Shown piece after piece: positions 1-64,000 of a DNA stretch of 64,000 nt. Numbering within the stretch: the first letter of the stretch is position 1; the number at the start of each line of letters is the position of its first letter. The stretch is from positions 2,356,001-2,420,000 of the forward strand of contig OZ374565.1 of NCBI GenBank assembly GCA_977862235.1, read 5' to 3'. This stretch comes from Dudresnaya verticillata. Lineage: Eukaryota. Below the pieces are notes generated by a model, which saw nothing but the letters and a program-made list of their open reading frames with translations, was not told the DNA's origin and did not search any database. The translations under genes were made by a program, and so were the position numbers.

Positions 1-1912
1 CCTCCGCTTGCTGATTGCGGCCCGAGCGCCGCAGGTCGGCGGTGAGTTCCTTCAACTGTTTGATCAGTGCCTGCAGCACCAAAGCAAACAGTAACGGCCC
101 GAGCGGGTCACCTTGCTGTACACCAGTGACACTCCGCAGTAGAGTGTCACCCATCCACAGGTACGGGCCCTCAGAGTCATAACAGTATCTGACCCACGGT
201 AGTAGTTCAGGCATGTGTCGGCGGACCTCCTTCATGAATGCTTTGCGGCTGACAAGGTTGAAGGCATTCTTCAAGTCCACTTGTAGCAACCCGTAGGACT
301 TGTCATGGCCGTGAGACTTCTGCAGCTTCCGGACCGCGTGTACAATCGCTTCTGTGCCGCCCGAGGTTGCGACCCCGAGCTGAAGCGGTTCGAGGTATGC
401 CTTGGCCTTGGGAGCGACTCTGGTCATGAGCATAGAGCTCACGAGTCGTCGGATTGTCTCTCCTACAGCAATGGGGCGGACACCGCCGGTGCGCTTCTTC
501 AGAGCCGTGAGAGGAGCGCTGGCAATCCAAGGCGACAGCTCCGCAGGTCCTGCGCCGCTGGCCAGCACGTTGACCATTTTGGTGAGCCCGCCAAGCAGGC
601 CCGTGTGCTCGTGAGTGGTCGGGACTGAGAGCAGTTCCTGCAGATGGGTCGGTGATAGTCCTGTGCCCCCCGAGGCCGAAGCCCGGGGGAACTTGGCAAC
701 TGCTTTTCGTACTTCGTCGGCTGTGAAAGGCACGAAGTCAGGGATGGTCGGCAGCGGTTCGGACTGGTCAAGCTCGTGGTCCGCGTCGGTTTGCGGTACG
801 GACTGTGGGTGCTTGTCCGTCATGGACTGTATCACAGAGTCTGTGGCTGGGGCGATTCCATCAGAGTCTAGAGCTGCTGCTGCCTTACTGTAGGCGCCCT
901 CCTTTGCGAGGCGAAGGGCTCGTGAGGCGTTGATACGGCGTTGCTCTTCTGCGGAAGGCGCAGTCTGCTCACGGAATGTCGAGCCCTTCAAGGCCTCCTG
1001 CCATAGGGAGTCGTAATCCTTGAGTCCCCAGCGTCGGATTCGATCGCGGAAGGTGCCGATCGAGGACGCAGAGGTTGACGCGCCGGCCCTTGCACTCGCC
1101 GTGGGAGGATTGGACAAGACGGCTGCTGGAAAAAGCAGGAATGCAGTGAGCTCTTTGGTGGCTTCCTGAGAGTTGTTTGCGTTCGTAAAAGCCCATACCG
1201 TCTTGGACAGTGCGTCGCGCACCTCTGCGCGGACGCGAGACGGTATATGTGTGACCATAGGGATATGCGAGCGACAGATATCTTCGACCGCCGGCAGAAG
1301 CTGCCCTCCTGGACCCCGCGCAGCGTGTCGGGTTTGCGCAGTTGGTACCACTTGAGTAGCTGGTACCGGTGCAGGAGGCGGCTCCTGGCTGTCCGGGATT
1401 CGTCGCGGGGCTGGCAGGATATCGTCCGCCGGCTCGCCGTCCTCGGGTTGCGTCTCCGTGACCGCGTCCAGAGCAGGAGTCTGTGATGGCGCGGCTACAG
1501 TTTCTTCACGGCTCGGTGTCGTCAATTGGTTGGACGGGACGTGGGAGAACGCCGGAGTGCGAGTGGCGGGACATGCGCTGCAATTCTTGTACCGCATACT
1601 GTACATGCCTTCACTGTTCATGCGGGAGCTACAGTGGGTAGGCATGTACTTGTTGTGAGTCACACAGTACCATACTCCATAGTCCAGGAGCTGCTGCTTG
1701 AGAGGCTCGATGTCGGTCCTCGTCGGTGGTCCTCGCCTGCCAGGAACATGCATCTTCCGCAGGTGCATGAGTAGCGCCTCTACAGTAGGCAGTGAGGACG
1801 ACTGGCAGCCCAGAGGACAGCTGGTACTGTTTGTCGGGCGGTGTTTTGCCGAAGGCATAAAGCATGGAGAGAGCCATACCTTCGGCATGTCGGGGTGCTG
1901 CTGACCAATCAT
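1..1912 (-). CDS. Retrotransposon polyprotein, copy 1 (N-terminal part through RT motif QGDPL; runs off the window)
   Basis: ATG at 1912 (cat at 1910-1912) is equivalent to 21063 in copy 2. It is missing from the ORF track because its stop lies outside the window. Confidence 0.88.
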   Translation of the reverse strand, partial: MIGQQHPDMPKVWLSPCFMPSAKHRPTNSTSCPLGCQSSSLPTVEALLMHLRKMHVPGRRGPPTRTDIEPLKQQLLDYGVWYCVTHNKYMPTHCSSRMNSEGMYSMRYKNCSACPATRTPAFSHVPSNQLTTPSREETVAAPSQTPALDAVTETQPEDGEPADDILPAPRRIPDSQEPPPAPVPATQVVPTAQTRHAARGPGGQLLPAVEDICRSHIPMVTHIPSRVRAEVRDALSKTVWAFTNANNSQEATKELTAFLLFPAAVLSNPPTASARAGASTSASSIGTFRDRIRRWGLKDYDSLWQEALKGSTFREQTAPSAEEQRRINASRALRLAKEGAYSKAAAALDSDGIAPATDSVIQSMTDKHPQSVPQTDADHELDQSEPLPTIPDFVPFTADEVRKAVAKFPRASASGGTGLSPTHLQELLSVPTTHEHTGLLGGLTKMVNVLASGAGPAELSPWIASAPLTALKKRTGGVRPIAVGETIRRLVSSMLMTRVAPKAKAYLEPLQLGVATSGGTEAIVHAVRKLQKSHGHDKSYGLLQVDLKNAFNLVSRKAFMKEVRRHMPELLPWVRYCYDSEGPYLWMGDTLLRSVTGVQQGDPLGPLLFALVLQALIKQLKELTADLRRSGRNQQAE

Positions 1913-2652
1913 GGTTACAGCGCTGGGTAAGGTACCTGTAAAGGTCCTCTACAGTAGGTTCCCTCGGGGCACAGACCTCCTAACCGGGACGCAAGCCTGT
2001 CGTCCGTCGTCAGTCTGTTCGGGACACCTCCAGAGGGTGCTACAGGTGGCCTTGCTGCGAGATGAAGGCCTCTTCGCAGCGTAGGGCGCGAGATCGCGCA
2101 ATTTGCGCACGAGCTCGCGCAAAAGGGCGCGCGTGTTAGCGTTCGTGCGCGTAGACTTATCGGACGTTCCCTTCCCTGCCGCAGCTGAGAAGACTCTCTT
2201 CACTGCGGTCCTGTAACGCGCGGTACTTCTCGTTTGCACAAGCTCTCAATGGGGTCGCAGAACCACCGTTTACCTGTGAGTGCCCACAGGATTTTTGGCC
2301 TCCCCCGAAGGTTCGCTGGCAGGACGTTCGCTCGATCTTAGAAGGGGTGGTTTCAAAACAGGATCCACCAGGCTTAAGCCACGTTACCCCAACTTCGACG
2401 TTGCTTGGCACGTTTCTGCGATGAGCTTGTGGGTCACGAGCCGCCTACCACTCAAGGTCGAGGGTCTTTGGCGATTCCCACACTTGTAGGTCTCTCGGCA
2501 CTTCCCGAAGGAAGATTTTACAGGACAAGCCTGGCCTTTACCAATCTGTCAGTTGAAGGGTGTGAAACCCCTCTGTCGACAGTCCACGGCAGCCTAGACA
2601 GAGTCTAGGCTGTGCCGGGTACAAGCAAAACGCGTACAGGGCCAGGGAAAGA

Positions 2653-2698
2653 AAGATAAGTCAGTGGGGCCCGGGCAAATTTCAAGGTGAGGGATCAC
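2653..2698 (+). promoter_or_regulatory. 5S internal-control-region mimic (box A + box C) in element 5' UTR, copy 1
   Basis: AAGATAAGTC (2653-2662) equals 5S nt 51-60 and AGGTGAGGGATCAC (2685-2698) equals 5S nt 83-96. The starts are 32 bp apart in both. Function is inferred. Confidence 0.65.
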
Positions 2699-2732
2699 CT
2701 TAAAAGTAAGCGCAAAATAGGAAACGCGTGAC

Positions 2733-2779
2733 CGTCGGCGACGACGGCGGCGGCGACGGCGGCGACGACGACGGCGTCG
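2733..2779. repeat. (CGN)n GC-rich trinucleotide tract in element 5' UTR (present in all four copies)
   Basis: cgtcggcgacgacggcggcggcgacggcggcgacgacgacggcgtcg. Confidence 0.85.
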
Positions 2780-2955
2780 CGGCGCAGATCGGCGGCGCGG
2801 AAAGAGACAAAAGTAGACCGCGCTCGCCCGCCGTCAAAGGTGAAGGGCTGAAAAACCCCGCACCGACGCGCCGTCGCGCGCTCGAACAGGCGGCACCGCC
2901 GCCGAAAAGATCGGTGCAGAACTTGCTGAGAAATCTCCGAAACAAAAAATTCGTT

Positions 2956-2996
2956 CTGAGGTGAGGGATCACTCTGGAATCGCCAGTGCCGAATGT
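2956..2996 (+). pseudogene. 3' fragment (nt 80-120) of the 5S gene interrupted by element copy 1
   Basis: ctgaggtgagggatcactctggaatcgccagtgccgaatgt followed by the T-run. Confidence 0.92.
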
Positions 2997-4054
2997 TTTT
3001 ATTTTTTTGCACCTCATTCCTTCCTCCCCGCCGCCCTCTGCGTACATTGCTGCCTTGCATACCTCTCCCACAGAATCCCCGACCCACTGCCTCTGTACAG
3101 CGTATTCTTTTCACTCGCACTTTTCCCCTTTTCTTGTAAGTGGGAGGGAGTCTGAGAGTGTTTGCAGGTGTCTAGGGGTTGTTTAGGGTTAGGTCTAGGG
3201 TTAGTTTGGTTACTGTGGTACGCGAGGGGCATGATATTGGGAGGGTAAAGGGTCTAGTGTTGGTGCATGGAATGAATCATGGTGGTGGAAGGAATGGATC
3301 AGTGTGGTGGATGAATTGGATTTAGGGACATAGAATTGGATTAGATTTAGTACCCAGAAGATTGGATCAAGGATCACCACAATCGGATCAAGTCTGGTGG
3401 CTGGGGTGAGGGTGGCTTGGACGTTTGTGCTCATAACTTTGGAACGGCTGGGGCTAGGGAGCTGCTCAGTAGCTGAATCGAAGCGTCTCGTTGCTGCGCA
3501 TTGCGTAGCGCTCTTACCCTCCTAAATCGACTTTTTGGCGCGTTTCTATGGTGCAAAACGTCCCCACGGGCCGTCGGCAGCTTTTGAGCAGATCAAATAG
3601 GGGTTTGGGGCATGTATGGTTATGGGTGGGTTTAGGGGTGTTAGGGATGTGTCATTTTAACGCGTTTAGGAGTGTAGGGAGTGGGAATGAAAGTAGTAAG
3701 GATGAGGAAATGGAAAGGGAAGGATGAGAAAGTATAGTACAATGCAGTAATACAAATCACGGAATGCATCAGGTTGGGATCCAATAAGGGTGGATGGATT
3801 GGATCAACGGAAGTCAAGGCGTTATAGGATTGGATCTAGGGGCTCTGTAAATTAGATTGGGTGCTGGTTTCATTGAACCAAGGGGTCAGAACGTCCATGA
3901 GCTGGTTGACTGTATTTATATTGAATCCTGCGTTTAGAGTAAATGGTATACGGTTATGGGTCATTACTTTAATGCTCCACGTGTACACTACAGTCGGATG
4001 GACATTGGACGCAGGAGTCTTTAGTCGATGACGGGGAGTGCAGTTGATGGCGCA

Positions 4055-4062
4055 TTTAAATA
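4055..4062 (+). promoter_or_regulatory. TATA-like box TTTAAATA at -31..-24 of the 5S gene (in every unit)
   Basis: AT-only octamer in G/C-rich context, at the position where upstream TATA-like elements of 5S genes are known in plants and fungi. Confidence 0.65.
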
Positions 4063-4085
4063 GGGGTACGGCGGGAACAGCAAGC

Positions 4086-4205
4086 ACATTCGGCCATACT
4101 ACGCAGACATGCTCCGTATCCCATCCCGAACTGCGAAGATAAGTCTCGTCAGGCTGGTTTAGTACTGAGGTGAGGGATCACTCTGGAATCGCCAGTGCCG
4201 AATGT
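4086..4205 (+). rRNA. 5S rRNA
   Basis: 120 nt. Terminal helix ACAUUCGGC/GCCGAAUGU, eukaryotic 5S hallmarks GGCCAUAC, CCCAUCCCGAAC, GAAGAUAAG (box A) and UUAGUACUG (loop E), helix IV GUGA-GGGA-UCAC, followed by oligo-T. Confidence 0.97.
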
Positions 4206-4217
4206 TTTTATTTTTTT
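4205..4217 (+). terminator. RNA polymerase III terminator TTTTTATTTTTTT (in every unit)
   Basis: T5-A-T7 immediately after helix I. Confidence 0.9.
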
Positions 4218-5294
4218 GCACCTCATTCCTTCCTCCCCGCCGCCCTCTGCGTACATTGCTGCCTTGCATACCTCTCCCACAGAATCCCCGACCCACTGCC
4301 TCTGTACAGCGTATTCTTTTCACTCGCACTTTTCCCCTTTTCTTGTAAGTGGGAGGGAGTCTGAGAGTGTTTGCAGGTGTCTAGGGGTTGTTTAGGGTTA
4401 GGTCTAGGGTTAGTTTGGTTACTGTGGTACGCGAGGGGCATGATATTGGGAGGGTAAAGGGTCTAGTGTTGGTGCATGGAATGAATCATGGTGGTGGAAG
4501 GAATGGATCAGTGTGGTGGATGAATTGGATTTAGGGACATAGAATTGGATTAGATTTAGTACCCAGAAGATTGGATCAAGGATCACCACAATCGGATCAA
4601 GTCTGGTGGCTGGGGTGAGGGTGGCTTGGACGTTTGTGCTCATAACTTTGGAACGGCTGGGGCTAGGGAGCTGCTCAGTAGCTGAATCGAAGCGTCTCGT
4701 TGCTGCGCATTGCGTAGCGCTCTTACCCTCCTAAATCGACTTTTTGGCGCGTTTCTATGGTGCAAAACGTCCCCACGGGCCGTCGGCAGCTTTTGAGCAG
4801 ATCAAATAGGGGTTTGGGGCATGTATGGTTATGGGTGGGTTTAGGGGTGTTAGGGATGTGTCATTTTAACGCGTTTAGGAGTGTAGGGAGTGGGAATGAA
4901 AGTAGTAAGGATGAGGAAATGGAAAGGGAAGGATGAGAAAGTATAGTACAATGCAGTAATACAAATCACGGAATGCATCAGGTTGGGATCCAATAAGGGT
5001 GGATGGATTGGATCAACGGAAGTCAAGGCGTTATAGGATTGGATCTAGGGGCTCTGTAAATTAGATTGGGTGCTGGTTTCATTGAACCAAGGGGTCAGAA
5101 CGTCCATGAGCTGGTTGACTGTATTTATATTGAATCCTGCGTTTAGAGTAAATGGTATACGGTTATGGGTCATTACTTTAATGCTCCACGTGTACACTAC
5201 AGTCGGATGGACATTGGACGCAGGAGTCTTTAGTCGATGACGGGGAGTGCAGTTGATGGCGCATTTAAATAGGGGTACGGCGGGAACAGCAAGC

Positions 5295-5414
5295 ACATTC
5301 GGCCATACTACGCAGACATGCTCCGTATCCCATCCCGAACTGCGAAGATAAGTCTCGTCAGGCTGGTTTAGTACTGAGGTGAGGGATCACTCTGGAATCG
5401 CCAGTGCCGAATGT
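5295..5414 (+). rRNA. 5S rRNA
   Basis: Copy of 4086-4205. Confidence 0.97.
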
Positions 5415-6503
5415 TTTTATTTTTTTGCACCTCATTCCTTCCTCCCCGCCGCCCTCTGCGTACATTGCTGCCTTGCATACCTCTCCCACAGAATCCCCGA
5501 CCCACTGCCTCTGTACAGCGTATTCTTTTCACTCGCACTTTTCCCCTTTTCTTGTAAGTGGGAGGGAGTCTGAGAGTGTTTGCAGGTGTCTAGGGGTTGT
5601 TTAGGGTTAGGTCTAGGGTTAGTTTGGTTACTGTGGTACGCGAGGGGCATGATATTGGGAGGGTAAAGGGTCTAGTGTTGGTGCATGGAATGAATCATGG
5701 TGGTGGAAGGAATGGATCAGTGTGGTGGATGAATTGGATTTAGGGACATAGAATTGGATTAGATTTAGTACCCAGAAGATTGGATCAAGGATCACCACAA
5801 TCGGATCAAGTCTGGTGGCTGGGGTGAGGGTGGCTTGGACGTTTGTGCTCATAACTTTGGAACGGCTGGGGCTAGGGAGCTGCTCAGTAGCTGAATCGAA
5901 GCGTCTCGTTGCTGCGCATTGCGTAGCGCTCTTACCCTCCTAAATCGACTTTTTGGCGCGTTTCTATGGTGCAAAACGTCCCCACGGGCCGTCGGCAGCT
6001 TTTGAGCAGATCAAATAGGGGTTTGGGGCATGTATGGTTATGGGTGGGTTTAGGGGTGTTAGGGATGTGTCATTTTAACGCGTTTAGGAGTGTAGGGAGT
6101 GGGAATGAAAGTAGTAAGGATGAGGAAATGGAAAGGGAAGGATGAGAAAGTATAGTACAATGCAGTAATACAAATCACGGAATGCATCAGGTTGGGATCC
6201 AATAAGGGTGGATGGATTGGATCAACGGAAGTCAAGGCGTTATAGGATTGGATCTAGGGGCTCTGTAAATTAGATTGGGTGCTGGTTTCATTGAACCAAG
6301 GGGTCAGAACGTCCATGAGCTGGTTGACTGTATTTATATTGAATCCTGCGTTTAGAGTAAATGGTATACGGTTATGGGTCATTACTTTAATGCTCCACGT
6401 GTACACTACAGTCGGATGGACATTGGACGCAGGAGTCTTTAGTCGATGACGGGGAGTGCAGTTGATGGCGCATTTAAATAGGGGTACGGCGGGAACAGCA
6501 AGC

Positions 6504-6623
6504 ACATTCGGCCATACTACGCAGACATGCTCCGTATCCCATCCCGAACTGCGAAGATAAGTCTCGTCAGGCTGGTTTAGTACTGAGGTGAGGGATCACT
6601 CTGGAATCGCCAGTGCCGAATGT
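6504..6623 (+). rRNA. 5S rRNA
   Basis: Copy of 4086-4205. Confidence 0.97.
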
Positions 6624-7712
6624 TTTTATTTTTTTGCACCTCATTCCTTCCTCCCCGCCGCCCTCTGCGTACATTGCTGCCTTGCATACCTCTCCCACAG
6701 AATCCCCGACCCACTGCCTCTGTACAGCGTATTCTTTTCACTCGCACTTTTCCCCTTTTCTTGTAAGTGGGAGGGAGTCTGAGAGTGTTTGCAGGTGTCT
6801 AGGGGTTGTTTAGGGTTAGGTCTAGGGTTAGTTTGGTTACTGTGGTACGCGAGGGGCATGATATTGGGAGGGTAAAGGGTCTAGTGTTGGTGCATGGAAT
6901 GAATCATGGTGGTGGAAGGAATGGATCAGTGTGGTGGATGAATTGGATTTAGGGACATAGAATTGGATTAGATTTAGTACCCAGAAGATTGGATCAAGGA
7001 TCACCACAATCGGATCAAGTCTGGTGGCTGGGGTGAGGGTGGCTTGGACGTTTGTGCTCATAACTTTGGAACGGCTGGGGCTAGGGAGCTGCTCAGTAGC
7101 TGAATCGAAGCGTCTCGTTGCTGCGCATTGCGTAGCGCTCTTACCCTCCTAAATCGACTTTTTGGCGCGTTTCTATGGTGCAAAACGTCCCCACGGGCCG
7201 TCGGCAGCTTTTGAGCAGATCAAATAGGGGTTTGGGGCATGTATGGTTATGGGTGGGTTTAGGGGTGTTAGGGATGTGTCATTTTAACGCGTTTAGGAGT
7301 GTAGGGAGTGGGAATGAAAGTAGTAAGGATGAGGAAATGGAAAGGGAAGGATGAGAAAGTATAGTACAATGCAGTAATACAAATCACGGAATGCATCAGG
7401 TTGGGATCCAATAAGGGTGGATGGATTGGATCAACGGAAGTCAAGGCGTTATAGGATTGGATCTAGGGGCTCTGTAAATTAGATTGGGTGCTGGTTTCAT
7501 TGAACCAAGGGGTCAGAACGTCCATGAGCTGGTTGACTGTATTTATATTGAATCCTGCGTTTAGAGTAAATGGTATACGGTTATGGGTCATTACTTTAAT
7601 GCTCCACGTGTACACTACAGTCGGATGGACATTGGACGCAGGAGTCTTTAGTCGATGACGGGGAGTGCAGTTGATGGCGCATTTAAATAGGGGTACGGCG
7701 GGAACAGCAAGC

Positions 7713-7832
7713 ACATTCGGCCATACTACGCAGACATGCTCCGTATCCCATCCCGAACTGCGAAGATAAGTCTCGTCAGGCTGGTTTAGTACTGAGGTGA
7801 GGGATCACTCTGGAATCGCCAGTGCCGAATGT
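7713..7832 (+). rRNA. 5S rRNA
   Basis: Copy of 4086-4205. Confidence 0.97.
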
Positions 7833-8921
7833 TTTTATTTTTTTGCACCTCATTCCTTCCTCCCCGCCGCCCTCTGCGTACATTGCTGCCTTGCATACCT
7901 CTCCCACAGAATCCCCGACCCACTGCCTCTGTACAGCGTATTCTTTTCACTCGCACTTTTCCCCTTTTCTTGTAAGTGGGAGGGAGTCTGAGAGTGTTTG
8001 CAGGTGTCTAGGGGTTGTTTAGGGTTAGGTCTAGGGTTAGTTTGGTTACTGTGGTACGCGAGGGGCATGATATTGGGAGGGTAAAGGGTCTAGTGTTGGT
8101 GCATGGAATGAATCATGGTGGTGGAAGGAATGGATCAGTGTGGTGGATGAATTGGATTTAGGGACATAGAATTGGATTAGATTTAGTACCCAGAAGATTG
8201 GATCAAGGATCACCACAATCGGATCAAGTCTGGTGGCTGGGGTGAGGGTGGCTTGGACGTTTGTGCTCATAACTTTGGAACGGCTGGGGCTAGGGAGCTG
8301 CTCAGTAGCTGAATCGAAGCGTCTCGTTGCTGCGCATTGCGTAGCGCTCTTACCCTCCTAAATCGACTTTTTGGCGCGTTTCTATGGTGCAAAACGTCCC
8401 CACGGGCCGTCGGCAGCTTTTGAGCAGATCAAATAGGGGTTTGGGGCATGTATGGTTATGGGTGGGTTTAGGGGTGTTAGGGATGTGTCATTTTAACGCG
8501 TTTAGGAGTGTAGGGAGTGGGAATGAAAGTAGTAAGGATGAGGAAATGGAAAGGGAAGGATGAGAAAGTATAGTACAATGCAGTAATACAAATCACGGAA
8601 TGCATCAGGTTGGGATCCAATAAGGGTGGATGGATTGGATCAACGGAAGTCAAGGCGTTATAGGATTGGATCTAGGGGCTCTGTAAATTAGATTGGGTGC
8701 TGGTTTCATTGAACCAAGGGGTCAGAACGTCCATGAGCTGGTTGACTGTATTTATATTGAATCCTGCGTTTAGAGTAAATGGTATACGGTTATGGGTCAT
8801 TACTTTAATGCTCCACGTGTACACTACAGTCGGATGGACATTGGACGCAGGAGTCTTTAGTCGATGACGGGGAGTGCAGTTGATGGCGCATTTAAATAGG
8901 GGTACGGCGGGAACAGCAAGC

Positions 8922-9041
8922 ACATTCGGCCATACTACGCAGACATGCTCCGTATCCCATCCCGAACTGCGAAGATAAGTCTCGTCAGGCTGGTTTAGTA
9001 CTGAGGTGAGGGATCACTCTGGAATCGCCAGTGCCGAATGT
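8922..9041 (+). rRNA. 5S rRNA
   Basis: Copy of 4086-4205. Confidence 0.97.
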
Positions 9042-10130
9042 TTTTATTTTTTTGCACCTCATTCCTTCCTCCCCGCCGCCCTCTGCGTACATTGCTGCCT
9101 TGCATACCTCTCCCACAGAATCCCCGACCCACTGCCTCTGTACAGCGTATTCTTTTCACTCGCACTTTTCCCCTTTTCTTGTAAGTGGGAGGGAGTCTGA
9201 GAGTGTTTGCAGGTGTCTAGGGGTTGTTTAGGGTTAGGTCTAGGGTTAGTTTGGTTACTGTGGTACGCGAGGGGCATGATATTGGGAGGGTAAAGGGTCT
9301 AGTGTTGGTGCATGGAATGAATCATGGTGGTGGAAGGAATGGATCAGTGTGGTGGATGAATTGGATTTAGGGACATAGAATTGGATTAGATTTAGTACCC
9401 AGAAGATTGGATCAAGGATCACCACAATCGGATCAAGTCTGGTGGCTGGGGTGAGGGTGGCTTGGACGTTTGTGCTCATAACTTTGGAACGGCTGGGGCT
9501 AGGGAGCTGCTCAGTAGCTGAATCGAAGCGTCTCGTTGCTGCGCATTGCGTAGCGCTCTTACCCTCCTAAATCGACTTTTTGGCGCGTTTCTATGGTGCA
9601 AAACGTCCCCACGGGCCGTCGGCAGCTTTTGAGCAGATCAAATAGGGGTTTGGGGCATGTATGGTTATGGGTGGGTTTAGGGGTGTTAGGGATGTGTCAT
9701 TTTAACGCGTTTAGGAGTGTAGGGAGTGGGAATGAAAGTAGTAAGGATGAGGAAATGGAAAGGGAAGGATGAGAAAGTATAGTACAATGCAGTAATACAA
9801 ATCACGGAATGCATCAGGTTGGGATCCAATAAGGGTGGATGGATTGGATCAACGGAAGTCAAGGCGTTATAGGATTGGATCTAGGGGCTCTGTAAATTAG
9901 ATTGGGTGCTGGTTTCATTGAACCAAGGGGTCAGAACGTCCATGAGCTGGTTGACTGTATTTATATTGAATCCTGCGTTTAGAGTAAATGGTATACGGTT
10001 ATGGGTCATTACTTTAATGCTCCACGTGTACACTACAGTCGGATGGACATTGGACGCAGGAGTCTTTAGTCGATGACGGGGAGTGCAGTTGATGGCGCAT
10101 TTAAATAGGGGTACGGCGGGAACAGCAAGC

Positions 10131-10250
10131 ACATTCGGCCATACTACGCAGACATGCTCCGTATCCCATCCCGAACTGCGAAGATAAGTCTCGTCAGGCT
10201 GGTTTAGTACTGAGGTGAGGGATCACTCTGGAATCGCCAGTGCCGAATGT
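10131..10250 (+). rRNA. 5S rRNA
   Basis: Copy of 4086-4205. Confidence 0.97.
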
Positions 10251-11339
10251 TTTTATTTTTTTGCACCTCATTCCTTCCTCCCCGCCGCCCTCTGCGTACA
10301 TTGCTGCCTTGCATACCTCTCCCACAGAATCCCCGACCCACTGCCTCTGTACAGCGTATTCTTTTCACTCGCACTTTTCCCCTTTTCTTGTAAGTGGGAG
10401 GGAGTCTGAGAGTGTTTGCAGGTGTCTAGGGGTTGTTTAGGGTTAGGTCTAGGGTTAGTTTGGTTACTGTGGTACGCGAGGGGCATGATATTGGGAGGGT
10501 AAAGGGTCTAGTGTTGGTGCATGGAATGAATCATGGTGGTGGAAGGAATGGATCAGTGTGGTGGATGAATTGGATTTAGGGACATAGAATTGGATTAGAT
10601 TTAGTACCCAGAAGATTGGATCAAGGATCACCACAATCGGATCAAGTCTGGTGGCTGGGGTGAGGGTGGCTTGGACGTTTGTGCTCATAACTTTGGAACG
10701 GCTGGGGCTAGGGAGCTGCTCAGTAGCTGAATCGAAGCGTCTCGTTGCTGCGCATTGCGTAGCGCTCTTACCCTCCTAAATCGACTTTTTGGCGCGTTTC
10801 TATGGTGCAAAACGTCCCCACGGGCCGTCGGCAGCTTTTGAGCAGATCAAATAGGGGTTTGGGGCATGTATGGTTATGGGTGGGTTTAGGGGTGTTAGGG
10901 ATGTGTCATTTTAACGCGTTTAGGAGTGTAGGGAGTGGGAATGAAAGTAGTAAGGATGAGGAAATGGAAAGGGAAGGATGAGAAAGTATAGTACAATGCA
11001 GTAATACAAATCACGGAATGCATCAGGTTGGGATCCAATAAGGGTGGATGGATTGGATCAACGGAAGTCAAGGCGTTATAGGATTGGATCTAGGGGCTCT
11101 GTAAATTAGATTGGGTGCTGGTTTCATTGAACCAAGGGGTCAGAACGTCCATGAGCTGGTTGACTGTATTTATATTGAATCCTGCGTTTAGAGTAAATGG
11201 TATACGGTTATGGGTCATTACTTTAATGCTCCACGTGTACACTACAGTCGGATGGACATTGGACGCAGGAGTCTTTAGTCGATGACGGGGAGTGCAGTTG
11301 ATGGCGCATTTAAATAGGGGTACGGCGGGAACAGCAAGC

Positions 11340-11459
11340 ACATTCGGCCATACTACGCAGACATGCTCCGTATCCCATCCCGAACTGCGAAGATAAGTCT
11401 CGTCAGGCTGGTTTAGTACTGAGGTGAGGGATCACTCTGGAATCGCCAGTGCCGAATGT
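11340..11459 (+). rRNA. 5S rRNA
   Basis: Copy of 4086-4205. Confidence 0.97.
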
Positions 11460-12548
11460 TTTTATTTTTTTGCACCTCATTCCTTCCTCCCCGCCGCCCT
11501 CTGCGTACATTGCTGCCTTGCATACCTCTCCCACAGAATCCCCGACCCACTGCCTCTGTACAGCGTATTCTTTTCACTCGCACTTTTCCCCTTTTCTTGT
11601 AAGTGGGAGGGAGTCTGAGAGTGTTTGCAGGTGTCTAGGGGTTGTTTAGGGTTAGGTCTAGGGTTAGTTTGGTTACTGTGGTACGCGAGGGGCATGATAT
11701 TGGGAGGGTAAAGGGTCTAGTGTTGGTGCATGGAATGAATCATGGTGGTGGAAGGAATGGATCAGTGTGGTGGATGAATTGGATTTAGGGACATAGAATT
11801 GGATTAGATTTAGTACCCAGAAGATTGGATCAAGGATCACCACAATCGGATCAAGTCTGGTGGCTGGGGTGAGGGTGGCTTGGACGTTTGTGCTCATAAC
11901 TTTGGAACGGCTGGGGCTAGGGAGCTGCTCAGTAGCTGAATCGAAGCGTCTCGTTGCTGCGCATTGCGTAGCGCTCTTACCCTCCTAAATCGACTTTTTG
12001 GCGCGTTTCTATGGTGCAAAACGTCCCCACGGGCCGTCGGCAGCTTTTGAGCAGATCAAATAGGGGTTTGGGGCATGTATGGTTATGGGTGGGTTTAGGG
12101 GTGTTAGGGATGTGTCATTTTAACGCGTTTAGGAGTGTAGGGAGTGGGAATGAAAGTAGTAAGGATGAGGAAATGGAAAGGGAAGGATGAGAAAGTATAG
12201 TACAATGCAGTAATACAAATCACGGAATGCATCAGGTTGGGATCCAATAAGGGTGGATGGATTGGATCAACGGAAGTCAAGGCGTTATAGGATTGGATCT
12301 AGGGGCTCTGTAAATTAGATTGGGTGCTGGTTTCATTGAACCAAGGGGTCAGAACGTCCATGAGCTGGTTGACTGTATTTATATTGAATCCTGCGTTTAG
12401 AGTAAATGGTATACGGTTATGGGTCATTACTTTAATGCTCCACGTGTACACTACAGTCGGATGGACATTGGACGCAGGAGTCTTTAGTCGATGACGGGGA
12501 GTGCAGTTGATGGCGCATTTAAATAGGGGTACGGCGGGAACAGCAAGC

Positions 12549-12668
12549 ACATTCGGCCATACTACGCAGACATGCTCCGTATCCCATCCCGAACTGCGAA
12601 GATAAGTCTCGTCAGGCTGGTTTAGTACTGAGGTGAGGGATCACTCTGGAATCGCCAGTGCCGAATGT
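12549..12668 (+). rRNA. 5S rRNA
   Basis: Copy of 4086-4205. Confidence 0.97.
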
Positions 12669-13757
12669 TTTTATTTTTTTGCACCTCATTCCTTCCTCCC
12701 CGCCGCCCTCTGCGTACATTGCTGCCTTGCATACCTCTCCCACAGAATCCCCGACCCACTGCCTCTGTACAGCGTATTCTTTTCACTCGCACTTTTCCCC
12801 TTTTCTTGTAAGTGGGAGGGAGTCTGAGAGTGTTTGCAGGTGTCTAGGGGTTGTTTAGGGTTAGGTCTAGGGTTAGTTTGGTTACTGTGGTACGCGAGGG
12901 GCATGATATTGGGAGGGTAAAGGGTCTAGTGTTGGTGCATGGAATGAATCATGGTGGTGGAAGGAATGGATCAGTGTGGTGGATGAATTGGATTTAGGGA
13001 CATAGAATTGGATTAGATTTAGTACCCAGAAGATTGGATCAAGGATCACCACAATCGGATCAAGTCTGGTGGCTGGGGTGAGGGTGGCTTGGACGTTTGT
13101 GCTCATAACTTTGGAACGGCTGGGGCTAGGGAGCTGCTCAGTAGCTGAATCGAAGCGTCTCGTTGCTGCGCATTGCGTAGCGCTCTTACCCTCCTAAATC
13201 GACTTTTTGGCGCGTTTCTATGGTGCAAAACGTCCCCACGGGCCGTCGGCAGCTTTTGAGCAGATCAAATAGGGGTTTGGGGCATGTATGGTTATGGGTG
13301 GGTTTAGGGGTGTTAGGGATGTGTCATTTTAACGCGTTTAGGAGTGTAGGGAGTGGGAATGAAAGTAGTAAGGATGAGGAAATGGAAAGGGAAGGATGAG
13401 AAAGTATAGTACAATGCAGTAATACAAATCACGGAATGCATCAGGTTGGGATCCAATAAGGGTGGATGGATTGGATCAACGGAAGTCAAGGCGTTATAGG
13501 ATTGGATCTAGGGGCTCTGTAAATTAGATTGGGTGCTGGTTTCATTGAACCAAGGGGTCAGAACGTCCATGAGCTGGTTGACTGTATTTATATTGAATCC
13601 TGCGTTTAGAGTAAATGGTATACGGTTATGGGTCATTACTTTAATGCTCCACGTGTACACTACAGTCGGATGGACATTGGACGCAGGAGTCTTTAGTCGA
13701 TGACGGGGAGTGCAGTTGATGGCGCATTTAAATAGGGGTACGGCGGGAACAGCAAGC

Positions 13758-13877
13758 ACATTCGGCCATACTACGCAGACATGCTCCGTATCCCATCCCG
13801 AACTGCGAAGATAAGTCTCGTCAGGCTGGTTTAGTACTGAGGTGAGGGATCACTCTGGAATCGCCAGTGCCGAATGT
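13758..13877 (+). rRNA. 5S rRNA
   Basis: Copy of 4086-4205. Confidence 0.97.
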
Positions 13878-14966
13878 TTTTATTTTTTTGCACCTCATTC
13901 CTTCCTCCCCGCCGCCCTCTGCGTACATTGCTGCCTTGCATACCTCTCCCACAGAATCCCCGACCCACTGCCTCTGTACAGCGTATTCTTTTCACTCGCA
14001 CTTTTCCCCTTTTCTTGTAAGTGGGAGGGAGTCTGAGAGTGTTTGCAGGTGTCTAGGGGTTGTTTAGGGTTAGGTCTAGGGTTAGTTTGGTTACTGTGGT
14101 ACGCGAGGGGCATGATATTGGGAGGGTAAAGGGTCTAGTGTTGGTGCATGGAATGAATCATGGTGGTGGAAGGAATGGATCAGTGTGGTGGATGAATTGG
14201 ATTTAGGGACATAGAATTGGATTAGATTTAGTACCCAGAAGATTGGATCAAGGATCACCACAATCGGATCAAGTCTGGTGGCTGGGGTGAGGGTGGCTTG
14301 GACGTTTGTGCTCATAACTTTGGAACGGCTGGGGCTAGGGAGCTGCTCAGTAGCTGAATCGAAGCGTCTCGTTGCTGCGCATTGCGTAGCGCTCTTACCC
14401 TCCTAAATCGACTTTTTGGCGCGTTTCTATGGTGCAAAACGTCCCCACGGGCCGTCGGCAGCTTTTGAGCAGATCAAATAGGGGTTTGGGGCATGTATGG
14501 TTATGGGTGGGTTTAGGGGTGTTAGGGATGTGTCATTTTAACGCGTTTAGGAGTGTAGGGAGTGGGAATGAAAGTAGTAAGGATGAGGAAATGGAAAGGG
14601 AAGGATGAGAAAGTATAGTACAATGCAGTAATACAAATCACGGAATGCATCAGGTTGGGATCCAATAAGGGTGGATGGATTGGATCAACGGAAGTCAAGG
14701 CGTTATAGGATTGGATCTAGGGGCTCTGTAAATTAGATTGGGTGCTGGTTTCATTGAACCAAGGGGTCAGAACGTCCATGAGCTGGTTGACTGTATTTAT
14801 ATTGAATCCTGCGTTTAGAGTAAATGGTATACGGTTATGGGTCATTACTTTAATGCTCCACGTGTACACTACAGTCGGATGGACATTGGACGCAGGAGTC
14901 TTTAGTCGATGACGGGGAGTGCAGTTGATGGCGCATTTAAATAGGGGTACGGCGGGAACAGCAAGC

Positions 14967-15086
14967 ACATTCGGCCATACTACGCAGACATGCTCCGTAT
15001 CCCATCCCGAACTGCGAAGATAAGTCTCGTCAGGCTGGTTTAGTACTGAGGTGAGGGATCACTCTGGAATCGCCAGTGCCGAATGT
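14967..15086 (+). rRNA. 5S rRNA
   Basis: Copy of 4086-4205. Confidence 0.97.
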
Positions 15087-16175
15087 TTTTATTTTTTTGC
15101 ACCTCATTCCTTCCTCCCCGCCGCCCTCTGCGTACATTGCTGCCTTGCATACCTCTCCCACAGAATCCCCGACCCACTGCCTCTGTACAGCGTATTCTTT
15201 TCACTCGCACTTTTCCCCTTTTCTTGTAAGTGGGAGGGAGTCTGAGAGTGTTTGCAGGTGTCTAGGGGTTGTTTAGGGTTAGGTCTAGGGTTAGTTTGGT
15301 TACTGTGGTACGCGAGGGGCATGATATTGGGAGGGTAAAGGGTCTAGTGTTGGTGCATGGAATGAATCATGGTGGTGGAAGGAATGGATCAGTGTGGTGG
15401 ATGAATTGGATTTAGGGACATAGAATTGGATTAGATTTAGTACCCAGAAGATTGGATCAAGGATCACCACAATCGGATCAAGTCTGGTGGCTGGGGTGAG
15501 GGTGGCTTGGACGTTTGTGCTCATAACTTTGGAACGGCTGGGGCTAGGGAGCTGCTCAGTAGCTGAATCGAAGCGTCTCGTTGCTGCGCATTGCGTAGCG
15601 CTCTTACCCTCCTAAATCGACTTTTTGGCGCGTTTCTATGGTGCAAAACGTCCCCACGGGCCGTCGGCAGCTTTTGAGCAGATCAAATAGGGGTTTGGGG
15701 CATGTATGGTTATGGGTGGGTTTAGGGGTGTTAGGGATGTGTCATTTTAACGCGTTTAGGAGTGTAGGGAGTGGGAATGAAAGTAGTAAGGATGAGGAAA
15801 TGGAAAGGGAAGGATGAGAAAGTATAGTACAATGCAGTAATACAAATCACGGAATGCATCAGGTTGGGATCCAATAAGGGTGGATGGATTGGATCAACGG
15901 AAGTCAAGGCGTTATAGGATTGGATCTAGGGGCTCTGTAAATTAGATTGGGTGCTGGTTTCATTGAACCAAGGGGTCAGAACGTCCATGAGCTGGTTGAC
16001 TGTATTTATATTGAATCCTGCGTTTAGAGTAAATGGTATACGGTTATGGGTCATTACTTTAATGCTCCACGTGTACACTACAGTCGGATGGACATTGGAC
16101 GCAGGAGTCTTTAGTCGATGACGGGGAGTGCAGTTGATGGCGCATTTAAATAGGGGTACGGCGGGAACAGCAAGC

Positions 16176-16295
16176 ACATTCGGCCATACTACGCAGACAT
16201 GCTCCGTATCCCATCCCGAACTGCGAAGATAAGTCTCGTCAGGCTGGTTTAGTACTGAGGTGAGGGATCACTCTGGAATCGCCAGTGCCGAATGT
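16176..16295 (+). rRNA. 5S rRNA
   Basis: Copy of 4086-4205. Confidence 0.97.
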
Positions 16296-17384
16296 TTTTA
16301 TTTTTTTGCACCTCATTCCTTCCTCCCCGCCGCCCTCTGCGTACATTGCTGCCTTGCATACCTCTCCCACAGAATCCCCGACCCACTGCCTCTGTACAGC
16401 GTATTCTTTTCACTCGCACTTTTCCCCTTTTCTTGTAAGTGGGAGGGAGTCTGAGAGTGTTTGCAGGTGTCTAGGGGTTGTTTAGGGTTAGGTCTAGGGT
16501 TAGTTTGGTTACTGTGGTACGCGAGGGGCATGATATTGGGAGGGTAAAGGGTCTAGTGTTGGTGCATGGAATGAATCATGGTGGTGGAAGGAATGGATCA
16601 GTGTGGTGGATGAATTGGATTTAGGGACATAGAATTGGATTAGATTTAGTACCCAGAAGATTGGATCAAGGATCACCACAATCGGATCAAGTCTGGTGGC
16701 TGGGGTGAGGGTGGCTTGGACGTTTGTGCTCATAACTTTGGAACGGCTGGGGCTAGGGAGCTGCTCAGTAGCTGAATCGAAGCGTCTCGTTGCTGCGCAT
16801 TGCGTAGCGCTCTTACCCTCCTAAATCGACTTTTTGGCGCGTTTCTATGGTGCAAAACGTCCCCACGGGCCGTCGGCAGCTTTTGAGCAGATCAAATAGG
16901 GGTTTGGGGCATGTATGGTTATGGGTGGGTTTAGGGGTGTTAGGGATGTGTCATTTTAACGCGTTTAGGAGTGTAGGGAGTGGGAATGAAAGTAGTAAGG
17001 ATGAGGAAATGGAAAGGGAAGGATGAGAAAGTATAGTACAATGCAGTAATACAAATCACGGAATGCATCAGGTTGGGATCCAATAAGGGTGGATGGATTG
17101 GATCAACGGAAGTCAAGGCGTTATAGGATTGGATCTAGGGGCTCTGTAAATTAGATTGGGTGCTGGTTTCATTGAACCAAGGGGTCAGAACGTCCATGAG
17201 CTGGTTGACTGTATTTATATTGAATCCTGCGTTTAGAGTAAATGGTATACGGTTATGGGTCATTACTTTAATGCTCCACGTGTACACTACAGTCGGATGG
17301 ACATTGGACGCAGGAGTCTTTAGTCGATGACGGGGAGTGCAGTTGATGGCGCATTTAAATAGGGGTACGGCGGGAACAGCAAGC

Positions 17385-17473
17385 ACATTCGGCCATACTA
17401 CGCAGACATGCTCCGTATCCCATCCCGAACTGCGAAGATAAGTCTCGTCAGGCTGGTTTAGTACTGAGGTGAG
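17385..17473 (+). pseudogene. 5' fragment (nt 1-89) of the 5S gene interrupted by element copy 2
   Basis: Matches 5S through ...agtactgaggtgag, then switches to element sequence ttcaactttataacagg. Confidence 0.95.
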
Positions 17474-17574
17474 TTCAACTTTATAACAGGTGACCATATT
17501 CTAATATTTGTCGACGTACAATCTACTGTAGTATCACAACAAAGTTAAACCCCAACTCAAAACAACCTGCACAT

Positions 17575-20500
17575 CTACACCTCCTGTTGGATCCCTTCCA
17601 TCAGGCACTTGACGTTGTTCTGCACCAGTCGCGCCGCGTGCCTGTGGAACAGAGCCGCTCGCGAAACACCGCGAGTTACCATGGCCCGAGAAGCCACGGT
17701 ATCCGCCAACTCTTGCATATACTTGTGCGCCTCCGGGTGCCAGCCACCTAGTGTGGTCATCGGCACCGGCACAAGCCTTGCCCCCGGTCCGGCAGCCTGG
17801 ATGAAGCCACGGTAAGTCCGCACCTTGTCAGCGTGGGCGTTCTTCAGCGTCCCTTGCGGGTTTGTTATGCAGCTGAGAATGCGTTGTTCTGACGACAGTG
17901 GATGACTGATTGTGACGTCCAGGTAGTCCGTTCCTCCTTCTGTTCCAAGCGCCTTGATGTCCGGCCGATCCAAGTGAGCCCCCACAGGGCGGGGCTCCAC
18001 AATCGGGGTGCGTGTCGCACGTTTCAGATCCGAAGCCAGCAGACGAACCTGAGAGTCGTGGCGCCACGACCGAGGAGATCCGCTGTTCCGCATGCCGTTC
18101 GGACAAATCAGCAGATGGTCGCCGTGAACATCCATCATCTTCTTGCACCCGGCCCGAGGACACTCCGTGTCGGGTTCCAGCAGTGGAATCCGACAGTAGA
18201 ATCGAAGCCATACGCGGTAGTCCCGATCCGCAATGTACGTCTTCATGCCTGGTGCCGGCTGGCACTTGAGCCAGTCCTTGGCGCCCGGCACGCCAAGGGA
18301 AGCTCGGAAAGCTTGCGTCCGCCTGTCCCCGAGCGGCAGCTCGGCTTGCACTTTCTTCAGAACCAACCGCGTCAAGTCCCGCTGGCGCGGGCACTCGTCG
18401 CTGTCGATCTTCTCCAGGTCCAGGGCATCCTCACTATGGCACTTGGCGCTCCAGTCTTCGTGCGCTTCTACTGCAAAAGGATCGTCAGAAAGAGCAGTGT
18501 TCACAGAAGCGGGTAAGATAGAACGCAGTAAGTTGCGGGTCAGTGAAAGGGACGCCAAAAACGCGCTCGAGTTCATGTCGCCAGCTCCCGAAATACCGAT
18601 TCCGAAGCTGGGCTCTTTCGTGCGCAGGGGAAGCTGAAGTTCGCGGAAGGTGTCCCTCGGTAGGACTCCTCCCACGAGCTTGCGCATGCAAGCCTCAATC
18701 TTCTGGTCGAAGAGCTCGGCGCCCTTTGCCGTGGCGGATGATGGAACTACTCGCAGCAGGTAGTTCAGCCGGCAGACTCCGGCACAGTTGCGGAGTAGAG
18801 TGATGGCCACGTGTAGGTCTTCTAGTCCCGAAATTGCGTCCAGCAGGGGCTGGATGGACTCGACATGGCCATTCACGCTCTCCTCCATGTAGTTCTGCGT
18901 TCCAATCGGAGCCTGAAGTACTGTAGTGCCTTCTCCGTAGCTCTGCCCAAGATCCGACGGGTAGGCAGCGCAGTCTTCTGGGTCGGGTGCAGTAGGCCAC
19001 CAAACAGTACACTTGTCCATGCGCAGGTGGAAGCCATAGCCCTTAGCTTCCTCGGAGTCAAAGAAGGACAGAACCTTCCTGAGTACGGCGTGTTTCGCCA
19101 CGATGACGCCGTCGTCCAGGTAGAACAGTGACAGCAGCAAGTTGTTCGCCCCCTCCGCTTGCTGATTGCGGCCCGAGCGCCGCAGGTCGGCGGTGAGTTC
19201 CTTCAACTGTTTGATCAGTGCCTGCAGCACCAAAGCAAACAGTAACGGCCCGAGCGGGTCACCTTGCTGTACACCAGTGACACTCCGCAGTAGAGTGTCA
19301 CCCATCCACAGGTGCGGGCCCTCAGAGTCATAACAGTATCTGACCCACGGTAGTAGTTCAGGCATATGTCGGCGGACCTCCTTCATGAATGCTTTGCGGC
19401 TGACAAGGTTGAAGGCATTCTTCAAGTCCACTTGTAGCAACCCGTAGGACTTGTCATGGCCGTGAGACTTCTGCAGCTTCCGGACCGCGTGTACAATGGC
19501 TTCTGTGCCGCCCGAGGTTGCGACCCCGAGCTGAAGCGGTTCGAGGTATGCCTTGGCCTTGGGAGCGACTCTGGTCATGAGCATAGAGCTCACGAGTCGT
19601 CGGATTGTCTCTCCTACAGCAATGGGGCGGACACCGCCGGTGCGCTTCTTCAGAGCCGTGAGAGGAGCGCTGGCAATCCAAGGCGACAGCTCCGCAGGTC
19701 CTGCGCCGCTGGCCAGCACGTTGACCATTTTGGTGAGCCCGCCAAGCAGGCCCGTGTGCTCGTGAGTGGTCGGGACTGAGAGCAGTTCCTGCAGATGCGT
19801 CGGTGATAGTCCTGTTCCCCCCGAGGCCGAAGCCCGGGGGAACTTGGCCACTGCTTTTCGTACTTCGTCGGCTGTGAAAGGCACGAAGTCAGGCATGGTC
19901 GGCAGCGGTTCGGACTGGTCAAGCTCGTGGTCCGCGTCGGTTTGCGGTACGGACTGCGGGTGCTTGTCCTTCATGGACTGTATCACAGAGTCTGTGGCTG
20001 GGGCGATTCCATCAGAGTCTAGAGCTGCTGCTGCCTTACTGTAGGCGCCCTCCTTTGCAAGGCGAAGGGCTCGTGAGGCATTGATACGGCGTTGCTCTTC
20101 TGCGGAAGGCGCAGTCTGCTCACGGAATGTCGAGCCCTTCAAGGCCTCCTGCCATAGGGCGTCGTAATCCTTGAGTCCCCAGCGTCGGATTCGATCGCGG
20201 AAGGTGCCGATCGAGGACGCAGAGGTTGACGCGCTGGCCCTTGCACTCGCCGCGGGAGGATTGGACAAGACGGCTGCTGGAAAAAGCAGGAATGCAGTGA
20301 GCTCTTTGGTGGCTTCCTGAGAGTTGGTTGTGTTCGTAAAAGCCCATACCGTCTTGGACAGTGCGTCGCGCACCTCGGCGCGGACGCGAGACGGTATATG
20401 TGTGACCATAGGGATATGCGAGCGACAGATGTCTTCGACCGCCGGCAGAAGCTGCCCTCCTGGACCCCGCGCAACGGGTGGGGTTTGCGCAGTTGGTACC

Positions 20501-21063
20501 TCTCGAGTAGCAGGTACCGGTGCAGGAGGCGGCTCCTGGCTGTCCGGGATTCGTCGCGGGGCTGGCAGGATATCGTCCGCTGGCTCGCCGTCCTCGGGTT
20601 GCGTCTCCGTGACCGCGTCCAGAGCAGGAGACTGTGATGGCGCGGCTACAGTTTCTTCACGGCTCGGTGTCGTCAATTGGTTGGACGGGACGTGGGAGAA
20701 CGCCGGAGTGCGAGTAGCGGGACATGCGCTGCAATTCTTGTACCGCATACTGTACATGCCTTCACTGTTCATGCGGGAGCTACAGTGGGTGGGCATGTAC
20801 TTGTTGTGAGTCACACAGTACCATACTCCATAGTCCAGGAGCTGCTGCTTGAGAGGCTCGATGTCGGTCCTCGTCGGTGGTCCTCGCCTGCCAGGAACAT
20901 GCATCTTCCGCAGGTGCATGAGTAGCGCTTCTACAGTAGGCAGTGAGGACGACTGGCAGCCCAGAGGACAGCTGGTACTGTTTGTCGGGCGGTGTTTTGC
21001 CGAAGGCATAAAGCATGGAGAGAGCCATACCTTCGGCATGTCGGGGTGCTGCTGACCAATCAT
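17575..21063 (-). CDS. Non-LTR retrotransposon polyprotein (zinc fingers, reverse transcriptase, CCHC knuckle, restriction-like endonuclease), 1162 aa
   Basis: C2H2 finger C32-x3-C-x13-H-x4-H. RT motifs GVRPIAVGETIRRL, QLGV..GGTEAIVH, VDLKNAFN, GVQQGDPLGPLLF and YLDD. Knuckle CPRAGC-x9-H-x3-C, RHD, and endonuclease RPDI...LDVTI...KVRTY. Confidence 0.96.
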   Translation of the reverse strand: MIGQQHPDMPKVWLSPCFMPSAKHRPTNSTSCPLGCQSSSLPTVEALLMHLRKMHVPGRRGPPTRTDIEPLKQQLLDYGVWYCVTHNKYMPTHCSSRMNSEGMYSMRYKNCSACPATRTPAFSHVPSNQLTTPSREETVAAPSQSPALDAVTETQPEDGEPADDILPAPRRIPDSQEPPPAPVPATREVPTAQTPPVARGPGGQLLPAVEDICRSHIPMVTHIPSRVRAEVRDALSKTVWAFTNTTNSQEATKELTAFLLFPAAVLSNPPAASARASASTSASSIGTFRDRIRRWGLKDYDALWQEALKGSTFREQTAPSAEEQRRINASRALRLAKEGAYSKAAAALDSDGIAPATDSVIQSMKDKHPQSVPQTDADHELDQSEPLPTMPDFVPFTADEVRKAVAKFPRASASGGTGLSPTHLQELLSVPTTHEHTGLLGGLTKMVNVLASGAGPAELSPWIASAPLTALKKRTGGVRPIAVGETIRRLVSSMLMTRVAPKAKAYLEPLQLGVATSGGTEAIVHAVRKLQKSHGHDKSYGLLQVDLKNAFNLVSRKAFMKEVRRHMPELLPWVRYCYDSEGPHLWMGDTLLRSVTGVQQGDPLGPLLFALVLQALIKQLKELTADLRRSGRNQQAEGANNLLLSLFYLDDGVIVAKHAVLRKVLSFFDSEEAKGYGFHLRMDKCTVWWPTAPDPEDCAAYPSDLGQSYGEGTTVLQAPIGTQNYMEESVNGHVESIQPLLDAISGLEDLHVAITLLRNCAGVCRLNYLLRVVPSSATAKGAELFDQKIEACMRKLVGGVLPRDTFRELQLPLRTKEPSFGIGISGAGDMNSSAFLASLSLTRNLLRSILPASVNTALSDDPFAVEAHEDWSAKCHSEDALDLEKIDSDECPRQRDLTRLVLKKVQAELPLGDRRTQAFRASLGVPGAKDWLKCQPAPGMKTYIADRDYRVWLRFYCRIPLLEPDTECPRAGCKKMMDVHGDHLLICPNGMRNSGSPRSWRHDSQVRLLASDLKRATRTPIVEPRPVGAHLDRPDIKALGTEGGTDYLDVTISHPLSSEQRILSCITNPQGTLKNAHADKVRTYRGFIQAAGPGARLVPVPMTTLGGWHPEAHKYMQELADTVASRAMVTRGVSRAALFHRHAARLVQNNVKCLMEGIQQEV

Positions 21064-21803
21064 GGTTACAGCGCTGGGTAAGGTACCTGTAAAGGTCCTC
21101 TACAGTAGGTTCCCACGGGGCACAGGCCTCCTAACCGGGACGCAAGCCTGTCGTCCGTCGTCAGTCTGTTCGGGACACCTCCAGAGGGTGCTACAGGTGG
21201 CCTTGCTGCGAGATGAGGGCCTCTTCGCAGCGTAGGGCGCGAGATCGCGCACTTTGCGCACGAGCTCGCGCAAAAGGGCGCGCGTGTTAGCGTTCGTGCG
21301 CGCAGAGTTATCGGACGTTCCCTTCCCTGCCGCAGCTGAGAAGACTCTCTTCACTGCGGTCCTGTAACGCGCGGTACTTCTCGTTTGCACAAGCTCTCAA
21401 TGGGGTCGCAGAACCACCGTTTACCTGTGAGTGCCCACAGGATTTTTGGCCTCCCCCGAAGGTTCGCTGGCAGGACGTTCGCTCGATCTTAGAAGGGGTG
21501 GTTTCAAAACAGGATCCACCAGGCTTAAGCCACGTTACCCCAACTTCGACGTTGCTTGGCACGTTTCTGCGATGAGCTTGTGGGTCACGAGCCGCCTACC
21601 ACTCAAGGTCGAGGGTCTTTGGCGATTCCCACACTTGTAGGTCTCTCGGCACTTCCCGAAGGAAGATTTTACAGGACAAGCCTGGCCTTTACCAATCTGT
21701 CAGTTGAAGGGTGTGAAACCCCTCTGTCGACAGTCCACGGCAGCCTAGACAGAGTCTAGGCTGTGCCGGGTACAAGCAAAACGCGTACAGGGCCAGGGAA
21801 AGA

Positions 21804-21849
21804 AAGATAAGTCAGTGGGGCCCGGGCAAATTTCAAGGTGAGGGATCAC
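21804..21849 (+). promoter_or_regulatory. 5S internal-control-region mimic in element 5' UTR, copy 2
   Basis: Box A match 21804-21813 and box C match 21836-21849. Confidence 0.65.
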
Positions 21850-22120
21850 CTTAAAAGTAAGCGCAAAATAGGAAACGCGTGACCGTCGGCGACGACGGCG
21901 GCGGCGACGGCGGCGACGACGACGGCGTCGCGGCGCAGATCGGCGGCGCGGAAAGAGACAAAAGTAGACCGCGCTCGCCCGCCCGCGAAGGTGAAGGGCT
22001 GAAAAACCCCGCACCGACGCGCCGTCGCGCGCTCGAACAGGCGGCACCGCCGCCGAAAAGATCGGTGCAGAACTTGCTGAGAAATCTCCGAAACAAAAAA
22101 TTCGGCAGATCGCGAGGGGT

Positions 22121-22160
22121 TGAGGTGAGGGATCACTCTGGAATCGCCAGTGCCGAATGT
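22121..22160 (+). pseudogene. 3' fragment (nt 81-120) of the 5S gene interrupted by copy 2
   Basis: tgaggtgagggatcac...gccgaatgt. Confidence 0.93.
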
Positions 22161-23249
22161 TTTTATTTTTTTGCACCTCATTCCTTCCTCCCCGCCGCCC
22201 TCTGCGTACATTGCTGCCTTGCATACCTCTCCCACAGAATCCCCGACCCACTGCCTCTGTACAGCGTATTCTTTTCACTCGCACTTTTCCCCTTTTCTTG
22301 TAAGTGGGAGGGAGTCTGAGAGTGTTTGCAGGTGTCTAGGGGTTGTTTAGGGTTAGGTCTAGGGTTAGTTTGGTTACTGTGGTACGCGAGGGGCATGATA
22401 TTGGGAGGGTAAAGGGTCTAGTGTTGGTGCATGGAATGAATCATGGTGGTGGAAGGAATGGATCAGTGTGGTGGATGAATTGGATTTAGGGACATAGAAT
22501 TGGATTAGATTTAGTACCCAGAAGATTGGATCAAGGATCACCACAATCGGATCAAGTCTGGTGGCTGGGGTGAGGGTGGCTTGGACGTTTGTGCTCATAA
22601 CTTTGGAACGGCTGGGGCTAGGGAGCTGCTCAGTAGCTGAATCGAAGCGTCTCGTTGCTGCGCATTGCGTAGCGCTCTTACCCTCCTAAATCGACTTTTT
22701 GGCGCGTTTCTATGGTGCAAAACGTCCCCACGGGCCGTCGGCAGCTTTTGAGCAGATCAAATAGGGGTTTGGGGCATGTATGGTTATGGGTGGGTTTAGG
22801 GGTGTTAGGGATGTGTCATTTTAACGCGTTTAGGAGTGTAGGGAGTGGGAATGAAAGTAGTAAGGATGAGGAAATGGAAAGGGAAGGATGAGAAAGTATA
22901 GTACAATGCAGTAATACAAATCACGGAATGCATCAGGTTGGGATCCAATAAGGGTGGATGGATTGGATCAACGGAAGTCAAGGCGTTATAGGATTGGATC
23001 TAGGGGCTCTGTAAATTAGATTGGGTGCTGGTTTCATTGAACCAAGGGGTCAGAACGTCCATGAGCTGGTTGACTGTATTTATATTGAATCCTGCGTTTA
23101 GAGTAAATGGTATACGGTTATGGGTCATTACTTTAATGCTCCACGTGTACACTACAGTCGGATGGACATTGGACGCAGGAGTCTTTAGTCGATGACGGGG
23201 AGTGCAGTTGATGGCGCATTTAAATAGGGGTACGGCGGGAACAGCAAGC

Positions 23250-23369
23250 ACATTCGGCCATACTACGCAGACATGCTCCGTATCCCATCCCGAACTGCGA
23301 AGATAAGTCTCGTCAGGCTGGTTTAGTACTGAGGTGAGGGATCACTCTGGAATCGCCAGTGCCGAATGT
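23250..23369 (+). rRNA. 5S rRNA
   Basis: Copy of 4086-4205. Confidence 0.97.
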
Positions 23370-24458
23370 TTTTATTTTTTTGCACCTCATTCCTTCCTCC
23401 CCGCCGCCCTCTGCGTACATTGCTGCCTTGCATACCTCTCCCACAGAATCCCCGACCCACTGCCTCTGTACAGCGTATTCTTTTCACTCGCACTTTTCCC
23501 CTTTTCTTGTAAGTGGGAGGGAGTCTGAGAGTGTTTGCAGGTGTCTAGGGGTTGTTTAGGGTTAGGTCTAGGGTTAGTTTGGTTACTGTGGTACGCGAGG
23601 GGCATGATATTGGGAGGGTAAAGGGTCTAGTGTTGGTGCATGGAATGAATCATGGTGGTGGAAGGAATGGATCAGTGTGGTGGATGAATTGGATTTAGGG
23701 ACATAGAATTGGATTAGATTTAGTACCCAGAAGATTGGATCAAGGATCACCACAATCGGATCAAGTCTGGTGGCTGGGGTGAGGGTGGCTTGGACGTTTG
23801 TGCTCATAACTTTGGAACGGCTGGGGCTAGGGAGCTGCTCAGTAGCTGAATCGAAGCGTCTCGTTGCTGCGCATTGCGTAGCGCTCTTACCCTCCTAAAT
23901 CGACTTTTTGGCGCGTTTCTATGGTGCAAAACGTCCCCACGGGCCGTCGGCAGCTTTTGAGCAGATCAAATAGGGGTTTGGGGCATGTATGGTTATGGGT
24001 GGGTTTAGGGGTGTTAGGGATGTGTCATTTTAACGCGTTTAGGAGTGTAGGGAGTGGGAATGAAAGTAGTAAGGATGAGGAAATGGAAAGGGAAGGATGA
24101 GAAAGTATAGTACAATGCAGTAATACAAATCACGGAATGCATCAGGTTGGGATCCAATAAGGGTGGATGGATTGGATCAACGGAAGTCAAGGCGTTATAG
24201 GATTGGATCTAGGGGCTCTGTAAATTAGATTGGGTGCTGGTTTCATTGAACCAAGGGGTCAGAACGTCCATGAGCTGGTTGACTGTATTTATATTGAATC
24301 CTGCGTTTAGAGTAAATGGTATACGGTTATGGGTCATTACTTTAATGCTCCACGTGTACACTACAGTCGGATGGACATTGGACGCAGGAGTCTTTAGTCG
24401 ATGACGGGGAGTGCAGTTGATGGCGCATTTAAATAGGGGTACGGCGGGAACAGCAAGC

Positions 24459-24578
24459 ACATTCGGCCATACTACGCAGACATGCTCCGTATCCCATCCC
24501 GAACTGCGAAGATAAGTCTCGTCAGGCTGGTTTAGTACTGAGGTGAGGGATCACTCTGGAATCGCCAGTGCCGAATGT
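24459..24578 (+). rRNA. 5S rRNA
   Basis: Copy of 4086-4205. Confidence 0.97.
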
Positions 24579-25667
24579 TTTTATTTTTTTGCACCTCATT
24601 CCTTCCTCCCCGCCGCCCTCTGCGTACATTGCTGCCTTGCATACCTCTCCCACAGAATCCCCGACCCACTGCCTCTGTACAGCGTATTCTTTTCACTCGC
24701 ACTTTTCCCCTTTTCTTGTAAGTGGGAGGGAGTCTGAGAGTGTTTGCAGGTGTCTAGGGGTTGTTTAGGGTTAGGTCTAGGGTTAGTTTGGTTACTGTGG
24801 TACGCGAGGGGCATGATATTGGGAGGGTAAAGGGTCTAGTGTTGGTGCATGGAATGAATCATGGTGGTGGAAGGAATGGATCAGTGTGGTGGATGAATTG
24901 GATTTAGGGACATAGAATTGGATTAGATTTAGTACCCAGAAGATTGGATCAAGGATCACCACAATCGGATCAAGTCTGGTGGCTGGGGTGAGGGTGGCTT
25001 GGACGTTTGTGCTCATAACTTTGGAACGGCTGGGGCTAGGGAGCTGCTCAGTAGCTGAATCGAAGCGTCTCGTTGCTGCGCATTGCGTAGCGCTCTTACC
25101 CTCCTAAATCGACTTTTTGGCGCGTTTCTATGGTGCAAAACGTCCCCACGGGCCGTCGGCAGCTTTTGAGCAGATCAAATAGGGGTTTGGGGCATGTATG
25201 GTTATGGGTGGGTTTAGGGGTGTTAGGGATGTGTCATTTTAACGCGTTTAGGAGTGTAGGGAGTGGGAATGAAAGTAGTAAGGATGAGGAAATGGAAAGG
25301 GAAGGATGAGAAAGTATAGTACAATGCAGTAATACAAATCACGGAATGCATCAGGTTGGGATCCAATAAGGGTGGATGGATTGGATCAACGGAAGTCAAG
25401 GCGTTATAGGATTGGATCTAGGGGCTCTGTAAATTAGATTGGGTGCTGGTTTCATTGAACCAAGGGGTCAGAACGTCCATGAGCTGGTTGACTGTATTTA
25501 TATTGAATCCTGCGTTTAGAGTAAATGGTATACGGTTATGGGTCATTACTTTAATGCTCCACGTGTACACTACAGTCGGATGGACATTGGACGCAGGAGT
25601 CTTTAGTCGATGACGGGGAGTGCAGTTGATGGCGCATTTAAATAGGGGTACGGCGGGAACAGCAAGC

Positions 25668-25787
25668 ACATTCGGCCATACTACGCAGACATGCTCCGTA
25701 TCCCATCCCGAACTGCGAAGATAAGTCTCGTCAGGCTGGTTTAGTACTGAGGTGAGGGATCACTCTGGAATCGCCAGTGCCGAATGT
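25668..25787 (+). rRNA. 5S rRNA
   Basis: Copy of 4086-4205. Confidence 0.97.
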
Positions 25788-26876
25788 TTTTATTTTTTTG
25801 CACCTCATTCCTTCCTCCCCGCCGCCCTCTGCGTACATTGCTGCCTTGCATACCTCTCCCACAGAATCCCCGACCCACTGCCTCTGTACAGCGTATTCTT
25901 TTCACTCGCACTTTTCCCCTTTTCTTGTAAGTGGGAGGGAGTCTGAGAGTGTTTGCAGGTGTCTAGGGGTTGTTTAGGGTTAGGTCTAGGGTTAGTTTGG
26001 TTACTGTGGTACGCGAGGGGCATGATATTGGGAGGGTAAAGGGTCTAGTGTTGGTGCATGGAATGAATCATGGTGGTGGAAGGAATGGATCAGTGTGGTG
26101 GATGAATTGGATTTAGGGACATAGAATTGGATTAGATTTAGTACCCAGAAGATTGGATCAAGGATCACCACAATCGGATCAAGTCTGGTGGCTGGGGTGA
26201 GGGTGGCTTGGACGTTTGTGCTCATAACTTTGGAACGGCTGGGGCTAGGGAGCTGCTCAGTAGCTGAATCGAAGCGTCTCGTTGCTGCGCATTGCGTAGC
26301 GCTCTTACCCTCCTAAATCGACTTTTTGGCGCGTTTCTATGGTGCAAAACGTCCCCACGGGCCGTCGGCAGCTTTTGAGCAGATCAAATAGGGGTTTGGG
26401 GCATGTATGGTTATGGGTGGGTTTAGGGGTGTTAGGGATGTGTCATTTTAACGCGTTTAGGAGTGTAGGGAGTGGGAATGAAAGTAGTAAGGATGAGGAA
26501 ATGGAAAGGGAAGGATGAGAAAGTATAGTACAATGCAGTAATACAAATCACGGAATGCATCAGGTTGGGATCCAATAAGGGTGGATGGATTGGATCAACG
26601 GAAGTCAAGGCGTTATAGGATTGGATCTAGGGGCTCTGTAAATTAGATTGGGTGCTGGTTTCATTGAACCAAGGGGTCAGAACGTCCATGAGCTGGTTGA
26701 CTGTATTTATATTGAATCCTGCGTTTAGAGTAAATGGTATACGGTTATGGGTCATTACTTTAATGCTCCACGTGTACACTACAGTCGGATGGACATTGGA
26801 CGCAGGAGTCTTTAGTCGATGACGGGGAGTGCAGTTGATGGCGCATTTAAATAGGGGTACGGCGGGAACAGCAAGC

Positions 26877-26996
26877 ACATTCGGCCATACTACGCAGACA
26901 TGCTCCGTATCCCATCCCGAACTGCGAAGATAAGTCTCGTCAGGCTGGTTTAGTACTGAGGTGAGGGATCACTCTGGAATCGCCAGTGCCGAATGT
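26877..26996 (+). rRNA. 5S rRNA
   Basis: Copy of 4086-4205. Confidence 0.97.
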
Positions 26997-28085
26997 TTTT
27001 ATTTTTTTGCACCTCATTCCTTCCTCCCCGCCGCCCTCTGCGTACATTGCTGCCTTGCATACCTCTCCCACAGAATCCCCGACCCACTGCCTCTGTACAG
27101 CGTATTCTTTTCACTCGCACTTTTCCCCTTTTCTTGTAAGTGGGAGGGAGTCTGAGAGTGTTTGCAGGTGTCTAGGGGTTGTTTAGGGTTAGGTCTAGGG
27201 TTAGTTTGGTTACTGTGGTACGCGAGGGGCATGATATTGGGAGGGTAAAGGGTCTAGTGTTGGTGCATGGAATGAATCATGGTGGTGGAAGGAATGGATC
27301 AGTGTGGTGGATGAATTGGATTTAGGGACATAGAATTGGATTAGATTTAGTACCCAGAAGATTGGATCAAGGATCACCACAATCGGATCAAGTCTGGTGG
27401 CTGGGGTGAGGGTGGCTTGGACGTTTGTGCTCATAACTTTGGAACGGCTGGGGCTAGGGAGCTGCTCAGTAGCTGAATCGAAGCGTCTCGTTGCTGCGCA
27501 TTGCGTAGCGCTCTTACCCTCCTAAATCGACTTTTTGGCGCGTTTCTATGGTGCAAAACGTCCCCACGGGCCGTCGGCAGCTTTTGAGCAGATCAAATAG
27601 GGGTTTGGGGCATGTATGGTTATGGGTGGGTTTAGGGGTGTTAGGGATGTGTCATTTTAACGCGTTTAGGAGTGTAGGGAGTGGGAATGAAAGTAGTAAG
27701 GATGAGGAAATGGAAAGGGAAGGATGAGAAAGTATAGTACAATGCAGTAATACAAATCACGGAATGCATCAGGTTGGGATCCAATAAGGGTGGATGGATT
27801 GGATCAACGGAAGTCAAGGCGTTATAGGATTGGATCTAGGGGCTCTGTAAATTAGATTGGGTGCTGGTTTCATTGAACCAAGGGGTCAGAACGTCCATGA
27901 GCTGGTTGACTGTATTTATATTGAATCCTGCGTTTAGAGTAAATGGTATACGGTTATGGGTCATTACTTTAATGCTCCACGTGTACACTACAGTCGGATG
28001 GACATTGGACGCAGGAGTCTTTAGTCGATGACGGGGAGTGCAGTTGATGGCGCATTTAAATAGGGGTACGGCGGGAACAGCAAGC

Positions 28086-28205
28086 ACATTCGGCCATACT
28101 ACGCAGACATGCTCCGTATCCCATCCCGAACTGCGAAGATAAGTCTCGTCAGGCTGGTTTAGTACTGAGGTGAGGGATCACTCTGGAATCGCCAGTGCCG
28201 AATGT
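28086..28205 (+). rRNA. 5S rRNA
   Basis: Copy of 4086-4205. Confidence 0.97.
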
Positions 28206-29294
28206 TTTTATTTTTTTGCACCTCATTCCTTCCTCCCCGCCGCCCTCTGCGTACATTGCTGCCTTGCATACCTCTCCCACAGAATCCCCGACCCACTGCC
28301 TCTGTACAGCGTATTCTTTTCACTCGCACTTTTCCCCTTTTCTTGTAAGTGGGAGGGAGTCTGAGAGTGTTTGCAGGTGTCTAGGGGTTGTTTAGGGTTA
28401 GGTCTAGGGTTAGTTTGGTTACTGTGGTACGCGAGGGGCATGATATTGGGAGGGTAAAGGGTCTAGTGTTGGTGCATGGAATGAATCATGGTGGTGGAAG
28501 GAATGGATCAGTGTGGTGGATGAATTGGATTTAGGGACATAGAATTGGATTAGATTTAGTACCCAGAAGATTGGATCAAGGATCACCACAATCGGATCAA
28601 GTCTGGTGGCTGGGGTGAGGGTGGCTTGGACGTTTGTGCTCATAACTTTGGAACGGCTGGGGCTAGGGAGCTGCTCAGTAGCTGAATCGAAGCGTCTCGT
28701 TGCTGCGCATTGCGTAGCGCTCTTACCCTCCTAAATCGACTTTTTGGCGCGTTTCTATGGTGCAAAACGTCCCCACGGGCCGTCGGCAGCTTTTGAGCAG
28801 ATCAAATAGGGGTTTGGGGCATGTATGGTTATGGGTGGGTTTAGGGGTGTTAGGGATGTGTCATTTTAACGCGTTTAGGAGTGTAGGGAGTGGGAATGAA
28901 AGTAGTAAGGATGAGGAAATGGAAAGGGAAGGATGAGAAAGTATAGTACAATGCAGTAATACAAATCACGGAATGCATCAGGTTGGGATCCAATAAGGGT
29001 GGATGGATTGGATCAACGGAAGTCAAGGCGTTATAGGATTGGATCTAGGGGCTCTGTAAATTAGATTGGGTGCTGGTTTCATTGAACCAAGGGGTCAGAA
29101 CGTCCATGAGCTGGTTGACTGTATTTATATTGAATCCTGCGTTTAGAGTAAATGGTATACGGTTATGGGTCATTACTTTAATGCTCCACGTGTACACTAC
29201 AGTCGGATGGACATTGGACGCAGGAGTCTTTAGTCGATGACGGGGAGTGCAGTTGATGGCGCATTTAAATAGGGGTACGGCGGGAACAGCAAGC

Positions 29295-29414
29295 ACATTC
29301 GGCCATACTACGCAGACATGCTCCGTATCCCATCCCGAACTGCGAAGATAAGTCTCGTCAGGCTGGTTTAGTACTGAGGTGAGGGATCACTCTGGAATCG
29401 CCAGTGCCGAATGT
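29295..29414 (+). rRNA. 5S rRNA
   Basis: Copy of 4086-4205. Confidence 0.97.
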
Positions 29415-30503
29415 TTTTATTTTTTTGCACCTCATTCCTTCCTCCCCGCCGCCCTCTGCGTACATTGCTGCCTTGCATACCTCTCCCACAGAATCCCCGA
29501 CCCACTGCCTCTGTACAGCGTATTCTTTTCACTCGCACTTTTCCCCTTTTCTTGTAAGTGGGAGGGAGTCTGAGAGTGTTTGCAGGTGTCTAGGGGTTGT
29601 TTAGGGTTAGGTCTAGGGTTAGTTTGGTTACTGTGGTACGCGAGGGGCATGATATTGGGAGGGTAAAGGGTCTAGTGTTGGTGCATGGAATGAATCATGG
29701 TGGTGGAAGGAATGGATCAGTGTGGTGGATGAATTGGATTTAGGGACATAGAATTGGATTAGATTTAGTACCCAGAAGATTGGATCAAGGATCACCACAA
29801 TCGGATCAAGTCTGGTGGCTGGGGTGAGGGTGGCTTGGACGTTTGTGCTCATAACTTTGGAACGGCTGGGGCTAGGGAGCTGCTCAGTAGCTGAATCGAA
29901 GCGTCTCGTTGCTGCGCATTGCGTAGCGCTCTTACCCTCCTAAATCGACTTTTTGGCGCGTTTCTATGGTGCAAAACGTCCCCACGGGCCGTCGGCAGCT
30001 TTTGAGCAGATCAAATAGGGGTTTGGGGCATGTATGGTTATGGGTGGGTTTAGGGGTGTTAGGGATGTGTCATTTTAACGCGTTTAGGAGTGTAGGGAGT
30101 GGGAATGAAAGTAGTAAGGATGAGGAAATGGAAAGGGAAGGATGAGAAAGTATAGTACAATGCAGTAATACAAATCACGGAATGCATCAGGTTGGGATCC
30201 AATAAGGGTGGATGGATTGGATCAACGGAAGTCAAGGCGTTATAGGATTGGATCTAGGGGCTCTGTAAATTAGATTGGGTGCTGGTTTCATTGAACCAAG
30301 GGGTCAGAACGTCCATGAGCTGGTTGACTGTATTTATATTGAATCCTGCGTTTAGAGTAAATGGTATACGGTTATGGGTCATTACTTTAATGCTCCACGT
30401 GTACACTACAGTCGGATGGACATTGGACGCAGGAGTCTTTAGTCGATGACGGGGAGTGCAGTTGATGGCGCATTTAAATAGGGGTACGGCGGGAACAGCA
30501 AGC

Positions 30504-30623
30504 ACATTCGGCCATACTACGCAGACATGCTCCGTATCCCATCCCGAACTGCGAAGATAAGTCTCGTCAGGCTGGTTTAGTACTGAGGTGAGGGATCACT
30601 CTGGAATCGCCAGTGCCGAATGT
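30504..30623 (+). rRNA. 5S rRNA
   Basis: Copy of 4086-4205. Confidence 0.97.
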
Positions 30624-31712
30624 TTTTATTTTTTTGCACCTCATTCCTTCCTCCCCGCCGCCCTCTGCGTACATTGCTGCCTTGCATACCTCTCCCACAG
30701 AATCCCCGACCCACTGCCTCTGTACAGCGTATTCTTTTCACTCGCACTTTTCCCCTTTTCTTGTAAGTGGGAGGGAGTCTGAGAGTGTTTGCAGGTGTCT
30801 AGGGGTTGTTTAGGGTTAGGTCTAGGGTTAGTTTGGTTACTGTGGTACGCGAGGGGCATGATATTGGGAGGGTAAAGGGTCTAGTGTTGGTGCATGGAAT
30901 GAATCATGGTGGTGGAAGGAATGGATCAGTGTGGTGGATGAATTGGATTTAGGGACATAGAATTGGATTAGATTTAGTACCCAGAAGATTGGATCAAGGA
31001 TCACCACAATCGGATCAAGTCTGGTGGCTGGGGTGAGGGTGGCTTGGACGTTTGTGCTCATAACTTTGGAACGGCTGGGGCTAGGGAGCTGCTCAGTAGC
31101 TGAATCGAAGCGTCTCGTTGCTGCGCATTGCGTAGCGCTCTTACCCTCCTAAATCGACTTTTTGGCGCGTTTCTATGGTGCAAAACGTCCCCACGGGCCG
31201 TCGGCAGCTTTTGAGCAGATCAAATAGGGGTTTGGGGCATGTATGGTTATGGGTGGGTTTAGGGGTGTTAGGGATGTGTCATTTTAACGCGTTTAGGAGT
31301 GTAGGGAGTGGGAATGAAAGTAGTAAGGATGAGGAAATGGAAAGGGAAGGATGAGAAAGTATAGTACAATGCAGTAATACAAATCACGGAATGCATCAGG
31401 TTGGGATCCAATAAGGGTGGATGGATTGGATCAACGGAAGTCAAGGCGTTATAGGATTGGATCTAGGGGCTCTGTAAATTAGATTGGGTGCTGGTTTCAT
31501 TGAACCAAGGGGTCAGAACGTCCATGAGCTGGTTGACTGTATTTATATTGAATCCTGCGTTTAGAGTAAATGGTATACGGTTATGGGTCATTACTTTAAT
31601 GCTCCACGTGTACACTACAGTCGGATGGACATTGGACGCAGGAGTCTTTAGTCGATGACGGGGAGTGCAGTTGATGGCGCATTTAAATAGGGGTACGGCG
31701 GGAACAGCAAGC

Positions 31713-31832
31713 ACATTCGGCCATACTACGCAGACATGCTCCGTATCCCATCCCGAACTGCGAAGATAAGTCTCGTCAGGCTGGTTTAGTACTGAGGTGA
31801 GGGATCACTCTGGAATCGCCAGTGCCGAATGT
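31713..31832 (+). rRNA. 5S rRNA
   Basis: Copy of 4086-4205. Confidence 0.97.
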
Positions 31833-32921
31833 TTTTATTTTTTTGCACCTCATTCCTTCCTCCCCGCCGCCCTCTGCGTACATTGCTGCCTTGCATACCT
31901 CTCCCACAGAATCCCCGACCCACTGCCTCTGTACAGCGTATTCTTTTCACTCGCACTTTTCCCCTTTTCTTGTAAGTGGGAGGGAGTCTGAGAGTGTTTG
32001 CAGGTGTCTAGGGGTTGTTTAGGGTTAGGTCTAGGGTTAGTTTGGTTACTGTGGTACGCGAGGGGCATGATATTGGGAGGGTAAAGGGTCTAGTGTTGGT
32101 GCATGGAATGAATCATGGTGGTGGAAGGAATGGATCAGTGTGGTGGATGAATTGGATTTAGGGACATAGAATTGGATTAGATTTAGTACCCAGAAGATTG
32201 GATCAAGGATCACCACAATCGGATCAAGTCTGGTGGCTGGGGTGAGGGTGGCTTGGACGTTTGTGCTCATAACTTTGGAACGGCTGGGGCTAGGGAGCTG
32301 CTCAGTAGCTGAATCGAAGCGTCTCGTTGCTGCGCATTGCGTAGCGCTCTTACCCTCCTAAATCGACTTTTTGGCGCGTTTCTATGGTGCAAAACGTCCC
32401 CACGGGCCGTCGGCAGCTTTTGAGCAGATCAAATAGGGGTTTGGGGCATGTATGGTTATGGGTGGGTTTAGGGGTGTTAGGGATGTGTCATTTTAACGCG
32501 TTTAGGAGTGTAGGGAGTGGGAATGAAAGTAGTAAGGATGAGGAAATGGAAAGGGAAGGATGAGAAAGTATAGTACAATGCAGTAATACAAATCACGGAA
32601 TGCATCAGGTTGGGATCCAATAAGGGTGGATGGATTGGATCAACGGAAGTCAAGGCGTTATAGGATTGGATCTAGGGGCTCTGTAAATTAGATTGGGTGC
32701 TGGTTTCATTGAACCAAGGGGTCAGAACGTCCATGAGCTGGTTGACTGTATTTATATTGAATCCTGCGTTTAGAGTAAATGGTATACGGTTATGGGTCAT
32801 TACTTTAATGCTCCACGTGTACACTACAGTCGGATGGACATTGGACGCAGGAGTCTTTAGTCGATGACGGGGAGTGCAGTTGATGGCGCATTTAAATAGG
32901 GGTACGGCGGGAACAGCAAGC

Positions 32922-33041
32922 ACATTCGGCCATACTACGCAGACATGCTCCGTATCCCATCCCGAACTGCGAAGATAAGTCTCGTCAGGCTGGTTTAGTA
33001 CTGAGGTGAGGGATCACTCTGGAATCGCCAGTGCCGAATGT
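32922..33041 (+). rRNA. 5S rRNA
   Basis: Copy of 4086-4205. Confidence 0.97.
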
Positions 33042-34130
33042 TTTTATTTTTTTGCACCTCATTCCTTCCTCCCCGCCGCCCTCTGCGTACATTGCTGCCT
33101 TGCATACCTCTCCCACAGAATCCCCGACCCACTGCCTCTGTACAGCGTATTCTTTTCACTCGCACTTTTCCCCTTTTCTTGTAAGTGGGAGGGAGTCTGA
33201 GAGTGTTTGCAGGTGTCTAGGGGTTGTTTAGGGTTAGGTCTAGGGTTAGTTTGGTTACTGTGGTACGCGAGGGGCATGATATTGGGAGGGTAAAGGGTCT
33301 AGTGTTGGTGCATGGAATGAATCATGGTGGTGGAAGGAATGGATCAGTGTGGTGGATGAATTGGATTTAGGGACATAGAATTGGATTAGATTTAGTACCC
33401 AGAAGATTGGATCAAGGATCACCACAATCGGATCAAGTCTGGTGGCTGGGGTGAGGGTGGCTTGGACGTTTGTGCTCATAACTTTGGAACGGCTGGGGCT
33501 AGGGAGCTGCTCAGTAGCTGAATCGAAGCGTCTCGTTGCTGCGCATTGCGTAGCGCTCTTACCCTCCTAAATCGACTTTTTGGCGCGTTTCTATGGTGCA
33601 AAACGTCCCCACGGGCCGTCGGCAGCTTTTGAGCAGATCAAATAGGGGTTTGGGGCATGTATGGTTATGGGTGGGTTTAGGGGTGTTAGGGATGTGTCAT
33701 TTTAACGCGTTTAGGAGTGTAGGGAGTGGGAATGAAAGTAGTAAGGATGAGGAAATGGAAAGGGAAGGATGAGAAAGTATAGTACAATGCAGTAATACAA
33801 ATCACGGAATGCATCAGGTTGGGATCCAATAAGGGTGGATGGATTGGATCAACGGAAGTCAAGGCGTTATAGGATTGGATCTAGGGGCTCTGTAAATTAG
33901 ATTGGGTGCTGGTTTCATTGAACCAAGGGGTCAGAACGTCCATGAGCTGGTTGACTGTATTTATATTGAATCCTGCGTTTAGAGTAAATGGTATACGGTT
34001 ATGGGTCATTACTTTAATGCTCCACGTGTACACTACAGTCGGATGGACATTGGACGCAGGAGTCTTTAGTCGATGACGGGGAGTGCAGTTGATGGCGCAT
34101 TTAAATAGGGGTACGGCGGGAACAGCAAGC

Positions 34131-34250
34131 ACATTCGGCCATACTACGCAGACATGCTCCGTATCCCATCCCGAACTGCGAAGATAAGTCTCGTCAGGCT
34201 GGTTTAGTACTGAGGTGAGGGATCACTCTGGAATCGCCAGTGCCGAATGT
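34131..34250 (+). rRNA. 5S rRNA
   Basis: Copy of 4086-4205. Confidence 0.97.
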
Positions 34251-35339
34251 TTTTATTTTTTTGCACCTCATTCCTTCCTCCCCGCCGCCCTCTGCGTACA
34301 TTGCTGCCTTGCATACCTCTCCCACAGAATCCCCGACCCACTGCCTCTGTACAGCGTATTCTTTTCACTCGCACTTTTCCCCTTTTCTTGTAAGTGGGAG
34401 GGAGTCTGAGAGTGTTTGCAGGTGTCTAGGGGTTGTTTAGGGTTAGGTCTAGGGTTAGTTTGGTTACTGTGGTACGCGAGGGGCATGATATTGGGAGGGT
34501 AAAGGGTCTAGTGTTGGTGCATGGAATGAATCATGGTGGTGGAAGGAATGGATCAGTGTGGTGGATGAATTGGATTTAGGGACATAGAATTGGATTAGAT
34601 TTAGTACCCAGAAGATTGGATCAAGGATCACCACAATCGGATCAAGTCTGGTGGCTGGGGTGAGGGTGGCTTGGACGTTTGTGCTCATAACTTTGGAACG
34701 GCTGGGGCTAGGGAGCTGCTCAGTAGCTGAATCGAAGCGTCTCGTTGCTGCGCATTGCGTAGCGCTCTTACCCTCCTAAATCGACTTTTTGGCGCGTTTC
34801 TATGGTGCAAAACGTCCCCACGGGCCGTCGGCAGCTTTTGAGCAGATCAAATAGGGGTTTGGGGCATGTATGGTTATGGGTGGGTTTAGGGGTGTTAGGG
34901 ATGTGTCATTTTAACGCGTTTAGGAGTGTAGGGAGTGGGAATGAAAGTAGTAAGGATGAGGAAATGGAAAGGGAAGGATGAGAAAGTATAGTACAATGCA
35001 GTAATACAAATCACGGAATGCATCAGGTTGGGATCCAATAAGGGTGGATGGATTGGATCAACGGAAGTCAAGGCGTTATAGGATTGGATCTAGGGGCTCT
35101 GTAAATTAGATTGGGTGCTGGTTTCATTGAACCAAGGGGTCAGAACGTCCATGAGCTGGTTGACTGTATTTATATTGAATCCTGCGTTTAGAGTAAATGG
35201 TATACGGTTATGGGTCATTACTTTAATGCTCCACGTGTACACTACAGTCGGATGGACATTGGACGCAGGAGTCTTTAGTCGATGACGGGGAGTGCAGTTG
35301 ATGGCGCATTTAAATAGGGGTACGGCGGGAACAGCAAGC

Positions 35340-35459
35340 ACATTCGGCCATACTACGCAGACATGCTCCGTATCCCATCCCGAACTGCGAAGATAAGTCT
35401 CGTCAGGCTGGTTTAGTACTGAGGTGAGGGATCACTCTGGAATCGCCAGTGCCGAATGT
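35340..35459 (+). rRNA. 5S rRNA
   Basis: Copy of 4086-4205. Confidence 0.97.
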
Positions 35460-36548
35460 TTTTATTTTTTTGCACCTCATTCCTTCCTCCCCGCCGCCCT
35501 CTGCGTACATTGCTGCCTTGCATACCTCTCCCACAGAATCCCCGACCCACTGCCTCTGTACAGCGTATTCTTTTCACTCGCACTTTTCCCCTTTTCTTGT
35601 AAGTGGGAGGGAGTCTGAGAGTGTTTGCAGGTGTCTAGGGGTTGTTTAGGGTTAGGTCTAGGGTTAGTTTGGTTACTGTGGTACGCGAGGGGCATGATAT
35701 TGGGAGGGTAAAGGGTCTAGTGTTGGTGCATGGAATGAATCATGGTGGTGGAAGGAATGGATCAGTGTGGTGGATGAATTGGATTTAGGGACATAGAATT
35801 GGATTAGATTTAGTACCCAGAAGATTGGATCAAGGATCACCACAATCGGATCAAGTCTGGTGGCTGGGGTGAGGGTGGCTTGGACGTTTGTGCTCATAAC
35901 TTTGGAACGGCTGGGGCTAGGGAGCTGCTCAGTAGCTGAATCGAAGCGTCTCGTTGCTGCGCATTGCGTAGCGCTCTTACCCTCCTAAATCGACTTTTTG
36001 GCGCGTTTCTATGGTGCAAAACGTCCCCACGGGCCGTCGGCAGCTTTTGAGCAGATCAAATAGGGGTTTGGGGCATGTATGGTTATGGGTGGGTTTAGGG
36101 GTGTTAGGGATGTGTCATTTTAACGCGTTTAGGAGTGTAGGGAGTGGGAATGAAAGTAGTAAGGATGAGGAAATGGAAAGGGAAGGATGAGAAAGTATAG
36201 TACAATGCAGTAATACAAATCACGGAATGCATCAGGTTGGGATCCAATAAGGGTGGATGGATTGGATCAACGGAAGTCAAGGCGTTATAGGATTGGATCT
36301 AGGGGCTCTGTAAATTAGATTGGGTGCTGGTTTCATTGAACCAAGGGGTCAGAACGTCCATGAGCTGGTTGACTGTATTTATATTGAATCCTGCGTTTAG
36401 AGTAAATGGTATACGGTTATGGGTCATTACTTTAATGCTCCACGTGTACACTACAGTCGGATGGACATTGGACGCAGGAGTCTTTAGTCGATGACGGGGA
36501 GTGCAGTTGATGGCGCATTTAAATAGGGGTACGGCGGGAACAGCAAGC

Positions 36549-36637
36549 ACATTCGGCCATACTACGCAGACATGCTCCGTATCCCATCCCGAACTGCGAA
36601 GATAAGTCTCGTCAGGCTGGTTTAGTACTGAGGTGAG
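36549..36637 (+). pseudogene. 5' fragment (nt 1-89) of the 5S gene interrupted by copy 3
   Basis: 5S to ...gaggtgag, then an extra 17-nt ctcagtactgaggtgag (36638-36654) before the element. Confidence 0.94.
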
Positions 36638-36755
36638 CTCAGTACTGAGGTGAGTTCAACTTTATAACAGGTGATCATATTCTAATATTTGTCGACGTAC
36701 AATCTACTGTAGTATCACAACAAAGTTAAACCCCAACTCAAAACAACTTGCACAT

Positions 36756-39700
36756 CTACACCTCCTGTTGGATCCCTTCCATCAGGCACTTGACGTTGTT
36801 CTGCACCAGTCGCGCCGCGTGCCTGTGGAATAGAGCCGCTCGCGAAACACCGCGAGTTACCATGGCCCGAGAAGCCACAGTATCCGCCAACTCTTGCATG
36901 TACTTGTGCGCCTCCGGGTGCCAGCCACCTAGTGTGGTCATCGGCACCGGCACAAGTCTTGCCCCCGGTCCGGCAGCCTGGATGAAGCCACGGTAAGTCC
37001 GCACCTTGTCAGCGTGGGCGTTCTTCAGCGTCCCTTGCGGGTTTGTTATGCAGCTGAGAATGCGTTGTTCTGACGACAGTGGATGACTGATTGTGACGTC
37101 CAGGTAGTCCGTTCCTCCTTCTGTTCCAAGCGCCTTGATGTCCGGCCGATCCAGGTGAGCCCCCACAGGGCGGGGCTCCACAATCGGGGTGCGTGTCGCA
37201 CGTTTCAGATCCGAAGCCAGCAGACGAACCTGAGAGTCGTGGCGCCACGACCGAGGAGATCCGCTGTTCCGCATGCCGTTCGGACAAATCAGCAGATGGT
37301 CGCCGTGAACATCCATCTTCTTCTTGCACCCGGCCCGAGGACACTCCGTGTCGGGTTCCAGCAGTGGAATCCGACAGTAGAATCGAAGCCATACGCGGTA
37401 GTCCCGATCCGCAATGTACGTCTTCATGCCTGGTGCCGGCTGGCACTTGAGCCAGTCCTTGGCGCCCGGCACGCCAAGGGAAGCTCGGAAAGCTTGAGTC
37501 CGCCTGTCCCCGAGCGGCAGCTCGGCCTGCACCTTCTTCAGTACCAACTGCGTCAAGTCCCGCTGGCGCGGGCACTCGTCGCTGTCGATCTTCTCCAGGT
37601 CCAGGGCATCCTCACTATGGCACTTGGCGCTCCAGTCTTCGTGCGCTTCTACTGCAAAAGGATCGTCAGAAAGAGCAGTGTTCACAGAAGCGGGTAAGAT
37701 AGAACGCAGTAAGTTGCGGGTCAGTGAAAGGGACGCCAAAAACGCGCTCGAGTTCATGTCGCCAGCTCCCGAAATACCGATTCCGAAGCTGGGCTCTTTC
37801 GTGCGCAGGGGAAGCTGAAGTTCGCGGAAGGTGTCCCTCGGTAGGACTCCTCCCACGAGCTTGCGCATGCAAGCCTCAATCTTCTGGTCGAAGAGCTCGG
37901 CGCCCTTCGCCGTGGCGGATGATGGAACCACTCGCAGCAGGTAGTTTAGCCGGCAGACTCCGGCACAGTTGCGGAGTAGAGTGATGGCCACGTGTAGGTC
38001 TTCTAGTCCCGAAATTGCGTCCAGCAGGGGCTGGATGGACTCGACATGGCCATTCACGCTCTCCTCCATGTAGTTCTGCGTTCCAATCGGAGCCTGAAGT
38101 ACTGTAGTGCCTTCTCCGTAGCTCTGCCCAAGATCCGATGGGTAGGCAGCGCAGTCTTCTGGGTCGGGTGCAGTAGGCCACCAAACAGTACACTTGTCCA
38201 TGCGCAGGTGGAAGCCATAGCCCTTAGCTTCCTCGGAGTCAAAGAAGGACAGAACCTTCCTGAGTACGGCGTGTTTCGCCACGATGACGCCGTCGTCCAG
38301 GTAGAACAGTGACAGCAGCAAGTTGTTCGCCCCCTCCGCTTGCTGATTGCGGCCCGAGCGCCGCAGGTCGGCGGTGAGTTCCTTCAACTGTTTGATCAGT
38401 GCCTGCAGCACCAAAGCAAACAGTAACGGCCCGAGCGGGTCACCTTGCTGTACACCAGTGACACTCCGCAGTAGAGTGTCACCCATCCACAGGTGCGGGC
38501 CCTCAGAGTCATAACAGAATCTGACCCACGGTAGTAGTTCAGGCATATGTCGGCGGACCTCCTTCATGAATGCTTTGCGGCTGACAAGGTTGAAGGCATT
38601 CTTCAAGTCCACTTGTAGCAACCCGTAGGACTTGTCATGGCCGTGAGACTTCTGCAGCTTCCGGACCGCGTGTACAATCGCTTCTGTGCCGCCCGAGGTT
38701 GCGACCCCGAGCTGAAGCGGTTCGAGGTATGCCTTGGCCTTGGGAGCGACTCTGGTCATGAGCATAGAGCTCACGAGTCGTCGGATTGTCTCTCCTACAG
38801 CAATGGGGCGGACACCGCCGGTGCGCTTCTTCAGAGCCGTGAGAGGAGCGCTGGCAATCCAAGGCGACAGCTCCGCAGGTCCTGCGCCGCTGGCCAGCAC
38901 GTTGACCATTTTGGTGAGCCCGCCAAGCAGGCCCGTGTGCTCGTGAGTGGTCGGGACTGAGAGCAGTTCCTGCAGATGCGTCGGTGATAGTCCTGTGCCC
39001 CCCGAGGCCGAAGCCCGGGGGAACTTGGCAACTGCTTTTCGTACTTCGTCGGCTGTGAAAGGCACGAAGTCAGGCATGGTCGGCAGCGGTTCGGACTGGT
39101 CAAGCTCGTGGTCCGCGTCGGTTTGCGGTACGGACTGTGGGTGCTTGTCCTTCATGGACTGTATCACAGAGTCTGTGGCTGGCGCGATTCCATCAGAGTC
39201 TAGAGCTGCTGCTGCCTTACTGTAGGCGCCCTCCTTTGCGAGGCGAAGGGCTCGTGAGGCATTGATACGGCGTTGCTCTTCTGCGGAAGGCGCAGTCTGC
39301 TCACGGAATGTCGAGCCCTTCAAGGCCTCCTGCCATAGGGCGTCGTAATCCTTGAGTCCCCAGCGGCGGATTCGATCGCGGAAGGTGCCGATCGAGGACG
39401 CAGAGGTTGACGCGCCGGCCCTTGCACTCGCTGCGGGAGGATTGGACAAGACGGCTGCTGGAAAAAGCAGGAATGCAGTGAGCTCTTTGGTGGCTTCCTG
39501 AGAGTTGTTTGCGTTCGTAAAAGCCCATACCGTCTTGGACAGTGCGTCGCGCACCTCTGCGCGGACGCGAGACGGTATATGTGTGACCATAGGGATATGC
39601 GAGCGACAGATATCTTCGACCGCCGGCAGAAGCTGCCCTCCTGGACCCCGCGCAGCGTGTCGGGTTTGCGCAGTTGGTACCACTTGAGTAGCTGGTACCG

Positions 39701-40244
39701 GTGCAGGAGGCGGCTCCTGGCTGTCCGGGATTCGTCGCGGGGCTGGCAGGATATCGTCCGCCGGCTCGCCGTCCTCGGGTTGCGTCTCCGTGACCGCGTC
39801 CAGAGCAGGAGTCTGTGATGGCGCGGCTACAGTTTCTTCACGGCTCGGTGTCGTCAATTGGTTGGACGGGACGTGGGAGAACGCCGGAGTGCGAGTGGCG
39901 GGACATGCGCTGCAATTCTTGTACCGCATACTGTACATGCCTTCACTGTTCATGCGGGAGCTACAGTGGGTAGGCATGTACTTGTTGTGAGTCACACAGT
40001 ACCATACTCCATAGTCCAGGAGCTGCTGCTTGAGAGGCTCGATGTCGGTCCTCGTCGGTGGTCCTCGCCTGCCAGGAACATGCATCTTCCGCAGGTGCAT
40101 GAGTAGCGCTTCTACAGTAGGCAGTGAGGACGACTGGCAGCCCAGAGGACAGCTGGTACTGTTTGTCGGGCGGTGTTTTGCCGAAGGCATAAAGCATGGA
40201 GAGAGCCATACCTTCGGCATGTCGGGGTGCTGCTGACCAATCAT
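36756..40244 (-). CDS. Non-LTR retrotransposon RT/RLE polyprotein, 1162 aa, copy 3
   Basis: Same motifs as copy 2, intact frame, few substitutions and mostly in the Pro-rich linker. Confidence 0.96.
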   Translation of the reverse strand: MIGQQHPDMPKVWLSPCFMPSAKHRPTNSTSCPLGCQSSSLPTVEALLMHLRKMHVPGRRGPPTRTDIEPLKQQLLDYGVWYCVTHNKYMPTHCSSRMNSEGMYSMRYKNCSACPATRTPAFSHVPSNQLTTPSREETVAAPSQTPALDAVTETQPEDGEPADDILPAPRRIPDSQEPPPAPVPATQVVPTAQTRHAARGPGGQLLPAVEDICRSHIPMVTHIPSRVRAEVRDALSKTVWAFTNANNSQEATKELTAFLLFPAAVLSNPPAASARAGASTSASSIGTFRDRIRRWGLKDYDALWQEALKGSTFREQTAPSAEEQRRINASRALRLAKEGAYSKAAAALDSDGIAPATDSVIQSMKDKHPQSVPQTDADHELDQSEPLPTMPDFVPFTADEVRKAVAKFPRASASGGTGLSPTHLQELLSVPTTHEHTGLLGGLTKMVNVLASGAGPAELSPWIASAPLTALKKRTGGVRPIAVGETIRRLVSSMLMTRVAPKAKAYLEPLQLGVATSGGTEAIVHAVRKLQKSHGHDKSYGLLQVDLKNAFNLVSRKAFMKEVRRHMPELLPWVRFCYDSEGPHLWMGDTLLRSVTGVQQGDPLGPLLFALVLQALIKQLKELTADLRRSGRNQQAEGANNLLLSLFYLDDGVIVAKHAVLRKVLSFFDSEEAKGYGFHLRMDKCTVWWPTAPDPEDCAAYPSDLGQSYGEGTTVLQAPIGTQNYMEESVNGHVESIQPLLDAISGLEDLHVAITLLRNCAGVCRLNYLLRVVPSSATAKGAELFDQKIEACMRKLVGGVLPRDTFRELQLPLRTKEPSFGIGISGAGDMNSSAFLASLSLTRNLLRSILPASVNTALSDDPFAVEAHEDWSAKCHSEDALDLEKIDSDECPRQRDLTQLVLKKVQAELPLGDRRTQAFRASLGVPGAKDWLKCQPAPGMKTYIADRDYRVWLRFYCRIPLLEPDTECPRAGCKKKMDVHGDHLLICPNGMRNSGSPRSWRHDSQVRLLASDLKRATRTPIVEPRPVGAHLDRPDIKALGTEGGTDYLDVTISHPLSSEQRILSCITNPQGTLKNAHADKVRTYRGFIQAAGPGARLVPVPMTTLGGWHPEAHKYMQELADTVASRAMVTRGVSRAALFHRHAARLVQNNVKCLMEGIQQEV

Positions 40245-40984
40245 GGTTACAGCGCTGGGTAAGGTACCTGTAAAGGTCCTCTACAGTAGGTTCCCACGGG
40301 GCACAGACCTCCTAACCGGGACGCAAGCCTGTCGTCCGTCGTCAGTCTGTTCGGGACACCTCCAGAGGGTGCTACAGGTGGCCTTGCTGCGAGATGAAGG
40401 CCTCTTCGCAGCGTAGGGCGCGAGATCGCGCAATTTGCGCACGAGCTCGCGCAAAAGGGCGCGCGTGTTAGCGTTCGTGCGCGTAGACTTATCGGACGTT
40501 CCCTTCCCTGCCGCAGCTGAGAAGACTCTCTTCACTGCGGTCCTGTAACGCGCGGTACTTCTCGTTTGCACAAGCTCTCAATGGGGTCGCAGAACCACCG
40601 TTTACCTGTGAGTGCCCACAGGATTTTTGGCCTCCCCCGAAGGTTCGCTGGCAGGACGTTCGCTCGATCTTAGAAGGGGTGGTTTCAAAACAGGATCCAC
40701 CAGGCTTAAGCCACGTTACCCCAACTTCGACGTTGCTTGGCACGTTTCTGCGATGAGCTTGTGGGTCACGAGCCGCCTACCACTCAAGGTCGAGGGTCTT
40801 TGGCGATTCCCACACTTGTAGGTCTCTCGGCACTTCCCGAAGGAAGATTTTACAGGACAAGCCTGGCCTTTACCAATCTGTCAGTTGAAGGGTGTGAAAC
40901 CCCTCTGTCGATAGTCCACGGCAGCCTAGACAGAGTCTAGGCTGTGCCGGGTACAAGCAAAACGCGTACAGGGCCAGGGAAAGA

Positions 40985-41030
40985 AAGATAAGTCAGTGGG
41001 GCCCGGGCAAATTTCAAGGTGAGGGATCAC
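40985..41030 (+). promoter_or_regulatory. 5S internal-control-region mimic in element 5' UTR, copy 3
   Basis: Box A match 40985-40994 and box C match 41017-41030. Confidence 0.65.
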
Positions 41031-41300
41031 CTTAAAAGTAAGCGCAAAATAGGAAACGCGTGACCGTCGGCGACGACGGCGGCGGCGACGGCGGCGACGA
41101 CGACGGCGTCGCGGCGCAGATCGGCGGCGCAAAAAGAGACAAAAGTAGACCGCGCTCGCCCGCCGTCAAACGTGAAGGGCTGAAAAACCCCGCACCGACG
41201 CGCCGTCGCGCGCTCGAACAGGCGGCACCGCCGCCGAAAAGATCGGTGCAGAACTTGCTGAGAAATCTCCGAAACAAAAAATTCGGCAGATCGCGAGCTC

Positions 41301-41345
41301 AGTACTGAGGTGAGGGATCACTCTGGAATCGCCAGTGCCGAATGT
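41301..41345 (+). pseudogene. 3' fragment (nt 76-120) of the 5S gene interrupted by copy 3
   Basis: agtactgaggtgagggatcac...gccgaatgt. Confidence 0.93.
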
Positions 41346-42434
41346 TTTTATTTTTTTGCACCTCATTCCTTCCTCCCCGCCGCCCTCTGCGTACATTGCT
41401 GCCTTGCATACCTCTCCCACAGAATCCCCGACCCACTGCCTCTGTACAGCGTATTCTTTTCACTCGCACTTTTCCCCTTTTCTTGTAAGTGGGAGGGAGT
41501 CTGAGAGTGTTTGCAGGTGTCTAGGGGTTGTTTAGGGTTAGGTCTAGGGTTAGTTTGGTTACTGTGGTACGCGAGGGGCATGATATTGGGAGGGTAAAGG
41601 GTCTAGTGTTGGTGCATGGAATGAATCATGGTGGTGGAAGGAATGGATCAGTGTGGTGGATGAATTGGATTTAGGGACATAGAATTGGATTAGATTTAGT
41701 ACCCAGAAGATTGGATCAAGGATCACCACAATCGGATCAAGTCTGGTGGCTGGGGTGAGGGTGGCTTGGACGTTTGTGCTCATAACTTTGGAACGGCTGG
41801 GGCTAGGGAGCTGCTCAGTAGCTGAATCGAAGCGTCTCGTTGCTGCGCATTGCGTAGCGCTCTTACCCTCCTAAATCGACTTTTTGGCGCGTTTCTATGG
41901 TGCAAAACGTCCCCACGGGCCGTCGGCAGCTTTTGAGCAGATCAAATAGGGGTTTGGGGCATGTATGGTTATGGGTGGGTTTAGGGGTGTTAGGGATGTG
42001 TCATTTTAACGCGTTTAGGAGTGTAGGGAGTGGGAATGAAAGTAGTAAGGATGAGGAAATGGAAAGGGAAGGATGAGAAAGTATAGTACAATGCAGTAAT
42101 ACAAATCACGGAATGCATCAGGTTGGGATCCAATAAGGGTGGATGGATTGGATCAACGGAAGTCAAGGCGTTATAGGATTGGATCTAGGGGCTCTGTAAA
42201 TTAGATTGGGTGCTGGTTTCATTGAACCAAGGGGTCAGAACGTCCATGAGCTGGTTGACTGTATTTATATTGAATCCTGCGTTTAGAGTAAATGGTATAC
42301 GGTTATGGGTCATTACTTTAATGCTCCACGTGTACACTACAGTCGGATGGACATTGGACGCAGGAGTCTTTAGTCGATGACGGGGAGTGCAGTTGATGGC
42401 GCATTTAAATAGGGGTACGGCGGGAACAGCAAGC

Positions 42435-42554
42435 ACATTCGGCCATACTACGCAGACATGCTCCGTATCCCATCCCGAACTGCGAAGATAAGTCTCGTCA
42501 GGCTGGTTTAGTACTGAGGTGAGGGATCACTCTGGAATCGCCAGTGCCGAATGT
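42435..42554 (+). rRNA. 5S rRNA
   Basis: Copy of 4086-4205. Confidence 0.97.
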
Positions 42555-43643
42555 TTTTATTTTTTTGCACCTCATTCCTTCCTCCCCGCCGCCCTCTGCG
42601 TACATTGCTGCCTTGCATACCTCTCCCACAGAATCCCCGACCCACTGCCTCTGTACAGCGTATTCTTTTCACTCGCACTTTTCCCCTTTTCTTGTAAGTG
42701 GGAGGGAGTCTGAGAGTGTTTGCAGGTGTCTAGGGGTTGTTTAGGGTTAGGTCTAGGGTTAGTTTGGTTACTGTGGTACGCGAGGGGCATGATATTGGGA
42801 GGGTAAAGGGTCTAGTGTTGGTGCATGGAATGAATCATGGTGGTGGAAGGAATGGATCAGTGTGGTGGATGAATTGGATTTAGGGACATAGAATTGGATT
42901 AGATTTAGTACCCAGAAGATTGGATCAAGGATCACCACAATCGGATCAAGTCTGGTGGCTGGGGTGAGGGTGGCTTGGACGTTTGTGCTCATAACTTTGG
43001 AACGGCTGGGGCTAGGGAGCTGCTCAGTAGCTGAATCGAAGCGTCTCGTTGCTGCGCATTGCGTAGCGCTCTTACCCTCCTAAATCGACTTTTTGGCGCG
43101 TTTCTATGGTGCAAAACGTCCCCACGGGCCGTCGGCAGCTTTTGAGCAGATCAAATAGGGGTTTGGGGCATGTATGGTTATGGGTGGGTTTAGGGGTGTT
43201 AGGGATGTGTCATTTTAACGCGTTTAGGAGTGTAGGGAGTGGGAATGAAAGTAGTAAGGATGAGGAAATGGAAAGGGAAGGATGAGAAAGTATAGTACAA
43301 TGCAGTAATACAAATCACGGAATGCATCAGGTTGGGATCCAATAAGGGTGGATGGATTGGATCAACGGAAGTCAAGGCGTTATAGGATTGGATCTAGGGG
43401 CTCTGTAAATTAGATTGGGTGCTGGTTTCATTGAACCAAGGGGTCAGAACGTCCATGAGCTGGTTGACTGTATTTATATTGAATCCTGCGTTTAGAGTAA
43501 ATGGTATACGGTTATGGGTCATTACTTTAATGCTCCACGTGTACACTACAGTCGGATGGACATTGGACGCAGGAGTCTTTAGTCGATGACGGGGAGTGCA
43601 GTTGATGGCGCATTTAAATAGGGGTACGGCGGGAACAGCAAGC

Positions 43644-43732
43644 ACATTCGGCCATACTACGCAGACATGCTCCGTATCCCATCCCGAACTGCGAAGATAA
43701 GTCTCGTCAGGCTGGTTTAGTACTGAGGTGAG
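43644..43732 (+). pseudogene. 5' fragment (nt 1-89) of the 5S gene interrupted by copy 4
   Basis: ...agtactgaggtgag|ttcaacttt, the same junction as copy 2. Confidence 0.95.
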
Positions 43733-43833
43733 TTCAACTTTATAACAGGTGACCATATTCTAATATTTGTCGACGTACAATCTACTGTAGTATCACAACA
43801 AAGTTAAACCCCAACTCAAAACAACTTGCACAT

Positions 43834-46800
43834 CTACACCTCCTGTTGGATCCCTTCCATCAGGCACTTGACGTTGTTCTGCACCAGTCGCGCCGCGTGC
43901 CTGTGGAACAGAGCCGCTCGCGAAACACCGCGAGTTACCATGGCCCGAGAAGCCACGGTATCCGCCAACTCTTGCATATACTTGTGCGCCTCCGGGTGCC
44001 AGCCACCTAGTGTGGTCATCGGCACCGGCACAAGCCTTGCCCCCGGTCCGGCAGCCTGGATGAAGCCACGGTAAGTCCGCACCTTGTCAGCGTGGGCGTT
44101 CTTCAGCGTCCCTTGCGGGTTTGTTATGCAGCTGAGAATGCGTTGTTCTGACGACAGTGGATGACTGATTGTGACGTCCAGGTAGTCCGTTCCTCCTTCT
44201 GTTCCAAGCGCCTTGATGTCCGGCCGATCCAAGTGAGCCCCCACCGGGCGGGGCTCCACAATCGGGGTGCGTGTCGCACGTTTCAGATCCGAAGCCAGCA
44301 GACGAACCTGAGAGTCGTGGCGCCACGACCGAGGAGATCCGCTGTTCCGCATGCCGTTCGGACAAATCAGCAGATGGTCGCCGTGAACATCCATCATCTT
44401 CTTGCACCCGGCCCGAGGACACTCCGTGTCGGGTTCCAGCAGTGGAATCCGACAGTAGAATCGAAGCCATACGCGGTAGTCCCGATCCGCAATGTACGTC
44501 TTCATGCCTGGTGCCGGCTGGCACTTGAGCCAGTCCTTGGCGCCCGGCACGCCAAGGGAAGCTCGGAAAGCTTGCGTCCGCCTGTCCCCGAGCGGCAGCT
44601 CGGCTTGCACTTTCTTCAGAACCAACCGCGTCAAGTCCCGCTGGCGCGGGCACTCGTCGCTGTCGATCTTCTCCAGGTCCAGGGCATCCTCACTATGGCA
44701 CTTGGCGCTCCAGTCTTCGTGCGCTTCTACTGCAAAAGGATCGTCAGAAAGAGCAGTGTTCACAGAAGCGGGTAAGATAGAACGCAGTAAGTTGCGGGTC
44801 AGTGAAAGGGACGCCAAAAACGCGCTCGAGTTCATGTCGCCAGCTCCCGAAATACCGATTCCGAAGCTGGGCTCTTTCGTGCGCAGGGGAAGCTGAAGTT
44901 CGCGGAAGGTGTCCCTCGGTAGGACTCCTCCCACGAGCTTGCGCATGCAAGCCTCAATCTTCTGGTCGAAGAGCTCGGCGCCCTTTGCCGTGGCGGATGA
45001 TGGAACTACTCGCAGCAGGTAGTTCAGCCGGCAGACTCCGGCACAGTTGCGGAGTAGAGTGATGGCCACGTGTAGGTCTTCTAGTCCCGAAATTGCGTCC
45101 AGCAGGGGCTGGATGGACTCGACATGGCCATTCACGCTCTCCTCCATGTAGTTCTGCGTTCCAATCGGAGCCTGAAGTACTGTAGTGCCTTCTCCGTAGC
45201 TCTGCCCAAGATCCGACGGGTAGGCAGCGCAGTCTTCTGGGTCGGGTGCAGTAGGCCACCAAACAGTACACTTGTCCATGCGCAGGTGGAAGCCATAGCC
45301 CTTAGCTTCCTCGGAGTCAAAGAAGGACAGAACCTTCCTGAGTACGGCGTGTTTCGCCACGATGACGCCGTCGTCCAGGTAGAACAGTGACAGCAGCAAG
45401 TTGTTCGCCCCCTCCGCTTGCTGATTGCGGCCCGAGCGCCGCAGGTCGGCGGTGAGTTCCTTCAACTGTTTGATCAGTGCCTGCAGCACCAAAGCAAACA
45501 GTAACGGCCCGAGCGGGTCACCTTGCTGTACACCAGTGACACTCCGCAGTAGAGTGTCACCCATCCACAGGTGCGGGCCCTCAGAGTCATAACAGTATCT
45601 GACCCACGGTAGTAGTTCAGGCATATGTCGGCGGACCTCCTTCATGAATGCTTTGCGGCTGACAAGGTTGAAGGCATTCTTCAAGTCCACTTGTAGCAAC
45701 CCGTAGGACTTGTCATGGCCGTGAGACTTCTGCAGCTTCCGGACCGCGTGTACAATGGCTTCTGTGCCGCCCGAGGTTGCGACCCCGAGCTGAAGCGGTT
45801 CGAGGTATGCCTTGGCCTTGGGAGCGACTCTGGTCATGAGCATAGAGCTCACGAGTCGTCGGATTGTCTCTCCTACAGCAATGGGGCGGACACCGCCGGT
45901 GCGCTTCTTCAGAGCCGTGAGAGGAGCGCTGGCAATCCAAGGCGACAGCTCCGCAGGTCCTGCGCCGCTGGCCAGCACGTTGACCATTTTGGTGAGCCCG
46001 CCAAGCAGGCCCGTGTGCTCGTGAGTGGTCGGGACTGAGAGCAGTTCCTGCAGATGGGTCGGTGATAGTCCTGTTCCCCCCGAGGCCGAAGCCCGGGGGA
46101 ACTTGGCCACTGCTTTTCGTACTTCGTCGGCTGTGAAAGGCACGAAGTCAGGCATGGTCGGCAGCGGTTCGGACTGGTCAAGCTCGTGGTCCGCGTCGGT
46201 TTGCGGTACGGACTGCGGGTGCTTGTCCTTCATGGACTGTATCACAGAGTCTGTGGCTGGGGCGATTCCATCAGAGTCTAGAGCTGCTGCTGCCTTACTG
46301 TAGGCGCCCTCCTTTGCAAGGCGAAGGGCTCGTGAGGCATTGATACGGCGTTGCTCTTCTGCGGAAGGCGCAGTCTGCTCACGGAATGTCGAGCCCTTCA
46401 AGGCCTCCTGCCATAGGGCGTCGTAATCCTTGAGTCCCCAGCGTCGGATTCGATCGCGGAAGGTGCCGATCGAGGACGCAGAGGTTGACGCGCTGGCCCT
46501 TGCACTCGCCGCGGGAGGATTGGACAAGACGGCTGCTGGAAAAAGCAGGAATGCAGTGAGCTCTTTGGTGGCTTCCTGAGAGTTGGTTGCGTTCGTAAAA
46601 GCCCATACCGTCTTGGACAGTGCGTCGCGCACCTCTGCGCGGACGCGAGACGGTATATGTGTGACCATAGGGATATGCGAGCGACAGATGTCTTCGACCG
46701 CCGGCAGAAGCTGCCCTCCTGGACCCCGCGCAACGGGTGGGGTTTGCGCAGTTGGTACCTCTCGAGTAGCAGGTACCGGTGCAGGAGGCGGCTCCTGGCT

Positions 46801-47322
46801 GTCCGGGATTCGTCGCGGGGCTGGCAGGATATCGTCCGCTGGCTCGCCGTCCTCGGGTTGCGTCTCCGTGACCGCGTCCAGAGCAGGAGACTGTGATGGC
46901 GCGGCTACAGTTTCTTCACGGCTCGGTGTCGTCAATTGGTTGGACGGGACGTGGGAGAACGCCGGAGTGCGAGTAGCGGGACATGCGCTGCAATTCTTGT
47001 ACCGCATACTGTACATGCCTTCACTGTTCATGCGGGAGCTACAGTGGGTGGGCATGTACTTGTTGTGAGTCACACAGTACCATACTCCATAGTCCAGGAG
47101 CTGCTGCTTGAGAGGCTCGATGTCGGTCCTCGTCGGTGGTCCTCGCCTGCCAGGAACATGCATCTTCCGCAGGTGCATGAGTAGCGCTTCTACAGTAGGC
47201 AGTGAGGACGACTGGCAGCCCAGAGGACAGCTGGTACTGTTTGTCGGGCGGTGTTTTGCCGAAGGCATAAAGCATGGAGAGAGCCATACCTTCGGCATGT
47301 CGGGGTGCTGCTGACCAATCAT
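43834..47322 (-). CDS. Non-LTR retrotransposon RT/RLE polyprotein, 1162 aa, copy 4
   Basis: Intact and near-identical to the copy 2 protein (TNATN vs TNTTN). Confidence 0.96.
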   Translation of the reverse strand: MIGQQHPDMPKVWLSPCFMPSAKHRPTNSTSCPLGCQSSSLPTVEALLMHLRKMHVPGRRGPPTRTDIEPLKQQLLDYGVWYCVTHNKYMPTHCSSRMNSEGMYSMRYKNCSACPATRTPAFSHVPSNQLTTPSREETVAAPSQSPALDAVTETQPEDGEPADDILPAPRRIPDSQEPPPAPVPATREVPTAQTPPVARGPGGQLLPAVEDICRSHIPMVTHIPSRVRAEVRDALSKTVWAFTNATNSQEATKELTAFLLFPAAVLSNPPAASARASASTSASSIGTFRDRIRRWGLKDYDALWQEALKGSTFREQTAPSAEEQRRINASRALRLAKEGAYSKAAAALDSDGIAPATDSVIQSMKDKHPQSVPQTDADHELDQSEPLPTMPDFVPFTADEVRKAVAKFPRASASGGTGLSPTHLQELLSVPTTHEHTGLLGGLTKMVNVLASGAGPAELSPWIASAPLTALKKRTGGVRPIAVGETIRRLVSSMLMTRVAPKAKAYLEPLQLGVATSGGTEAIVHAVRKLQKSHGHDKSYGLLQVDLKNAFNLVSRKAFMKEVRRHMPELLPWVRYCYDSEGPHLWMGDTLLRSVTGVQQGDPLGPLLFALVLQALIKQLKELTADLRRSGRNQQAEGANNLLLSLFYLDDGVIVAKHAVLRKVLSFFDSEEAKGYGFHLRMDKCTVWWPTAPDPEDCAAYPSDLGQSYGEGTTVLQAPIGTQNYMEESVNGHVESIQPLLDAISGLEDLHVAITLLRNCAGVCRLNYLLRVVPSSATAKGAELFDQKIEACMRKLVGGVLPRDTFRELQLPLRTKEPSFGIGISGAGDMNSSAFLASLSLTRNLLRSILPASVNTALSDDPFAVEAHEDWSAKCHSEDALDLEKIDSDECPRQRDLTRLVLKKVQAELPLGDRRTQAFRASLGVPGAKDWLKCQPAPGMKTYIADRDYRVWLRFYCRIPLLEPDTECPRAGCKKMMDVHGDHLLICPNGMRNSGSPRSWRHDSQVRLLASDLKRATRTPIVEPRPVGAHLDRPDIKALGTEGGTDYLDVTISHPLSSEQRILSCITNPQGTLKNAHADKVRTYRGFIQAAGPGARLVPVPMTTLGGWHPEAHKYMQELADTVASRAMVTRGVSRAALFHRHAARLVQNNVKCLMEGIQQEV

Positions 47323-48062
47323 GGTTACAGCGCTGGGTAAGGTACCTGTAAAGGTCCTCTACAGTAGGTTCCCACGGGGCACAGACCTCCTAACCGGGAC
47401 GCAAGCCTGTCGTCCGTCGTCAGTCTGTTCGGGACACCTCCAGAGGGTGCTACAGGTGGCCTTGCTGCGAGATGAGGGCCTCTTCGCAGCGTAGGGCGCG
47501 AGATCGCGCACTTTGCGCACGAGCTCGCGCAAAAGGGCGCGCGTGTTAGCGTTCGTGCGCGCAGAGTTATCGGACGTTCCCTTCCCTGCCGCAGCTGAGA
47601 AGAGTCTCTTCACTGCGGTCCTGTAACGCGCGGTACTTCTCGTTTGCACAAGCTCTCAATGGGGTCGCAGAACCACCGTCTACCTGTGAGTGCCCACAGG
47701 ATTTTTGGCCTCCCCCGAAGGTTCGCTGGCAGGACGTTCGCTCGATCTTAGAAGGGGTGGTTTCAAAACAGGATCCACCAGGCTTAAGCCACGTTACCCC
47801 AACTTCGACGTTGCTTGGCACGTTTCTGCGATGAGCTTGTGGGTCACGAGCCGCCTACCACTCAAGGTCGAGGGTCTTTGGCGATTCCCACACTTGTAGG
47901 TCTCTCGGCACTTCCCGAAGGAAGATTTTACAGGACAAGCCTGGCCTTTACCAATCTGTCAGTTGAAGGGTGTGAAACCCCTCTGTCGACAGTCCACGGC
48001 AGCCTAGACAGAGTCTAGGCTGTGCCGGGTACAAGCAAAACGCGTACAGGGCCAGGGAAAGA

Positions 48063-48108
48063 AAGATAAGTCAGTGGGGCCCGGGCAAATTTCAAGGTGA
48101 GGGATCAC
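48063..48108 (+). promoter_or_regulatory. 5S internal-control-region mimic in element 5' UTR, copy 4
   Basis: Box A match 48063-48072 and box C match 48095-48108. Confidence 0.65.
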
Positions 48109-48338
48109 CTTAAAAGTAAGCGCAAAATAGGAAACGCGTGACCGTCGGCGACGACGGCGGCGGCGACGGCGGCGACGACGACGGCGTCGCGGCGCAGATC
48201 GGCGGCGCGGAAAGAGACAAAAGTAGACCGCGCTCGCCCGCCCGCGAAGGTGAAGGGCTGAAAAACCCCGCACCGACGCGCCGTCGCGCGCTCGAACAGG
48301 CGGCACCGCCGCCGAAAAGATCGGTGCAGAACTTGCTC

Positions 48339-48383
48339 AGTACTGAGGTGAGGGATCACTCTGGAATCGCCAGTGCCGAATGT
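48339..48383 (+). pseudogene. 3' fragment (nt 76-120) of the 5S gene interrupted by copy 4
   Basis: agtactgaggtgagggatcac...gccgaatgt. Confidence 0.93.
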
Positions 48384-49472
48384 TTTTATTTTTTTGCACC
48401 TCATTCCTTCCTCCCCGCCGCCCTCTGCGTACATTGCTGCCTTGCATACCTCTCCCACAGAATCCCCGACCCACTGCCTCTGTACAGCGTATTCTTTTCA
48501 CTCGCACTTTTCCCCTTTTCTTGTAAGTGGGAGGGAGTCTGAGAGTGTTTGCAGGTGTCTAGGGGTTGTTTAGGGTTAGGTCTAGGGTTAGTTTGGTTAC
48601 TGTGGTACGCGAGGGGCATGATATTGGGAGGGTAAAGGGTCTAGTGTTGGTGCATGGAATGAATCATGGTGGTGGAAGGAATGGATCAGTGTGGTGGATG
48701 AATTGGATTTAGGGACATAGAATTGGATTAGATTTAGTACCCAGAAGATTGGATCAAGGATCACCACAATCGGATCAAGTCTGGTGGCTGGGGTGAGGGT
48801 GGCTTGGACGTTTGTGCTCATAACTTTGGAACGGCTGGGGCTAGGGAGCTGCTCAGTAGCTGAATCGAAGCGTCTCGTTGCTGCGCATTGCGTAGCGCTC
48901 TTACCCTCCTAAATCGACTTTTTGGCGCGTTTCTATGGTGCAAAACGTCCCCACGGGCCGTCGGCAGCTTTTGAGCAGATCAAATAGGGGTTTGGGGCAT
49001 GTATGGTTATGGGTGGGTTTAGGGGTGTTAGGGATGTGTCATTTTAACGCGTTTAGGAGTGTAGGGAGTGGGAATGAAAGTAGTAAGGATGAGGAAATGG
49101 AAAGGGAAGGATGAGAAAGTATAGTACAATGCAGTAATACAAATCACGGAATGCATCAGGTTGGGATCCAATAAGGGTGGATGGATTGGATCAACGGAAG
49201 TCAAGGCGTTATAGGATTGGATCTAGGGGCTCTGTAAATTAGATTGGGTGCTGGTTTCATTGAACCAAGGGGTCAGAACGTCCATGAGCTGGTTGACTGT
49301 ATTTATATTGAATCCTGCGTTTAGAGTAAATGGTATACGGTTATGGGTCATTACTTTAATGCTCCACGTGTACACTACAGTCGGATGGACATTGGACGCA
49401 GGAGTCTTTAGTCGATGACGGGGAGTGCAGTTGATGGCGCATTTAAATAGGGGTACGGCGGGAACAGCAAGC

Positions 49473-49592
49473 ACATTCGGCCATACTACGCAGACATGCT
49501 CCGTATCCCATCCCGAACTGCGAAGATAAGTCTCGTCAGGCTGGTTTAGTACTGAGGTGAGGGATCACTCTGGAATCGCCAGTGCCGAATGT
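49473..49592 (+). rRNA. 5S rRNA
   Basis: Copy of 4086-4205. Confidence 0.97.
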
Positions 49593-50681
49593 TTTTATTT
49601 TTTTGCACCTCATTCCTTCCTCCCCGCCGCCCTCTGCGTACATTGCTGCCTTGCATACCTCTCCCACAGAATCCCCGACCCACTGCCTCTGTACAGCGTA
49701 TTCTTTTCACTCGCACTTTTCCCCTTTTCTTGTAAGTGGGAGGGAGTCTGAGAGTGTTTGCAGGTGTCTAGGGGTTGTTTAGGGTTAGGTCTAGGGTTAG
49801 TTTGGTTACTGTGGTACGCGAGGGGCATGATATTGGGAGGGTAAAGGGTCTAGTGTTGGTGCATGGAATGAATCATGGTGGTGGAAGGAATGGATCAGTG
49901 TGGTGGATGAATTGGATTTAGGGACATAGAATTGGATTAGATTTAGTACCCAGAAGATTGGATCAAGGATCACCACAATCGGATCAAGTCTGGTGGCTGG
50001 GGTGAGGGTGGCTTGGACGTTTGTGCTCATAACTTTGGAACGGCTGGGGCTAGGGAGCTGCTCAGTAGCTGAATCGAAGCGTCTCGTTGCTGCGCATTGC
50101 GTAGCGCTCTTACCCTCCTAAATCGACTTTTTGGCGCGTTTCTATGGTGCAAAACGTCCCCACGGGCCGTCGGCAGCTTTTGAGCAGATCAAATAGGGGT
50201 TTGGGGCATGTATGGTTATGGGTGGGTTTAGGGGTGTTAGGGATGTGTCATTTTAACGCGTTTAGGAGTGTAGGGAGTGGGAATGAAAGTAGTAAGGATG
50301 AGGAAATGGAAAGGGAAGGATGAGAAAGTATAGTACAATGCAGTAATACAAATCACGGAATGCATCAGGTTGGGATCCAATAAGGGTGGATGGATTGGAT
50401 CAACGGAAGTCAAGGCGTTATAGGATTGGATCTAGGGGCTCTGTAAATTAGATTGGGTGCTGGTTTCATTGAACCAAGGGGTCAGAACGTCCATGAGCTG
50501 GTTGACTGTATTTATATTGAATCCTGCGTTTAGAGTAAATGGTATACGGTTATGGGTCATTACTTTAATGCTCCACGTGTACACTACAGTCGGATGGACA
50601 TTGGACGCAGGAGTCTTTAGTCGATGACGGGGAGTGCAGTTGATGGCGCATTTAAATAGGGGTACGGCGGGAACAGCAAGC

Positions 50682-50801
50682 ACATTCGGCCATACTACGC
50701 AGACATGCTCCGTATCCCATCCCGAACTGCGAAGATAAGTCTCGTCAGGCTGGTTTAGTACTGAGGTGAGGGATCACTCTGGAATCGCCAGTGCCGAATG
50801 T
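50682..50801 (+). rRNA. 5S rRNA
   Basis: Copy of 4086-4205. Confidence 0.97.
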
Positions 50802-51890
50802 TTTTATTTTTTTGCACCTCATTCCTTCCTCCCCGCCGCCCTCTGCGTACATTGCTGCCTTGCATACCTCTCCCACAGAATCCCCGACCCACTGCCTCTG
50901 TACAGCGTATTCTTTTCACTCGCACTTTTCCCCTTTTCTTGTAAGTGGGAGGGAGTCTGAGAGTGTTTGCAGGTGTCTAGGGGTTGTTTAGGGTTAGGTC
51001 TAGGGTTAGTTTGGTTACTGTGGTACGCGAGGGGCATGATATTGGGAGGGTAAAGGGTCTAGTGTTGGTGCATGGAATGAATCATGGTGGTGGAAGGAAT
51101 GGATCAGTGTGGTGGATGAATTGGATTTAGGGACATAGAATTGGATTAGATTTAGTACCCAGAAGATTGGATCAAGGATCACCACAATCGGATCAAGTCT
51201 GGTGGCTGGGGTGAGGGTGGCTTGGACGTTTGTGCTCATAACTTTGGAACGGCTGGGGCTAGGGAGCTGCTCAGTAGCTGAATCGAAGCGTCTCGTTGCT
51301 GCGCATTGCGTAGCGCTCTTACCCTCCTAAATCGACTTTTTGGCGCGTTTCTATGGTGCAAAACGTCCCCACGGGCCGTCGGCAGCTTTTGAGCAGATCA
51401 AATAGGGGTTTGGGGCATGTATGGTTATGGGTGGGTTTAGGGGTGTTAGGGATGTGTCATTTTAACGCGTTTAGGAGTGTAGGGAGTGGGAATGAAAGTA
51501 GTAAGGATGAGGAAATGGAAAGGGAAGGATGAGAAAGTATAGTACAATGCAGTAATACAAATCACGGAATGCATCAGGTTGGGATCCAATAAGGGTGGAT
51601 GGATTGGATCAACGGAAGTCAAGGCGTTATAGGATTGGATCTAGGGGCTCTGTAAATTAGATTGGGTGCTGGTTTCATTGAACCAAGGGGTCAGAACGTC
51701 CATGAGCTGGTTGACTGTATTTATATTGAATCCTGCGTTTAGAGTAAATGGTATACGGTTATGGGTCATTACTTTAATGCTCCACGTGTACACTACAGTC
51801 GGATGGACATTGGACGCAGGAGTCTTTAGTCGATGACGGGGAGTGCAGTTGATGGCGCATTTAAATAGGGGTACGGCGGGAACAGCAAGC

Positions 51891-52010
51891 ACATTCGGCC
51901 ATACTACGCAGACATGCTCCGTATCCCATCCCGAACTGCGAAGATAAGTCTCGTCAGGCTGGTTTAGTACTGAGGTGAGGGATCACTCTGGAATCGCCAG
52001 TGCCGAATGT
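51891..52010 (+). rRNA. 5S rRNA
   Basis: Copy of 4086-4205. Confidence 0.97.
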
Positions 52011-53099
52011 TTTTATTTTTTTGCACCTCATTCCTTCCTCCCCGCCGCCCTCTGCGTACATTGCTGCCTTGCATACCTCTCCCACAGAATCCCCGACCCA
52101 CTGCCTCTGTACAGCGTATTCTTTTCACTCGCACTTTTCCCCTTTTCTTGTAAGTGGGAGGGAGTCTGAGAGTGTTTGCAGGTGTCTAGGGGTTGTTTAG
52201 GGTTAGGTCTAGGGTTAGTTTGGTTACTGTGGTACGCGAGGGGCATGATATTGGGAGGGTAAAGGGTCTAGTGTTGGTGCATGGAATGAATCATGGTGGT
52301 GGAAGGAATGGATCAGTGTGGTGGATGAATTGGATTTAGGGACATAGAATTGGATTAGATTTAGTACCCAGAAGATTGGATCAAGGATCACCACAATCGG
52401 ATCAAGTCTGGTGGCTGGGGTGAGGGTGGCTTGGACGTTTGTGCTCATAACTTTGGAACGGCTGGGGCTAGGGAGCTGCTCAGTAGCTGAATCGAAGCGT
52501 CTCGTTGCTGCGCATTGCGTAGCGCTCTTACCCTCCTAAATCGACTTTTTGGCGCGTTTCTATGGTGCAAAACGTCCCCACGGGCCGTCGGCAGCTTTTG
52601 AGCAGATCAAATAGGGGTTTGGGGCATGTATGGTTATGGGTGGGTTTAGGGGTGTTAGGGATGTGTCATTTTAACGCGTTTAGGAGTGTAGGGAGTGGGA
52701 ATGAAAGTAGTAAGGATGAGGAAATGGAAAGGGAAGGATGAGAAAGTATAGTACAATGCAGTAATACAAATCACGGAATGCATCAGGTTGGGATCCAATA
52801 AGGGTGGATGGATTGGATCAACGGAAGTCAAGGCGTTATAGGATTGGATCTAGGGGCTCTGTAAATTAGATTGGGTGCTGGTTTCATTGAACCAAGGGGT
52901 CAGAACGTCCATGAGCTGGTTGACTGTATTTATATTGAATCCTGCGTTTAGAGTAAATGGTATACGGTTATGGGTCATTACTTTAATGCTCCACGTGTAC
53001 ACTACAGTCGGATGGACATTGGACGCAGGAGTCTTTAGTCGATGACGGGGAGTGCAGTTGATGGCGCATTTAAATAGGGGTACGGCGGGAACAGCAAGC

Positions 53100-53219
53100 A
53101 CATTCGGCCATACTACGCAGACATGCTCCGTATCCCATCCCGAACTGCGAAGATAAGTCTCGTCAGGCTGGTTTAGTACTGAGGTGAGGGATCACTCTGG
53201 AATCGCCAGTGCCGAATGT
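53100..53219 (+). rRNA. 5S rRNA
   Basis: Copy of 4086-4205. Confidence 0.97.
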
Positions 53220-54308
53220 TTTTATTTTTTTGCACCTCATTCCTTCCTCCCCGCCGCCCTCTGCGTACATTGCTGCCTTGCATACCTCTCCCACAGAATC
53301 CCCGACCCACTGCCTCTGTACAGCGTATTCTTTTCACTCGCACTTTTCCCCTTTTCTTGTAAGTGGGAGGGAGTCTGAGAGTGTTTGCAGGTGTCTAGGG
53401 GTTGTTTAGGGTTAGGTCTAGGGTTAGTTTGGTTACTGTGGTACGCGAGGGGCATGATATTGGGAGGGTAAAGGGTCTAGTGTTGGTGCATGGAATGAAT
53501 CATGGTGGTGGAAGGAATGGATCAGTGTGGTGGATGAATTGGATTTAGGGACATAGAATTGGATTAGATTTAGTACCCAGAAGATTGGATCAAGGATCAC
53601 CACAATCGGATCAAGTCTGGTGGCTGGGGTGAGGGTGGCTTGGACGTTTGTGCTCATAACTTTGGAACGGCTGGGGCTAGGGAGCTGCTCAGTAGCTGAA
53701 TCGAAGCGTCTCGTTGCTGCGCATTGCGTAGCGCTCTTACCCTCCTAAATCGACTTTTTGGCGCGTTTCTATGGTGCAAAACGTCCCCACGGGCCGTCGG
53801 CAGCTTTTGAGCAGATCAAATAGGGGTTTGGGGCATGTATGGTTATGGGTGGGTTTAGGGGTGTTAGGGATGTGTCATTTTAACGCGTTTAGGAGTGTAG
53901 GGAGTGGGAATGAAAGTAGTAAGGATGAGGAAATGGAAAGGGAAGGATGAGAAAGTATAGTACAATGCAGTAATACAAATCACGGAATGCATCAGGTTGG
54001 GATCCAATAAGGGTGGATGGATTGGATCAACGGAAGTCAAGGCGTTATAGGATTGGATCTAGGGGCTCTGTAAATTAGATTGGGTGCTGGTTTCATTGAA
54101 CCAAGGGGTCAGAACGTCCATGAGCTGGTTGACTGTATTTATATTGAATCCTGCGTTTAGAGTAAATGGTATACGGTTATGGGTCATTACTTTAATGCTC
54201 CACGTGTACACTACAGTCGGATGGACATTGGACGCAGGAGTCTTTAGTCGATGACGGGGAGTGCAGTTGATGGCGCATTTAAATAGGGGTACGGCGGGAA
54301 CAGCAAGC

Positions 54309-54428
54309 ACATTCGGCCATACTACGCAGACATGCTCCGTATCCCATCCCGAACTGCGAAGATAAGTCTCGTCAGGCTGGTTTAGTACTGAGGTGAGGGA
54401 TCACTCTGGAATCGCCAGTGCCGAATGT
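54309..54428 (+). rRNA. 5S rRNA
   Basis: Copy of 4086-4205. Confidence 0.97.
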
Positions 54429-55517
54429 TTTTATTTTTTTGCACCTCATTCCTTCCTCCCCGCCGCCCTCTGCGTACATTGCTGCCTTGCATACCTCTCC
54501 CACAGAATCCCCGACCCACTGCCTCTGTACAGCGTATTCTTTTCACTCGCACTTTTCCCCTTTTCTTGTAAGTGGGAGGGAGTCTGAGAGTGTTTGCAGG
54601 TGTCTAGGGGTTGTTTAGGGTTAGGTCTAGGGTTAGTTTGGTTACTGTGGTACGCGAGGGGCATGATATTGGGAGGGTAAAGGGTCTAGTGTTGGTGCAT
54701 GGAATGAATCATGGTGGTGGAAGGAATGGATCAGTGTGGTGGATGAATTGGATTTAGGGACATAGAATTGGATTAGATTTAGTACCCAGAAGATTGGATC
54801 AAGGATCACCACAATCGGATCAAGTCTGGTGGCTGGGGTGAGGGTGGCTTGGACGTTTGTGCTCATAACTTTGGAACGGCTGGGGCTAGGGAGCTGCTCA
54901 GTAGCTGAATCGAAGCGTCTCGTTGCTGCGCATTGCGTAGCGCTCTTACCCTCCTAAATCGACTTTTTGGCGCGTTTCTATGGTGCAAAACGTCCCCACG
55001 GGCCGTCGGCAGCTTTTGAGCAGATCAAATAGGGGTTTGGGGCATGTATGGTTATGGGTGGGTTTAGGGGTGTTAGGGATGTGTCATTTTAACGCGTTTA
55101 GGAGTGTAGGGAGTGGGAATGAAAGTAGTAAGGATGAGGAAATGGAAAGGGAAGGATGAGAAAGTATAGTACAATGCAGTAATACAAATCACGGAATGCA
55201 TCAGGTTGGGATCCAATAAGGGTGGATGGATTGGATCAACGGAAGTCAAGGCGTTATAGGATTGGATCTAGGGGCTCTGTAAATTAGATTGGGTGCTGGT
55301 TTCATTGAACCAAGGGGTCAGAACGTCCATGAGCTGGTTGACTGTATTTATATTGAATCCTGCGTTTAGAGTAAATGGTATACGGTTATGGGTCATTACT
55401 TTAATGCTCCACGTGTACACTACAGTCGGATGGACATTGGACGCAGGAGTCTTTAGTCGATGACGGGGAGTGCAGTTGATGGCGCATTTAAATAGGGGTA
55501 CGGCGGGAACAGCAAGC

Positions 55518-55637
55518 ACATTCGGCCATACTACGCAGACATGCTCCGTATCCCATCCCGAACTGCGAAGATAAGTCTCGTCAGGCTGGTTTAGTACTGA
55601 GGTGAGGGATCACTCTGGAATCGCCAGTGCCGAATGT
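55518..55637 (+). rRNA. 5S rRNA
   Basis: Copy of 4086-4205. Confidence 0.97.
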
Positions 55638-56726
55638 TTTTATTTTTTTGCACCTCATTCCTTCCTCCCCGCCGCCCTCTGCGTACATTGCTGCCTTGCA
55701 TACCTCTCCCACAGAATCCCCGACCCACTGCCTCTGTACAGCGTATTCTTTTCACTCGCACTTTTCCCCTTTTCTTGTAAGTGGGAGGGAGTCTGAGAGT
55801 GTTTGCAGGTGTCTAGGGGTTGTTTAGGGTTAGGTCTAGGGTTAGTTTGGTTACTGTGGTACGCGAGGGGCATGATATTGGGAGGGTAAAGGGTCTAGTG
55901 TTGGTGCATGGAATGAATCATGGTGGTGGAAGGAATGGATCAGTGTGGTGGATGAATTGGATTTAGGGACATAGAATTGGATTAGATTTAGTACCCAGAA
56001 GATTGGATCAAGGATCACCACAATCGGATCAAGTCTGGTGGCTGGGGTGAGGGTGGCTTGGACGTTTGTGCTCATAACTTTGGAACGGCTGGGGCTAGGG
56101 AGCTGCTCAGTAGCTGAATCGAAGCGTCTCGTTGCTGCGCATTGCGTAGCGCTCTTACCCTCCTAAATCGACTTTTTGGCGCGTTTCTATGGTGCAAAAC
56201 GTCCCCACGGGCCGTCGGCAGCTTTTGAGCAGATCAAATAGGGGTTTGGGGCATGTATGGTTATGGGTGGGTTTAGGGGTGTTAGGGATGTGTCATTTTA
56301 ACGCGTTTAGGAGTGTAGGGAGTGGGAATGAAAGTAGTAAGGATGAGGAAATGGAAAGGGAAGGATGAGAAAGTATAGTACAATGCAGTAATACAAATCA
56401 CGGAATGCATCAGGTTGGGATCCAATAAGGGTGGATGGATTGGATCAACGGAAGTCAAGGCGTTATAGGATTGGATCTAGGGGCTCTGTAAATTAGATTG
56501 GGTGCTGGTTTCATTGAACCAAGGGGTCAGAACGTCCATGAGCTGGTTGACTGTATTTATATTGAATCCTGCGTTTAGAGTAAATGGTATACGGTTATGG
56601 GTCATTACTTTAATGCTCCACGTGTACACTACAGTCGGATGGACATTGGACGCAGGAGTCTTTAGTCGATGACGGGGAGTGCAGTTGATGGCGCATTTAA
56701 ATAGGGGTACGGCGGGAACAGCAAGC

Positions 56727-56846
56727 ACATTCGGCCATACTACGCAGACATGCTCCGTATCCCATCCCGAACTGCGAAGATAAGTCTCGTCAGGCTGGTT
56801 TAGTACTGAGGTGAGGGATCACTCTGGAATCGCCAGTGCCGAATGT
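56727..56846 (+). rRNA. 5S rRNA
   Basis: Copy of 4086-4205. Confidence 0.97.
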
Positions 56847-57935
56847 TTTTATTTTTTTGCACCTCATTCCTTCCTCCCCGCCGCCCTCTGCGTACATTGC
56901 TGCCTTGCATACCTCTCCCACAGAATCCCCGACCCACTGCCTCTGTACAGCGTATTCTTTTCACTCGCACTTTTCCCCTTTTCTTGTAAGTGGGAGGGAG
57001 TCTGAGAGTGTTTGCAGGTGTCTAGGGGTTGTTTAGGGTTAGGTCTAGGGTTAGTTTGGTTACTGTGGTACGCGAGGGGCATGATATTGGGAGGGTAAAG
57101 GGTCTAGTGTTGGTGCATGGAATGAATCATGGTGGTGGAAGGAATGGATCAGTGTGGTGGATGAATTGGATTTAGGGACATAGAATTGGATTAGATTTAG
57201 TACCCAGAAGATTGGATCAAGGATCACCACAATCGGATCAAGTCTGGTGGCTGGGGTGAGGGTGGCTTGGACGTTTGTGCTCATAACTTTGGAACGGCTG
57301 GGGCTAGGGAGCTGCTCAGTAGCTGAATCGAAGCGTCTCGTTGCTGCGCATTGCGTAGCGCTCTTACCCTCCTAAATCGACTTTTTGGCGCGTTTCTATG
57401 GTGCAAAACGTCCCCACGGGCCGTCGGCAGCTTTTGAGCAGATCAAATAGGGGTTTGGGGCATGTATGGTTATGGGTGGGTTTAGGGGTGTTAGGGATGT
57501 GTCATTTTAACGCGTTTAGGAGTGTAGGGAGTGGGAATGAAAGTAGTAAGGATGAGGAAATGGAAAGGGAAGGATGAGAAAGTATAGTACAATGCAGTAA
57601 TACAAATCACGGAATGCATCAGGTTGGGATCCAATAAGGGTGGATGGATTGGATCAACGGAAGTCAAGGCGTTATAGGATTGGATCTAGGGGCTCTGTAA
57701 ATTAGATTGGGTGCTGGTTTCATTGAACCAAGGGGTCAGAACGTCCATGAGCTGGTTGACTGTATTTATATTGAATCCTGCGTTTAGAGTAAATGGTATA
57801 CGGTTATGGGTCATTACTTTAATGCTCCACGTGTACACTACAGTCGGATGGACATTGGACGCAGGAGTCTTTAGTCGATGACGGGGAGTGCAGTTGATGG
57901 CGCATTTAAATAGGGGTACGGCGGGAACAGCAAGC

Positions 57936-58055
57936 ACATTCGGCCATACTACGCAGACATGCTCCGTATCCCATCCCGAACTGCGAAGATAAGTCTCGTC
58001 AGGCTGGTTTAGTACTGAGGTGAGGGATCACTCTGGAATCGCCAGTGCCGAATGT
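57936..58055 (+). rRNA. 5S rRNA
   Basis: Copy of 4086-4205. Confidence 0.97.
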
Positions 58056-59144
58056 TTTTATTTTTTTGCACCTCATTCCTTCCTCCCCGCCGCCCTCTGC
58101 GTACATTGCTGCCTTGCATACCTCTCCCACAGAATCCCCGACCCACTGCCTCTGTACAGCGTATTCTTTTCACTCGCACTTTTCCCCTTTTCTTGTAAGT
58201 GGGAGGGAGTCTGAGAGTGTTTGCAGGTGTCTAGGGGTTGTTTAGGGTTAGGTCTAGGGTTAGTTTGGTTACTGTGGTACGCGAGGGGCATGATATTGGG
58301 AGGGTAAAGGGTCTAGTGTTGGTGCATGGAATGAATCATGGTGGTGGAAGGAATGGATCAGTGTGGTGGATGAATTGGATTTAGGGACATAGAATTGGAT
58401 TAGATTTAGTACCCAGAAGATTGGATCAAGGATCACCACAATCGGATCAAGTCTGGTGGCTGGGGTGAGGGTGGCTTGGACGTTTGTGCTCATAACTTTG
58501 GAACGGCTGGGGCTAGGGAGCTGCTCAGTAGCTGAATCGAAGCGTCTCGTTGCTGCGCATTGCGTAGCGCTCTTACCCTCCTAAATCGACTTTTTGGCGC
58601 GTTTCTATGGTGCAAAACGTCCCCACGGGCCGTCGGCAGCTTTTGAGCAGATCAAATAGGGGTTTGGGGCATGTATGGTTATGGGTGGGTTTAGGGGTGT
58701 TAGGGATGTGTCATTTTAACGCGTTTAGGAGTGTAGGGAGTGGGAATGAAAGTAGTAAGGATGAGGAAATGGAAAGGGAAGGATGAGAAAGTATAGTACA
58801 ATGCAGTAATACAAATCACGGAATGCATCAGGTTGGGATCCAATAAGGGTGGATGGATTGGATCAACGGAAGTCAAGGCGTTATAGGATTGGATCTAGGG
58901 GCTCTGTAAATTAGATTGGGTGCTGGTTTCATTGAACCAAGGGGTCAGAACGTCCATGAGCTGGTTGACTGTATTTATATTGAATCCTGCGTTTAGAGTA
59001 AATGGTATACGGTTATGGGTCATTACTTTAATGCTCCACGTGTACACTACAGTCGGATGGACATTGGACGCAGGAGTCTTTAGTCGATGACGGGGAGTGC
59101 AGTTGATGGCGCATTTAAATAGGGGTACGGCGGGAACAGCAAGC

Positions 59145-59264
59145 ACATTCGGCCATACTACGCAGACATGCTCCGTATCCCATCCCGAACTGCGAAGATA
59201 AGTCTCGTCAGGCTGGTTTAGTACTGAGGTGAGGGATCACTCTGGAATCGCCAGTGCCGAATGT
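59145..59264 (+). rRNA. 5S rRNA
   Basis: Copy of 4086-4205. Confidence 0.97.
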
Positions 59265-60353
59265 TTTTATTTTTTTGCACCTCATTCCTTCCTCCCCGCC
59301 GCCCTCTGCGTACATTGCTGCCTTGCATACCTCTCCCACAGAATCCCCGACCCACTGCCTCTGTACAGCGTATTCTTTTCACTCGCACTTTTCCCCTTTT
59401 CTTGTAAGTGGGAGGGAGTCTGAGAGTGTTTGCAGGTGTCTAGGGGTTGTTTAGGGTTAGGTCTAGGGTTAGTTTGGTTACTGTGGTACGCGAGGGGCAT
59501 GATATTGGGAGGGTAAAGGGTCTAGTGTTGGTGCATGGAATGAATCATGGTGGTGGAAGGAATGGATCAGTGTGGTGGATGAATTGGATTTAGGGACATA
59601 GAATTGGATTAGATTTAGTACCCAGAAGATTGGATCAAGGATCACCACAATCGGATCAAGTCTGGTGGCTGGGGTGAGGGTGGCTTGGACGTTTGTGCTC
59701 ATAACTTTGGAACGGCTGGGGCTAGGGAGCTGCTCAGTAGCTGAATCGAAGCGTCTCGTTGCTGCGCATTGCGTAGCGCTCTTACCCTCCTAAATCGACT
59801 TTTTGGCGCGTTTCTATGGTGCAAAACGTCCCCACGGGCCGTCGGCAGCTTTTGAGCAGATCAAATAGGGGTTTGGGGCATGTATGGTTATGGGTGGGTT
59901 TAGGGGTGTTAGGGATGTGTCATTTTAACGCGTTTAGGAGTGTAGGGAGTGGGAATGAAAGTAGTAAGGATGAGGAAATGGAAAGGGAAGGATGAGAAAG
60001 TATAGTACAATGCAGTAATACAAATCACGGAATGCATCAGGTTGGGATCCAATAAGGGTGGATGGATTGGATCAACGGAAGTCAAGGCGTTATAGGATTG
60101 GATCTAGGGGCTCTGTAAATTAGATTGGGTGCTGGTTTCATTGAACCAAGGGGTCAGAACGTCCATGAGCTGGTTGACTGTATTTATATTGAATCCTGCG
60201 TTTAGAGTAAATGGTATACGGTTATGGGTCATTACTTTAATGCTCCACGTGTACACTACAGTCGGATGGACATTGGACGCAGGAGTCTTTAGTCGATGAC
60301 GGGGAGTGCAGTTGATGGCGCATTTAAATAGGGGTACGGCGGGAACAGCAAGC

Positions 60354-60473
60354 ACATTCGGCCATACTACGCAGACATGCTCCGTATCCCATCCCGAACT
60401 GCGAAGATAAGTCTCGTCAGGCTGGTTTAGTACTGAGGTGAGGGATCACTCTGGAATCGCCAGTGCCGAATGT
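60354..60473 (+). rRNA. 5S rRNA
   Basis: Copy of 4086-4205. Confidence 0.97.
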
Positions 60474-61562
60474 TTTTATTTTTTTGCACCTCATTCCTTC
60501 CTCCCCGCCGCCCTCTGCGTACATTGCTGCCTTGCATACCTCTCCCACAGAATCCCCGACCCACTGCCTCTGTACAGCGTATTCTTTTCACTCGCACTTT
60601 TCCCCTTTTCTTGTAAGTGGGAGGGAGTCTGAGAGTGTTTGCAGGTGTCTAGGGGTTGTTTAGGGTTAGGTCTAGGGTTAGTTTGGTTACTGTGGTACGC
60701 GAGGGGCATGATATTGGGAGGGTAAAGGGTCTAGTGTTGGTGCATGGAATGAATCATGGTGGTGGAAGGAATGGATCAGTGTGGTGGATGAATTGGATTT
60801 AGGGACATAGAATTGGATTAGATTTAGTACCCAGAAGATTGGATCAAGGATCACCACAATCGGATCAAGTCTGGTGGCTGGGGTGAGGGTGGCTTGGACG
60901 TTTGTGCTCATAACTTTGGAACGGCTGGGGCTAGGGAGCTGCTCAGTAGCTGAATCGAAGCGTCTCGTTGCTGCGCATTGCGTAGCGCTCTTACCCTCCT
61001 AAATCGACTTTTTGGCGCGTTTCTATGGTGCAAAACGTCCCCACGGGCCGTCGGCAGCTTTTGAGCAGATCAAATAGGGGTTTGGGGCATGTATGGTTAT
61101 GGGTGGGTTTAGGGGTGTTAGGGATGTGTCATTTTAACGCGTTTAGGAGTGTAGGGAGTGGGAATGAAAGTAGTAAGGATGAGGAAATGGAAAGGGAAGG
61201 ATGAGAAAGTATAGTACAATGCAGTAATACAAATCACGGAATGCATCAGGTTGGGATCCAATAAGGGTGGATGGATTGGATCAACGGAAGTCAAGGCGTT
61301 ATAGGATTGGATCTAGGGGCTCTGTAAATTAGATTGGGTGCTGGTTTCATTGAACCAAGGGGTCAGAACGTCCATGAGCTGGTTGACTGTATTTATATTG
61401 AATCCTGCGTTTAGAGTAAATGGTATACGGTTATGGGTCATTACTTTAATGCTCCACGTGTACACTACAGTCGGATGGACATTGGACGCAGGAGTCTTTA
61501 GTCGATGACGGGGAGTGCAGTTGATGGCGCATTTAAATAGGGGTACGGCGGGAACAGCAAGC

Positions 61563-61682
61563 ACATTCGGCCATACTACGCAGACATGCTCCGTATCCCA
61601 TCCCGAACTGCGAAGATAAGTCTCGTCAGGCTGGTTTAGTACTGAGGTGAGGGATCACTCTGGAATCGCCAGTGCCGAATGT
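61563..61682 (+). rRNA. 5S rRNA
   Basis: Copy of 4086-4205. Confidence 0.97.
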
Positions 61683-62771
61683 TTTTATTTTTTTGCACCT
61701 CATTCCTTCCTCCCCGCCGCCCTCTGCGTACATTGCTGCCTTGCATACCTCTCCCACAGAATCCCCGACCCACTGCCTCTGTACAGCGTATTCTTTTCAC
61801 TCGCACTTTTCCCCTTTTCTTGTAAGTGGGAGGGAGTCTGAGAGTGTTTGCAGGTGTCTAGGGGTTGTTTAGGGTTAGGTCTAGGGTTAGTTTGGTTACT
61901 GTGGTACGCGAGGGGCATGATATTGGGAGGGTAAAGGGTCTAGTGTTGGTGCATGGAATGAATCATGGTGGTGGAAGGAATGGATCAGTGTGGTGGATGA
62001 ATTGGATTTAGGGACATAGAATTGGATTAGATTTAGTACCCAGAAGATTGGATCAAGGATCACCACAATCGGATCAAGTCTGGTGGCTGGGGTGAGGGTG
62101 GCTTGGACGTTTGTGCTCATAACTTTGGAACGGCTGGGGCTAGGGAGCTGCTCAGTAGCTGAATCGAAGCGTCTCGTTGCTGCGCATTGCGTAGCGCTCT
62201 TACCCTCCTAAATCGACTTTTTGGCGCGTTTCTATGGTGCAAAACGTCCCCACGGGCCGTCGGCAGCTTTTGAGCAGATCAAATAGGGGTTTGGGGCATG
62301 TATGGTTATGGGTGGGTTTAGGGGTGTTAGGGATGTGTCATTTTAACGCGTTTAGGAGTGTAGGGAGTGGGAATGAAAGTAGTAAGGATGAGGAAATGGA
62401 AAGGGAAGGATGAGAAAGTATAGTACAATGCAGTAATACAAATCACGGAATGCATCAGGTTGGGATCCAATAAGGGTGGATGGATTGGATCAACGGAAGT
62501 CAAGGCGTTATAGGATTGGATCTAGGGGCTCTGTAAATTAGATTGGGTGCTGGTTTCATTGAACCAAGGGGTCAGAACGTCCATGAGCTGGTTGACTGTA
62601 TTTATATTGAATCCTGCGTTTAGAGTAAATGGTATACGGTTATGGGTCATTACTTTAATGCTCCACGTGTACACTACAGTCGGATGGACATTGGACGCAG
62701 GAGTCTTTAGTCGATGACGGGGAGTGCAGTTGATGGCGCATTTAAATAGGGGTACGGCGGGAACAGCAAGC

Positions 62772-62891
62772 ACATTCGGCCATACTACGCAGACATGCTC
62801 CGTATCCCATCCCGAACTGCGAAGATAAGTCTCGTCAGGCTGGTTTAGTACTGAGGTGAGGGATCACTCTGGAATCGCCAGTGCCGAATGT
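62772..62891 (+). rRNA. 5S rRNA
   Basis: Copy of 4086-4205. Confidence 0.97.
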
Positions 62892-63980
62892 TTTTATTTT
62901 TTTGCACCTCATTCCTTCCTCCCCGCCGCCCTCTGCGTACATTGCTGCCTTGCATACCTCTCCCACAGAATCCCCGACCCACTGCCTCTGTACAGCGTAT
63001 TCTTTTCACTCGCACTTTTCCCCTTTTCTTGTAAGTGGGAGGGAGTCTGAGAGTGTTTGCAGGTGTCTAGGGGTTGTTTAGGGTTAGGTCTAGGGTTAGT
63101 TTGGTTACTGTGGTACGCGAGGGGCATGATATTGGGAGGGTAAAGGGTCTAGTGTTGGTGCATGGAATGAATCATGGTGGTGGAAGGAATGGATCAGTGT
63201 GGTGGATGAATTGGATTTAGGGACATAGAATTGGATTAGATTTAGTACCCAGAAGATTGGATCAAGGATCACCACAATCGGATCAAGTCTGGTGGCTGGG
63301 GTGAGGGTGGCTTGGACGTTTGTGCTCATAACTTTGGAACGGCTGGGGCTAGGGAGCTGCTCAGTAGCTGAATCGAAGCGTCTCGTTGCTGCGCATTGCG
63401 TAGCGCTCTTACCCTCCTAAATCGACTTTTTGGCGCGTTTCTATGGTGCAAAACGTCCCCACGGGCCGTCGGCAGCTTTTGAGCAGATCAAATAGGGGTT
63501 TGGGGCATGTATGGTTATGGGTGGGTTTAGGGGTGTTAGGGATGTGTCATTTTAACGCGTTTAGGAGTGTAGGGAGTGGGAATGAAAGTAGTAAGGATGA
63601 GGAAATGGAAAGGGAAGGATGAGAAAGTATAGTACAATGCAGTAATACAAATCACGGAATGCATCAGGTTGGGATCCAATAAGGGTGGATGGATTGGATC
63701 AACGGAAGTCAAGGCGTTATAGGATTGGATCTAGGGGCTCTGTAAATTAGATTGGGTGCTGGTTTCATTGAACCAAGGGGTCAGAACGTCCATGAGCTGG
63801 TTGACTGTATTTATATTGAATCCTGCGTTTAGAGTAAATGGTATACGGTTATGGGTCATTACTTTAATGCTCCACGTGTACACTACAGTCGGATGGACAT
63901 TGGACGCAGGAGTCTTTAGTCGATGACGGGGAGTGCAGTTGATGGCGCATTTAAATAGGGGTACGGCGGGAACAGCAAGC

Positions 63981-64000
63981 ACATTCGGCCATACTACGCA
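63981..64000 (+). rRNA. 5S rRNA, first 20 nt (cut by window end)
   Basis: acattcggccatactacgca in register with the 1209-bp period. Confidence 0.85.

Follow-up and report, generated by a model that had tools for sequence, protein, structure and literature searches.

A probably active CRE-type non-LTR retrotransposon lying antisense in the 5S rRNA genes of Dudresnaya verticillata

Introduction

Retrotransposons of the restriction-like endonuclease (RLE) class are known for switching from one multicopy RNA gene to another. Among the closest described systems is the CRE clade (CRE1/2, SLACS and CZAR; MoTeR1, FoTeR and Cnl1), whose members carry a zinc finger, a reverse transcriptase (RT) and a C-terminal CCHC/RLE module in a single ORF and target SL RNA genes or telomeric repeats. 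The element described here lies in a 64-kb window (the whole stretch analysed, 64,000 nt of contig OZ374565.1) and has the same layout, but it interrupts 5S rRNA genes at nt 89, antisense to the target gene; it also differs from the clade in having no poly(A), longer zinc-knuckle spacers and 5S promoter boxes in its 5' UTR. Likenesses include the RHD-E-RPD-D endonuclease core at its published spacing (PMC12857005), a protein of comparable size (about 1150-1180 aa in FoTeR, 1162 aa here) and target duplications of varying size (both PMC12278014, PMC12857005).

R2 (R2Bm, R2Tg, R2Pm) supplies the nearest solved structures by Foldseek and shares the single-ORF RT-RLE organization, an rDNA target and target-primed reverse transcription (TPRT). 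The R2 family is defined by a 28S rDNA target, whereas the present element occupies a Pol III gene, the 5S, in antisense orientation, with duplications of 9-14 bp and no HDV-like ribozyme detected by Rfam. NeSL-1_TV, LIN15_SM and LIN25_SM, NeSL-related RLE elements, likewise sit in Pol III genes; in PMC4640811, LIN25 inserts near the tRNA 5' end, each of the three has the downstream part of the tRNA after its 3' end, sense-oriented, and none of the three is reported in 5S. Transfer RNA genes were already known as RLE targets (PMC4640811), and the target list in a preliminary description of this DNA, which omitted them, was incomplete.

Mutsu, Dada-5S, TRE5-A and Jockey-like elements of Tribolium are mobile elements found in or beside 5S genes. 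Zebrafish Mutsu, whose endonuclease is a Tx1-clade APE, is also an autonomous non-LTR element inserting site-specifically inside tandem 5S rRNA genes. It has two ORFs, about 5.5 kb of sequence, a poly(A) stretch and an insertion point some 20 nt in from the 5' end of 5S (PMC5340908), whereas the element here has one ORF, a site at nt 89 and no tail, and close kinship between the two is not indicated. Dada is a DDE DNA transposon with lineages that moved between tRNA A boxes and 5S (PMC8869645), TRE5-A uses an APE enzyme and lands antisense 37-41 bp upstream of 5S (PMC5911963), and the Tribolium elements interrupt 5S-associated satellite arrays (PMC11202950). Of the known 5S invaders found, Mutsu, Dada-5S and TRE5-A, all work with different enzymes and, where a site is given, at a different one; a 5S target for the RLE class was not found described in the literature searched, a body that excludes Repbase, Dfam and Fell et al. 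2025.

Four insertions in a 5S array

The window holds 39 5S rRNA units, 35 of them intact and 4 interrupted (Table 1), and Rfam returns 38 5S matches, of which 35 are full and 3 partial. The intact units, repeating every 1209 bp, are identical in sequence in 35 of 35 cases. All four interrupted units hold members of a single element family of about 4.6 kb, on the minus strand and antisense to 5S. A BLAST search of the window with copy 2 finds these four places only, and the 1.09-kb spacer, although it makes up 90% of the unit, contains none of the four copies; the preliminary description had placed them in the same way.

Table 1. Window positions of the 5S array, the element copies and the parts of the full-length copy 2
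Feature	Position	Strand	Remarks
5S rDNA tandem array	4086..63980	+	1209-bp unit, 35 intact identical units
Copy 1, 5' part only	1..2995	-	element 1-2953, cut by window edge
Copy 1, right side	2956		2 extra nt; 5S resumes at nt 80
5S gene nt 1-89, left of copy 2	17385..17473	+	predicted first nick after nt 89
Copy 2, full-length element, 4643 bp	17474..22116	-	antisense to 5S
3' UTR, 101 nt	17474..17574	-	no poly(A) tail
Single ORF, 1162 aa (P0001)	17575..21063	-
Restriction-like endonuclease core, aa 1001-1049, and likely catalytic Lys 1080	17824..18063	-	RHD-x19-E-x9-RPD-x13-D
CCHC zinc knuckle, aa 968-987	18103..18162	-	motif
Reverse transcriptase, Pfam RVT_1, aa 472-688	19000..19650	-	E 1.2e-16; active site YLDD, aa 648-651
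CCHH zinc-finger motif, N-terminal, aa 32-55	20899..20970	-	model confidence low there
5' UTR, 1053 nt	21064..22116	-
Exact copy of 5S nt 51-60 (A-box region)	21804..21813	+	5' UTR, antisense to element
Exact copy of 5S nt 83-96 (C-box region)	21836..21849	+	spans nick site; in hairpin
Extra nt at copy 2 5' junction	22117-22120		4 nt, before resumed 5S
5S nt 81-120, right of copy 2	22121..22160	+	9-bp target duplication, nt 81-89
Copy 3 with split 5S gene	36549..41345	-	element 36655-41297; ORF 36756-40244
Copy 3, left side	36638-36654		17 extra nt, after 5S nt 1-89
Copy 3, right side	41301		CTC, then 5S resumes at nt 76
Copy 4 with split 5S gene	43644..48383	-	element 43733-48337; ORF 43834-47322
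Copy 4, right side	48339		5S resumes at nt 76

At all three visible 3' junctions the 5S match ends after nt 89. These had been called identical, which holds for the position but not for copy 3, where the extra nucleotides between nt 89 and the element end comprise CTC and a repeat of 5S nt 76-89. All four 5' junctions are distinct, and re-measurement returned the resumption points given before (nt 80, 81, 76 and 76 in copies 1-4). Each carries 1-4 extra nt, the target duplications span 9-14 bp, and the element 5' end is shortened by about 12 nt in copy 1 and about 38 nt in copy 4. A fixed 3' end, a variable 5' end, a target duplication and no LTR make up the footprint of TPRT. By simple arithmetic, the chance that three nicks made independently would all hit the same base of a 1209-bp unit is about (1/1209)^2 = 7e-7.

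The copies are 98.7-99.8% identical and differ from one another at 8-53 internal positions, against none in the surrounding 5S units; together with the four distinct 5' junctions, this contrast argues that the insertions were independent. Copies 2 and 4 agree at all but 8 of 4605 sites (99.8% identity), yet their 5' ends and duplications are unlike, so they do not derive from one DNA-level duplication. Purifying selection acted between the element copies: pN/pS is 0.11-0.40 in all six pairs (copies 2 and 3 show 27 synonymous against 12 non-synonymous changes), and the 1162-aa ORF is open in 3/3 complete copies and, in copy 1, up to the window edge. Junctions, identity, selection and open ORFs together point to independent, recent target-primed insertions, and the earlier proposals of independent TPRT events and of an intact, probably active element are borne out to that extent.

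Nor is an assembly artefact likely: each copy has its own junctions and its own set of differences, most of them synonymous.

Sequencing run X1 (6% of words) covers the stretch in only 11 of 30 bins, in short pieces that include no joints, and is thus uninformative about the insertions.

Element anatomy and class membership

The single-ORF order of zinc finger, RT, CCHC and endonuclease given in the preliminary description agrees with the RVT_1 match and with the motifs at aa 32-55 and 968-1080. In the 1162-aa protein Pfam finds RVT_1 alone and no APE family; the CCHH motif is common to P0004 and P0005 as well, and the likely catalytic Lys 1080 aligns to R2Tg. Stretches of the 5' UTR are predicted to fold more stably than shuffled sequence (z from about -2 to -3.6 across the initial 500 nt, and -4.7 at 21167-21316), and Rfam reports no ribozyme family there at E up to 10. 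Two plus-strand ORFs, 204 and 159 aa long, are read from the strand complementary to the genuine ORF or UTR.

A non-LTR RT domain, followed by a C-terminal CCHC and a PD-(D/E)xK-type endonuclease with no APE, places the element among RLE-type retrotransposons. A PDB sequence search ranks R2 proteins best and LINE-1 next. With the predicted model (pLDDT 82.7), Foldseek puts seven R2 chains first over 900-1040 columns, at 16-17% identity, and the model aligns to R2 chains as far as residue 1160-1161; VIA-align places LINE-1 chains above R2 (Z 26.2 vs 22.2), most LINE-1 alignments ending before the endonuclease. No CRE-type structure was found in the PDB searches.

Within the RLE class, the features at hand suggest the CRE clade. 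The published CRE endonuclease core is RH(D/N)-x19-33-E-x9-21-(R/K)PD-x12-14-(D/E), and the core here fits that SLACS/CRE spacing (PMC12857005). One or two N-terminal zinc-finger-like motifs and a single ORF are further CRE features, which the element shares. The strict zinc-knuckle spacing, C-x1-3-C-x7-8-H-x3-4-C-x9-10-RH(D/N), differs from the C-x4-C-x9-H-x3-C-x13-RHD seen here; that pattern was drawn from few trypanosomatid elements and occurs in only 2 of the 68 proteins screened. The SL RNA target and poly(A) tail of trypanosomatid CRE elements are absent, and the 5S target and missing A tail exclude SLACS/CRE1/CZAR proper, though not the wider CRE clade. Protein searches returned no named CRE reference among the matches, and the CRE-type assignment is accordingly a provisional one drawn from motifs, the RT tree holding no reference elements.

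5S promoter sequences in the 5' UTR

Two stretches of the 5' UTR match, on the plus strand, what we take to be the A box (5S nt 51-60) and the C box (nt 83-96). The C-box copy is offset from the A-box copy by 32 nt, as in native 5S, which is the arrangement of a type 1 (5S) Pol III promoter, and the pair (10 + 14 nt exact) stands in register in all four element copies. The match was seen first and the statistics were run afterwards: a two-word in-register test found the arrangement in 0 of 5000 shuffles, whereas a looser ungapped score (+2/-1) was reached by 81 of 1500 and by that measure the match is not significant. The pattern is absent from the viral contigs searched. In the sense RNA the C-box 14-mer is predicted to lie inside an 11-bp hairpin, and on the plus strand no T4 run occurs between 21754 and the 5S terminator at 22160.

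Cassandra, Ajax and SINE3 have similarly kept 5S promoter boxes while their remaining 5S sequence diverged. Those elements are short and non-autonomous, with boxes proposed (in Cassandra, shown) to drive their own RNA; here, in contrast, the element is autonomous and targets 5S, and the boxes lie antisense in its 5' UTR, some 300 nt in. The likeliest role for these putative boxes, at a little under even odds, would be to bind host TFIIIA/TFIIIC; bound factors might hold the 5' UTR in an open state within the array, or drive an antisense transcript of about 410 nt.

Proposed insertion mechanism and alternative explanations

We read the element, with a probability of roughly 0.85, as a non-LTR retrotransposon that is autonomous and probably still active, has a CRE-type RLE, lies antisense in 5S genes and is predicted to insert by TPRT. 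What the window shows directly is where the copies lie and in which orientation, the target duplications, the intact ORFs and the domain motifs; the steps of insertion would be as follows. The protein would bind both the 5S site and the element's own RNA, with the N-terminal zinc finger and the endonuclease as the probable contacts. It would then nick the plus (RNA-like) strand midway through the C box, between nt 89 and 90; this first nick had been predicted earlier, and the junction pattern is consistent with it. The free 3'-OH would prime cDNA synthesis at the exact, tail-less 3' end of the RNA, and the other strand would be cut 9-14 bp away (before nt 76-81), where the cDNA would join with 1-4 extra nt; the offset second cut and this joining would account for the duplicated target bases and for the variation among 5' ends.

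The alternative that survives best, though an unlikely one, is that the site is chosen by tethering to Pol III factors (TFIIIA/TFIIIC/TFIIIB), as in TRE5-A or Ty3, and not by DNA sequence. RLE elements such as R2 read DNA directly, and a base-exact nick inside the TFIIIA-bound C box is hard to square with tethering, since the factor would be expected to shield it. Even so, relatives hit tRNA genes while the query hits 5S (see “Relatives beside tRNA genes”), always antisense in a promoter box, and no shared sequence is evident around the nicks. TRE5-A itself, whose ORF1 protein binds TFIIIB, inserts antisense beside tRNA genes and is found near 5S as well (PMC5911963).

Slightly less credible is loose specificity, in which a short motif or Pol III chromatin would offer many genomic sites and the 5S association would stem from looking at a 5S-array window. 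One relative, L004, has no recognisable target, and Utopia families vary in the strength of their specificity (PMC4640811), but the nick falls at 1 base of 1209, on one strand, in 3/3 visible cases, and no copy of four lies in the spacer. It is improbable that the 5' UTR boxes act in RNA, the sense transcript selecting its target by pairing with plus-strand 5S nt 83-96 and nt 51-60: an exact 14-nt complement spanning nt 89/90 is present in all four copies, but it would be held in the hairpin, and native spacing with only two boxes better fits a promoter remnant like those of Ajax and SINE3 (PMC10886601). The spread of one old insertion to other units of the array, through gene conversion or unequal crossing over, the shared site then reflecting descent and not targeting, would suit the strong DNA-level turnover of a fully homogenised array and the closeness of copies 2 and 4, but is largely refuted by four 5' junctions unlike in truncation point, extra bases and duplication length, and by elements that differ up to 1.3% under purifying selection between flanks that do not differ at all.

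Relatives beside tRNA genes

Two relatives, L002 (41%) and L009 (37%), adjoin the 5' ends of tRNA-Arg(ACG) and tRNA-Ala(TGC) genes, respectively, in antisense orientation, and in both the first 8-9 nt of the tRNA recur at the element 3' end. Such placement holds for 2 of the 3 relative loci having both flanks; the third, L004, shows no RNA gene and no duplication. L002 and L009, each a single, decayed copy, fall with the query element in one 35-row RT clade (SH-aLRT 99), and the tree leaves the branching order of the tRNA relatives and the query open. Its rows are 15 loci and 71 of 201 sufficiently covered proteins (all 27 at at least 38% identity, the named ones and every fifth of the rest); support is by SH-aLRT only, and there is no named CRE, R2 or NeSL reference and no R2/NeSL outgroup. 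A cluster look-up put no name to any of the nine closest relatives, and the Atlas yielded only generic RVT_1 clusters. One relative is 73-80% identical.

Across 80 metagenome loci, most of them short and without flanks, Rfam gave two tRNA matches and no 5S, and comparison with the host 5S by BLAST and nhmmer gave nothing significant; with loci of this kind, the 5S negative does not make 5S targeting unique. A tRNA-like match in L076 (ARAGORN, relaxed threshold) was dropped, as Rfam did not confirm it.

Because the relatives share the geometry at tRNA nt 9, the RT lineage of the element likely specialises on RNA polymerase III genes. A more ambitious proposal, which we hold only tentatively and think rather doubtful as a whole, is an undescribed CRE-type RLE lineage acting antisense on Pol III promoter boxes (tRNA nt 9, 5S nt 89), with the present element the first known RLE element aimed at 5S rDNA; a working copy of the same 5S promoter that its insertion destroys would recruit TFIIIA/TFIIIC to the element's own 5' end for expression or antisense self-control, the bases just upstream having changed against self-cutting.

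If these readings are true, 5S rDNA would join the targets of RLE retrotransposons, the tRNA 5' end and the 5S C box would form a natural target pair within one lineage for retargeting studies, and an intact, compact (1162 aa), tail-less CRE-type enzyme would be at hand for biochemistry. Current insertion tools are mostly built on R2 and 28S, and 5S arrays, conserved and multicopy, are a possible landing site; the host 5S site differs in sequence from the vertebrate one, so use elsewhere would need its own testing. The 5S boxes inside the 5' UTR are relevant to how an antisense element in a Pol III array is expressed or controlled.

Five short related loci lie in prokaryote bins and are probably eukaryotic contaminants.

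Insertion of one element into 5S genes

The 5S array in the window is host to an element that is real and most likely, with a probability that we put at roughly 0.85, an active 5S-specific retrotransposon of the restriction-like endonuclease (RLE) class and CRE type. The 5S sequence of the array appears to resemble that of florideophyte red algae. Rfam places 35 full and three partial 5S genes on the + strand, in a repeat unit of 1209 bp that is identical in 35/35 intact units, and a single minus-strand element interrupts four other units (copies 1-4 in window order). BLAST finds that element in exactly four places in the window and nowhere in the spacer. Every spacer carries short degenerate TTAGGG-like repeats (e.g. 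window 16470-16510) and a strong + strand G skew.

At the left junctions, where the element has its 3' end, the 5S match stops at nt 89 in all three visible cases; copies 2 and 4 pass from nt 89 to the element without intervening bases, and copy 3 has 17 additional nt, consisting of CTC and a second copy of nt 76-89. The preliminary description had called the 3' junctions identical, which is therefore true of their last 14 bases and not of what lies beyond them. At the right junctions the 5S sequence resumes at nt 80, 81, 76 and 76 (copies 1-4), giving target duplications of 10, 9, 14 and 14 bp, with 1-4 additional nt at each of the four. The 5' end of the element is full in copies 2 and 3 and lacks ~12 nt in copy 1 and ~38 nt in copy 4.

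Flanking 5S sequence shows zero differences, and the copies themselves are 98.7-99.8% identical in pairwise comparison; two that are near-identical still differ at the 5' end and in the target duplication. This pattern of junctions and divergence is explained by separate retrotransposition events that started from several source copies. A single insertion copied along the array does not fit it, given the differing 5' ends and duplications and the combination of diverged elements with undiverged flanks. The reading frame is open over 1162 aa in all three complete copies, and up to the window edge in copy 1; pN/pS is 0.11-0.40 across all six copy pairs, copies 2 and 3 being separated by 27 synonymous and 12 non-synonymous changes. 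We infer that the element is active at present.

Proposed course of insertion

Because the element lies antisense to 5S, its cDNA is the + strand and begins at the left junction. The primer would then have to be the + strand 3'-OH after 5S nt 89, and the second cut would fall on the opposite strand, 9-14 bp leftward of the first nick. The earlier prediction of a first nick on the + strand after nt 89 agrees with both the antisense orientation and the position of the left junctions. The 3' end of the element is exact and has no poly(A) tail. Since nt 89 lies within nt 80-97, which we take to be the C box and main TFIIIA site, insertion splits the 5S promoter and likely inactivates the gene that is hit; with 4/39 units hit in the window, the host is left with many undamaged 5S genes.

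The 17-nt insert of copy 3 (window 36638-36654) is the same sequence as the filler plus duplication with which copies 3 and 4 end on their 5' side. Candidate origins are an abortive earlier insertion whose site was hit again, a tandem partner since deleted that left this remainder, and an RNA 3' end produced by cleavage of a tandem transcript. Its CTC lengthens a palindrome centred on 5S nt 78/79.

Protein and affiliation

The element's protein (P0001) combines two zinc motifs, a reverse transcriptase (RT) with YLDD and an endonuclease core (see the table), the last agreeing with the SLACS/CRE endonuclease spacing in the available text of PMC12857005; the spacing of its zinc knuckle does not fit the strict published pattern. 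Sequence matches in the PDB are to R2 first and LINE-1 next. With the AlphaFold model (pLDDT 82.7, pTM 0.80), the top seven Foldseek matches are R2 chains; VIA-align ranks LINE-1 chains above R2 by Z (26.2 vs 22.2), and its longest alignments are those with R2 (704-775 residues), which extend to residue 1160-1161. From these motifs and R2 matches it follows that this is an RLE-type non-LTR retrotransposon, and in its motifs it looks like the CRE kind. Homology searches with P0001 returned no named CRE references.

Features of the element, its protein and related insertions
Feature	Location	Orientation or basis
A-/C-box copies	window 21804-21849; also 2653, 40985, 48063	+, antisense to element
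CCHH finger	P0001 aa 32-55	motif
RT, Pfam RVT_1	P0001 aa 472-688	YLDD present
CCHC knuckle	P0001 aa 968-987	motif
Endonuclease core RHD-x19-E-x9-RPD-x13-D	P0001	motif, SLACS/CRE spacing
tRNA-site insertions, nt 8-9	L002 3302-3376, 8075-8255; L009 3383-3478, 7918-7948	antisense

5S boxes in the 5' UTR

On the + strand of the 5' UTR, all four copies carry exact matches to 5S nt 51-60 and nt 83-96, presumably the A-box and C-box regions, at their native 32-nt offset. Outside these two words the match to 5S is at background level (9/50 before, 6/24 after). Under an in-register word test chosen after the match had been noticed, two exact words totalling 24 nt were reached in 0/5000 shuffles (maximum 21) and at 0/85 loci over 390 kb (maximum 16); a looser ungapped score was equalled in 81/1500 shuffles. 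The available text of PMC10886601 describes promoter-only remnants in Ajax and SINE3, which these boxes resemble; unlike those remnants, the boxes here point against the element.

Our best guess from sequence is that the boxes serve a putative recruitment of TFIIIA/TFIIIC. Between ~21754 and the host terminator at 22160 the + strand lacks any run of four T, so a hypothetical Pol III transcript starting at ~21754 would run unterminated to the host terminator. Base pairing between the element's RNA and the target is a less favoured explanation, because the C-box copy is predicted to sit within an extended hairpin. That copy also covers the nick site and deviates from 5S at nt 76-82, differences that may protect the element against its own endonuclease. 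On the minus strand, window 21167-21316, ~100-250 nt before the ATG, is predicted to form an unusually stable RNA structure (z -4.7), possibly a translation or protein-binding element; it overlaps an open frame of ~100 codons that lacks an ATG and stops 13 codons short of the start codon.

Other invaders of 5S genes

RLE elements are known to switch between different multicopy RNA genes as targets. In the available portions of the sources, 5S invaders include Mutsu, with two ORFs and a site about nt 20 (PMC5340908), the DNA transposon Dada-5S (PMC8869645) and TRE5-A, an APE element that inserts upstream (PMC5911963), and Jockey-like elements occur in Tribolium arrays with 5S (PMC11202950). RLE targets described there are rRNA, SL, U2, tRNA, microsatellite and telomeric sequences (PMC4640811, PMC12278014 and PMC12857005 among the sources). 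The literature searched, which included portions of PMC10946416, PMC13580325, PMC13586686, PMC13708176 and PMC9977147, and whose scope ended short of Repbase, Kojima and Fujiwara 2004 and Fell et al. 2025, turned up no case of a 5S gene hit by an RLE element. According to PMC13586686, Fell et al. 2025 screened 4,464 animal assemblies; 5S-flanked RLE families may be listed in its text or supplement. The element is well worth following up for its 5S target, its antisense insertion without a poly(A) tail, the 5S boxes within it and its relatives at tRNA genes.

Relatives and tRNA genes

The closest full-length relatives of P0001 share 33-56% protein identity with it, and two short proteins, both encoded on contigs of 3056 bp, share 73-80%. 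Rfam finds RNA genes at 2/80 related metagenome loci and 5S at 0/80, flanks being absent from most. The clade of the query (35 rows, SH-aLRT 99) includes eight loci, three with both flanks. At two of these loci the element's 5' end adjoins, in antisense, the 5' end of an intact tRNA gene, tRNA-Arg(ACG) in L002 and tRNA-Ala(TGC) in L009; the third, L004, has no such RNA-gene target. The initial 8-9 tRNA bases are repeated at the element 3' end, together with ~20 bp of upstream DNA in L009; in L002 they are followed by the apparent 5' end of an older, truncated related copy at the same site. In both cases the target duplication restores the tRNA gene, and the geometry is that of the 5S element: antisense, with a short duplication and, at a promoter box, a nick in the RNA-like strand. 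This correspondence, thin evidence from two decayed copies, makes it likely that the lineage tends to Pol III genes.

In L002 the RT ORF is preceded by a further open frame, 324 codons long. Some relatives (P0005 / P0066) have an additional domain N-terminal to the RT, and L004 has a similar-looking stretch at ~4100-4750; P0005 is listed with PF02902, which we take to be the Ulp1-type protease, and such an extra domain is known from NeSL elements. Short contigs in prokaryote genome bins (L081-L085) carry CRE-like RT fragments and are probably eukaryotic contamination.

Follow-up and report, generated by a model that had tools for sequence, protein, structure and literature searches.

How is a retrotransposon that lies antisense within an array of Pol III genes expressed, and how does it cope with the promoter that it destroys on landing? 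Both questions are raised by a 64-kb stretch of DNA (the window), in which a non-LTR retrotransposon cuts the internal promoter of 5S rRNA genes and, within its own 5' non-coding region, contains a 46-bp copy of the promoter boxes (the mimic) that faces away from its coding frame. To our knowledge, promoter capture is known only from small non-autonomous elements that transcribe themselves with it. If the reading preferred below is true, the backward copy of a cut promoter in a LINE would mean that a parasite uses TFIIIA for regulation or for some purpose other than transcription; the 46-bp mimic offers a directly mutable test object for this.

The 5S array and the inserted element

The window is made up of tandem 5S rDNA with a unit of 1209 bp, in which 35 full-length and three interrupted 5S rRNA genes were identified with Rfam, all on the + strand. 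The 35 uninterrupted units are completely identical in sequence, and every host 5S gene in the window displays the TATA-like box TTTAAATA at -31 to -24. Four 5S units contain an insert of 4.65 kb, one of which is cut by the window start; it is a non-LTR retrotransposon with reverse transcriptase (RT) and restriction-like endonuclease (RLE) motifs, antisense to the 5S genes. The features of the second copy and its surroundings are as follows.

17354..17361, + strand: upstream TATA-like box TTTAAATA of the host 5S gene, -31 to -24 (sequence)
17385..17473, + strand: interrupted 5S gene, nt 1-89, comprising box A, the intermediate element (IE) and one half of box C, located at the 3' end of the element
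17474..22116, - strand: non-LTR retrotransposon, copy 2, followed by four untemplated bases (22117-22120)
17575..21063, - strand: single ORF of copy 2, 1162 residues (translation and motif patterns)
22121..22161, + strand: 5S nt 81-121 at the 5' end of the element, with a complete box C and no box A
22160 and 22166: T5 and T7 terminator runs downstream of copy 2

The 1162-residue ORF displays the layout of RLE non-LTR elements, with an N-terminal C2H2 zinc finger (residues 32-55) followed by a second Cys/His motif (residues 83-114), an RT domain (PF00078, residues 472-688, YLDD, E = 1e-16), a CCHC motif (residues 968-987) and an RLE-type PD..D motif (residues 1033-1049), all except the RT domain having been located by pattern search. 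Its best relatives with a solved structure are R2 proteins, which match over the RT stretch only, and in the Atlas residues 15-130 matched only generic small zinc-finger-like clusters. Judging from its RT motifs, the element is probably CRE-like, and by the look of the 5S gene the host would be a florideophyte red alga. The ORF is intact in all three complete copies; 31 synonymous and 18 non-synonymous differences separate the copies, and the excess of pS (0.035) over pN (0.007) points to purifying selection on the element family. As an intact, apparently recently active and site-specific element with a single ORF and a 5S target, it is of interest beside R2 for genome insertion tools.

Insertion occurred after 5S nt 89 (nt 89/90), inside box C, at all three visible 3' junctions, whereas the 5' junctions differ in all four copies, with 5S resuming at nt 80, 81, 76 and 76 in copies 1-4, respectively, and bear short untemplated or palindromic additions. 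In copy 2 the target-site duplication corresponds to 5S nt 81-89. This combination of a fixed 3' junction, a variable 5' junction and a target-site duplication is that of RLE non-LTR elements and, on established knowledge, would reflect target-primed reverse transcription in which the 5S sense strand is nicked first, at nt 89/90. At the junctions (36638-36654, 41298-41309 and 48336-48347), CTC makes a 12-nt, snap-back-like palindrome from 5S nt 76-84, and copy 3 has an additional 17-nt duplicate of 5S nt 76-89 on its 3' side. The element of copy 4 is about 40 nt shorter at its 5' end. Over 17474-22078, 66 sites vary among all copies, and copies 1/3 and 2/4 represent two haplotypes with mosaic stretches, which suggests recombination or conversion among array copies. 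A home-made descriptor used without a positive control detected no HDV-like core on either strand of 21001-22500, a descriptor search likewise lacking a positive control found no hammerhead ribozyme in the element 5' region, and tRNA-type A/B boxes gave no matches in the element.

A copy of the 5S promoter boxes within the element

The mimic lies on the strand of the 5S genes and is found in each of the four copies.

2653..2698, + strand: mimic, copy 1; element incomplete, as the window starts within it; 5S resumes with nt 80 at position 2956
21754, + strand: equivalent of 5S +1, the predicted Pol III start (copy 2)
21804..21813, + strand: box A copy AAGATAAGTC, the same as nt 51-60 of the host 5S gene; the consensus box A falls at 21805-21819
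21821..21826, + strand: IE position, corresponding to 5S nt 68-73; fits the published IE consensus at 3/3 positions and keeps GG, with low information
21836..21849, + strand: box C copy (the 14-mer), the same as nt 83-96 of the host 5S gene; the consensus box C falls at 21835-21852
40985..41030, + strand: mimic, copy 3; element from 36655 to about 41297, 5S resuming at nt 76
48063..48108, + strand: mimic, copy 4; element from 43733 to about 48335, 5S resuming at nt 76

An earlier note on this DNA had reported a 10-mer identical to 5S nt 51-60 and a 14-mer identical to nt 83-96 at the native offset of 32 bp, and both were found again at 2653, 21804, 40985 and 48063. Its 4/6 match at the IE (taken as nt 67-72) is correct and the flanks are, as it stated, unlike 5S, with identity at background for nt 1-50 (9/50), nt 61-82 (6/22) and nt 97-121 (6/25). 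Both boxes share a single diagonal, with +1 at 21754, within the 5' non-coding region of the element. Since the 46 nt are identical in all four copies, these constitute one observation and provide no independent support for one another. The chance expectation, which the note had left to be computed, was assessed with dinucleotide shuffles of the whole 4647-nt element on both strands: two exact runs on one diagonal summing to at least 24 nt arose in none of 1500 shuffles, the maximum being 18. A single exact run of at least 14 nt arose in 4/1500 shuffles, which makes the 14-mer alone unusual but not extreme; given the 14-mer, shuffling of the left flank produced an exact run of at least 10 nt in the same register 6 times in 200,000, and within 3 nt of the register on either side 7 times in 40,000.

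When the consensus for box A, the IE and box C given in PMC3369914 was placed on the host 5S gene, the best fits were at nt 52 (tied with nt 47), 68 and 82. The mimic and the host gene agree at 20 of the 21 positions specified by this consensus and at 7 of the 18 free positions (Fisher p = 2.5e-4, for positions that are contiguous and hence non-independent), and all five departures of the host from the box consensus are mirrored in it (5/5). Box A, at about +50 to +64, is identical to the host at 6/6 specified and 3/9 free positions; the IE fits the consensus at 3/3 positions of nt 68-73, as it does in the host, a weak match with three specified positions only; and box C, at about +80 to +97 and natively spaced, is identical at 12/12 specified positions, with 15/18 identities across its consensus span and all three differences at free positions. 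Because specified positions and host departures both match, the mimic copies the promoter of its own host and not a generic motif. Native register, bias towards specified positions, mirrored host variants and agreement with the IE consensus together bear out the proposal that the promoter boxes were selectively retained. In the sources consulted, the outer finger triplets of TFIIIA contact boxes C and A and finger 5 contacts the IE (PMC1950542, PMC10245719); the positions of the 5S promoter boxes are also given in PMC7279448. Judged from the sequence, the mimic is real and looks selected, and would represent a case of 5S promoter capture in which both the carrier and the orientation are unusual. 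No 5S match to the mimic was found in Rfam at E up to 10, on which ground a 5S-like RNA fold was rejected; a coding role was also rejected, as no ATG-started frame inside the element spans the mimic.

A feature missed in the earlier note is that the 14-mer, which is partly self-complementary, is centred exactly on the insertion point of the element itself, with 7 nt on either side of nt 89/90. The mimic might consequently be viewed as a copy of the element's own target, bound on DNA by the element protein for autoregulation or as a decoy, in which case the 14-mer would represent the motif of the cleavage site and nt 51-60 a more distant contact of the zinc fingers, an alternative that the note had also overlooked. 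The N-terminal zinc-binding motifs of the protein would suit such a role, and R2 proteins are described as reading two spaced DNA motifs (PMC13586686). On the other hand, the same source places the 10-40 bp protected by R2 on the side joining the element 5' end, whereas in the mimic that side retains just 7 nt, and box A is located 30-39 nt away on the other, although the geometry of this clade may differ. Moreover, the retained positions track the TFIIIA consensus, the GG of the IE included, none of the four copies shows an insertion into the mimic, and no such target copy was found in two tRNA-targeting relatives (see below). We regard this alternative as quite unlikely.

The mimic could also be a passenger without present function, either a fossil 5' junction (5S nt 83-96 plus a snap-back extension) or an antisense SINE3-like head. 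The 14-mer starts where the present 5' junctions resume 5S (nt 76-81) and has been lengthened into a palindrome, just as copies 3 and 4 have snap-back palindromes at their junctions; the A-rich sequence at 22091-22100 might be the tail of a SINE, and second-strand priming through pairing of the cDNA with the upstream target is known for R2 (PMC13580325). However, a fossil junction leaves the in-register 10/10 box A (the 6/200,000 event) unexplained, and boxes that match those of the present host perfectly, next to flanks that are saturated, require ongoing or recent selection. In addition, the 14-mer serves as a junction in none of the four copies, and the putative SINE bounds do not coincide with those of the low-variation block described below, 21950-22078 containing six sites that vary among the copies. 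Such an origin without function is therefore considered very unlikely.

Variation among copies and predicted RNA structure

The mimic is embedded in a part of the 5' non-coding region that hardly varies among the copies and includes an inverted repeat.

21422..21949: low-variation block of the 5' non-coding region, containing the mimic; one variable site in 528 bp among four copies
21831..21856: inverted repeat around box C, with a 7-bp stem, a 4-nt GGGA loop and three further pairs

At the synonymous rate of the ORF, 18.7 variable sites would be expected in the block, and the longest invariant gaps in the ORF measure about 360 bp. The 81 bp around the boxes, taken alone, have no variable site against 2.9 expected, which is not significant. 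Since the block extends well beyond the boxes and coincides in part with predicted RNA structure, its low variation need not reflect the boxes, and gene conversion between copies could be an alternative cause. The predicted structure of the sense-strand RNA has a z value of -4.2 at both 21661-21780 and 21781-21900, compared with -2.6 to -3.6 for the other strand. On the - strand, a C(UUCG)G tetraloop hairpin (21652-21665) and several stacked hairpins (21661-21780) lie in the sense RNA between the mimic and the ORF and form a candidate translation or protein-binding structure.

Further short resemblances to 5S occur in the opposite sense. Positions 21620-21629 and 21646-21653 correspond to 5S nt 100-109 and 109-116 on the sense strand of the element, in swapped order (21/5000 shuffles for the two pieces, a post hoc statistic), and 22091-22108, at the element 5' end, resembles, in antisense, the terminator and 3' end of 5S, with 16/18 matching columns (14/5000 shuffles, likewise post hoc); the latter could stem from a template jump onto 5S rRNA or could pair with the 5S remnant. 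A pseudoknot of these pieces with read-through RNA as an HDV ribozyme was rejected upon inspection, as it would contain a 450-nt insert and lacks a catalytic C motif.

In the modelled sense RNA, a perfect hairpin sequesters anti-box C, and anti-box A lies in a loop, with a predicted unpaired probability of 0.8-1.0 for 8/10 nt. The antisense stretches of this RNA could in principle base-pair either with 5S rRNA or with the nicked strand of the target, serving ribosome or RNP recruitment or RNA-guided targeting, for which a single-stranded anti-box A and the additional 8-10 nt pieces at 21620-21653 and 22091-22108 would be favourable. Yet anti-box C is tied up in its hairpin, RNA pairing would not demand an exact 32-nt register and the retained positions track a DNA-binding consensus, all of which render this explanation highly improbable.

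Transcription from the mimic

The promoter boxes are on the + strand, while the ORF and the polarity of the element are on the - strand; facing away from the ORF, the mimic cannot make the template RNA of the element. It could, however, be a productive type-1 Pol III promoter, giving rise to an antisense RNA of about 410 nt, from 21754 to the 5S terminator, that would dampen or regulate the element. All three internal elements are in register, a purine occupies +1, no T4 intervenes before the terminator at 22160, the predicted RNA has a more stable fold than shuffled sequences (z -3.3), the last bases of the element are able to pair with the 5S 3' end, and the same boxes are kept for transcription by Ajax, Cassandra and SINE3. 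The opposite strand, though, folds equally well or better, and the 3' part of such an RNA would vary from copy to copy, as the four 5' junctions differ.

No TATA-like box is present upstream of the mimic where host genes have one, the segment from -35 to -21 being GC-rich (5/15 A+T). A TATA-like motif about 28 bp upstream is required for 5S transcription in Arabidopsis (PMC5887818) and an AT-rich upstream region is described as generally needed (PMC13578239), although some protists do without such a motif (PMC3369914); on sequence grounds, the missing box would lower, and not exclude, initiation at the mimic. The antisense RNA of about 400 nt suggested in the earlier note is thus left unsupported: the absence of T4 between 21754 and the 5S terminator at 22160, on which it drew, is true but uninformative, since 93.8% of 20,000 base shuffles of this stretch, which contains 12% T, are also devoid of T4, and the host-type TATA-like box is absent. 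We consider productive antisense transcription unlikely. The use of an antisense RNA as a splint templating the 5' junction was rejected because the four junctions differ.

The mimic as a proposed landing site for TFIIIA and TFIIIC

The explanation that we favour, albeit tentatively, is that the mimic is a selected landing site for TFIIIA and TFIIIC, placed head-to-head with the ORF and probably little transcribed. A TFIIIA platform replacing the site destroyed by insertion had been a fallback in the earlier note; it ranks first among the readings considered here. The element cuts box C, yet carries a correctly spaced copy of box A, the IE and box C. Host TFIIIA would bind the mimic and TFIIIC would be recruited to it, and the complex, acting as a barrier or nucleosome-free platform, may benefit Pol II expression of the element by keeping its 5' control region in open, insulated chromatin. 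The mimic would in this manner stand in for a complete Pol III promoter, presumably unattainable at the 5' junction once box C has been cut. It may have originated as a captured internal control region, the free positions of which drifted into hairpins, or as an old 5' junction to which box A was later added, the present junctions resuming at nt 76-81 and the 14-mer beginning at nt 83; both origins need selection on box A.

The landing-site interpretation is preferred because the match is non-random and in register; because retention is concentrated at the specified positions and extends to all host departures; because the spacing is exact despite an inter-box identity of 6/22, as would be expected for a multi-finger protein on double-stranded DNA; because there is no 5S RNA fold, the surrounding block varies little and the host TATA-like box is missing; and because two tRNA-targeting relatives have an undamaged Pol III promoter next to their 5' end and no internal target copy in the tRNA orientation. 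Sites at which TFIIIC is present without TFIIIB or Pol III organise chromatin (PMC11346459). Against it, Pol II might just as well be blocked by a TFIIIC complex sitting 270-315 nt within the transcribed region. Furthermore, some protists are without TFIIIA (PMC3369914), and the 5' junction already has a full box C, the sole control region in budding yeast (PMC1950542). Together, the two readings that involve TFIIIA, as a landing site or as an antisense promoter, would take about two thirds of the weight, as far as the sequence allows us to judge.

Comparison with known systems

Known ETC sites are B-box based and host-owned, in contrast to the mimic, which would be TFIIIA-dependent and owned by a retrotransposon. 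What the proposed site would share with ETC sites and tRNA-gene insulators is that a Pol III assembly-factor site acts on chromatin and not through RNA (PMC11346459).

In Cassandra, Ajax and SINE3 the three boxes have been kept and drive transcription of the elements' own RNA (PMC10853983, PMC10886601, PMC10946416). As in SINE3 and the Ajax and Cassandra TRIMs, box A, the IE and box C are kept in the window element and the flanks and inter-box bases have diverged; indeed, Ajax is described as keeping only the promoter region and Cassandra as mirroring host promoter changes (PMC10886601, PMC10853983), just as the boxes studied here mirror the host gene, with 5/5 departures in a single host. While those elements are short and non-autonomous, and their promoter makes the template RNA, the carrier in the window is an autonomous 4.65-kb LINE with an ORF of 1162 residues from which the promoter copy faces away; its inter-box bases are at background and it inserts into the very box that it has copied.

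Sequence-specific insertion into tandem 5S rRNA genes is shared with Mutsu, a 5S-specific LINE of zebrafish, and with the DNA transposon Dada-5S (PMC5340908, PMC8869645), and the accessible text of these two sources describes no promoter copy in either. The window element, with its single ORF and insertion at nt 89/90, differs from Mutsu, which contains two ORFs and integrates about 20 nt from the start of 5S. Among the RLE clades (CRE, R2, R4, NeSL/Utopia and HERO), which are presented with their targets in PMC4640811, CRE-group and other members have in common with the window element a single ORF with zinc finger, RT, CCHC and PD..D motifs, a multicopy RNA gene as target and a target-site duplication, but the window element differs in targeting a Pol III gene, in antisense. 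R2 targets 28S rDNA and has a 5' HDV-like ribozyme, unlike the window element, which targets 5S and in which the descriptor used above found no HDV-like core. The full texts searched, mostly open-access papers, describe neither an RLE element targeting 5S box C nor an autonomous LINE that contains a copy of the 5S promoter in antisense.

Relatives and a parallel in tRNA genes

Nine relative proteins share 35-56% identity with the element protein, the closest being the group of P0002, P0003 and P0006 (50-56%). A quick RT tree of 97 rows, comprising the window protein, the 80 of 88 other proteins that cover the RT core and 16 of 85 loci, places the element in a 25-row clade with an SH-aLRT of 100; this tree is midpoint-rooted, precedes completion of a careful search and is made up of relatives that are unnamed or generically named, with no named CRE, SLACS or Cnl1 reference. 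Eight loci fall in the clade, three of them with both flanks available. Two of these, L002 and L009, form a subclade of their own within it and are not sisters of the window element.

L002 lies antisense in a tRNA-Arg(ACG) gene (2303-2376 and about 7075) and L009 antisense in a tRNA-Ala(TGC) gene (2383-2454 and about 6918), both with the 3' junction after tRNA nt 8; the target-site duplication of L009 comprises about 29 nt at 90%. They possibly represent an undescribed tRNA-targeting lineage. In both, owing to the duplication, a complete tRNA gene stands head-to-head with the element 5' end, and GG follows the nick in these two as in the window element. Neither contains an internal target copy in the tRNA orientation beyond 8-9 nt, and the L002 ORF has a 13-nt match to its target in the opposite sense. 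The 5' side of the window element retains only 5S nt 76/81-121, without box A, and the mimic supplies a full box set 287 bp inside the element, facing in the same direction as the tRNA genes of L002 and L009. The geometry is the same, a parallel that rests on two old copies.

A broader proposal is that this RLE lineage depends on a head-to-head Pol III assembly complex, which members targeting tRNA genes obtain for free through the intact tRNA gene at their 5' end and which the 5S member, after moving to a cut within box C, would have rebuilt in its own 5' region as a complete TFIIIA site coevolving with the host gene, coupling retrotransposition to the availability of 5S factors. We consider this generalization doubtful. 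The support that the tRNA-targeting relatives lend to the landing site is limited in that these are only two, are old and are not sisters of the window element, and at L004, the third locus with both flanks, no Pol III gene or duplication was found. 5S was absent from all 80 metagenome loci searched by blastn/nhmmer with the gene of the window, and from the 40 of the 80 that were checked by Rfam, ARAGORN detected a tRNA in two of the 80, five further loci, from prokaryote assemblies, were either short or distant, and viral contigs searched for sister elements yielded nothing. A 17-nt 5S-like match in L018 was taken as chance, as it falls within an AT-rich local repeat.

Some additional features of the relatives were observed. 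In L002 the 183 nt after the 3' junction (2369-2551) are 73% like the first 183 nt of the element (7075-7255), and in L009 a second RT region follows (8318-8835); repeated insertion at the same tRNA site is a possible explanation for this extra sequence. Some clade members display a Ulp1-type protease domain upstream of the RT (PF02902 in P0005; about 3100-3780 in L004), as NeSL-type elements do, and the window element has no such domain. Fragments of these eukaryotic retrotransposons also appear in prokaryotic metagenome-assembled genomes (L081-L085), where they probably reflect binning contamination.
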